This document shows, piece by piece, positions 1 through 64,000 of a stretch of DNA of 64,000 nt. The stretch covers positions 4,526,001-4,590,000 of the forward strand of contig OZ287761.1 of assembly GCA_965649765.1 (NCBI GenBank). Reading direction: 5' to 3'. The notes beneath the pieces were generated by a model. The model did not search any database and had not been told where the DNA came from. It was given only the letters and a program-made list of their open reading frames with translations. Origin of the DNA: Bispira polyomma (taxonomy: Eukaryota). The position numbers were made by a program, and so were the translations under genes. The number at the start of each line of letters is the position of its first letter. Position 1 is the stretch's first letter.

Positions 1-111
1 AAGCAGATACTTATAACAAATAGGCTAGTTGCGACCCCTGCCAAGTGCCATTAAGTCAAGTGTCATTAAATGATCGTAATAGGACTAAAACATTGATCCA
101 GTACGTCGTAT

Positions 112-253
112 AAATGTCACAGCAATCAAACCAGGACATGTGCCACAAATAAGCACACGTCTAACGATGCCACATGCTGTATTTATATGGCACTGTTTTG
201 GACGACCACATTAGTGAATGAATATGGATCACAACATGGAGATACACAGTGCA
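112..253 (-). ncRNA. SNORA8: H/ACA snoRNA, SNORA8/ACA8-like, copy 1
   Basis: Minus strand reads hairpin (TGCACTGT...ACAGTGC), H box ATATAA, hairpin (ACAGCA...TGCTGT), then ACA+3 nt. Pockets GTATCT/TCGTC and GGCATCGTT/TGGT complement 18S GACGA-U-C-AGAUAC and ACCA-U-A-AACGAUGCC. Confidence 0.88.
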
Positions 254-593
254 TGCTTCTGGCGGAATCTTAGGGTTTTTATCGAATTTTCCTTAAACGT
301 TTTAGGAACAAACAAAACAGGAAGCAGATGAGGTTTTTAAACAAACATTCGGAAACTTAATCTCTGTATTGCCCCAATATTATTTAAAGCAAATGCTTAC
401 AAGTTATACCCAACTTTATCTCTGCATTGGTGATTCTAACTACTAGGCCACCGCTGCACCCTGATATTATTTAAAGCAGATGCTTATAAGTTATAGCCAA
501 TAGGCTACTGCAGCCCTTGTCAAAGATATCAAGTGAAGTGTCATTATAATGATCGAAATAGGACAAAACCATTGATCCATTGATATGTAGTAT

Positions 594-734
594 AAATATC
601 ACAGCAATCAAACCAGGACATATGCCACAAAATAGCACACGTCTAACGATGCCACATGCTGTATTTATATGGCACTGTTTTGACGACCACATTAGTGAAT
701 GAATATAGATCACAACATAGAGATACACAGTGCA
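594..734 (-). ncRNA. SNORA8: H/ACA snoRNA SNORA8-like, copy 2 (ACA box changed to AUA)
   Basis: Same structure and guides as copy 1; terminal box reads ATA. Confidence 0.8.
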
Positions 735-1044
735 GGTTGTAGGCAGATGCTTTAATTTGGACTCTATGAACTGGTAAAGTACCATTTAACCGACATTACT
801 TTAGTCCCCTAATAGTACACCACATTATGTATGAGCTAAAAGGCCAAGGCCTCATAGCCCAGGTAAACACAGCAACTAGATACTTACAAGTATTGATTCT
901 TTTCTGACTGATTTTACAATGTACATTAACACAACATACAATATTACGCATTACGAACGTTCATACCATCTATAATTCAACCTGGAGTTTCTGAATAGAA
1001 GTTTATTGTAACTAGTGACAAATACTTAGAATCCTTAAAAATTA

Positions 1045-1270
1045 AATTTAGTTTGGCTTTTACATTGCTTTCAACAGCTTAGGTCATATCACAAGGACCA
1101 GGTTTAATATTAAAAGAAACCACTGCTGAAGCCACTGTAATCCACCAACCTACGGCAATGACTTAACAAACTTTTCCACATGAAAGAACAAATGGGATTC
1201 AAACCCACATTGGTGAGAGGCCAGTAATTATTAAACAGGTGCTTCTAACCACTAGGCCACCGCTCCCCAG
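1045..1270 (-). mobile_element. tRNA-derived SINE family B (Meta-domain-like); other copies ~3090-3288, 6225-6435, 10320-10446, 12255-12450, 13035-13172, 16752-16911, 22265-22477, 39770-39912, 43463-43625, 63215-63290 (-) and 54238-54467, 60723-60921 (+)
   Basis: A/B boxes followed by GTGGGAAAGTTTGTC...GGTTTCTTCCACCATT...GCTGTTGAAAGTG, resembling the MetaSINE central domain as recalled. Confidence 0.8.
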
Positions 1271-1389
1271 ATATTATTTAAAGCAGATGCTTATCACCAA
1301 TAGGCTACTTGCGACCCTTGCCAAGGACATTAGGTCTAACAGTCAAGATGATCGAAATAGGACAAAACCATTGATTCAGTATGCATTAT

Positions 1390-1528
1390 AAATGTCACAG
1401 CAATCAAACCAGGACATATGCCACAAATAAGCACACGTCTAACGATGCCACATGCTGTATTCATATTGCACTGTTTTGACGACCACATTAGTGAATATAT
1501 AGATCACAATGTGGAGATACACAGTGCA
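1390..1528 (-). ncRNA. SNORA8: H/ACA snoRNA SNORA8-like, copy 3
   Basis: H box ATATGA (ANANNA kept), ACA box and both guides intact. Confidence 0.87.
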
Positions 1529-1589
1529 TATTGTTGAATAGGCATAGCTAACCATCTATTTTGTTGTACACACACACACACTGCCGCCC

Positions 1590-2040
1590 ACCCACACTCA
1601 CCTTCCACTAATGTAGACACATCTAACAAGGCATCCCCCTGTAAACCCATACAGTCACATACACACAGACAAACCCTGACTCACCTTCCACTAATGTAGA
1701 CACAGCTAACAAAGTATCCTCCTACACACCCACACACACTCACCTTCCACTAAAGGAGAGACACCTAACAAAGCATCCTCCTGTACACATCCATACACAC
1801 CCAGAGACAGACATACACCTACACACACACACTCACCTTCCACTAACGTAGACACAGCATCCTTCTACACCCACACAGACAGACACCCACCCATACACTC
1901 ACCTTCCACTAACGTAAACACAGCTAACAACAAAGCATCCTGCTGTACACACCGATACAGAGACAGACACACACACACACACCCCCACACACACTCACCT
2001 TCTACTAACGTAGACACAGCTAACAAAGCATCCTCCTGCA
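1590..2040 (-). repeat. Tandem array of KPNB1 exon-15 3' end plus donor site (5 extra copies with CA microsatellite spacers)
   Basis: Repeated cactcaccttccactaa(c/t)gtagacacag... at ~1595, 1680, 1740, 1831 and 1897, plus the real junction at 1994. Confidence 0.9.
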
Positions 2041-2218
2041 CACCCCCACTCTTGCCGTCGGCCGAGGTCATCATCTGTAAGAGGGCGGCCATGATGGGGT
2101 CTGAGATTTGGGGAGCATCCGCCTCACTGACCTTCCTCAGGACAGATTGCAAGGTGGCACAGAGTAAGGACTGCAGGTCATTGTACTGGACACGGTCTGA
2201 TGTACTCTGGATGTTGTT
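1999..2218 (-). CDS. KPNB1: KPNB1 coding exon 15 ([24 protein letters not shown]...STLVE)
   Basis: AG/GT bounded, 220 nt; both junctions are tandemly duplicated into the flanking introns. Confidence 0.93.
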
Positions 2219-5200
2219 CTAAGCCAATCAAAACAAAGATTACATTACCATTAACCAATCAATGGACTCCACACAACTGTTTTAAAATACTACAGGGATG
2301 TTGTTCTAAGCCAATCAAAACAAAAATTGCATTAACATTAACCAATGAATGGGCTACACACAAGTGTTTAAAATACTACAGGGATGTAGGCCTAAACAAA
2401 TCAAAAATAAGATTACATCAACATTTACCAATCAATGGATTCCGCACAAGTGTTTATAATACTACAGGAAGTTGTTCTAAGCCAATCACAACAAGGATGA
2501 CATTAACAGTAACCAATCAATGGACTCAACACGAGTGTTTAAAATACTACATGGATGTAGGTCTAAACAAATCACACAGATTAGACAACAAAAGACACAC
2601 AATTGCTTAGATTTATTTATGGTTTAGTTTCGCTTTTAAAACCTTGATGGATTTATTTATGGTTTAGTTTCGCTTTCAAAACCTTGATGGATGTATTTAT
2701 GGTTTAGTTTCGCTTTCAAAACCTTGGTATTATATCACAACATCGGATTAATTGGCTGAGTAAAGCAGTACAATATTTCTTTACTAATGAATCGGTAGTA
2801 TAAATGTCACAGCAATCAAACCAGGACATGTGCCTCAAAAAAGCACACGTCTAACGATGCCACATGCTGTATTTATATGGCACTGTTTTGACGACCACAT
2901 TAGTGCATAAATATAGATCACAACATGGAGATACACAGTGCGTGTTTCTGGCTGAATCTGTGGGTTTTGCTAAATACAGATATGATGTGAACCCTATGCA
3001 GCTAATCAAACTTTCTACAACTTTATCTCTGTACTAGTGAAGAGTAAGATCCAACAAACCACAGGATATTTCATTAATAGTGTGGCAATTAAACGTTAAA
3101 AGGGTTTTACGTCACTTTCAACAGCTTACGTCAGATTTAATGGTTGAAGAAACCAGTGCTGAAGTTTTGTACATCACTGACCTACAGCAAGTAGCTGACT
3201 AACTTTCCCACATAATACAAACCCACAGTGGTGAGAGGCCAGTGATGATGAAGTTAACGCTTCTGACCATTAGGCCATCGCGGCCCCTACATTTTGGCTG
3301 GAGTGGAGTTAACTATAATCGGACTACATATTTGAAATCAGCACTGGAATGGTCACAAGTTTTAGTTGATTTTTATGTACAAGTTAGGTAGAAGACGTTT
3401 GGTTTGAATACGATCTATCAGAAGTCAAAAGCAAGAACCGGTTCGACTGAAAAATGTATAATTCAGCAGAATTTTTGTACAAAATTGTATGGAAACCTTG
3501 AAATCCTTTTATGAACTAATTTAATATATTTTTGTATTGTATTGTACATTTTTCATGCACCTTATTGATGCTAGGCATCTTCTAAGGTGCAACATCAGAA
3601 TCAATCAGCCAATAGAAAAATCGAAAAACATAGCCAGGTCGTAAGGATGAATGCGTCAGCGCCCAGGGAGAGGACTACGGCGGATAGGCGAGCCTGAAGA
3701 GATAGGTTTTAAGCTTTCCCTAAATCCAGAAAGTGTTTCAAGCAGTCTAAGCTCAACTGGAAGGCTGTTCCATAACATAGGGGTGGAGGCCGAGAAGGCT
3801 CTAGATCCAGCCCTCTTGGTGGTTTTTTTAGAGGAAACAGAGTCTTTTTCCCCCTTTTAAGGCTGCTGAAGGAGAGTTTAGTAGCGAGGTAGTGAGAGAC
3901 AACAGCTTTAAAGGTGGTTATGTGCATTTTAAACAGGATCCAATAATAAATAGGAAGCCAGTGGAGTTTCTTGAGGTATGGAGTGACATCAGTACGGACT
4001 CCCGAACGAAAGATGACTCTACATAGTTTTGAATGGACTGCAACTTGTTTATGTGGGACTTATTAGCTCCATACAGAAGAGAATTACAGTAGTTCAAAGC
4101 GGCTTATGCTTATGATAGCCGTTCTGTCCCTTTTTGTGTATTCCGTCATCAAAATAACAGCAAGGAATATCGCTAAAATGGGACAGATTATTCAGCCTAA
4201 TAGATCTTAAGAGTTTCTTTATAGAGAATGCCCAGACACACCCCTCTTTTACCTCCATCTGTAGGACTCTCTGTAACCTCTCCAAGATCACCAGGGTGGT
4301 CTTCTGCACGGTGACGTAGCAGTCTTTGGGACTGTTTTTGACTAATTCCATCAGCGCTTCATACGCTGCGCTTCTTAGGTTGTGCTGGTTACCGTCGGGT
4401 CTGCAATGGGTAAACAGTAAAGCTACAGTTATATTTACAGGAACTATGTAAAACCAATCTATAACACCAATGGCAATGTCCACAGGACTCGATCATTGCT
4501 GCTAAGTGTATTCTTTTTTAATTTGAATTTAAGTTCAGTTTTATGTTGTTTTCAACAGGTGAGGTCATATACCAAGTTGTACAGAACCCTAGAAACAGAA
4601 TAGAAATGAACATTTTTAAAACAGTAAAACATGCTGTAGGTTAAGTGGTTTATAACGTTCAGATTACCTGTCAGTGGCGTCCAACAGTTTTTGTACAATA
4701 GGTTCAAAGTATGAGGACAGACTATAAGTATCTGGTTCGTCACTTCCGTCCGGAGTTTCAGCCGCTTCAAACGCCGCCTCTGCCAGACTGGAGAATGCCT
4801 TGAATGTAAAAACAGCAAAATATATTAACCATAAGCTTTTACTCAAAATGTAGCAAAAAAAAATTGTTTTTCCTATTGTTTTATACTAAGCTGCCTTTTC
4901 TATTTCATAAAAACTTGTATTATCTGAACAAACTTATCATATGATTAGGGTCCTGGTAAGAGCCAGGACTGAACAATTGGTTGACAAGTGGAAGAACCCA
5001 AGCTGGGTGGTGTAAAATGTAAAGTCGGATGAGACCTCAATAGAGGAGATATCAGACTATATAAACTAAAACACACAAAACTATACACATCTTACTCAGG
5101 GGCATAGACTCATTGGAAACTGAAGGTGGCCAGTAGGGCCAGTAACTTTTACACTTTAGTGGCCCTTATGAAATTTTCTAATTCTGATACACCATTACGG

Positions 5201-8200
5201 TACCCATGATAAAAAAAATCAGGACTATTTAGAGTAAAGAATCTAAAATTGGCCACTGTACCTGAAATTGGCCACCTCTAAAAGTTGAGCCAAATCAATA
5301 AAAACTGGTGAAATATAACTGGAATGTGGTTAAGTAAGACTAAATAGTCACAAAAATCTAGATTTTAGCAAATATTACCCACAATTCTACCAAAAACACA
5401 ACATTTTCTAGGCGGCACTCCCCCACTGTCACTGAAAAAGTGGGGGAATGTAATTTCAAATGGGGGACAAAAGTAAGCAATTTAGCCAATATAAAAATTT
5501 ATCAAATAAAAATGGCTTATATTATTCAAAAAGTATATTGGAAGTAGATCACACCATATATGCTGTCTGATATATACATCTGATGTGCAATACAAAAAAA
5601 CGAAAACTTCCCCTTTATGGTTGCTAGGGTTTGAATAAATTATACACTGTTTTTATGTGGTAACAAATGCACTCGCTAGGTGGCGCTTGGAATTCGCTAG
5701 GTGGCGCTTGGAATTTGCTAGAAGAAAGCTAGTCGTTGATTGGTTGTCACAGGACAACTCCTTGATTTTAAACCAATGAAAATGTAGCAGACAAACAGCC
5801 ACTGTAGTTTAATATTTTAGAAGCTGCGCAGAGTAAGATATTTTGGTTGTTTTGTTTACAAATGGCCGAATCCGCGATTGAAGGAAATGTTATCAAATAA
5901 AGCCGATAAAAGGTATTTTATTGCATTAAAACGTTGCAGGACACGTGGACTTCGAATGCTGTATATCGCTCACGAAATGAAGCAATAAACATGCGTTTTT
6001 TATTTGGGTAGTGGTTTCGTTTAGCGATCGCGAAAACGGGAAGTAAGCAAACTTCTTCGAGAACGGCTTTCGTCTTTTCGATCTAAATCGCCAGCCGGGC
6101 GACCCCGAAATACGTTTTACTCGTCCTTATCAGAATAAAGTCGCCACTGGCGAGTTGGCGACTGCAAATTTTTGCCCCTGTCTTACTCTCCCAATGTTTT
6201 TTGGCCCAATATGTCAATTTAAATTCAGCTTTTAAGTTTAAACAGCTTTGGTCTTTTCATGAGGGCCAGATTAAATGATGGAAGAAACCAGTGCTTAAGC
6301 CACTGTAAACCGACCGACCTACGGCAAGTACCCCGACAAACTTTGCAACATAAAGGAACAAGTAGGATTCGAATCCACATTGTTGTAAGTGGACAGTGAT
6401 TGTAAAACAGGCACTTCTAAGCATAAGGCCACAACAACCTCTTTTACCGTATTTAAGACTTTAATATTTTGACTTTGTGGAAAGGCAGCATTAGGTCATC
6501 TATATATGTTGCATTACGAGTTTAGGCAGGAGTTTCTCACCCAGCAGACTTTTGCGGGCACATTTTTTCATAAGACTTCAAATTTCAGGAAATTTTGAAA
6601 TAAAATCACAAGAATAGTCTTAGACAAGAGGAAAGTGACCTTGCGGTCACAAATCTCGGAGACATGTATCTATTTTACAAGCTGTCTACCAAAAAGTAAA
6701 CCAATATTATCTGTCAATGTATAACTTACAACAAACAAAATATCTGTCTACCTATAACCTAAAATACAATTGTTAATATACAAGTTATAGAAAAGGAAAT
6801 TATTCGACAACCTTTTTAAATATTAAAAAAATATTATCTGTCTACCTTTCAACCTGCCTACCTAAAAGTAAAAAAAAATTAATCAACTGTCTATCTGTCG
6901 ACATGTCACCATGTAACCTAACAGGTCGACAAGTTAAAAAAAATTTTTTTTTAATTTTTTGATTAAAGGTAATTTTTTTATGGTTTAGGGTTGGAGTTTA
7001 GGGGAGTTAGCCATCATTCTTCAGCCTAAATATCTCTTGCACTTAAATTTAGGGTTTAGGTTTAGGGGAGTTAGACATCATTTTTTAGCCTAAATATCTG
7101 TTACACATAAAGTTAGATATAATCCCCTAACCCCTTAAGCCTAAAATAATTTCGACCTGACAGCTTATCTGTCTTAAATAATTAAAAAATTAGTCTACCT
7201 TTCGACCTAACTACTTGTCCAACTGAAAAAAAAATAAAATTTCTACCTGTCTACCTGTCGGCCTGTTTTTTTTTGTTAACCTGTCGACCTGTCTACCTAG
7301 AAAAATATATATATGTTTTTTGTCAACCTGTCAACCGGTCTACCTAGAAAAAAAAAAAAAATTTTTTTTGGTCAACCTGGGGAAAAAAACTTCTGCTTGT
7401 GATTATAATTCGGCCGCCTATTGTAAATCAGCCACCATACAATAAATGTGTCATAACTTTAGTTAAATTAAATGAATTTATCTAACAATACCATGCTTTA
7501 TTAAATATCAGTATTTTAATTGTTTTACTTCAACCCTTCGATCCTGCCCCCCCCCCCCCCCCCAAATTAAATAGTCCTGGGGGGGTGGGGGGGGGGGGGG
7601 GAGGAGAAACCCTATTTCAAATACTATATATAATCCTGTTATACTCCCCGAGAGTTATTACAAACGGCCATCATTTACGAAGAAGCGTGTACGTCAGCAA
7701 TTCAATGAATGAATATAGTTTCTAAAAGCAATATATTGCGATATGAAATTTAAAAGCAAATACGTATCGATACAGTATTTTCACTATAAATCCTTTTATT
7801 GTCGCTCACTTCTGGGTCGCGTTTTAGACGAAACATCGCCTCGTGTGTTAAATATAAGATATTATAGTGAGGGAGGAAGTTCTGAACGCCGAGTACCCCA
7901 TAAAACGCACCAAATATGATGAGAATATAGGCGAAAATAGAAAGAGTTCACAGACTTTGCTTCGACTCGTCTGTTAATAAAATATATTCTAGCGAGATAG
8001 GAAGTTTTGAAAGCCAAGTACCCAACCGAATTTCCCCCAAAGTGATGACGTCAACACAAAAATGGCGAGAAATGCTAGTACCTAGTAACTGAATACTTAA
8101 AAAAAAGAAAAAAGCCTGTAGTGTGGCGCCGTCTGGCGGTCAAAACCAAAGTTAAAAGGGGTGCGTTTTCGCAAATTAGAATCAAAATGAGAAAAAATAA

Positions 8201-11200
8201 ATTTACCCGTCAGTATTGGTGTATATATATCGTATATATATCCCAAACCCAAGTCTTTGTCACATATATATACCTATTGAAACCTACGAATCTGACCCTA
8301 CGAAAAATAGACAATATGCGGTAATTGGGAGGTCAAAGGTTAAATCTTATTTTACAAACAAAATAAAAAAATAAATACATATATTAAGGCTTCTGACTCG
8401 TCCTTAGTACCAACCACATATAACTGCCAAAAACGGACTTAAAATAATGGACGAAACTGGTAGAAAGTGTTGTCTACAGACCAAAAACATCTTCTCAATA
8501 CATGATCTCGGATGGCTCCGCTCTCCGAGATAAAAAAAAAGACTAAGTGATTTTTTGGTCGTCATTGAGGTAAACTAAATGAAATAGCGTTAGTGAGGAT
8601 AAGGTAGAGTATTTATCGCAATAAAATGACATTTTTATACATTACCTGGACATGTTTTTCCCTTCGTTCATATATGTACATTGCCTTAAAATTGGTGGCT
8701 TTGAATTTGAATTTGGATATTTAACGTCCACTCTAGTACCTTTTAGTAGGTTATATTGGGACGGGTAGTTGGAAATGCTGGAGGAAAAACTGCATACAGT
8801 CGGTCAAAGTTCTGCAGAGAAACCAGCGGCCCACAGTAAGGAACTACCACCTTTCCCACATAGGCATCAACGGGATTCGAACTCACACCGCCCAGAGGTG
8901 AGAGACCAGTGATTGTGAAGCGCAATGCTTGCTAACCACTAGGCCACCGTGGCCCCCTTTAAAATTGGTGGCACTTTAGCAGGAAATTTGATGATTTTTA
9001 ATGTAACTACCTAAACGATAAGGTGAATTCTATGTACCCTTTGATATGTCAATTTTAAAACTATAATCAAGATACCTAAACTTGCACTTTTCCTCGATGA
9101 GATCATGATATCGCGATACGCAATGACAACCATACCTTCAATAAATACAGTAGAACCTGTATTTTACGAACATCCTGGGAGAGTGAGAATCTGTTTGATT
9201 AATAGAAGGTCCGTAATAAAATAAAAGTGGCATTTTAGTATAAAACAATAGAAAAAATATGTCTGGAAGAGTGAGTTTGTAAAATCAAATTATTCGGATA
9301 ATAGAAAGGTTGGATAATAGAGGTTCCACTCTACCCATATTCCCAAGCCGTTTCTTACCCAGCAGACGTTTGCCGCTACCCGCGCCTCCGCTTGCAGACC
9401 TTCCACCAGGGCGTGCAGTAGCGTGTTCAAGTTCTCGTTAATGACGGCCTCAGGTAAAATCTCACAGACCCGGCCCACCGTCCAGGCGGCTGTGTCCCTT
9501 ACGATGACTGACGGGTCCTTGAGTAATTCCATCAACATGGGCATGGCCTGGTCTACAATGGGCTTCAGCTTCTCTGTGCTGGGACCTTCCAATATGGAGC
9601 CTGAGGAGTAATTGAAACATTATAACTAAAACATTTAAAGAGCGCAAAATTGATAAGAACATCCTTTAAGGCACTGATATCATAAAAGGAAATCTCCAGG
9701 GGGCCAAGCAAAAGGTCCTGTTACCAAAAACCATCCACCAAGGAAAGGGTGACTAAAGGAGTGGGGGGTGTGCAACTTGCACCTGTACATTCAAGATAAG
9801 TCTTAAATTTAAATTTAGTTGGGATTTTACCTCACTTTCAACAGCTTTAGGTCATAGTAATGACCAGACCGTATTATAATCGGATTACCGGTCTGTAAAA
9901 GTAAAGGTAGCAAATTCCTGCTTGAATTGATGTACAAGACACAGTAGGCACTACAAATTTAAAATATCAACACTACTTACGTTAATTTCATTGTGCATCA
10001 GATCAACTTTCCAAAAGTACAGTATAAAACTTTAAAATCTCACATGACAGGTATTTTGCAGGTAAATATTATTGGCAGCCATATTAGATATCAATTCAGT
10101 ACTAAAAGAGACTTTGTAAAATGTGTACATTTAAATTTCTGTGATTTACTTAATTTTATATTGGCAAGTATAAAATTTTGAATGAATTATGTTTATTAAA
10201 AAACGAAAAGTTACAAAAGTGTGATTTTTGAAATCCAGTTTCGAAAGACATACTCCAAATAGAATGAGGGCATTACGGTCGGTGTTTCGATTACCGGAAT
10301 ACCGTTCACTATACTAGATCATAAATACGATGATCAGATTTAATGGTGAAAGAAACTAGTGCAGACGTCACTGTAAACCTACGATAAGTACCCGACAAAC
10401 TTTTCCACATGAAGGAACCCAAACTAGATTAGAACCCACATTGGTGAATGTCACAGCAATCAAACCAGGACATATGCCACAAAAAAAGCACACGTCTAAC
10501 GATGCCACGTGCTGTATTTATATCGCACTGTTTTGACGACCACATTAGTAAATAAACAGATCACAACATGGAGATACACAGTGCATTTTTTTCCTGAATC
10601 TATTGGTTTTACTAAATACAGCGACGTGAACCCAATGCACCTAATCAGACTTTTCTTTAGCAAGTCTACGGACAACTGCCTTAAGCTCACTGGACGCAAA
10701 CTTTTTCTTTTTAACGATCTCGAGTTATAATATAATATCTGAAATGAGATATCCAACAACTTTGTAGCCATAAATCACTTTATCAAAACATTAATTAAGG
10801 TCTACTAATTTCCAATACTCCCCCACATATTTGCCTTTATTTTTCAATAGATTTTGTTTTCCACAGCCTAGCCTGGTTTCTGAGATTGGTGCATACTAAA
10901 TTTGCAGGTACCTAGATTCTAAATAGTTAGATGCTTGCAGTTACTTGGGCCGTATTTTTTGTGCCCGTCTCAACACTATTATTTTTTTAAATTCCTTTTT
11001 CTGTAACAAATGTATTTACCAAATGCCATCACGGCTGCGTCTCTAAATTTCCAGTCTGTATTTTTGATGTTGACGGTGATGAAGGCCATCACTTGGTCTA
11101 CGATATCGTCTTCGCAACAGGTGGCCATCAACATGAGGCAGACGCCCGCAGCTTTACATGGATTCCATTCGTCATCGTCATCATATTCTTCCTGTGTAGA

Positions 11201-14200
11201 CACGCACGGGGGACAGTTAAACATAGTAACAAGAGTTGTCTTTTAAAAAAAGACACATGCGCGCAGTGTGAAATACATTTACGTTGATATGGCCACTATA
11301 CACTCAGGCAAATCTGACATCACTTAGTTTGAATGGGTCGATTGCTTCCAACCAATCCATAAAGGCCTTGCATATTATAGGCCTTTTCAAAGATGGCATT
11401 TCAAAATTAAAACAATATCAGGGTGCACCTGATAAAATGTTAATTGAATTTGAATTTATATTAAATGTACAAATGTCACAGCAATCAAACCAGGACATAT
11501 GCCACAATTAAGCACACGTCTAACGATGCCACATGCTGTATTTATATTGCACTGTTTTGACGACCACATTAGTGAATGAATAGATCACAACATGGAGATA
11601 CACAGTGCATCTTTCTGGATATAATCACAATCTGGTGTGCAACTTAGAACTAGAATTTGATTTACCGAAATCATCTTCGGAAGCGCCCGATCTCGCATTA
11701 TCACCCACCCCCCCAAAATGTCCCAAAACACCCAATTTTACACACAAAAAGACGTACCAGAAGTGATATATATATTATTTACCTAATAAAAACTACTTTC
11801 CTTTGTTTAATACATCCATATTATATTTTTTTAGTCCAGTGTTTATAAAGTAAACAAACCACATAGTTTTTGGGGTATTCATTTTTGGTATGATGCTGTT
11901 TGCTGGCGTCCTACATCAAAACAGTCTATGCTCACGTAAACGCCCACCCCCAGGTTCACTCCAATTTCTATGTACCGCCCAGTGGGCGCTTCTGCGGATG
12001 ACTTCGATATATTAAATGTACAAATGTCACAGCAATCAAACCAGGACATGTGCCACAAGTAGGCACAAGTCTAACGATGCCACATGCTGTTTTTATATTG
12101 CACTGTTTTGATGACCACATTAGTGAATAAATATAGATCACAACATGGAGATACACAGTGCATGTTTTTGGCTGAATCTGTGGATTTTACTAAATACAGG
12201 GATGGGAACCCAACGCATACTACATTAATAGTATAGCAATTAAATAGTTGAATTTGAATTAAGTTAAATTTTACATCACTTTTACTTTCAGCTTTGGTCA
12301 TTCCTTAACAACCAGATTTAATAGTGGAAGAAAAAAAAATTTTAAAAAATAGAGTACTCAAGCACTGTAAACCACAGACCAACAGCAAGTACCTGACAAA
12401 ATTTCTCACATGATCTGAAGGAACGAACGGGATGCTTTTCACCACTGGTAATATTTTGATTATTTTAGATTTCTTAAATGCACGACAGTAGTGGTAACAC
12501 AAGAAGTTCTACTGTACTGAGAGAAAGTATGGTTCAAGACGTACCTGTTTTGTGAGTGACATTGTGAGGACTGGTATGAGGTACTGTAATGCTCCTTTTG
12601 CGTAGAACCTGCTGGTTCGTTCTGGAGGTCTGCCGCCCTCTTGCGCCTGGATACACAAACAAAACAAAACCACATATAGTTCTCCACAGACTGACATACA
12701 CATAGTTTTTTTTTTGTTATTTGGGATATTTTAACGTCCACTCTAGTACCTGTTCAGGTTATATTGGGATGGGTAGTTAAAAACGCTGGAGGAAACACTG
12801 CATACAGTTGATCAAGGTTCTGCACTGAAACCAGCAGCCCACAGTAAGGAACTACCACCTTTCCCACATAGGCATCGACGGGATTCGAACTTACGCCGCC
12901 CAGAGGTGAGAGACCAGTGATTGTGAAGCGCAATGCTTGCTAACCACTAGGCCACCGCGGCCCCTATACATGTAGTAAGAGAACAGCTAAAACCTTGGCA
13001 GCGCGCAGTTTGTACCTGTAAATTGTCTGTTTAGTAAGGGGTTTGTGTCGCTTTCTGCAGCTTATGAAAGTGATATCACAATAGCCAGATTCAATGGTGT
13101 ATGAAACCAGTGCTTAAGTACTTTAAACCACCTACCCTACGGCAAGTACCCGACAAACTTCCCCACATGAAGACAGGAACACCCCTCTTTATCTGAGATG
13201 ACATGGTGGAATATGGTAAAATAACCCACCATAAGATAATGGTGTTGTCAAATAAAGTACACACTCACAGAATAAACGTTCAAGACTTATTTATACAAGA
13301 ATAGTCTCGACACAGTTTTGGTGGAGGAAACCAGTACTATTTCTATAGAAGACAAGTATCCAGCAAACTTTCTCACTTGAAGAAAGCACAGGTGAGAGGC
13401 TAGTAATATTAAAACAGACGCTTTACGCTCAGACCTTACGTCAGCTCTGACGATATAAGTACAAATGTGACAGCGATCAAACCAGGACATGTGCCACATA
13501 TAAGCACAAGTCTAACGATGCAACATGCTGTTTTTATATTGCACTGTTTTGACGACCACATTAGTAAATATAAATAGATCACAACATGGAGATACACAGT
13601 GCAGGTTTCTGGCATTGACAAGTTCTTTACTCTTTTCATTTTAGTACAAGATTTAAACCAAAACTCAACTATAACTTCCATGTTTATTTTCTTCATAAAG
13701 AGTATGAGATTAGTGGGTAAATTGTTTATCCTTATCACCGATATTTGTCGTTTGGGCTTTTGCGTGCCGATATCGATGTGTAATACAAACACATCGATAT
13801 TATATAGGATACACATTACACCTTGAGACAACATCTATACAACCATTTGAATTATATTTTATGATTGATACCTTTTAAATTATGAATGATAACTATTTTA
13901 AGTCTATTACCGGTAAACATATTTAGCGGTTCTCACTTTCAGTTTCATTGGGAAAGGTTTTTTGTTTTGGAAATACGTTCCAGTTTCTTCACAACTTTCT
14001 TTCTATGTCCCAATATCGACCAATATTGAAGTTATTTTACTTTCGATATCGATCTCCGCCAGCCCAAACGATTTACCCACTATATGAGATAGATAGTGCA
14101 GGTTTGTTTTACAGGGCCATATTCACGGAGTTTTTTAATGGCTTCAACAAATCAGATTGTTCTATACAATTTAGTCAGCCAATCAAATAACAACTTTCAA

Positions 14201-17200
14201 CCAATCAGGTCGCCATAAAATTTGGGTCAGCTTATCAAATGACAACTTTCAACCAATCTGGTCGCCATACAATTTGGGTCAGCCATTTAAATGACAACTT
14301 TCAACTAATCCATCCGCTCCATCCAATTTGGTCAGCCAATCAAAATGACAACTTTCAACAAATCAAATGACACACTCAAGAAATATACCCACGTTACAAG
14401 ATGTCCCTGGACACTCACCTCTGAAGCTTCGATGGCCAAGTCCACTTCTTCATCACAGACAGACGACCAGAACTCTATGCCTTGTAGAGCCACCTCATCT
14501 ATATCAGACTTCATACTCTCCATGGTGATCTAAAGAGACACACGTGTTCAAAGTATATCCCCCTTTGCAGAAAGCTGTGTAACCTTGATGATTTTATTTG
14601 TTTCATATATCTACCATAAATACAACTAGGTTAACAGAGTTGTCATATTTCATTGATTTACAGTCTGAAAAAGAAGAAAAGCTTCACCGAATATAAATAA
14701 TTTAAATGTGTCATCAGTTTGAAATAATTGATGTTTTCGAAGAAATTACTTTTGTTTTGAAAATCACAGATATTATATGACAACCAAATATTCAGTAGAG
14801 ACACACATAGACAGCATACAAGATATCACAGAGACAGTATAAAACCTTGAATAAATTGAATGCCATGAGAGACCCAAGATTTTATTTAGACAATGGGAGG
14901 GTGTTTAAAATACACGGAAGCATTTTAGTTTGAAAAAAAAACACAATGGCCTCTGTAGAAATATAGTAGAACCTCTGTTCTCCAAACACTTTGGGAGAGC
15001 ACGAATTTAATCGGAACATAATAGAATGGTTCATAAAATAGAAAGCGAATTATGGCATGAAACAAATGGGAACAAATATCAAATTTGGGGTGAAAAGGGT
15101 GGAAAATTAGTTAATTTGATTGAATAATCAGAATATAACAGAAAGTTTGATATATATTTTGAAAAGGACAGCAACAACTTACTGCAAAGAGTGCGGGCCC
15201 CATATAATGCTCCATGTACATGTAGTAGAGGGTCATGATCTTCACCAGACACTGTAAGGCTGCCACACGCACCTGTGTGTCTGTGGACTGGGTGGCTTCA
15301 CACACCACTTGCATGATAAAGTGACGCTCCGACTGGAAAATACATATTGAGAGTGTTGCAATCAGTATGCAAAAGAATAGTCCCAATAGCAGAGAAGGTT
15401 CGTGATCAGGAGACGAATCTTTAGGCGGAAAAACTAGTAGGGACGAAGACTAGTGGGTAGACTATTCTAATCACGCGGATTAACATGTATACACTTGGGA
15501 TATTGGCTTATATAATTACAACATTATTTTATCAGCAATTCCTAGTTTCTAGAAAAAAAGAATAAGAGGGGTCCCTTACAGTGAAAATCTTTGTAACTAT
15601 ACTTCCATCAGGATAAAGGGAAAATTAGTAAAGTTACAAAAAATAAGTAACAAGGCTCTCTATTGGAAAATTTTGAGTGAAAATATCAAAGATCCAACAG
15701 CAGTTAATGTATGGATAGATATTTTTCCTTTTATGGAAACAGCACAATGGAAATCCATATTTTTATCAATACAGCATACAGGCATAGTCATATTTGCAAT
15801 CATTTCAGTACAAAATAGTAAATAGAATATTAAATTGCAACTACACTCTTTATAAATGGAAAATTACAGATACATTGGAATATCACTTATACCTTTGTGT
15901 CTATAGCAAAATCTTCTGGGAACATTTTAAAAATTGGATTTTGAGTTTCTTAACGTTCAGTTACAAGGTTAGATTTACAATTTGTGAAATAATGTTTGGG
16001 ATAGGTGCAAAAGAATTTACAAGATTACCTGCAACTGAAAGGGCAGCCAATATTCTTATATTACTTGGTAAATGGTAAGCAAGCATCAATTTTCTCTTTA
16101 TACTAATATATATATGAACTCTGTTACTGAGATAGATAAAGGAACTGAAGGTGTTTTTTTGAATATATTGTACACTGTTAACAGAAATTTTTAATTACTT
16201 TTTGTTATTAGTAGGAGAAAAGGTATTATTATTAAGGTATAAAATATAGCACAGAGATAAGCTACGATTAGTCTTTGTTATCAGTGATTGTGTTTGTAGA
16301 TTTCAGTATAACTCGTCATTGTTTTCATTATTGTCCTCGTCTTTTTGTTTTTGTATTGTAACCATGTGACCCAATAAAAATATTAAACCAGACCACAAAC
16401 CCCAACCACTTCTGAGATCTACTTGTCGACACATATCAGACGATCCTCAAACTAAAGCATACGATCATGTCATACTGACGTCATACGTCAGTATAACATA
16501 TCACCTGCAAAAATTTTAAAAAAATATACACACTCAGTTTTTAACACACTACTTGCATGATAAAGTGACGCTCTGGCTGGAAATACAGTACAATTTGTAC
16601 ATAAAGACCACCCAAGGGAAACCCTAAAAGTTGCATTTATACAGAGGTGGTCTTAATATCGAGGTTGAATATTATTTTAACAATGATTCTTGGGAAATGA
16701 ATGTGTGGTCTTTATACAGAGGTGGTCTCTCAAGCAGGATTGACTGAATATCTTGGGTTTTACATCACTTTTAACAACTGGTCATCTCACAACGGCCAGA
16801 AACATGAGAAACTTTCCCACATGAAGGAACGAACAAGATTCAAACCCACATTGGTGAGATGCCAGTGATTGTAAAGTAGGCGCTTCTAACTACTAGGCCA
16901 CCCGCGGCCCCTGTATTTTCTATGTACAAACATCGAGTTTGAGCTGGAGTCGAGTCTTTAGAGAATATAAGCATCTTCATCTTCATACTCTTCCATTCAC
17001 ATTGAACAGTAAAGTTCACATAATCCTAAATTGGCTTACAAAAACAAGTCGTATTTATCATAAAAACACTTACCTCTATATCAAAATTTGCTCTTGTAAA
17101 TTCTAAGGAGTTCAACATGGCATTTGTTGCGGCTAGACGTACGTGATTACTGAAATAGACGAGAAAGTAGTGTAAGAGACGGTAGACCGGATACCTACTT

Positions 17201-20200
17201 ACCGACCGTATGCGGCTGAACCGGTTCCATTTGATTGTACATCAGTAAAAACCGGTTTTACCTTATATATATACTAATCACATTAAAATAAAACGTAACC
17301 ATGTACTTTTTTTACATCTGTTCCTATAATTCAGCACAATTTGCAACATTAACTCACCTTTTTTATCTATCGCAAAACAGGAAATGAGTATACAAATACA
17401 GTACTTGTATGGAAAACACAAAGCTCTCCCTATATTTATCCTATTTGTGACGCAACAATTATACTGCAATCTGACGTGATTTAATTCTCAATTCGTAATT
17501 ACTACCTCACTCTGACGTCCAATAACTGAAATTTAAATATACTGGTTTAATGTTTTAGTTTAAAATGGCTGAAAATAAAAAAATTGTAGACAATCTAAGT
17601 GCTAGAAGCAATGCTTCACAGGTTTGGAAAAATTTTGGCTTTTACTTAGGTGTAGACAACAAGCCTGACAAAACCAAAGCTATTTGCAAGCTTTGCTTTG
17701 CTGAAAAACCTTATGTTGGAGGATCAACTTCTAATTTGAGAACACATTTAAATACCTACCATAGTAGTGAGATAAAAGTGCCTGAGAAAAAAAATGAACT
17801 ATCTACTATTACTCAGCATTTTGCAAAACTTGCTACTAAGTCTATGTCGAAGGATAGTAGAGAATACAAAACCGTTACCAGGAAGATAACACACTGGATG
17901 ATTACAGATCTAATGCCCCTATCTACAGTAGAGAAACCTGCATTTAGATCAATGATAGAGTCTCTTAACCCAAGATACACAGTTCCCTGTAAGGATACAA
18001 TCACTAACTGTATCATACCACAAATCTACAATGAGGTTAAAACCAAAGTGGGGGAAGAAGTAACCAACTACAACAGTTTTGCATGTACTACTGATGGGTG
18101 GACCTCAGCTGCCACAGAAAGCTATGTTACAGGTATGTGTAAATGGTGAATTTCACACCAAATTTCAAATTAAAATTTACTTTAATTATCTCTCACAAAC
18201 AAAACTTGAGCTTATCCTAATATCCTTCAAGTTGAAACACTAACTTATATTATTTCAGTTACCCAGCATTACATTGATGTCAACTGGTCTGTGAAGAGTG
18301 TTGTGCTTCAAACCCGCCAGCTTTCGGATTTTCACACAGCTGAGACCCTTGCAAATGTCCTTAAAAACTGTTTCATTGAGTGGGGTATTAATGATGCCAA
18401 TATTATTGGGGTAACTGATAATGCTAGGAATATATTGAATGCATGGAACGACCATTTAGATAGGACAAATATTCCCTGTGTTGCTCACACATTGAATCTT
18501 GCTGTAAGTAGAGTTCTTAAGATCGGCAGTGTTGCCAACATTCTTGGCCATGTTCGAAACTTGGTGTCACAATTTCATTATTCGACAAGCTTAGCAGCTA
18601 AACTAAAGGCAAAACAAAGCCTTTTGAAAATGGCTCAAAACAAGCTCATGAATGATTGTCCTACAAGATGGAATTCCAGCTTTGATATGTTGACTAGAGT
18701 TTTAGAACAACAGCTGGCTATTTGTGCCGTTCTAGTTGAAACCCCAAATAAGTTGAACCTCAGTTTAGAAACAAAACAAGTTAAAACAATGGAGGAGCTC
18801 TGTTGTTTGTTAAAACCAATCAAAGACCTCACTGTTAAGCTTAGTGGCCAAACCTATTGTACTAGTTCCATTGTACTTCCTTCAATCCAGAAGCTCCTAA
18901 ATGTCCACCTTGCTCAGGATGAAAATGACTCAAAATGTATGAGAGACTCAAAACTGGCCTTACATAGTGACCTGAACAAGAGGTATACCGATCCAAATAT
19001 TAGAAAACATTTGCTTGCATCCTCCTTTTTAGATCCAAGGTTCAGGTAGTTGTCATTTGCCTCTGTCCAAGAATATGAGGAGACAAAAAAATTTGTACAA
19101 GCTGAGGTTGTTCAATGTGAGAAAAAGTCAAAAATGATAGGGACCCAGATTGCCCAACCCATACCCCCATTACAGGTAAAACAAGAGTCAAGTTTGGCTG
19201 CATCTCAATCTACTGAGACCCCTGACCAACCAATTTTGTCAGAATTGTCTGAAGATTCCATAAATGTTGTGTCTGTTAAAAGGGAATTGGTTGACCCTGA
19301 TATACCAACTGAACATGAGATAAAAAGGCTCAAAATTGGCGAGTGCTTTGATCTTGTTGTGGAGTACAAATGGGGGTAGACAACTCCCCAAAAGAGAGGG
19401 CTCAGAGTGAAATAGACAGATATTTATCTGAACCATTGGATATTCAGTTAGTGAAAGACAAAAATTTTTCTGTACTACAATGGTGGGGTACTCATGACCC
19501 TTCTTATCCCATGTTGGCAAGAGTAGCTAGAGAATTGCTCTGTATTCCTGCAACTTCAACACCCTCAGAGAGGGTGTTCAGTCTAGCAGGTAACATTGTT
19601 ACAAAAAAACGAAGTTTGCTGTTGCCTGAAAATGTGGACAAGCTCATCTTCTTAAACACGAATAAAGAATATCTGGACTAAAATGACTTTCATGATAATT
19701 AATGAACATTCCACAAAGTGGTTATTTAAGGCTATAATGGAAAATCTTTGTTTGAAAAGTGACAACTTCTTTGTCTAAATTTCTAAGTTTGTTCAGAATA
19801 TTAATTCATATAATGTGTCAAAGTGCTGAATAAAATATGTTGTCTTGAATTTGTGTGTTGTCCCCTGTGTCCTAATATGCTCTCTACCTACCCAAAACAT
19901 TTCCTATTAAAAACTGGATTACCTTACCTGAACTATAAAAATGTTACTTCCATACCTTAACACAAGAACCAAGAGGAGAGATTTATTGTTTTCCATAAGT
20001 ACCTGAAATCAACTTTATAAGTAAACTTACCTGATGGATTTAACACAACAAAAGCAAGTTTTCTGGACAAAATGTGAATGAGGTAAGTAAATAATATGTA
20101 ATCTTTGTTGTATTTAGCACTTTAATGAAATGTGATGATTATTATTACAAAACGTATACGTTTTTGGACTTTATTACGAAACGTGTACTTTTTTCGGTGA

Positions 20201-23200
20201 AACCGGTTTTTCGTTCGAAAAGTTAATTCGGCAACCGGTTTTGAAAATTCACACCAACCACTACTCACACCAACCACTACACTACGAGAAAGTACCGTAA
20301 TTATAACTTCAGTAGTGAATTTCCTTTATAAACCGAAGTCATATCTATATTTAGAGGCGAGAAATTGCTTTTTATTGACTTTGGACAAAAGGGTTTGTGC
20401 CTACACTTTTTGTTGTCGGCTAATGTCATCCACAACATTGTAAAAAAGAAGATCCCAGCAGTCCATCCATCTTACCTGGGCTCCTCCTTTTTCATTCCAT
20501 GTACTATAGCTGTGAGGATGTCATTGGACTGAGGCTGCAGGACTTCTGGCTCCTACAAACAACATACAAATGCAAATTTGAGGGTACACTAAAAGGTTAT
20601 TTTATCTTATTATCTCAACTTCTGTTATCCGAATATTTGATTTTATAAACTAATTTTCACAAATTCAAGTTTGCCTATTGCAGGAATACCTCCTCTATTT
20701 TATGAACCTTTCATTATCCAAACAAACTCTTGCTCTTCAAATATTTATGAATTTGAATTTGGATAGTTAACGTCCACTCTGGTACCTTTTAGTAGGTTAT
20801 ATTGGGAGGGGTAGTTGGAAACGCTGTTAGAAACACTGCATACAGTTGGTCAAGGGTCTGCACTGAAACCAGTGGTCCACAGTAAGGAACTACCACCTTT
20901 CCCACATAGGCATCGACGGGATTCAAACTCATGCCGCCCAGAGGCGAAAGACCAGTGATTGTGAAGCACAATGCTTGCTAACCACTAGGCCACCGCGGCC
21001 CCTGCTCTTCAAACATGTTTGGATAATAGAGGTTATAGTGTACTTACAACATCGGGAGATTCCTTACATTATCCCGAAATCTCTAACTTTATTTTACTAT
21101 TAACTGCAATAGTTACAATATCCTGACAGATATAACTTATTTTACCACTATTTGTAACTATTTTTTATCAATACTTACAATATCCTGACAGATATAGCCT
21201 ATGGCCTCCAGTGAAGACTCCCTCATCATTTCAGTACTGGCCGGGTTGGTCACATTCTGAGTCAATGACACTATCAGCTCGGGCCAGAAGCCACCGGGCA
21301 ACTCTGCACAAGCCATATAAGCCACACACTGCGCTGCAGAGCTGGGACGTACAGTCTCTGTGCCCAAGGTCTCGAGTACCTGGAAATATCAAACAAAGAA
21401 AACTTAACCTAGATTAAAATTTATACACAGCCATACGGTAATTCTGCACATCAATATAAGTCACACACTAGGTGTATGACACGGCCCCCCCTCGATTACT
21501 CGATAACAGCCTCCGTTTCTTTGGAAACTGACGTTTGGGAACTCGAAAACATGTACATTTTACAGTTAAAATCTATTACATTATCGCCTATTATCCTAAT
21601 TCACTTTATGCAACACAATAATCTTGTTTTAATTGTTGCAGCTAATAATGTACATTTTCCTCCCAATTACCAATATTCCCCCATTCACATAGTTGCTATT
21701 TTTTTTCCCAAAGATTTTGCTTACATCAGCCGCCATATTGCTAGACTGGTTTCTGGGATTGGTTCATATTAATGCATGGCTATATAGATATAAGACGGTT
21801 AAGACATTTCCGATAACTTGGGCCGTATTTTGGGGGGCCTCATCCACCCCTAGTTTGTAAATTGTTCAAAGGGTATTAATTCTATTTGCTGTATTGCTCG
21901 TTGTTGTTGAGCGCATACATGACAAAGCTTCACTTACATTTTTCTTGATATAAATCCGCACATCCTCGGGAAAGGTCAGCCACCTCTGTCGATACTGTAA
22001 CTGCAGGGTATTTTCTTTTGAATAGAGTGCATTTTTCAACTGGATACCTGTCAAAGACGAGAAGATCCAATTTATGACATGATGCTGACTACACAATCTA
22101 CAGTGGAACCTCTATTATCCAAACTTTGTATTGTATCCCAATATTCTACTTTTATGAACTCAAATTTACTCTGCCAAATTTATAGTTTTCTATTACATTT
22201 TTCGATCTATTTTATGAACATCGTATTATCTAAACAGATGTTCATGCTCCGAACATAATTGCATTTGAATTTAGCCGGGTTTTACAATCACTTTCAACAG
22301 CTTGGGTCATATCACGAAGGCCAGATTTTAGGCTGGAATAAACGAGACCTGAAGCACTGTAAACCACCAACCTAACAAACTTTCCCACATGAAGGAACAA
22401 ACAGGATTCAAGCCCACTTTGGTGAGAAACCAGTGATTATTAATAAGCGCTTTTAACCACTAGCCCACTGCGGCCCCTGGTAATACATTGAACACAACCT
22501 CATATCGCTATCGCCACCCTCTTTCAACCTTTTTGAGAAAGGCATATGAAACAGATTATAACAAATAGTGTGCAAGCGCTGTATGTTAGTAGATTTAATA
22601 AATTTACAAAATAATTGGGACACGGTTCCTGTACATACCAGCCTGCATTCGGGCCACAGGACTATTCCCTCCATGTTTTAGGACGTCAGACAACTGCTTC
22701 AATAATTCTGGCTACAATGGATAAAACAACAAGAAAAAAACAGTCAGCCTTTGAAAAAAAAAGCAACATATGTGCCTGTGTATATGAACGTTAACACAGA
22801 ATTCCTCTGCACATCTTACCAAGTTTTGCTTTGCAGCTTCATCCAGATAATTCTGTGCTGCTTCGAGTTCGTTTTTGTCTGAAAAACAAAAAAGATTATC
22901 TCTTCAGATAAACATCACAGAAGTAAGATTCTGATAAATAGAAATTATAGAACCTGAATAATTATCCTACAAAACAAATGTACAGGTGGTTTTTTTTTTT
23001 TCAGTTTTATATGAAAATGTCATGGAAGTATCCCTATATTACATTGTGTATTCCTACCAAAAATAGTCTTTATAAAATATAATATGGTATAGAAATTAGT
23101 ATGGTACATAATAAATGAGGAATGATAATATAGGGGGGGCAGATGAAGAATAGAATCAGTTAGAATCATTCATCGACAAACTTTAACTGACGAATTTTTT

Positions 23201-34500: not shown

Positions 34501-35599
34501 TGTCCAAGGGTTTGATCCCACCATTAAGTCTATCCAGCAGCATTAGCAAGAGTCGTACCAGGGACCTTCTCACCACCAGAGCAACTAATGAACTCTCCCC
34601 TGAACCGGGAGTCGAAACCGGGGGAACTTCTGACCAACGGACCAAATTCCTAAAACTGCTAGATCCAATGGCGACTATCAGTAAACTTGTAATTTTATAT
34701 ATATATATTTCCATTTATGTACATTGTTATTATATGATATATTATATATTGTGGAATTAGAGAATAAAAATTAAGAAAAACAAGAAAAAACCCTACTACA
34801 TTTATATGTTGTAAACAAGTTTAACCAGTAGGCCCAAATAAAGACCATCAATCAACTTGTACACAAGTTGACCTCTGTCATTGTTTTTATCCCCTTTATT
34901 GATAAGTGGTATATATCTTGTATCAAGTTAAATGAGTTTCCTTTATAATATGGTAAAATTCTGTCTTGTTCTCGTTATAACTTGTGTAACAGGACTGTTG
35001 TCTCATTTAAATGTTTACTTAACCATACACCTTGGCTGAATATCTAGAATAAACATACTGAAATATGATCAATTGCACTTTCCTCATGAATACTTGCATT
35101 GTATTTTATGTTTTGATTGTTGATAACCTTTTGTGGTTAAACGCATTGTAACCTTTAATAACGTGTTACATAGACTTTTTTTGTTTGTATTTATATGTGT
35201 ATATAATGGGTAATAAAAACAATCTGTCGTGCAGGCTAAAAAGCAATCCTAGGCTGGTATTCACAAAAACTCTTCGTCTTAACTTTTGTCTCAACAAATT
35301 TGATTGGCTAAAAATATTGTTTTGAAGAATTTAATTAGCTGAGAATGAGAAAATTCTAAGAATTGTATTTTAAGACTGTTTGTGAACACTATCACAGGAA
35401 ATACTGCCTGGAAATCTAAAAGATCCAATCAAAATGTAAAATAGTTTGGGGAAATATATTAAAATCACATTCATGCAATATGACCCCGAGTTACTTGGTT
35501 TATCAACACAAAATAATTTTTTATTATAATTTCTGTTTTACTAAAGCTTTAAATATTAAACACACATTCATGCAATATGACTCCGAGTTACTTGGTTTA

Positions 35600-38500
35600 T
35601 CAACTCAAAATAGAGAAATACTGTCTTTAATTGGCTGAAATCAAAACATTTTGGGGTAACAATGTTGCAGGAAACACATTCATTGGAAGCTGACGAAATA
35701 AAATGGGTAAAGCAATGGGATGGGGAAATTTACTTTTCACATGGTACTAATCAAAGTAAAGGTGTAGCTATATTGATACCGAAAAATCTGGTAGAAAAGA
35801 TAAAGATTGCTAAAATTGAAAGAAATCAACTAGGTGGGGTAATTATTATAGATTGTGAAATCCAAAGTAACCATTCAACGCTTGTAAATGTGTAACTCAA
35901 AATCTGGTTTGGTGCAATCAAGACTCGACTACTTTTTAACCTCTAGTCAAATAAATTATCAGATCTCGGATTGCTCTATTAAACCGCGTTTTAAATCAGA
36001 TCACAGCCTTGTCAAACTAAAGCTACAGCTTATTCATACTCAGCCAAGAGGTAAAAGTTACTGGAAGTTTAACAATAGTTTATTATGCGATAGCACCTAT
36101 GTAAGCTTAGTAAAACAAGAATTGCAAGATATATCTGGTAATGAATACTTAAAAAATAACTGCGATTTTGCAAAAAAGCCAAATACGCACTGTAACTTTA
36201 TCTTAGTGTAAATCACTTTCTAGAAAAAATAGAGAAAAGGAAAACAAAAATATAGAAATACTAGAAAGGGAAATATTAGAAGATAAAGAAAAACTCCAGG
36301 AATATTATAAAGTAAAAGGCGAATGGGAAGAAATTCAAAATTAAGAAAGCTGAAGGTGTCATGTTAAGGTTAAAGTCACAATGGATAAAAAAAGAGTGAA
36401 AAAAATACCAAATATTTTCTGAATTTAGAAAAAAAAAACTATAACACAAAATATATAAAAAAATTATTAACAAGTAACTGAACTGAGTTAACAAAACCAG
36501 AACAAATTTTAGCAGAAGAAAAATCCTATTATCACGACCTTTACTCAACTCGGGTGAATGATGAACAAGGACTTTTCAGAAAATTTTTAGACAGTACACC
36601 AAGACTAAATGATATTGATAAACAGATTTGTGATGCTCCTTTAAAGCTTGAATAAATTTCAAAGGCTCTAAAGCGATTAAAAAATGATAAAACTCCAAGT
36701 AGTGATGGCTTTACCACAACCTTTTATAAATTTTCTTGGCCTTGTATCAAACTCTTATTATTTGACAGCTTTAAGTATTCTTTTGAACACTAATTCTTAT
36801 CAAATGATCAGGGAAGAGGCATATTTAATCTAATGTCCAAAGCTAATAAAGATCTGCGCTATTTACGAAATTGGAGACAGGTAAGCATTTTGAACACAGA
36901 TTATAAGATATTGACTAAATCACTAGCAAATAGAATGCAACTAGTGTTACCTAGATTAGTTCAAAATGACCAAGTAGGTTATATCAAAGACAGATATATT
37001 GGTGAAAATGTTAGAATTATTGAAGATATTATGTTATATACAAATCTAAGACATATTCCAGGATATATAGCACTTGTTGATTTTGAAAAAGCTTTTGACT
37101 GTGGAATGGTCATTTTTGTTTAAGACACTGAAGGCATTCAATTTTGGACCAAGTTTTCTCCAGAGGATTGAAATATTTTACAAAAAAATTCAATCTTGTG
37201 TCACAAATAATGGGTTTCTTTCAGAATATTTTGAACTGAGCAGAAGCATAAGACAAGGATGTCCTTTGTCTGCACTTCTTTTTATTTTGGTAGCAGAAGT
37301 TACGGCAATCAAGATCAGAAAGAATGAAAACATAAAAGGAATTACTGTTGGAAAAAAAAAGAATACAAAATTTGTCAATTAGCTGATGATACCACCTTAT
37401 TTTTGAGTAATATTGACTCTCTTGTTCAATTGATATTGGTGCTTGTAAAATTTCAAATTGCTCAGATTTAAAATAAATCTAGAGAAATCTGTAAAGTAAT
37501 TCCAATTGGAATATGCAAATTTAAAGATATAAAGTTACCTAAAGCAATAAGTAAAATCCACATCAATAAAAATGCTTTTAAAACATTGGGTATTACGTTT
37601 TCATATAATTTAAATGAATCAACCCATCTGAATTATGAGAATAAATTAAAAACTATGGAATCTATAATAAATATTTTGCATAGCAGAAACCTTTCTTTAA
37701 TCATGAAGTTGTTAATCCTGCCACAAGTGAATTATGTGTTGTTTGCGACTTATTGTCCCCTAAGTATATTACAGAAAATAGACAAATTGTGATTAAACTT
37801 TCTCTAGGGAAATAAACCCCCAAAGATAAGTGTCTTAATAAGAAATTGCTCTGAGGGTGGGCTTAGAATGCCCGATATTTTTACTATACATACAATATCT
37901 AAAATAAAATGAATAAAAAAAAATTGATAACCAAAAACAAAGAAAGAAATTGGCAACCTTTATTTCTGTATCTTTTAAATATAAAAATGATAAGACTGAA
38001 AAAGAAATTGCCTCATGATCTAAGAAATAAATGCCTCACTATCTTTCACAAACAGCTTTTTGACTGTTGGGGAAACATTTCATGGTGTTACACCAGGAAC
38101 AGTTGAGGAAATATACAATGAATTCATCTTTGACAACAAGTTCATTTGTTCAGGAAAAAAACTGTCAGAGGTAAAGGATTTTAAACTACCAAAAGGCAAT
38201 TTTGAAGATTTATTTGTGAAAGATTTGGTATCAAGAGAAGATCTTTTTATAACCCTAGCGGAATTTAATGCCAAGTATAAAGTTGCTCTTGACAGACTGA
38301 GTTATAACAAGGTCATTACATCTATACCTCAAACTTGGAAAAGTAAAATTAAAGGAAAACAAATATCTACAAACTTGGCTATAATCAAGGCCATAGCAAT
38401 CACTGTGAGGGGCAGATTATCAGAATTTTCAAAAGTCAATAATAAAGCACTTTATTGGAATGCCACAGGTACTAAGATACAAGAACCTAAAGCAGTGGAA

Positions 38501-39250
38501 AAATGGATAGAGTCATATCCTTTTCTAGAAAGCGCACCATGGCACAATATTTTTAAAGCGATTCATATAATATCTAATGAACCTTATCTTCACTCTTTTC
38601 AGTATAAAATTGTAAACAGGATTCTCAATTGTATTAACAATTTACATAAGTGGAAAATCAAAGAATCTGCAATTCGTTTATACTGTGATCAAACAGACAC
38701 TTTGGAACATCACTTATTTTTCTGTAGGCATAGTAAAACTTTCTGGACAAGTTTCAAGCATGGCTGTATAATATTTTGGCAATTAATAATGAAGCTGATT
38801 TTACAATATGTAAAGTTTTATTTGGTTTCGAGATAGATAAATATAAAACTATTTCTTCTAATTGTAAAAATCTTTTAATTTTACTGAGTAAATGGTATAT
38901 AAATATAAGGACTGAAAATAAACTTTTAGGTTTTGATGAATATCTAGGGATTATAAAATCCTAACCTATTTAAGTGCAGTTAATGAGATAAAAGCAGATC
39001 AAAGAGTTGATACAGGCATCAAAAATATATTTAATTTGATGTTGAGACATTTGTAGACAGATTCTTGGTTCCAAAAATTGTAGATATATGATAATAGTAG
39101 ATAGGTTTTACCACCCACTTAATGTGCTGTGTATTTGTTGTGTATTTGTGACTGTAGTGTCTTTTGTATTCTTTGTTTTTGTGTATTGTTATGTATCACA
39201 TTATTCTGCTGTTCCTATTGTAAATAACAGAAAATAAAAACATTTAAAAA
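35600..39250 (+). mobile_element. L1/Tx1-clade LINE ORF2 relic (APE endonuclease, RT, zf-RVT), heavily frameshifted; possible upstream ORF1/5' remnant to ~34300
   Basis: LQETHS, SKGVAIL, SRLDYFL, SDH, WKFNNSLL, NWRQVSILNTDYKIL, DFEKAFD, IRQGCPLS, ADDTT and DTLEHHLFFC motifs; A-rich end at ~39240. Confidence 0.9.
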
Positions 39251-40685
39251 CTCAAAATAAATTTTCATTCAATTTTTGTTTCACTGAACCTTAAAATCTG
39301 GCTGTTTTTTATTGTTTCTTTTCACAGGGACCAGATCTTCATGACAAAGATTGAAGAAGAACCTCGTTACACAATTTTAAATAATAGGAACTACAGATGC
39401 AACTGAAAATGTATAAATCAAGAAAAGCATGGTATAATTATAAAACCCAGGATCTATGTCCTCATCAGAAGGCGGATGTTACAAATGAAAAGCCTCTATT
39501 GATTGAATATATATAGAAAAAAATTACAACTGGAACAGAAGTTTTGAGATTTAGGAAGGATTCCACTAAAACACCACAAGGTGTGTGTAAAATAGTGAAA
39601 GAGTTTTAAAATACCCACAAATGCCTCTATTTCTAGGACAGATTTGCTGTATACCTAAGCCTGTCTTTGTATTTATCAAAGGGTCTAAAATCTTAAAAAT
39701 TCCCGCTGAAACTCAACAGATGCCACACATCTGATTTTCCTATAATGGGAATTTAGTTGGGAAGCAGCAATTTAATTTAGGATCACGACCGCAATATTTA
39801 ATGGTGGAAAAAACCAGTGCTGGAGCCACTGTAAATCACCAACCTACGGCAAGTACCCGACAAACTTCCCACATGAAGGAACAAACAGGATTCGAACCCA
39901 CCTTGGTGTGAGATGTTAAAGAGTTAGTATGTACCGGTATATGTAAAAATGTTGACTTGTGGAAAGGAAGCAATAAGTTTCTTGCTGTTACAAGGGTTAA
40001 TATGTAAGTTTGAGTAGTAAGTTATAAGTTTGTTTTATATTCAGCACAAGACTGAATAACATTAGAACCTCTGTTGTTGGAGAGTACAATTTTATTTAGA
40101 TTAAAGAAGGCCCATGCAAATAGAGGGGTCATATTATTGTAAAACAATATAAAAGCAAAAAGTAGTTGTTACTTCATAAAATTTAGTATTAACGGAACTG
40201 ACGTTTGGTTAATTGAAGTTCCACCATTATTGTCTTGTTTGAATGTGGGTGGTGATGCCGATCCATTACATACTAGGTGGACTTCTATCCAAAACTGAGT
40301 AATTGGATTTTATAACTGTATTTACAATGCTTGTATGTTTATAATCACAAAGTAGAACATGCTAATGATGTAATTTATTAATACTACAGACCGTGGTAAT
40401 TACAGCAATTAGTAACTGATAAAACAACTTTGGGATACTCTGCAGTTTCGCATGCATATTAGTTGTCCTGAGGTTTTAATGTTAATTCCCAAAAAGTTAT
40501 GGCTACAATTCATACAGGGCTTATGTGTTATTTATTGACTTTGTTAAGAGCAACCTAATCTTGGGGAAAACAATAGAGATGTGGCAACAAAATAGGGGGG
40601 TTGGTTTGGTAATCTGAGGGCCCCTGGTTCTACCTCTGTTTAAGCTTTAGGGGGGGGGGGGGAATAACATCCTTGACCAAAATGT

Positions 40686-42175
40686 TATTTAAGCGTCCCT
40701 TGAAAAGACGCTTATTTAGTTTCACCCCTGATTTCCTCGCCGCCGCATGGTCTTCCTTGAATATCTTCTTCAATATTATCTGCATCAAAATTATTTTTGG
40801 CAGTTCTGTTAACCAGGAGTGGGAATTTTTTTCAAATTCTTGGCTTTAAACTTTGGCCTACTTAAATGTCAGGTGACCCTGGGGGTGTAAAAGTGCTTGT
40901 CACTAGGTTTTCTCAGAAAGTATTCATCATAGGTCAATGAAATTTGGCATGTACCTTGGAAAGGCAATTTTCTGGACGGGAGATGCTGATGAGATTAATC
41001 GGATGATAATTGACCAATTGCTGACTGATTTTTATTGAAATGCGAAAGATCGGATTTTAATTGACCAATTGCTGACTGATTGATTTTTATTGAAATGCGA
41101 AAAATCAGATTTTTTGGTTTTATGTAAAAATCTCACAGGACTAAGTCCAGTACTCAATGAGTACTGAGAACTTCAAATGAGTAGTTTGCTCTATTTTGCT
41201 CTATCTTGCACTTTTATCAACTTTACTTTTGAAGTACTTGCAAATACCAAAGGATAGATGTCCTTAAATTTTTAGATTAATCTGGTGATAATTGACTGAT
41301 TGACAGGGTTGATCAATCATACAAAATGGGGGAAAAAAGTGTTGATGGGTGCTTTTTTGAGCGACTGAGGATTTTTTTAATTTTTAGACTAGTACATGCA
41401 GCGCGTAACTTTTAAGGAATAGCCTGAATTTTTATTTATTTTTTACCCCATCCAGAAATATGCGATTTAAATTTAAAAAATTTTGAAAATTCAGGTGTTT
41501 TTTTTTAAACGTCTATTTTCTTGAAAACGGTGCCAGATTGAGCGATTTCGAGCTCATTTCATCCCACAGAGTTCATTTGTGCTTCTTTGTAAACTTTAAA
41601 ATTTTTTTTTTATTTTTGGCGGCTATCTTGAATTTCTGCGTCTTTTTTGAAATGTCCGATATCTCGGAAACGGTGCTAGATAGAGCGATTTCGAGCTCAT
41701 TTTTGAAACACAGGGTTGATTTTGGCTTATATGTAAACTTTATTTTTTTTCAGTTTTGGCGGCCATCTTGAATTTCTGTGTGTTTTACGAAAATGTCCAT
41801 TATCTTGAAAACGGTGCTAAATAGAACGATTTCGAGCTCATTTTCAACCCACATGGTTGATTTTGCTTATATGTAAACTTTTAAAAAAAATTTGATTTTG
41901 TCGGCAGTCTTGAATTTCTGCGTCTTTTTCGAAAATGTTTGTTGTCGCAGAAACGGTGCTAGATAGAGCGATTTCGAGCTCATTTTCGACCCACATTATT
42001 TTGCTTGTATGTAAACTTTTGAAGTAATTTTTGATTTTGGCGGCCATCTTGAATTGCTGCATCATTTTCAAAAATGTCCATTATCTTGGAAACGGTGCTA
42101 GATAGAGCGATATCGAGCTTGTACACTAAACTACTTCATTATTATTTCAACTTTAGGGACGCTTCGTTATTGTTA
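40686..42175 (-). mobile_element. HINE/Helentron-like non-autonomous element with ~145-bp core tandem repeats (41500-42120)
   Basis: Terminal hairpin AAGCGTCCCTTGAAAAGACGCTT at 40691, matching AGGGACGCTT at 42155; about five units of gaaacggtgctagatagagcgatttcgagctcatttt. Confidence 0.6.
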
Positions 42176-42515
42176 TCAAAAACTGTTTTCTAGTTGCCTT
42201 TGACACCAATATGGTATGTTGTAAGACTATTCTGTCTGGCAGAACAAGGATCTTAATTGATAGATTGTCTTCAATTTGGTACTATAAAAGTGCTTCAGAT
42301 ATTCATAAATAAATAAAATACATACTGCATACATCAATTGCTTAAAATGTTATACACATGTTTAAAATTAACAGAATGCTATAAACTAAACAAGTATATT
42401 CCAGGTACTAGTAAACTTCGAAGTTACATTTCTTGTCTATTTTCTGATTCTTTTTTTCTCTCTCTCTTTATTTTTTTTTACATTGTCTTGCAAGAAATCC
42501 CTCCCATAAGTTTTA

Positions 42516-42840
42516 TCAGTATCTGGGCAAGCCCCAGTAATTTGTTGTACAGTCATTGCAAGCTTTTTTACTCTTGCAAATGTCTGCAACCTTGTTCTTC
42601 TTGGTTCGCTTCTTTGTAAGTTTTCTGTTGCTACTTTTAGCAACCCGGTTTGGCATAAAAGTTTCGAAACCCATATCTGTATTCATATGTACACTGATGT
42701 CTGAAATACTGTTGGGTTCTTCATCCATATCTATTAGCCCAGTATCCGGAGGATTTTCACTTGTGATTGGTTCAGTGGTGTTGTTACGGCAACAGAAAAT
42801 CCACTGAAATCCTTTTGCTTTATATGGCTTCTTTGTTAAT
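42516..42840 (-). CDS. DEG/ENaC terminal exon (cytoplasmic tail ...NYWGLPRY*)
   Basis: Acceptor at 42841-42842 is in phase with ORF 42516..42728. Confidence 0.75.
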
Positions 42841-45800
42841 CTGTGAAAATATCAGTTTTAGATTGTGTTAAAATCTTAGTTTTATCACAAAAATAGACCT
42901 AATTTTATCACGTGGCCAAAATATTGTACCATAGACATTGCTTATTTATTGCTTTAAAAATAAGAAATGAGAAAAAATTTAAAGGCGGAATTGCTCATTT
43001 GAGTAAGAGTATATACTTTTGGTTTTTCCCCCAAATATTTCCACCCTGAATTAAGTCTACCTCACAATATGGACTAAATGCTTTGTTCAGTAGCTTATCT
43101 ATGTGATGCCAACTGGCCTAGGGGTTATACTGTTGAACCTCAAACTTGGTGTTCGTTCTATTTTCATTGTACAGGACATAGTTGTCCATCTTTACCTGAG
43201 AGTATAAATAGGTGTCCTAGCTTGGGTTGGGGAGCGGAGTTGCAATAAACTGGTATTTTGTTTAGTCCTCTAGAAATACTTTAAGTCACACCATGCCTAG
43301 AAACCCATAAATAAGATCCCGCCATATTGGCCATCAGGTTAAAAATTACCTAAACATGTTGGGGGAGCAATAATTTGCTTGGATAATAGTACAAAACGGT
43401 AGAAAATTTTTATTTTGAAGAGTAAAAGTGTTGATGAAGTCTAATATTTGGATTGTAGAATTTTAAATTAGTTGGGGTTTATGTCGCTTTCAACAGCTTG
43501 GGTCATATTCCGAAACCAGTTCTAAAGCACTGCAAACCACCGAACTATGGCAAGTACCTGACAATCTTGCCCGCATGAAGGAACATGATTCGAACCCACA
43601 TTGGTGAGAGGCCGGTGATTATGAAGCTAATGAAAGGAGGGTTTAGGTTATGATAAAGGTTCCATTATAGCTTGCTTCACCATTTATTTACCCCTGATAT
43701 GAGATTGAAATCCGCACTAGTATCATTCACCTGTAAATGAGGAGTACAAGAAAGTCTGCCCCGAGTTCTATCATCTCAAAGAGACTGAGTAGGCTGCATC
43801 CCAGCCACAGGCCAATGATGCCTCCAATGTCTGTGAAGAGCCGTGATAACTGACAAAACAAAACCAGTAACAAATGCACTGAGTCATTTATCATCTTGTG
43901 ATACTTAGACATGCTATTCTGTCATTTATCCCAAACAAAACTTTGCTCTTTCATAGGGTTTGGATAAAAGAGTTTCTACTGCAGTTGAAGTTTCTTTAGT
44001 TTTGGATTGAAAAAATAGTCCAACATATAAGCCCTTTGTCATGGTATCCATCTGAAATATTTTTTGTACATTTCTATTTCTTTTTGGATTACAGTACATG
44101 TACAAAAAAAAACATGTTATACATTTCATTTACATAATATTATTCTCTTGCATTTACAAGAGTAAAAAGAGTACAAGAGTTTTATTTACCTTTTATTTAT
44201 ATAATATTATTCACTTACAATTACATATATTGGTTGCTGTTTAACATTTTACATTAACATAAAAGTCTAGTCATAAATAGGCAAATCTTATTGAGTCTTT
44301 CATGTACAGTACAATGTACATGTATAACTAGAAACAATGCAATCAGTAGCAAGTTTTCCCGTTCATTGTGTTGCTTGACCTCTAGGTGACCTTTAATGAT
44401 TGTTACTCAATGGAGTCCATGTTACCCCTGGGTGACCTTTAATGAGTGTTACTCATTGTAGTTGATGTTAATCAATGGAACTTTTAAACAAAGAACAAAA
44501 TTTCAATAAAATTAAAGAAAGTAATTTAGAGAAGGTTTAAGAGTCTTTTTGTTTATTACCTTTGACATCTTCTAATGAATCCCCGCATGACAACTTATTT
44601 TAACTTCAATATCAGAGTTCAACAGTGGTGGCTATTTGATTCTATTCCAGCAATTAATAAACAACTCTGTATTATTATTTGCTTCAGTAAATTGCTGGGT
44701 CTGTATCAATAAAAGGTCTTCAACTTAACTTCACAATCATCTTTAAAGGTGTCTTGCTCTATATTATATCTTTGTGTACAAAAAAGATATCTAAAATCTG
44801 ACTACAATATTTGAGTGCCTCATTGCAACCTCTATTGAAATGAATAATCACACGTGAAGGTTATATTCCAATGAATAAGTATTTGAGTTTTAAGACCATT
44901 GATAACTACCTCCCCAGGTTCTTCTGAATGTACATGAATAAAGATAAATACATGTAGTAATTAATGATGAGAAGCTGGGAGTTGATGTATATATTACTGC
45001 ATTTTTTTCAACTAGAACCGAAAGGATTAAGACGTAATCTATAAGCATAATGTATACAATTTAATTACATATGTTGTCATTGATATGTAAAAGTTAAAAT
45101 TCAATGAACAGTATATTATTTGAAGACGTTCTTATTATTCCAAACTGCTAACAACCCTTCCTTTGATCTATACGTTATCCATATTTTCAGCTATGTTAAA
45201 CTATTCAAGCTGAAATTAGTACATGTATTACCAATTTCATTGAGCAATATAATCACAAATACACTTGATTATCAATTTATCGGGGGTATTTGTGGAATTT
45301 ATGGAAATCTTTTGAAAAGGAAAAATGTAAAAATAAATTGTAGTTAAATCCTAAAAATTTAATAATGAGAGTGGTATTTTTAATCCATCTGAAATGTCGA
45401 CTAATGCAGGCTAAGGTACCCAAGCCTGTATCCTTTCTTTGTGGAGCACAAACAGGCAGTTGAGGATTTGTCGTCATACATTTTTGACACCAGACGTTTC
45501 CAGAAACGTTCCCTCTGTTTCTTCTGACTTGGATACTCCATGTACATTTCACCCTGCAGAATTTGTAGGGCAACTGGACTCTCTGGTTTGCAAAAGATGT
45601 CACCGAGTTTGATGACAATCAGATGATGTTGGTTGAGAATGTATTCACGGTACATCTGTGTCAGTTCAAATAGAGGCCAGTCTTTTTGCAGATATTCTTC
45701 ACTAATGACGGCAATGTTTACTCTGCTTTGTGATATCTTGGATAAAATGCAATTTACCAATTCTACACCAATGTCGAAATCCCTGTAGTGAATGCATAAA

Positions 45801-48800
45801 CGGAACCCATATTTTTGTTCAAGGTCTTTCATTAAGACCTCATGAACCCAGAACCTATCCTCGCTACAGTAACTCACAAAGGCATCATATACAAAGTTGC
45901 TTTCCTCGTCTTGTGTGTTGTTGTGCTCCTGATTCTGTTTAAACCTGAGTCGATAACACCAGATCTTGATGGCAAATCTGTACCAACTAAGTATGAATGC
46001 CAAAAGAATGCCGCACTAACGCCCAGTACTGGCCATACAAAGCTGGGGAGTCCTGATTTACATGAGGAGGTACACATATCGCTGCTATTCACATCGACCA
46101 CTCTCACTTTTGTGCCATTGCTTAGTGCGCATGTGTAGTTGGCTTTGTTTGCCATGTTCAGACTGGCGTTGGCCTTTTGAATTGTTCGAACCATGTAGAA
46201 TGACTCTGCAGAACAGTTGCAGATCAGTGGGTTTCCGGTGAGATCCATGAACAGTGTCTCTTGTTCATTCAAAATCATCTCTAGATTCAAATCCATCACG
46301 TGAATCTTGTTGTAACTGAGACTGATTGACTGTAAGTTTGATCCAACATACTTTATTCTGTTGATCTGGGGGTTTCTTGATTTCTGAAGATCATGATTTG
46401 CCATGTACGCGTTGACAGCCTCCAACTGGTTGTGCGAGAGGTCGATAATTCTCGGGGTGTCTGGTGCCACGTCACCTAATCCAGGTTTCAGGCGAGGCAA
46501 GTTGTTCTACCTCAATGTGAGACACTGAAGAGATGTGTTTCTCAGGGGATATAAGTCCACCGTTGGATCAAACTCTGCGTCAAACATCTCATCGTCGGGA
46601 GACTGAAACTTATCCAGACGTAGTACCAGAAGAGGTTTGCCCTTCACTGCAGTCAGAAAACGCGCAAGCCCTCCTTTGCGGTCGAGTGTCCCTACATCTT
46701 GTAGGTCTAGTATTTGGAGCTGCTGGCAGTAATCGACAAAACGTCCAAGGTGATCTGTCCAATCCTCGATGTGAGCATTGATGTGAAGTTGTTTGATGCT
46801 CAGTGGTTCGGCTTTCACAGGCGTGTAGGTAAGCGAGTACTGCAGATGTTCAGGTGACCCTGCTTCCTGCATTAACCACAGAGATTCCAACTGCAGAAAC
46901 TGGATCTCTGTTAGATTCATGCTGTTGTTTTGTGAGCCCCTGCCTTTGATGGTTACCTGCAGTGTCTTTGTTTTCCGTGGCAGTCCTTGGAGAAAAGATG
47001 GGAGCTGATCTGCTTGAACTGAAGCTTGCACAAATTCTGCAGCTTCGTGGTCCACATAGTTTTTGTAGCATAATAACTTTAGTGCATTTAAGTTCATGCC
47101 TGGGATGTTGGTGTGACATTGGCTGTAGGACACGATGGTTAGAAGACAGAACCAATAGAGCAGCATTCTTGTAGAATTATGTATTATTAGATAATAGATC
47201 AACTTTATCACCATTAGTTATGCAGCTTTATTTAAAAGTCTCTAAATTGCTGGTACTCCTGTACAATGAATTCACCTTGTGCTGATGAAGTAATCACCAT
47301 AAGTTAATCGGGCCTTTTTAAATTCCCTGATCTCTGGTACCCATGTACAGTGAATTCATCTTGTATTGAGGAAGTTATCGTAAGCTGTTTAAATTCCCTG
47401 ATTTCTGATAGGATGAATTCACCTTGTATCCTGTATTGAGGGTTTTCCCCAAGACCCTTTAGTATACACACCCATACATGTTTAAAGCATTGCAAAATTT
47501 ACCTTGGTTGTCTTCCTTGTAATGGAGTAAGGATTGCAAAATTTGCTATAAATGTGAAATTTGCAACCGATAAAAAAGAATGTATAGTTTCAACAAAATC
47601 AAATAAAACAAGACAAAACTGAAGTCGAAGAGTAGTTCTAATGGGTTATTGTGTTCAAAGATGGAGATGTTTTACATCTCTATAGTTTTCTCAAAAGAGG
47701 TGGTGAAATTTATGCACGTGGAAAATTTTTGATACATTTTGTTGCCTTGTGGGTTAAGTTTTTTTTGCCAAAACTCCCCTCAAATTAATTTATGTAAAGC
47801 CTCAGTCACACATGGCCGGTATGGTAGGCGGTACTAGAAGGTAGCAGAAGATACTGGAACTTGTCTTTCCCCCTATTTAACCGGCTGTTCTATCTATGCA
47901 AAATATGCCCACTGAAACTTGACCAGGTAAGTTTTACAGACGGGAAAAAGACGATACTACTTCGATAGACTTACAGTAGTGTAACGGAAATAGGTGGAAA
48001 CTGGAGGAAGAGTTACAGTTTTGAAACAGAAATAAACGGAAATGGGCGGAAACACACAATTACAGGGACAGAAGACTTACAGTAGATTTAGTACTACCCG
48101 GAAATGGTCAAAACTACCCTGTCTCGCTTTGGTGAGTCAGAAATTTTGAACATCTTTAAAACCATCACCTACCACGGCCGGTTACAGACGGCAAGGGAAT
48201 TTCACAGCCGGTATGCCTGGATATTGCTACAGTATATATACGGCTACGGCAGGTATCAATATGTATACCGTCCCTAACCGACTTTCCATACCGCCAATAT
48301 CATACTGGGGCGGAAATTTTGAAGATTTGTTTCCATAAGATTTTTTTTTTGTTGAAGAAGGAAACAAAGCACTGCTGATTGTATTTCAATCTTATTTTTA
48401 GATTTTTTAACGTAGATAATATTTTTTTTGTTGAAGAAGAAAGTTAAGCACTGCAGATTGTATTTCAATCTCATTTTTACCCAATCAAGTTTGCATTGTA
48501 CAAACACTAATTAAAAGTAGTTATATATGCACTTGCAATAGACTATGGAACAGACTTGTACAAGTATAGCAAGTTTGATCACTTTTATTGCAGAATCTGT
48601 TGCCGTATTCTCATATTTTTTTGCACAATCTGTCTCCGTATTCTCTAACTGATTTAATCACAAATGAGGATATTTAAGTTCTTACAAATAGAGATAACTT
48701 TAGCTTGTGATCATTTATTTTAATAGAGGTTATAAATTCAATAGATGTTATAAATTTATAAAGTACATCTGTATTTATAAATATATAGCAGAACCTCTAT

Positions 48801-51800
48801 CAAACAGACTTCTGTTCTCTGTCTATTCAATAAAATCATTTTCACTCCTAGTTTAATATGAATGCTTGTTATTTTGTACAGAAAAACCTCTTTTATTACT
48901 GGAAACTTCAATTAGCCAAACCAAATCTTGCTCTCCCAACATGTTCGGATAAGAGAGATTTTACTGAACTTAATTGCTGTTGGTCGAAATTTGGACAACT
49001 TCGCTTTAGTTAATTATGAGAAGACAAATCGGATCAAGAGCAGTGGTGTTCACTTTTCGTGGCAAATGAATGAGACTGAACCATATTGGTTTTTGTTTGA
49101 CGTTTGTTATAGGGTTAGTAATCTACTTTCCAAATAAGGAGTATACGAATGAATTAATTTTGGGGGGAGTTTACATTTAGCTCAATCCTCAAGTTTGTAC
49201 CCTGTCATACCCTCATTATATTTATAGCGTAGCTCTGTATTTTCAAGTTTAATTTTAGCCAAGCTGATGTAGCTCCATCATTGGTTTCTTCATTGTATGT
49301 ATTTTATTTATCGTACGCTGCATGAAGGCAAATTATAATGGTACAATTGTTGAAAATATGTTTAATGGAAGTACTAGTATTGATCAAGTTTGTAATGAAG
49401 AACCTCTGTTTTAAACTTTCAAGTTTTTTTGAGTCAAACGATCATAAAAAGTTTCATAAAATAGATGAGGTGTTTTAATATAAAATTATAGCAATATATC
49501 TATGTACTATATGTACACTGTAGACAGTGAACATGGTAGATAACAAGTCAAATATTTAAATCGTTGAAACTTCAGGTTCTACTGCAAGTTGCATTTTTGG
49601 TAGGAAATTATCAGATGAAATCACTTGCCAAATACGCGGGTAACTCTTCCACTTTTTCAAAGTTAAGCTCCTCAAAGAAAACCTCCAGGCCAACCAGATT
49701 TCTCCTGTATCCTGTGAGGTCAAATGCTGATAGTAAATTGAGTCTGTCCTTTAAAATTCCTAACAGTGTTTTCTGAAAAATATAAGACCATAGAGTGATG
49801 TCATGGGAGGTGTCAAGAATTGCTCATAGATTCTGGAATGCAAGCCTCTTTGTAGACTTGCTTACAAGTTTTTACTGTTGGTGAAACACTGAATGACTGC
49901 ATTATTCAAGTTCCTATTCTGTTCAAAGGGAGTCAGCACTAGTGTTTTTTTTATAACTGCCAGTTTCTTCATTTTATCCTAAAGGTAATCTATGCACAGA
50001 GGGAAAAACTTTAAAAATCATAATGCCCTCATTGAAGGACCTTGCACAAGGTCTAGCCTCTTTGTGTCTATTGTTTTGTGAGATAGCAAAAGTCATTATT
50101 CTCTAGAATTGTTGTTGGGTATGTATGTATAAAACATGAATATATATTTAAATGCAGTGCTGAAAGTTGTGGTAAAAAGAATACGCTAGACTGTGTGAAG
50201 ACCATAGACCTTTAACTCTGACTTGGCAAATGGAGGATGTAGTAGAGGATGTGCTCGTGCATGAATGTGGGTGATTAAAATGTTAACTTTATATATGGTA
50301 AAAAATCAAATGAAGTCAGTAAAATTGAAATGCGTTGTCATTTTTATACTGAAAATAGCTGTAAATGCATAGTATGTGCCTGATTATACACAGGACAAAT
50401 GGTATAGGCTTTATATTAGTAAAACAACTCTTCACTCTCTGAGGTTAAATGAAAAAGCTAGCTTGTGTAGTTTTTTGTGAGACACTTACTTCATAATCCA
50501 CACTTGGCCATGATACAGAAGAGACACCATACTTGTACTTTCTCTCACTGAAAATATAAATACATAAACTTGTACATAAAGACCAGCCAAGGCAAGAGGC
50601 TAAACGAGTGGCCTTTTCCAGCAGGCTCATCAATGATGTTTCAACGTTGAATCAAAATGTGACATCACCATTGGTTGCAGGGTGAGAATAGAAACAGTAG
50701 TGCGTATCCTACTTGGATTTCGGGTTAAGACCAGCCAAAGAAAGAGACCAAATGAGTGGCCTTTCCCAGTGGACACATCAACGTTGGTTCAACGTTGAAT
50801 AAAAAGGTGAAATCACTTGGTTTCAGGGTTAAAATGCAAATGGAAACGAAAGTCCATATCCGACTTGGATTTTAGGTTAAGACCGCCAAGGAAAAAGACT
50901 AAACAAGTGAGCTTTAACCATAGTTGCAAAAGTTTCTTCCACATCCAATTCTTTGCACGATTTGATGACAACTCAAAAGGCATTTACTTGTAGATGTGTC
51001 CTTAAGGTATAGAGTGACTTAATCTGGAATACACTAAATGCTCCCATATTTTCATCCTTGAGGCTAAGGTAGAACCCTCGGCCTGTTTATTCTCAATGGC
51101 TTTTTCCTTGTGATCCTAGTGTCTCCCAACATTCTTGCATGCTCTTTCTGATGAAGATATTAATGAAATGCTTCATATAGTATCCTCTGCTACATGAATT
51201 AACATGACAAGAAATAGGACTTTAGACATAAAAAGAGTTTGCAGACCTTGCCAAACAAGAAAGTGATGTAATGGAAACATTTAATTGACATTAAATAGTG
51301 CTTTAGAGAAACAATTCTGTCTGTTCTTTTTTTCTCATCAATTAAAAACTTTAAGATATCTTTATCATGTTTTACTCACAAACATGGAAGATCGCAGTCA
51401 CAAGACAATTCGTTGTTGATAAACTTCTTTGTGATGTCTTGTCTGCACAGTTCTATTAAAATAGAGAATTTTAATGCATGGTGACATAAATTGCAGAATA
51501 AATATGGCTGTAGTGTGCAGGAAATAATAACGCTTAAGGAATTTTTAGACAATTGACATGGTTTCTGTTTCCACATGTAGAGGAAAGTACAAAATATATA
51601 TAAAATAACCCAATGGTTAATATTTTAGCATTTTGTGAAACTGTCATGAAAGTCTTGTGAATTTCAATAAAAATCAGTAACTACAATAAAATCTCTCGTG
51701 TAAACAACTTTGACAAGTGAACATTTTTCCCCTGATACTGTATGTGTTTTGCCTTACTTTAATGTTTATATCTTTTGAAATCCAATAGGAAAACTGAAAT

Positions 51801-54800
51801 ACTTGTAGGGGATTGGAAATAGCTTGATAGTGTCCAATAATATTTGAGATAACAGAAATTTTGTTAAAAAAGTACAGTTATCAGTTGTATCATAAATTGT
51901 AAAGTGACATGGATTGTTGGCCACCCAGGGGATTGAACTGTTACTCTAAAGCTAGGTGAGGGTAACATTCCTACTGAGGCTGGCCAAATAATATTGCAAA
52001 TTATCATCATATTTGTTTAAATATTGAGAAGTAACCAGTGTTGCCTGGTGTAAAACATTTAGTTTTTGTTGTTTAGTATAGAACAGTTAGAACAAAATAA
52101 CTCTACTACAGCAGGATTTCCACTTAATAGGGCGAAATCTAAATTCAAAAGGTTGTTGTTAGACTACAGATTTTTCTCCTTGTACTAGGAAAATCAGTTT
52201 AACAGAGTTCTGCTTGTTTAAGTTGAACTTGTCAAAAAAGCCATATTATCCACCGTAGTGCAATTCTTAGGCATTTACTGTCACAAATAGCACCCTGGTA
52301 ATGAGACCGTCATCATTAAGTCACACTACACGTTTCATATATTGTGTTTTAATGTACAAATGTTTTGTATTAAAGCTTTGTTAAATAGTTGACTGAAAAT
52401 TTCCATAAATTAACTGATTTTTTAAATGCAAAATTCCTCAGAATTTCCAGTTTCTTCTGTTTCTTCCAGTTTCTTCCACTTGTCAAGAAGATATTTTTTT
52501 TTTCCAAAACAACAAATCCAACCCTGGGTTTAACTGTATGTACTTATGGTCTTACCTTGCTCTTCATCATGTATATTACAAGCTACACTGTTGTTTCCAA
52601 AGGCCTCGCCCTTGATTGGGTACTGTGGGTCCCCGCAATGGCAACTTTTTACAATGTGAGCTTGATAGCAAGTCTTGGAACAGGCCTGGAATATAGTTTA
52701 TATCGATGTTACAGGGGTAGGGTGGATGCAAGTTATGATAAAATGATATTTATTTATGCTTGATTTATATAACTTCATACTATGAAATATAGCACATGTT
52801 TTGTGGTGTGTGAAACATGTGCAGACAATAATCTGACGTTATCATACTGCTGCTAAATTTAATTGTCTCTCGTGTTTTTGCTCAGCTGTTTGAACAATTA
52901 GAATCAATGTTCACAGAAAATACAGTGGAAAATTATACCAGAGCTGTATTGTATTTAGTAATTAGCTTGCAGAGTTTTTGACAGATTTGATCTGAGATGA
53001 CCTTCAGCAAGTTTTACCTGAATGTTTGTCTCGGATATCGAAATAACTTTAAAATACACTCTGTCTCGGATATAGAAATAACTTTAAAATACACTCAAGT
53101 TGAAGACAACAGGCTTGGGGTCTCCATCACTGTATTTGAAGTTGGCACTGAAAATTCCATTAAAAGGAATGGTCACAACTATAGGTTATTTGTAAGGATA
53201 CAGATCCAGGGGTATAAAAACTGAGCAAGTGCTCCCCAATAACGCATTGCTGTCAGTCAGTAAAGGGTTCAATATTAGAGAGGCTAATATTTCCTGTTTA
53301 CACGGGCGTTCACAATACCGGTCTGGTCAAAATACTGTCCGTTGCATTTTTAAAGAGTTTAACAAGGGAAATTAATATAAAAAACACATGCTCCTTCATC
53401 CCTATAAAATTAAGTACAGAATGCTTTATTTTATTGTGAAGAAATCTATGTTTGAAGCATTGAAATGTGCGTCGAACGATATTATGGCCCGATCGGTATT
53501 TTGAACGCCAGTGTAGAAACATGGGCTTTTTATGCTACCACATCTGATTGGAAAAGGACTTTAAAAGTCTTTGTATCATGTCTACAGCAGGCACATACTC
53601 TTTATCTTTGATTTTAATAATGGTGAGACCTAAAACTGGAATACATTTGCCAAGTTTTGTGCACAACAATATATAAGACTTTTCTCTACTGTGCTAAACC
53701 TTTCTGATGGTAATAATTTACTTACATTCAGACCATAGGTTGTATCATACAACTCTTCAAACACGTTCCTGGTCAGGTTTTTCCTCATATCACTGATGCA
53801 TGCGTATTCACCATATGGATGTGGGAGTCTCTGGACCTCCAGCTATGTCAATACATTGTTCACGTTACAGTAAATTATCTACAATATGCCACATTTCTGA
53901 AATTTGCCATACGATAAAACCTAGAACAATTTAAGCAATAGGTAAATGATAAGCATGCGGTCTTGCTATAAGCATATACTGTATTGCTTCTATTATCCAG
54001 GCAAATTCTTGATCTCAACTGGTCTGGCTAGGTTGTTGCTCCACTAGATAATTCAACTTAGACCCTCTTGTCAATGGCTTGTCATCCTACCAAAATATAT
54101 TCCTTGTCCAGGGCAGCCCTTTATTTTCCAAATAATTTGTTTCTGTCCCACCTTGTTAAACTATTAGACTCTTTACTTCAATGGTTAAGGTTGCAGTCCT
54201 GATGGCAATACCTATCCATCTACCAGCTAAGTAATAGGACCCCGCTGTGGCCTACTGGTTAGAAACGCCCGCTTTACAATCACTGACCTCTTGCCAATGT
54301 GGGTTCGAACCTTGCTTTTTCATTCATGTGGGAAAGTTTGTCAGGTAATTGCCGTAGTTCGGTCATTTAGAGGGCTTCAGCACTGGTTTCTACCGCCATT
54401 GAATCTGGTTATCATGATGTAACCTATGCTGTTAAAAACGTCCTAAAACTTAACTATATTCCAAATTCTACCTGGCAATACTACAACCAATTTCACATAT
54501 TTCAGCCTTCTAAAATACATACAAATTTTTATTGTATAGATTTCAACTAAACTAAAAAAAAATTATTGTATAGATTTCAACTAAACTAGAAGATGTTGAA
54601 CCTCTAGTGTTTCAATACAAATGTGTATTTGCACAGAAAGATTGTTGTATTTCTAACTTACAAACTTACATACAAAGCTGTAAACCTGTGTCAGCCCCCA
54701 TATCTTGCCTCATTGTTGTCTTTCAGCAGGCTTACCAGGGAAAACAGAATTTCAGTCACTAATACCAGGACTAGTAAATGATTAGATCCTATTCCTTCTC

Positions 54801-57800
54801 TGTTGCAGCACCTACCCTATGGAATAATTTACCAACCAATATACGATCCCAGGAAACCCTCACTGGCTTTAGAAGTAACCTTAAGACCCACCTCTTCACC
54901 CTTGCGTAGCCTCCATAGACATCTTTCTCCTTCACGTCACCCTGATCTCAAATTCGCTTTGGAAACAGACTATGATTTTTGCAACTTTGCCAATGATGGT
55001 GCGCTTTAGAAGGTGCCTGGCATCATTTATGCCCATTAAAAATCTATCATATCATCATCATATCACTTACAGCCCTGATAGCGATGCCTGTCCCTCGACC
55101 AGGTAAAACGACCAGTCCTTCATCCTCTGGAAAAGACATCTGGTCGCCGGGATGCACCACTAGCACCACACCCGCAGCCTCCCCAATCTTAGGGATGTAC
55201 TCGTACTGGCCAATATCAAGCTCCATGCGCAGACCTATAAAGTGTGGTCAAAAATACTTAAATGACTTTGGAGTTTGTAATATTACATGTGTATTCATCT
55301 TAACCCAGAAGTGTTTCTAGTGATCAGTTTAAAAAGCTCAAGCCCTCTTGGTTGGTTTAACATTATCCTGCTATTTGAGACCGTGTTCTACACAAAACAC
55401 TAGTCACAGACCTACCATAAGGTGTCTTTCTATTGATCTGGTTCTATTTTGTCTATCTCTACAATAGTATTAAAAGTTAATATAATAATAGTCTTTATTA
55501 CAAAAATTTACATCCTGTATAAATCTTTTTTTACAAAGCGTTCTATAATTGTGTAACATTTATCATGGGCATACCACAACGTCTCCCTTTTCTTGTGGCT
55601 ATTTTATCATTACCTCTACAAATCTTTTTTTTTACACAGTGTTGTAATGGACATACCATAACGTCTTCCTGTTTTTGAGGCTGTTCTATCATTACCCTCT
55701 ACAAATCTTTTTTTACACAGCTTTCTATAATTGTGTAACATTTATCATGGGCATACCACAGCGTCTACCTTTTCTTGTGGCTATTCTATCATTACCGCTA
55801 CAAATCTTTTTTACACAGCGTTCTATAATTGTGTAATATTTATCATGGGCATACCATAACGTCTTCCTTTTCTTATGGCTATTCTATCATTACTCTCTAC
55901 AAATCTTTTTTTACACAGTGTTGTAATGGACATACCATAACGTCTTCCTGTTTTTGAGGCTGTTTTATCATTGCCCTCTGCAGAACTGTTCCACCCAGCA
56001 TTATATACATAACAGTTGCCATAGACAGGATCAAAGAACCAATCAAAGTCTCTGTATGAAATATCAAAAACACTGTATATAGAGATTTGCTGATATTTCA
56101 CAAAAAAACAGGAAACTCCCTCCGTACGTATAGCTTATGCTTTCATAATAGCCAACCCCCACTATTCAATAAATACAGTTAAAATTTTGCACAGAAAACT
56201 ATATTTTTTTATAGCCCATCCCCTATATTTCCTTAAACATTTCTTTATAGCCCATCCCATACATTTTCTTTAAATTCAAGTTAAAAGCCCATGGATCATT
56301 CAAAGAGTGTTTAGGGTGTATTGAAATCAACATTCTTGAGATGAACTACTTGGCACAGACAAATAATTACTTCCTTGTAAATTTCACCTGTTTTTAAAAA
56401 TCAAAAAAAAAAATGAAGTACCTAGATGCTATGCGATCTGTCTTCACAAGAAAATCCGCCCATATTGTATTGTGAAATAATTGAATTAAATGACCGCTTT
56501 TTAAATAAGAGTTCACATACTTCTCTTCACATTTGATTCCCATGTAGGAACAACTTGCTATCAGATCATTCAGTGTGTACCCAAGGTTTCTTTTCGTTTG
56601 GTCATCCATTTCTGCCAGTATCTAGGAAGAGTTGATGTAACTTAAATATTCAGTGTTAAATATATGGAAAGAGAATAAGAAAAACAGAAAATATCAGGGT
56701 TTTTTGCCAAAGTTCAATGACTTTGTAAATGATATGTAAATGAGAAGCTTAAACTATGAATAAAACATCCACCTGGTACTGTGTTGTAAGAAGCTTAAAC
56801 TATGAATAAAACATCCACCTGGTACTGTGTTGTAAGAAGCTTAAACTATGAATAAAACATCCACCTGGTACTGTGTTGTGAAAAGCTTAAACTATGAATA
56901 AACATCCATCTGGTACTGTGTTATGAGAAGCTTAAATTATGAATAAAACGTCCCTCTGGTACTGTTTTGTGAGAAGCTTAAACTATGAATAAAACATCCT
57001 TCGGATGCTGTGTTGTGAGAAGCTTAAACTATGAATAAAACATCTATCTGGTTACTCTGTTATGAGAAGCTTAAACTATGAATAAACATCCATCTGGTAC
57101 GGTGTTATGAGAAGCTTAAACTATGAACAAACGTCCATCTGGTACTGTGTTGAAATTTCCGAGAGTTCAGTAAAAACCTGGGTGTACAACGCCTTTCCAA
57201 GTGGTACTAGTAATTTACATCTGTACCATTAAGGCAGTATTCATAGAAAGGTATTAGTCTTGATTTAGTCTTGAGCTTAACATTAATGTCTCAAACATCT
57301 AAAACTGCTGTACTGTTCGTGTTAAGAGCAAAGTAGACACTAAGCAAATGTCTTGTTTTATTGACGACGATAAAAATCTGAACCTTCTTGGCTAAAATCA
57401 AAGAATAGAATAGAATATATTTGATTATAGTGTCACGTAAGATACGCATACAAAATCAATTATTGACATATATCACGACAAACCCAGCCTCATACAGGCT
57501 TAGAAGACACTATGGACACATTGTATAAAAATAGTGACCTTTTAAAGTATAATTTAGAGAGAATGTATGATAAAAAAGATAACATAATAGATTAATCTAA
57601 ATTGTATAATAACATTCTTCTTTTACACCATGCTTTTTGTATATAAGATGCTAAACAATAGACTTTTGTAGTCGACATTATAGTTGTAAAAAAATCAGTA
57701 ACACGTATTGTTACATTTATATTTAATTCTTGATATTGTAATTTTCTTGAAGTGTTTTTCATCTTCAACTGAGTTGCTATTACAAAATACACATAATCTA

Positions 57801-60800
57801 TTTTCAGTTGAAAAAAAAACAACAAAATCTTAAGTCCTTAGACTTATTAGTTAAGCCTAAGACCTTTAGTGAATACCACACCTGGAAATAGCTTACCTGG
57901 AACAACTCTGGTGAATATCACACCTGGAAATAGCTTACCTGGAACAACTCTGGTGAATACCACACCTGGAAATAGCTTACCTGGAACAACTCTAGTGAAT
58001 ACAACACACGGAAATAGCTTACCTGGAACAACTCTAGTGAATACCATATCTGGAAATAACCTACCTGGAACAACTCTTCTTGTTTTCTGAACTCGTCTCG
58101 AAGCCCTTCCTGCAGAATTAGTATATTTAATCTCTGTAGTGTCATTGAGAATTGTTTTAACAGCATAACTAACAACAATATTATTATTCTTTTAAAAGAT
58201 CTCTACAATATATCTATTTATATATACAATATTTTTCAATTTCAGGAACAATGTTGAAATTTAAATTCTACTTACTCCTCTTCTAACATTCACTTGGTCA
58301 ATTATTGTTTGCAAAATGGAGCGTACACTATAATAACATTGATTCAGACATGTATGGATTCAATTTAACTGCATGGTATATGATTGTTGAAGTCGTGAAT
58401 CATTTGACCTATTTCACATACTAAACTCCACATGCTGAACATTGTCTACCTCTAACCAACATGCTTAATACATTAAGTTTCAGTATTTGTAATTGCCTAC
58501 TTTATTGAACTATCTCCGTACTAATGATGTTCACGATTCTGAATACCCTTGGCATTGGCTACCCAGTATACTCCGTACAAAGTCAATGTACATTATGAAA
58601 GTGGCCAAGATCAAGGATGGCCAAAGGTAACTAAAACCTGTACACATAGTGAAAGAAACTGAAAGATATGCTCTAGATACTAGACGTATAATATATAGTA
58701 TGTCTGTACCAATTAGGTTTCATTTGTCAAAAGTATTAGTGTTGTTACCAGTAGAGACAGTACAAACTGACACAAATATGCTCCAAATACTAGTAAAATA
58801 AGAAGGCATTTCTGTAACAAAAAGATTACAGTTTATCTTTATACAGACAGTTGTTACCAGTATATAGTACAAACTGACCAAGATATGCAGAAGATATCTC
58901 TTCTTTCTTTCAGTAACCCCAAGAGAATTTCGGTTTCCTCTGAACAATAATAACATTGATTCAGATATGTATGGCTTAAATTTAACTTGGTGGTATATGA
59001 TTGTTGAAATGGTGGATCATTTGACCTATTTCACATGCTGAACACCACATGCTGAACATTGTCTAGCTCTAATCAACATGCTTAATACATTAAGTTTCAG
59101 TATTTGTAATTGCCTACTTTGGTTTGTATCAAAGACTCTGATTGGTCGGAAGTCAGGACTGGTAGATTACCTGTGTGAGATCTATGGGTAGGTTATCCAT
59201 ATCATCGAGCAGGAAATCCGAGAGGAGTATGTTGTCGGGTAGTAGAACATTGGGTAGCGGGATATGAGGGACAGGTGTTGTACTGGTGACCTGCTCCGTT
59301 GTGGTGACTGGTGGTTCTGTGAATAGAGTCTCGTCTATAATGTATTAATGCAGTATAGATAACCTTTTTTTTTCATATATATAGTACACAATATACATTA
59401 TAAAAAACTTACACAAACGCATGGAATGGAATACGACAAGCTCAAATTCGTCATTCTGAAATTACTGATTGATTACTTGTTTTCATATCTAGTTTCAGAG
59501 ACAATTCAATCTTTTTTAAGATTTTACCAAAAGATTCTTCGTAAATAGTGTGTTTCTTTCAATTTCCATAGAGAATCTTTATTATTCCTGGTTTATTTTT
59601 TAAGGTCAATAAAAAGTCTTCCATTAGAAAAGGGTTTTAATTTGTTTTTCTGTTGTTTATAAACCATTTTCCCAGAAGGATTACATAATTTATTGAGAAG
59701 AGTGTGCTGTCCTGACATGGTAGACCAAAAAACACTTCACACGTGGTGAGTTCTAGGTCTTGACTACTGAAAGAGTTAAAGCTAACAGGGTGTTAATGTT
59801 TTGCCAAAAGTTTACAGTTGATTTGCAGTAAATTAGGTGATGCTCTAAAATATAACATCTTCTGAGAATAGTTTTATTATCCCAGTTCGCAAAGCCCACC
59901 TCAAATTATTAGATGTGATTGTGATCCTGCTTTAAAGTCCTACCTGTAATAAGAGCCATAGAAACGGTGCTGCACTGTTTTCACAAAGCACCTACTAGTA
60001 TATACTAAGGAGAAAGGATCTGCTCAATTTCATAGATAGTATGTTTCCATGGTAAAACAAGGCATACTACTTAGTGGGATACCAAATAGTTGACTGTGTA
60101 ATAGTATTTTGTGGGATCTTGTAAAATAGGGGGATGGAATCAAAGTCAATCTCACTTAGTTGATATTCAAAAACAGCAAATAGTACAATGCTCACTATAA
60201 GCTACATTATAAAGTATTTAAACACACTTCACTGACCACTAATTCTGATGACAAACACTTTGAATTCAAGGATACCGTTAAATTTCCAGATATACACTTA
60301 ACTTCTAATACCTGTTGGTATAAGTTGTCTGCAGTACAACTTATCTTCTATTTCATTTTTACTCAGTAAGACACTTAGATCATGCCAGACAAACTCTGCA
60401 CTGGGTGGAATCCCCTCAGGTATTTTGAAGTCGCTGCCATTGGACGGAATTGCAAATGGCATCATCCAGGATGAATCATTGTAACCTGAACAGAAAATTT
60501 ATTGTTCGTTTCAAGTAGGTTTACAGTTTGAAAGAGAGAGTATCAAATGTTATCTATGATTATTTACTGTTGACAGACAATGTTAATCAGTGGTAAGTAG
60601 TAAATAAGAGCCTGGATATGAACATTCTTGTTTCCTGCCAGGTAAACAAAGCTTCCCCCAAATATAAGCACTCCACAGATGATCTTATTTAGATTCTGTC
60701 TTATATTACTTCGATGGAAAGTAGGGGGCCACAGTGGCCTAGTGATTAAAAGGGCTTGCTTCACAATCACTGATCTCAAATCACTGTAGGTTAAAATCCA

Positions 60801-63800
60801 GTTAATCAGTCGATGGTTTACACAGTGGCTTCAACACTGGTTTCTTCCACAATTGAATCTGGCCATCTCGATATGACCTAAACGGTTGAAAGCAATGTAA
60901 AAACCCCACCAAATTCAAATTCCTTGTGATAGAAACATTTAGAAGAAGTGTAGTGAACTATCTCCGTACTAATGATGTTCACGGTTCTGAATACCCTTGG
61001 CATTGGCTACCCAGTATACTCCATACAAAGTCAATATACATTTTGAAAGTGGCCAAGATCAAGGATGGCCAAAGGTAACTACTACTTGTACACATAATGA
61101 AAGAAACTGAAAGATATGCTCTAGATACTAGACGTATAATATATAGTATATCTGTACCAATCAGGTTTCATTTGTCTAAAGTATTAGTGTTGTTACCAGT
61201 AGAGATAGTACAAACTGAAACGGATATGCTCCAAATACTAGTAAAATAAGGAGGCATTTCTGTAACAAGAAGATTACAGTTTGTCTTTATTCAGACAGTT
61301 GTTACCAAGTATATAGTACAAACTGACCGATATATGCAGAAGATATCTCTTCTTTCTTTCAGTAACCCCAAGAGAATTTCGGTTTCCTCTGTTAAACTCA
61401 CCAAGAATGCTGGATCCAGAGCTGCCTGTATGTTATAGAATAGTCTACCAGTTGAGCTTAGATCACTTAAAAACACTTTCTGGGTTTAGGAGAAAACTTA
61501 AAATCTATCTCTTTAAACTTGCTTACTTCCTTTAGTTTCTTCCCTGTACACCTCCACATCCTTACAACCTGGCCTAAGTTTCTGCTCTTCTCGATTAGTT
61601 AATTACTTCATTGTGCTGTTGAACTTTAAAAGATGCCTCGCATCAATAAGGCACTTTATCAATGCAACTACAATACCTACTAACTATAATACCATAATAT
61701 ACTAAGGTATATATAAAGATCAATACCAATAAGGTTCCAATCTTCTGTGATCAAACTGGTATTCCCTGTACACAGTGTGATGAGGTGACTCTTCTGCTGT
61801 CCTGACGTCACCCAGCCATTGTTGTAAGATGCAATAAACGTCCCATTCCCCTCTGTGTTTGTGACCTATTAAAAACAGTTCAGTAGTTTATTTAGAGTTT
61901 AAACTATATTTCAACATCTGTGAGTTATTGCACAACGGGCAGTTTACTGGTGGGGAAAAAAGCAGTATGTGTAGTTTAGTTATTTGGTCAATATTTCTGT
62001 ACTGTAAACTAAGGGCCTTTATCATGTCTATTACCCATATAAAATGTCAATTCATTTTAGGAAAAAACACTGTAAGTGTAATTTTAGACAGCATTGTCTG
62101 TCAATATTTTCTTTAGAGTTTAAACTATATTTCAACATCTGTAAGTTATCTCACAACGGGCAGTTTACTGGTGGGGGAAAAAAGCAGTATGTGTAGTTTA
62201 GTTATTTGGTCAATATTTCTGTACTGTAAACTAAGGGCCTTTAGCATGTATATTACCCATAAAAAATGTCAATTCATTTTAGGAAAAAACACTAAGTGTA
62301 ATTTTAGACAGCATTTTATTCTGGTTTTTAGAATTTTAGAATCTATCATGTCAAGAAGTATTTCTAATTTTCATAAAAGACTTTAAAAGCAAAAATTTGG
62401 GCAGAATAAAATTGACCAACTGAATTAATTTACTTAAGTAAATTGAACCTTGCTGTCGAGTACAAAACCTGTAGTTACTAGCATACCAACAGAGACATTG
62501 TCTAGTGCAAAACCTGTGGTTGCCAGCATACCAACAGGGTTGCTGTCTAGTACAAAACCTGTGGTTACCAGTATACCAACAGAGATATTGTCTAGTGCAT
62601 AACCTGTGGTTACCAGCATACCAACAGGGTTGCTGTCTAGTACAAAACCTGTGGTTACCAGTATACCAACAGATATTGTCTAGTGCAAAACCTGTGGTTA
62701 CCAGCATACCAACAGGGTTGCTGTCTAGTACAAAACCTGTGGTTACCAGTATACCAACAGAGATATTGTCTAGTGCAAAACCTGTGGTTACCAGCATACC
62801 AACAGGGTTGCTTTCTGGTACAAAAAATGGTGGTTACCAGCATACTAACAGGGTTGCTGTCTAGTACAAAAACCGATAGTCACTAGCATGCCAACAGGGT
62901 TGCTGTCTAGTAAAACAACCTGTGGTTACCTCAAATGCAACAACTTGTGTGCCACATGGAATTCTTCTTTCAAATACATCATCAGATGTCACAATAAGTT
63001 CCTTCCCATCCACATAGACCTTTGTGACCTCATCTCCCTTGGCAGTCAGAATGTACTGCCCATCACCTGCAACAATATTAAATGGATCAACCCTGAATAA
63101 TACTGCTGAATGTTTATGAATTGGTGCAAATAAATACATTCAAATCCATTGATGAAAATCACTCAAAGGAAGACTTCAGAGTTGTCAAGCAGTGTTTATG
63201 CACTGGTAAAAATAATATTCGAACCCATATTGGTGAGACGTCAGTGATTGTGAAGCAGGCGCTTCTAACCACTAGGCCACCACAAACCCCTTAACTTAAT
63301 TTAAATTCTGAACAAATGAAAATATCAATAGCACTTTGTGAGGAGAAACAGGCCGCCAGCAAAGGATAATAGCAAAACATGGAATATAGTGCTTACAGCG
63401 ATGCTGTCTACAGTACATAGTATCCTCTCCTTGTTTGTCCCACACCCACTCAGCATCTTCTGGTATAAACTGCAGTGGTCCATACGTGTCTGTCCAGATA
63501 TCCTCTACAATAACGGGCATCTCCCAGTCTGTGTCGTCATAATCTGCAAGAAGTAAAGTAGTTTAGAAACTTTGGAGTTTCAGGTCTTCACAAAACCTAA
63601 TAACGATTCCAGATTCACTAGAGTTTTACAATAAGCATGGGGATTAAGAATTATTTGATTTTCCAAGTATACAAGAAACAGATTTGTACAATCATTGAAT
63701 TTCAGGCATACAAGAAACAAAAAGGTTGTATATTTGTTGGATTTTAAGTATACAAGAAATATAGGTTTAAAATGATTTGAGGTATACAAGTAACATAGTA

Positions 63801-64000
63801 TTTTAGCATCGTTTGACTGCAAAGACACATAGGATTTTAGAATCCTAGGATAATATAATCCTTTTAATTTAGGTTATATGATACTGCAGATATATCTTTG
63901 CTTCACCTTTAGACATCCAATCCCCACTGACCAAGCTGTTATTACAGACTAGAATGCCTTGTCCTGTGCTCCAGCTGTCTTTTAAGTAGGACGCCCGCAG
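42516..64000 (-). CDS. DEG/ENaC (amiloride-sensitive sodium channel family) gene, 17 exons in window, N-terminus beyond right edge
   Basis: Joined exons give 2229 nt in one frame to TGA at 42516. Family hallmarks: YGNCYVYN, GLRMELDI, GVVLVVH..FPEDEG, RLPHPYG, Cys-rich thumb (CSKTC..CHC..C..CDCDLPC), WPS, FFEELNFE, TM2 DIGGIIGLWLGCS. Confidence 0.93.
43731..43849 (-). CDS. DEG/ENaC TM2 exon (LSRLFTDIGGIIGLWLGCSLLSLFEMIEL)
   Basis: AG/GT; GxS selectivity filter (GCS). Confidence 0.93.
45401..47166 (-). pseudogene. Intronless Toll-like receptor (signal peptide, LRRs, LRRCT, TM, TIR) nested in a DEG/ENaC intron; in-frame TAG at 46507-46509 and 1-nt frameshift at ~46004
   Basis: MLLYWFCLLTIVSYSQC signal peptide; LQILDL, IDLSHNQL and ISLSYNKI LRRs; NPLICNC LRRCT; hydrophobic TM; TIR boxes YDAFVSY, LCIHYRDF and FW. 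Confidence 0.88.
49629..49772 (-). CDS. DEG/ENaC exon (KTLLG...FFEELNFEKVEELPAYL), GC donor
   Basis: AG acceptor; donor TTG|GCAAGT falls at the expected pre-TM2 boundary. Confidence 0.88.
50490..50547 (-). CDS. DEG/ENaC exon (ERKYKYGVSSVSWPSVDYE)
   Basis: AG/GT; WPS motif. Confidence 0.9.
50578..50920. repeat. ~150-bp tandem repeat x~2.3
   Basis: aagaccagccaa...gagtggcctt...caacgttgaat units at ~50579, 50727 and 50878. Confidence 0.75.
51380..51452 (-). CDS. DEG/ENaC exon (LCRQDI...CDCDLPC)
   Basis: AG/GT; thumb cysteines. Confidence 0.9.
52556..52685 (-). CDS. DEG/ENaC exon (ACSKTCYQAHIVKSCHCGD...)
   Basis: AG/GT; thumb cysteines. Confidence 0.9.
53726..53842 (-). CDS. DEG/ENaC exon (LEVQRLPHPYGEYAC...TYGLN)
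   Basis: AG/GT; RLPxPY motif. Confidence 0.9.
54238..54467 (+). mobile_element. tRNA-derived SINE family B
   Basis: Full-length plus-strand copy with A box TGGCCTACTGG and B box GTTCGAAC. Confidence 0.8.
54760..55065 (+). mobile_element. L2-clade LINE 3' end with (ATC)n tail
   Basis: FSVAAPTLWNNLPTNIR...FRSNLKTHLF; the tail abuts the splice donor at 55069-55070. Confidence 0.75.
55071..55234 (-). CDS. DEG/ENaC exon (LRMELDIGQYEY...FPEDEG...IAIRA)
   Basis: AG/GT; palm/beta-ball motifs. Confidence 0.92.
55520..55990 (-). repeat. Tandem array of DEG/ENaC exon 3' end plus donor (4 extra copies)
   Basis: catacca(t/c)aacgtct...tatcattac units at ~55570, 55652, 55752 and 55850, plus the real junction at 55931. 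Confidence 0.9.
55936..56051 (-). CDS. DEG/ENaC exon (DFDWFFDPVYGNCYVYN...GRRYG)
   Basis: AG/GT; YGNC motif. Confidence 0.92.
56521..56621 (-). CDS. DEG/ENaC exon (ILAEMDDQTKRNLGYTLNDLIASCSYMGIKCEE)
   Basis: AG/GT; family G..L..LI..C.Y.G..C motif. Confidence 0.9.
56741..57150. repeat. ~45-bp minisatellite x9
   Basis: agaagcttaaactatgaataaaacatccacctggtactgtgttgt repeated head to tail. Confidence 0.92.
57868..58076 (-). repeat. 42-bp tandem array of the micro-exon donor junction x5
   Basis: gtgaataccacacctggaaatagcttacctggaacaactct units. Confidence 0.92.
58065..58109 (-). CDS. DEG/ENaC micro-exon (EGLRDEFRKQEELFQ)
   Basis: Phase 0-0; joins to ILAEMDDQTK. Acceptor position is uncertain (an alternative lies 24 nt upstream). 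Confidence 0.65.
58507..58945. repeat. Intronic ~440-bp segment duplicated at ~60955-61392; flanked by a ~170-bp duplicate (58330-58500 / 58947-59120)
   Basis: Near-identical sequence beginning gaactatctccgtactaatgatgttcacg. Confidence 0.85.
59171..59316 (-). CDS. DEG/ENaC exon, Thr/Pro-rich linker (PPVTTTEQVTSTTPVP...IDLTQ)
   Basis: AG/GT, phase 1-0, GC-richer open frame. Confidence 0.78.
60312..60485 (-). CDS. DEG/ENaC exon (YNDSSWMMP...AEFVW...LYCRQLIPT), module copy B
   Basis: AG/GT, phase 1-1. Confidence 0.82.
61727..61865 (-). CDS. DEG/ENaC exon (VTNTEGNGTFIASYNNGWVT...EDWNLIG), module copy B
   Basis: AG/GT, phase 0-1. Confidence 0.82.
61891..62315. repeat. ~220-bp tandem duplication
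   Basis: tttagagtttaaactatatttcaacatctg... at 61891 and 62112. Confidence 0.85.
62450..62930 (-). repeat. ~43-bp minisatellite x~11 beginning at a splice donor
   Basis: gtctagt(a/g)caaaacctgtggttaccag(c/t)ataccaacag units in A/B alternation; the array ends at the real donor GAG|GTAACCACAGG. Confidence 0.9.
62930..63066 (-). CDS. DEG/ENaC exon (CDGQYILTAKGDEVTKVYVDG...VVAFE), module copy B
   Basis: AG/GT, phase 1-0. Confidence 0.82.
63397..63543 (-). CDS. DEG/ENaC exon (YDDTDWEMP...AEWVW...MYCRQHR), module copy A
   Basis: AG/GT, phase 1-1; paralogous to 60312-60485. Confidence 0.82.
63907..64000 (-). CDS. DEG/ENaC exon (partial; LRASYLKDSWSTGQGILVCNNSLVSGDWMSKD), inserted module copy A
   Basis: Open frame to donor AAG|GTGAAG; paralogous to exon 61727-61865. 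Confidence 0.75.

What the first reader, a model, noticed from the sequence alone, without database searches (positions are those of the whole stretch)
112..13603. Eight-copy intronic array of a SNORA8-type H/ACA snoRNA inside importin-beta, several per intron
A ~140-nt element that looks like an anonymous repeat occurs 8 times, only in KPNB1 introns and always sense to the host. It folds as hairpin, H box (ANANNA), hairpin, ACA-NNN. Pocket 1 (GUAUCU/UCGUC) complements 18S GACGA[U]CAGAUAC and pocket 2 (GGCAUCGUU/UGGU) complements ACCA[U]AAACGAUGCC. These uridines lie 25 nt apart, the Psi1056/Psi1081 pair guided by vertebrate SNORA8, and each pocket starts 16 nt from its box. Boxes and guides are largely kept while loops vary, which suggests selection on most copies. 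Vertebrate SNORA8 is hosted by TAF1D, one snoRNA per intron. Here the host differs, one intron holds three copies (112, 594, 1390) and another holds two (11471, 12022), which would need endonucleolytic or alternative processing.
Basis: partly seen in the sequence, partly recalled or inferred. Interest (0 to 1): 0.85.

Follow-up and report, generated by a model that had tools for sequence, protein, structure and literature searches.

The report
Nine snoRNA copies inside importin-beta introns
A small guide RNA that is predicted to mark two ribosomal RNA positions for pseudouridylation has been copied nine times into the introns of the importin-beta gene, up to three per intron; this is a known kind of arrangement (fruit flies do it) and appears to be this animal's general habit.

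Summary
Observation confirmed and extended. The 140-nt element occurs nine times, not eight: a ninth copy lies 3.3 kb before the window. All are sense in KPNB1 introns. One intron holds three copies, one holds two, four hold one. It folds as hairpin, H box, hairpin, ACA. Its pockets pair 6+5 and 10+4 bp with this genome's own 18S at two uridines 25 nt apart, each about 16 nt from its box. The core is about three times more conserved than co-duplicated flanks, and changes concentrate in loops. It is not a MITE or SINE. Rfam SNORA8 is the best family match but stays just under cut-off (37.3 vs 38 bits). Two defective paralogues sit in tandem in an alpha-actinin intron. The surprise is smaller than claimed: Drosophila H/ACA snoRNAs are generally in intronic clusters, and chicken KPNB1 hosts snoRNAs. 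The scan found the same packing before on other DNA of this genome (s1-585851), and I confirmed it for U14 (4+2 copies in two RPL7A introns). How several snoRNAs are released from one intron is untested; no RNA run was found.

The parts
112..252 (-). snoRNA copy c1, 3'-most of three in one intron; 1-nt insertion after pocket 1 (17 nt to H box)
   Evidence: fold z -2.7
594..733 (-). snoRNA copy c2, middle copy of three; terminal box AUA instead of ACA; guides intact
   Evidence: z -3.2
1390..1527 (-). snoRNA copy c3, 5'-most of three; intact; best Rfam SNORA8 score (37.3 bits)
   Evidence: z -4.0
2802..2941 (-). snoRNA copy c4, alone in intron 4252-2219; guides and boxes intact
   Evidence: z -2.9; opposite strand z -0.5
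10446..10584 (-). snoRNA copy c5, alone in intron 11019-9601; guides intact; its 3' end abuts a truncated dispersed repeat
11471..11608 (-). snoRNA copy c6, 3' member of a pair in one intron; intact
12022..12161 (-). snoRNA copy c7, 5' member of the pair; one mismatch in pocket 1
13463..13602 (-). snoRNA copy c8, alone in intron 14418-12647; most diverged, one mismatch in pocket 2 and two broken stem pairs
1..1998 (-). Window part of the 2667-nt KPNB1 intron with three copies; its acceptor lies 668 nt before the window. A ninth copy (c0, C14:4522642-4522779) lies three introns further downstream, outside the window
11192..12544 (-). KPNB1 intron with two copies (GT-AG, 1353 nt)
1999..2218 (-). 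KPNB1 coding exon upstream of the three-copy intron
4253..4400 (-). KPNB1 coding exon
4668..4798 (-). KPNB1 coding exon
9359..9600 (-). KPNB1 coding exon; best PDB match importin beta-1, E 5.5e-33
11020..11191 (-). KPNB1 coding exon
12545..12646 (-). KPNB1 coding exon
14419..14529 (-). KPNB1 coding exon upstream of copy c8; the gene continues to a probable start near 23507

Best explanation
The element is a double-pocket box H/ACA snoRNA related to SNORA8. It most likely guides dyskerin to pseudouridylate two uridines of 18S rRNA (U1012 and U1037 here; the human Psi1056/Psi1081 pair by spacing and context). It was multiplied in cis by short DNA duplications that carried some flank, with later exchange between copies, and purifying selection keeps most copies intact. 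Shown: copy number, intron placement, fold, box and pocket geometry, target complementarity, constraint on the core. Inferred: that RNA is made and modifies 18S. Single copies would mature by the standard route (splicing, debranching, exonuclease trimming up to the bound proteins). In the two- and three-copy introns the most likely route is an endonuclease cut in the unprotected spacer followed by trimming, as intronic clusters require. I put that step at about 0.55; it is inferred, not shown.
For: Nine close copies in a 1.04-Gb genome, all sense in one gene. Fold z -2.3 to -4.0 on the host-sense strand and -0.5 on the other. Pockets give 11 and 15 paired positions at the two uridines, next best anywhere in 18S is 8. 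Variable columns: 13/21 in apical loops, 10/66 in stems, 2/24 in guides, 1/6 in boxes (P 1e-5). Core differs by 4-6% where co-duplicated flanks differ by 14-19% (P 0.0009-0.03). 7 of 10 stem changes keep pairing against 33-41% expected (P 0.02-0.06). Four double-sided compensatory pairs appear against the C2 paralogues. For cluster processing: all six U14 copies found lie in multi-copy RPL7A introns, 4+2, and no strong cryptic acceptor lies between the KPNB1 copies.
Against: No RNA run holds the locus, so expression is untested. The Rfam score is under cut-off and its 3' end is misaligned. Loops are AT-rich and may mutate faster for neutral reasons. Gene conversion could also homogenise cores. 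For the middle copy alone the core/flank contrast is weak (4/138 vs 9/112 private changes) and it carries AUA. No shared hairpin or other cleavage signal was seen in the spacers. The compensatory pairs come from one paralogue lineage and count as one event set.
Confidence: 0.75

Rival explanations
1. Real snoRNA, but only the four copies that sit alone in an intron mature normally. The clustered copies are by-products of this genome's frequent intronic duplications and are kept similar by gene conversion.
For: The same introns contain tandem copies of exon-intron junctions (1570-1990; L010 7310-8000), so local duplication is frequent. Flanks are mosaic: c1 shares its 3' flank with c2/c3 and its 5' flank with c0/c4/c7. 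Defects occur in clustered copies c1, c2, c7. The tandem pair on C2 is decaying.
Against: c3 and c6 are fully intact, and the most damaged copy (c8) is a single one. c1-c3 together have 10 private changes in 414 core positions against 30 in 336 flank positions. U14 was found only in multi-copy introns.
Confidence: 0.15
2. The multi-copy introns are trimmed only from their ends and give long RNAs capped by H/ACA units (about 1.4 kb from c3 to c1 and 0.7 kb from c7 to c6), like SLERT and other sno-lncRNAs; the units may still guide within them.
For: This is the documented outcome of two snoRNAs in one intron in mammals (PMC11028025). It needs no new enzyme.
Against: Spacers are unconserved and filled with dispersed repeats. 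It explains the middle copy poorly. It would also have to supply all U14 function.
Confidence: 0.07
3. A non-functional local repeat or mobile element that resembles a snoRNA by chance.
For: No Rfam hit above cut-off; no homologue in KPNB1 introns of other animals sampled.
Against: Only 11 copies genome-wide in two genes, strand-specific fold, exact boxes and two near-perfect 18S pockets at canonical spacing.
Confidence: 0.02

Closest known systems
SNORA8/ACA8 (Rfam RF00393; functional homologues yeast snR31, plant snoR5)
   Same: Two-hairpin H/ACA RNA of about 140 nt; same lower stem of hairpin 1 and similar pocket words in the Rfam consensus. ACA8 is listed as homologue of snR31 at fungal 18S Psi996 (PMC2780460). 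Human 18S carries Psi1056 and Psi1081 (PMC6182160).
   Different: Score 37.3 bits, under the cut-off of 38. Human ACA8 is in JOSD3/TAF1D with one snoRNA per intron (PMC2653536); here nine copies are in KPNB1. Pockets here pair more perfectly than the vertebrate consensus appears to; the chicken homologue was listed as an orphan (PMC2653536). The ACA8-Psi1081 link rests on my memory.
Drosophila intronic clusters of box H/ACA snoRNAs (Huang et al. 2004, cited in PMC5932544; summarised in PMC3089462)
   Same: Several H/ACA snoRNAs inside one intron of a protein-coding host.
   Different: In Drosophila C/D snoRNAs keep one per intron; in this animal the C/D snoRNA U14 is also clustered (4+2). Spacers here are 340-660 nt and hold dispersed repeats. 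I could not read the primary papers.
SLERT and other sno-lncRNAs (PMC11028025)
   Same: Two H/ACA snoRNAs in one excised intron.
   Different: SLERT arises by exon skipping between two different snoRNAs; here the copies are paralogues in a constitutive intron. No long RNA has been shown.
Cis-duplicated vertebrate snoRNA paralogues; chicken KPNB1 as host of U32A/B (PMC2653536)
   Same: Intragenic duplication, and the same host gene.
   Different: Vertebrate paralogues go to separate introns; the chicken passenger is a C/D snoRNA.

Membership tests
Box H/ACA guide snoRNA | Hairpin-hinge-hairpin-tail fold | tested here: met
   98.7% of cells paired; z -2.3 to -4.0
Box H/ACA guide snoRNA | H box ANANNA in the hinge | tested here: met
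   present in all nine copies
Box H/ACA guide snoRNA | ACA three nucleotides from the 3' end | tested here: met
   ACA after hairpin 2 in eight copies, AUA in c2; the true 3' end is not mapped
Box H/ACA guide snoRNA | Bipartite pocket complementary to a target around an unpaired UN, about 14-16 nt from the box | tested here: met
   6+5 bp at U1012 and 10+4 bp (plus one G-U) at U1037 of own 18S; 16 nt (17 in c1)
Box H/ACA guide snoRNA | Expressed as a discrete RNA bound by dyskerin, NOP10, NHP2, GAR1, and target modified | not testable with these tools
   no RNA run holds the locus
SNORA8 (RF00393) | Covariance score at or above the gathering cut-off of 38 bits | tested here: not met
   best 37.3 bits (E 0.0011); four more copies 21.5-29.3; none
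SNORA8 (RF00393) | Guides the 18S Psi1056/Psi1081 pair | tested here: inconclusive
   Predicted targets are 25 nt apart as are 1056 and 1081 (PMC6182160). Position equivalence was not aligned to human 18S, and only the first site has a cited ACA8 link (PMC2780460).
SNORA8 (RF00393) | Synteny with TAF1D/JOSD3 host | tested here: not met
   Hosts are KPNB1 and alpha-actinin; host switching is common, so this weighs little
Intronic snoRNA cluster | More than one snoRNA in the same intron | tested here: met
   no coding residues missing between flanking exons, no strong cryptic acceptor; non-coding exons cannot be excluded without RNA
Intronic snoRNA cluster | Individual snoRNAs released from the shared intron | not testable with these tools
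   no RNA data
MITE or SINE | Many dispersed copies in random orientation | tested here: not met
   9 close plus 2 distant copies, two loci, all sense to host

The most novel reading that the evidence does not exclude
This animal lineage has dropped the one-snoRNA-per-intron rule for both snoRNA classes and uses a general endonucleolytic route to release single snoRNAs from multi-copy introns, including the middle copy of the KPNB1 triplet and all U14 copies. That would be a processing pathway not yet defined in animals.
Probability: 0.35. Interest if true: 0.65.

Novelty: new member of a known kind. Interest (0 to 1): 0.36.

Why it matters
The locus adds an invertebrate SNORA8-like guide whose two pockets pair almost perfectly with 18S, which supports the predicted target pair. 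It is also a convenient test case: the same snoRNA sits alone, in pairs and in a triplet within one pre-mRNA, and the copies differ at diagnostic positions, so one small-RNA library would show which positions mature. That bears on how animals process intronic snoRNA clusters, which to my knowledge is not settled.

Tried and rejected
Rfam at gathering cut-off: no hit in the window; Rfam SNORA8 over the whole genome: none. MITE/SINE: rejected on copy number. Assembly artefact: unlikely; contigs from DNA runs bridge the c1-c2 spacer with no differences, though these runs may be the assembly's own source and the c2-c3 spacer was not shown as one piece. Hidden coding exons between copies: rejected. 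Cryptic splice sites and shared cleavage hairpins in spacers: none convincing. A tRNA-like repeat lies sense between c3 and c2 (Rfam tRNA E 0.14) but not between c7 and c6, so tRNA-type processing is not a general explanation. Homologues in KPNB1 introns of other animals: none in 13 partial loci fetched by exon similarity; these are distant, unnamed species. Other snoRNA families in the remaining KPNB1 introns: none. The Huang 2005 and Kiss 2004 papers were not held. The organism was not identified.
Full report
Observation. A DNA search of the whole 1.04-Gb genome returns nine copies, 90-95% identical to the query copy, all within 17 kb; the ninth lies 3.3 kb before the window. A covariance model built from the nine adds two distant paralogues 479 nt apart on contig C2. 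The element is therefore not a dispersed repeat. Contigs from public DNA runs bridge the spacer between copies 112 and 594 without differences, which argues against a false expansion, although those runs may be the source of the assembly.

Host gene. The exon at 9359-9600 matches importin beta-1. A full-length frog KPNB1 maps across the locus, with no residues missing at the introns that hold the copies. GT-AG borders that keep one open frame were found for the twelve exons from 14529 to the stop codon. The intron from 1998 to -668 holds three copies, the intron 12544-11192 holds two, and four introns hold one each. Several introns hold none. Copies lie about 0.3-2.1 kb from the acceptor.

Structure and target. 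Each copy tested folds into two hairpins, with z between -2.3 and -4.0; the opposite strand gives -0.5. All nine have an ANANNA hinge and eight have ACA after the second hairpin; copy 594 has AUA. The genome's own 18S was taken from an rDNA unit. Pocket 1 pairs 6+5 bp around U1012 and pocket 2 pairs 10+4 bp plus a wobble around U1037. The next best site for either pocket in 18S reaches only 8 pairs. Both pockets start 16 nt from their box, 17 in copy 112. The two uridines are 25 nt apart, as are human Psi1056 and Psi1081 (PMC6182160); I did not align to human 18S. Copy 12022 has one mismatch in pocket 1 and copy 13463 one in pocket 2.

Selection. Variable columns number 13 of 21 in apical loops, 10 of 66 in stems, 2 of 24 in guides and 1 of 6 in boxes. 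Where flanks were duplicated with the core, they differ by 14-19% and the core by 4-6%. Seven of ten stem changes keep the pair, against 33-41% expected. Against the C2 paralogues four pairs change on both sides, but these come from one lineage. Two caveats apply: the loops are AT-rich, and mosaic flanks show that copies have exchanged sequence. For the middle copy of the triplet alone the contrast is weak (4/138 against 9/112).

Family. Rfam gives nothing at cut-off. With relaxed thresholds SNORA8 is the top family: five copies match, the best at 37.3 bits against a cut-off of 38, E 0.0011, with a misaligned 3' end. The lower stem of hairpin 1 is shared with the vertebrate consensus. ACA8 is listed as the homologue of yeast snR31 at the first site (PMC2780460); its link to the second site is from memory. 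So it works like SNORA8 and is probably homologous, but it fails the formal score test.

Second locus. The C2 pair lies sense in one intron of an alpha-actinin gene as a tandem 479-nt duplication. Both copies are damaged: no H box at the right distance, a 2-nt insertion before the ACA position, one guide mismatch each, and loss of ACA in one. The one folded has no significant structure. They look like decaying relics.

How it works. Single copies fit the standard route of splicing, debranching and exonuclease trimming (PMC11028025). In multi-copy introns that route alone would give a long RNA with snoRNA ends. I found no strong cryptic acceptor and no shared hairpin in the spacers. I could not relocate that array but tested another family. 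All six U14 copies found lie in RPL7A, four in one intron and two in the next, with no coding residues apparently missing between the flanking exons. U14 is needed for 18S maturation (established knowledge), so this animal probably obtains working snoRNAs from shared introns. An endonucleolytic cut in the spacer is the simplest route, but it is inferred. No RNA run holds the locus.

Comparison and verdict. Animals mostly follow one snoRNA per intron (PMC11028025), but Drosophila H/ACA loci are generally clustered within introns (PMC3089462). Cis-duplication is the usual source of paralogues, human ACA8 lies in JOSD3/TAF1D, and chicken KPNB1 hosts U32A/B (PMC2653536). No homologue was found in partial KPNB1 loci of other animals, but these are distant and unnamed. 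The finding is real and well read, yet it is a new member of a known kind and one example of a trait the scan had already noted in this genome. Its value is as a test locus for cluster processing. Interest 0.36. No contig taken for human was fetched; vertebrate-like exon hits were left alone.

Noticed in passing
window 1570-1998; L010 7310-8000 and 8990-9060; L039 700-1010: Tandem copies of the 3' end of an exon with its splice donor fill the start of several KPNB1 introns and one alpha-actinin intron.
   Followed up: partly
G000:C2:29206044-29206663 (L039 1501-2120, minus): Two diverged, damaged paralogues of this snoRNA in tandem in one alpha-actinin intron.
   Followed up: yes
G000:C9:16399525-16407496 (minus): Six U14 (SNORD14) copies hosted by RPL7A, four in one intron and two in the next; five pass the Rfam cut-off. 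From memory, vertebrate U14 is in HSPA8 and RPS13.
   Followed up: partly
G000:C11:27913798-27942528 and 35540336-35580630: Seven U17/SNORA73 copies at two loci, some about 700 nt apart; intron borders not checked.
   Followed up: no
window 10430-10446: The 3' end of copy c5 joins directly to the inside of a truncated tRNA-like dispersed repeat, having lost the flank shared by other copies.
   Followed up: no
window 17240-20240: A DNA transposon-like element (hAT-type by eye, transposase-like frames with at least one stop, apparent terminal inverted repeats) in a KPNB1 intron, antisense to the gene.
   Followed up: no
L022 8091-8162 and 10424-10490: Weak C/D snoRNA-like Rfam matches (SNORD57 E 1.1, sn1185 E 0.22), sense in KPNB1 introns of another animal; not significant.
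   Followed up: no
window 16544-16579: A short echo of the start of the exon at 15335 (acceptor side) in the preceding intron.
   Followed up: no

Follow-up and report, generated by a model that had tools for sequence, protein, structure and literature searches.

A Bispira polyomma DEG/ENaC reading frame that carries tandem modules related to CBM67 and the Pleurotus lectin POL

Introduction

Invertebrate DEG/ENaCs are for the most part orphan channels, and the tether model of their gating has no extracellular anchor built in. A locus of Bispira polyomma raises the question of whether a channel of this family can carry lectin-like modules in its own ectodomain and, if so, what kind of module they are and what they might bind. 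We analysed a 64,000-nucleotide stretch (the window; contig OZ287761.1 of GCA_965649765.1, positions 4,526,001 to 4,590,000), for which an earlier note had proposed such an architecture.

Results

Seventeen minus-strand exons, from 64000 to 42516 of the window, splice into a single open frame of 742 amino acids that is interrupted by no stop, using AG acceptors at 16 of 16 sites and 15 GT donors plus one GC donor. The frame runs through a partial module A, a complete module B, a linker exon and the DEG/ENaC finger, palm, thumb and TM2, which confirms the earlier note's reading frame through linker and modules upstream of the finger and palm; the channel exons reach well beyond the interval 59171..64000 that the note had given. 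The exons are as follows.

63907..64000, minus strand: module A exon 2, truncated at its 5' end by the window edge; phase-1 donor; aligns with exon B2
63397..63543, minus strand: module A exon 3; phase 1-1; Y-D-D-T-x-W, A-E-W-V-W and Y-C-R motifs
62930..63066, minus strand: module B exon 1; phase 1-0; holds the first strands and, in model numbering, the candidate Ca2+ pair D92-E93
61727..61865, minus strand: module B exon 2; phase 0-1; candidate Ca2+ ligand N129
60312..60485, minus strand: module B exon 3; phase 1-1; carries the permuted closing strand
59171..59316, minus strand: linker exon; phase 1-0; Thr/Pro tract of about 20 amino acids, then a Leu/Asp-rich segment
58065..58109, minus strand: finger exon; probable alpha-2 helix, as we assign it
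56521..56621, minus strand: finger alpha-2/alpha-3 into beta-3; weak match to gamma-ENaC 6bqn_C 189-220 (E 1.4)
55936..56051, minus strand: palm/beta-ball exon of the spliced model, G-N-C-Y motif
55071..55234, minus strand: palm/beta-ball exon; PF00858 E 3e-4; profile to beta-ENaC E 7e-8
53726..53842, minus strand: palm-to-thumb exon of the spliced model
52556..52685, minus strand: Cys-rich thumb exon; PF00858 E 1e-3
51380..51452, minus strand: thumb exon of the spliced model
50490..50547, minus strand: beta-10 / S-x-W-P exon of the spliced model
49629..49772, minus strand: knuckle and beta-11/12 exon; GC donor; PF00858 E 0.12
43731..43849, minus strand: TM2 exon; degenerin-site Thr codon 43834-43832; G-C-S filter; PF00858 30.6 bits; FaNaC E 2e-4
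42516..42840, minus strand: last exon of the spliced model, cytoplasmic tail and stop

We take G-N-C-Y in exon 55936..56051 to be the palm/beta-ball motif and S-x-W-P in exon 50490..50547 to be that of beta-10. A TLR-like gene is nested on the same strand in a later intron of the channel gene, and a 42-bp minisatellite behind the finger exon supplies further in-frame donors. An Rfam search gave no matches.

The assignment to the DEG/ENaC family holds on several exons scored by PF00858, namely palm (on a 54-residue exon), thumb, where ten Cys fall within model residues 436-527, and TM2, where the score exceeds the cut-off of 23.6 bits and G-C-S stands at 612. The palm profile matches ENaC, ASIC and FaNaC chains, and the best solved structure varies by exon (beta-ENaC for the palm, FaNaC for TM2). 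Both the G-x-S filter and the residues that line the pore are intact. The degenerin site is occupied by Thr, seen here in one genome only and encoded by a codon one base from Ala; in the sequence file of PMC9822975 the word TDIGG occurs 0 times and G/S/A-DIGG 79 times. According to the accessible text of that paper, Thr at this site opens several DEG/ENaCs but left NeNaC3 unopened.

Neither TM1 nor the post-M1 motif was found in any of the six frames of the 64-kb window, the HG motif is likewise absent from it, and the gene runs off its edge at 64000 on the 5' side. Because TM1 and the post-M1 motif are not in the window, we infer, rather than observe, that the modules follow TM1 and belong to the ectodomain. 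Between modules and finger there is no exon for TM1 or the post-M1 motif, so any 5' exons of the channel would be found beyond the module exons. The product might instead lack TM1 altogether and be an EGAS-like single-pass protein in which a signal peptide and adhesion modules precede a partial ectodomain and TM2, with an accessory or non-conducting role. The lack of TM1 in the window speaks for this, as does a supplement record matching the egas-4 primer at its start, which has a signal-like segment and what are presumably EGF-like repeats. C. elegans EGAS-1 to -4, whose name (EGF plus ASC domain) is given in PMC10424705, likewise join repeated modules outside the cell to a DEG/ENaC domain, and that paper reports EGAS proteins to be without current in oocytes; their modules are EGF rather than CBM67-like, and they apparently begin with a signal peptide. 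An intact pore lining and filter sit poorly with a non-conducting protein, and TM1 and the post-M1 motif are present in most of the long insert-bearing records read from other species (uncounted). We consider a TM1-less product very improbable.

Searches for relatives of the whole gene returned exon-sized relatives or nothing. With the palm exon we obtained three matches among 40 candidates, all exon-sized, and with its profile 4 of 1802, none of them a full-length homologue. A profile of exons A3 and B3 matched 0 of 71 sequences in one search and three in a representative library, among which P0004, exon-sized and 51% identical to exon B3, is a true exon relative; P0005 and P0006 were rejected as repeat-driven artefacts. 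Since no full-length homologue was found, it is the splice logic that carries the fusion of modules and channel. Among local GT sites (leave-one-out) the linker donor ranks at the 97th percentile, the acceptor downstream is likewise at the 97th percentile, and both fall inside the range of the core channel junctions with matching phases; the donor of B2, at the 68th percentile, is weak. The linker exon could be terminal, because its unspliced frame stops 5 codons past the donor, and the module exons might then constitute a gene of their own for a secreted tandem lectin, nested on the same strand in a channel intron, or else be skipped in the channel mRNA. This gene already hosts the TLR-like gene in just such an arrangement, and the phase-1 symmetry would permit clean skipping of entire modules. 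Yet the linker junction is strong and phase-matched, and the sole AATAAA in the 1061-nt intron lies about 650 nt past the stop, near what we estimate for chance at 68% A+T. We regard separate or skipped modules as improbable, and modules and channel as probably joined in one transcript.

The modules are a genuine repeat. A and B align locally with a score of 106, reached by 0 of 2000 shuffles (mean 27, maximum 51), and identity between exons A3 and B3 is 40%. The earlier note had described at least two copies of a three-exon module; the repetition stands, with only B complete and the first exon of A outside the window. Module B spans three exons with intron phases 1, 0, 1 and 1, so that its outer bounds are phase 1 and its internal ones 0 and 1, and copy A has phase-1 introns at both equivalent positions within the window, in keeping with the symmetric phase-1 boundaries noted before. 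The motifs quoted as common to both copies are present in the translated exons, and the modules do sit just ahead of the finger helices that precede beta-3. The linker is a different matter, since it had been called mucin-like: its Thr/Pro-rich part comprises only the first 20 residues (12 of 20 T, P or S), is non-repetitive and thus falls short of a mucin-type PTS domain, and the remainder is Leu/Asp-rich. A 45-bp minisatellite at 62450-62930 has a Pro/Thr/Ser-like frame on the plus strand and was rejected as coding, being in the B1-B2 intron and outside the model.

To what family do the modules belong? Single module exons gave nothing useful in Pfam, PDB sequences, plasmids or Atlas and matched neither POL nor 3W5M among PDB sequences, a weak GH2 galactose-binding-like lead (0.86) being the only one. 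The connection came through a bacterial family. An HMM of bacterial modules matches module B over its full length at 36.7 bits (best shuffle 7.1), and with the same HMM the half of module B that played no part in picking the bacterial loci reaches 21.7, against 11.2. Over 1554 window segments its best match is module A exon 3 (E 1e-5). By hhalign, exon B1 (84%, E 8e-6) and an alignment of B3, A3 and P0004 (85%, E 6e-6) align to the bacterial profile, and exon B2 by itself does not. The bacterial profile in turn matches POL (E 1.8e-42) and the S. avermitilis rhamnosidase 3W5M (E 1.1e-18), so the homology of module B to CBM67 and POL is transitive.

The bacterial set began with 107 loci, 104 of which gave segments of at least 120 amino acids; L001 and L002 were removed as unrelated, a 70% identity filter left 53, 38 could be trimmed and 34 entered the final alignment A4, with L007, L012 and L027 (long-insert subtype) and L090 (truncated) left out. 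Going by record title, loci L003-L107 are largely from Myxococcota, Planctomycetota and Verrucomicrobiota, and their module is extracellular; because they were picked by a motif scan and the sample is biased, they say nothing on gene transfer. The bacterial modules have the same permuted strand order as module B, with best pairwise identities of 22-25% (E 5e-6 to 8e-5). An N-terminal Cys pair in common with some of them is not significant (both in 3 of 28 rows, p 0.22).

The predicted fold of one bacterial homologue, L009, which we used as a proxy, is a beta-jellyroll (pLDDT 96) that superposes on POL (Z 14.3) and 3W5N (Z 13.7) over 116-118 residues at 2.0 A, its residues 119-144 remaining unaligned to the POL and CBM67 structures. 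This model of the homologue supports a galactose-binding-like jellyroll for the animal module, narrowed to one related to CBM67 and POL. The galactose-binding-like half of the fold suggested earlier is thereby retained and the PA14 half dropped: exon B1 scores 13.3 bits with PF07691 (gathering cut-off 24), and of the bacterial modules 1 of 34 rows matches at E 0.006 and the PA14 chain 6qdi gives E 0.33. The W-x-W...R strand that opens the POL/CBM67 domain is the last of module B, directly before the linker. By sequence comparison, then, the module is related to CBM67 and POL through circular permutation and is a member of neither; like POL it occurs in tandem, and it differs in having four extra Cys and introns. 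The hosts of CBM67-like lectins in the review table of PMC11186620 are archaea, bacteria, oomycetes and fungi only, whereas the present host is an animal.

The binding site gives mixed signals. An aromatic in the loop that follows the Y-V-D-G strand serves in sugar stacking, and the later Asn/Asp, in the N129 column, is presumably a Ca2+ ligand. In the accessible text of PMC11512411, the adjacent D-D/N pair has a Ca2+ role in CBM67/POL-like lectins. Module B keeps the first Asp (D92, in a column that is D in all 34 bacterial modules) and N129 (D/N in all 34), has E93 where the bacterial rows have D or N (20 D, 14 N), and shows a gap where every one of the 34 has Trp, a column occupied by W in 3W5M and F/Y in POL; in copy A the equivalent positions are beyond the window. 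With two candidate Ca2+ ligands kept, Glu at the third and the aromatic missing, sugar binding by module B is uncertain, and the aromatic loss weighs somewhat against strong binding. The fusion could therefore be real and its modules blind to sugar, acting as a structural spacer, a protease shield or a protein-binding surface on the finger. That would suit the altered site, the divergence of the copies in exon 3 and the many unrelated domain types found in this region of other DEG/ENaCs, which suggest a tolerant site; it is harder to reconcile with the retention of D92 and N129, the persistence of the exon-3 relative in another genome, and a nearby Phe in the shortened loop that could provide the aromatic. 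We judge sugar-blind modules unlikely, though a serious candidate.

Large inserts are not peculiar to this gene. Published DEG/ENaC sequence sets contain many domain inserts, or cassettes, after the post-M1 motif, and those of marine invertebrates carry cargo other than CBM67-like modules, which by its motifs we take to be LDLa, F-type-lectin/F5-8, LamG, PAN, MAM and kringle domains; WSC is named by record title. In supplementary file 1 of PMC10507113, large inserts follow the post-M1 motif or precede the finger helices in Owenia G051248 and G051249, Saccoglossus Sakowv30034138m, Ptychodera 1g15400, amphioxus 237150R, Platynereis Contig10257 and Macrostomum A0A267G1X8. Owenia G051249 shares the present layout (beta-rich domain, Thr/Pro tract, finger, beta-3), a comparison of layout and not of descent. 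The main text of that paper has no match for 'LDL' or 'lectin', though its supplement shows the cassettes, and in the open-access literature we found no paper on the wider cassette-insert pattern. Three DEG/ENaC supplements contained no words of the CBM67-like module or irrelevant ones only; these were exact words that miss diverged copies, one file being line-wrapped and another limited to the first 400 residues per record. With large cassettes, and tracts rich in Thr, already on record behind the post-M1 motif of other marine-invertebrate DEG/ENaCs, the novelty claimed for an unrecognised architecture was overstated: extra domains in this region are known.

Discussion

Our best explanation of the locus as a whole, held tentatively and at slightly less than an even chance, is an ENaC-branch DEG/ENaC subunit, encoded by one gene, that is basally open and tuned by a glycan-binding, lectin-like appendage. 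Exon shuffling and tandem duplication would have inserted at least two permuted CBM67/POL-related jellyroll modules, together with a short O-glycosylatable spacer, into the variable part of the finger that separates alpha-1 from alpha-2. In vertebrate ENaC the GRIP domain fills this gap; there it is an inhibitory tract, in contrast to the lectin-like tandem here, and the present model has no optimal furin site (R-x-K/R-R) in its first 600 residues, where the one minimal R-x-x-R stands at the module A/B junction. The pore would lean open through the degenerin-site Thr, and the modules may bind both Ca2+ and the glycans of mucus, matrix or microbial surfaces, in contacts that are weak but multivalent (at least six modules per trimer). 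Such a tether could localise the channel and, acting through the finger-thumb interface, shift its open probability.

Alternatively, a glycan that is soluble or microbial, such as rhamnose or a galactoside, could gate the pore directly, making the channel an ionotropic sensor of sugars or microbes. The table in PMC11186620 gives Gal, GalNAc, GlcNAc and L-Rha as sugars bound by POL-type lectins, and the modules occupy a place known as a hot spot of gating. However, a flexible Thr/Pro spacer between module B and finger fits tethering better than tight allostery, the binding site is degenerate, and the degenerin-site Thr suggests basal opening and not a closed channel opened by ligand. We think direct gating the least probable of the readings considered here.

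For a basally open, tethered channel, the lectin-like modules point to a testable class of candidate ligands, Ca2+-dependent glycans, and the degenerin-site Thr might allow a current to be measured without knowing the ligand. The locus would also bring CBM67-related domains to animals, which the review table in PMC11186620 does not list among their hosts. A bolder reading, that glycans acting on animal CBM67-related modules control a DEG/ENaC current and that the channel belongs to a cassette-swapping class of marine invertebrates, is doubtful at present. If it were true, the family would include a modular system of ionotropic receptors for the sugars of mucus, matrix or microbes, in which swapping cassettes into the finger would yield new ligand or tether specificities.

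Gene model of the channel

The channel gene was modelled as 17 exons on the minus strand, from 64000 to 42516, giving 742 codons plus a stop when spliced, with 16 AG acceptors, 15 GT donors and one GC donor. The exons encode, in order, partial module A (two exons), module B (three), the linker, finger, palm, thumb, knuckle, TM2 and tail; intron phases in module B are 1-0-1-1, and the linker exon runs from phase 1 to 0. The palm, thumb and TM2 exons each have a PF00858 match. Among solved structures, the palm is best matched by beta-ENaC (E 7e-8) and TM2 by FaNaC (E 2e-4), which bears out the DEG/ENaC identity proposed in the earlier note. Relatives of the palm exon (58-89% identity) are exon-sized rather than full-length. 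Two exons past the linker there is a weak alignment (E 1.4) to the gamma-ENaC segment preceding beta-3, suggesting an insert position upstream of the late finger helices.

HG, TM1 and post-M1 motifs were not found in any frame of the window, which places any 5′ channel exons beyond the module exons; the channel gene would then enclose the latter. An EGAS-like protein without TM1 would equally lack these motifs in the window; we consider it distinctly improbable. Splice sites were ranked with a leave-one-out matrix. Among local GT sites, the donors of the six module and linker exons reach the 68th to 97th percentile (82-98 for ten core donors); for the acceptors of the six exons running from A3 to the first finger exon, the percentile is 93-99 (43-97 for ten core acceptors). 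Enclosure is no proof that the modules are spliced in, since the linker exon, read through its donor, meets a stop five codons further. A lectin unit separate from the channel could use that stop; set beside the splice-site ranks, such a unit, or a skipped one, appears improbable. Sequence searches with the module and palm exons returned no full-length homologous protein, so the module-channel fusion is predicted from this genome's gene model, with no second species.

Several other features lie within the channel gene:

49629, minus strand: the single GC donor, opening the intron in which the TLR-like gene is nested
45401-47217, minus strand: single-exon TLR gene with a signal-like start, LRR and TIR (E 4e-16), sharing the channel's strand and nested in its 5.8-kb intron ahead of the TM2 exon
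57867-58077: intronic 42-bp minisatellite
62450-62930: intronic 45-bp minisatellite
58327-59120 and 60951-61391: 440-bp segment present twice (95% identity), in two introns
58503-58942: 440-bp copy flanked by 177-bp direct repeats (92% identity)

The TLR-like gene is interrupted by an in-frame stop at ~46507 and changes frame near 46000, indicating a pseudogene or sequence errors. Both minisatellites start at splice donors, which recur along the arrays; the 42-bp one supplies the small finger exon with several extra in-frame CAG/GT sites, and the 3′ end of this exon may vary through them. The 440-bp segment is possibly a small mobile element or a local duplication.

Elsewhere in the window we note:

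~1800-22100, minus strand: multi-exon importin-beta-1-like gene (PF25574, E 3e-11; HEAT repeats)
17559-19678, plus strand: hAT transposase remnant (zf-BED, dimerisation domain) in an importin-beta-1-like gene intron
27512-29292 and 35614-38961, plus strand: fragmented remains of non-LTR retroelements (RVT_1, E 2e-28 and 1e-8; zf-RVT)

With a GC content of 29-42% in 2-kb bins, intron-rich genes and LINE and hAT remnants, the window is animal DNA, and its gene content suggests a marine invertebrate.

Identity of the module

Modules A and B align with a score of 106, reached by none of 2000 shuffles, and we regard the repeat as real. The likeness of the three-exon copies previously proposed, at least two in number, thus stands; A is partial (two exons) in the window. 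P0004, an exon-sized protein relative from another genome, shares 51% identity with exon B3, the match stopping at the same residues.

Single module exons were too short for useful matches in Pfam, PDB or Atlas. Bacterial genomes were scanned with the motif common to A3 and B3, generalised using a consensus, and all 107 matches were in frame. An HMM of 53 non-redundant bacterial segments scored 36.7 bits over the length of module B (best of 2000 shuffles, 7.1). A second HMM, from the bacterial part upstream of the selecting motif and hence independent of the selection, scored 21.7 bits against the first half of B (best shuffle, 11.2). Among 1554 six-frame segments and stored proteins, exons A3, B1 and B3 were the top window matches.

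The AlphaFold2 model of one bacterial member is an all-beta domain (pLDDT 96), agreeing on this homologue with the beta fold predicted earlier. Foldseek matched it to the Pleurotus lectin POL and the S. avermitilis rhamnosidase structures 3W5M/3W5N; a separate structural superposition gave Z 14.3 for POL and Z 13.7 for 3W5N. A 34-row bacterial profile matched the same two proteins (E 1.8e-42 and 1.1e-18). Only model residues 1-118 align, and the last strand corresponds to the opening stretch of POL and CBM67, so the module, judged from the bacterial homologue's model, is a circularly permuted CBM67/POL relative. A PA14-type fold, as first suggested, found no support.

The bacterial loci (L003-L107) represent a widespread permuted CBM67-like module almost without Pfam coverage: PF08531 is found in 3/34 members, and the first member matches nothing, yet models at pLDDT 96.

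Candidate binding site, linker and degenerin site

In POL-type domains, according to the sections of PMC11512411 consulted, two neighbouring Asp residues hold the Ca2+ used in binding sugar. At this position module B has D92-E93, where bacterial rows have D (34/34) and then D or N (34/34), and N129 aligns with a D/N column. Module B has a four-residue gap where all 34 bacterial rows carry an invariant Trp, whose role we take to be sugar stacking. The equivalent positions of copy A lie beyond the window edge. The candidate site of module B is partly retained, and its binding may be weak or changed. An appendage without sugar binding would suit the missing Trp, and the retained D92 and N129 speak against it; we think it unlikely.

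The linker, previously called mucin-like, is Thr/Pro-rich in its first 20 residues only; a mucin domain was therefore rejected, and the exon is read as a short spacer.

The degenerin site, the residue preceding the conserved TM2 Asp, is Thr (codon 43832-43834, minus strand), a single base away from Ala and seen in one genome only. In the parts of PMC9822975 consulted, natural residues at this site in its anemone channels are Gly, Ala or Ser, and Thr opened five of these channels, but not NeNaC3; its sequence file has no TDIGG against 79 G/S/A-DIGG. Tentatively, and at slightly less than an even chance, we favour a basally open ENaC-branch subunit whose finger-borne modules would form a multivalent, Ca2+-dependent tether to glycans, localising the channel and tuning it. 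Direct gating of the channel by sugar would sit less easily with the degenerin-site Thr and seems very unlikely.

Precedents

Supplementary file 1 of PMC10507113 was covered in parts 50-52 of 67, over the first 400 residues per record. There, large inserts follow the post-M1 motif in many DEG/ENaCs of hemichordates, annelids, amphioxus and flatworms. These include Thr-rich tracts, and some records are titled 'WSC domain'; Owenia G051249 has the same order as here: domain, Thr/Pro tract, finger. Given these cassette-bearing channels and the Owenia layout, this kind of architecture, which the earlier note found unfamiliar, already exists. CBM67-like words were absent from the searched portions of published DEG/ENaC sequence sets, exact words being liable to miss diverged copies. 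Other inserts in the same supplementary records presumably resemble LDLa, F-type lectin, LamG, PAN or MAM domains. Titles and abstract openings yielded no literature on lectin-bearing DEG/ENaCs or animal CBM67, and 'LDL' and 'lectin' have zero matches in the main text of PMC10507113. In the portion of PMC11186620 consulted, a table gives CBM67-like lectins in prokaryotes, oomycetes and fungi and does not list animals. The diverse ectodomain cassettes of invertebrate DEG/ENaCs (PMC10507113) deserve a systematic survey.
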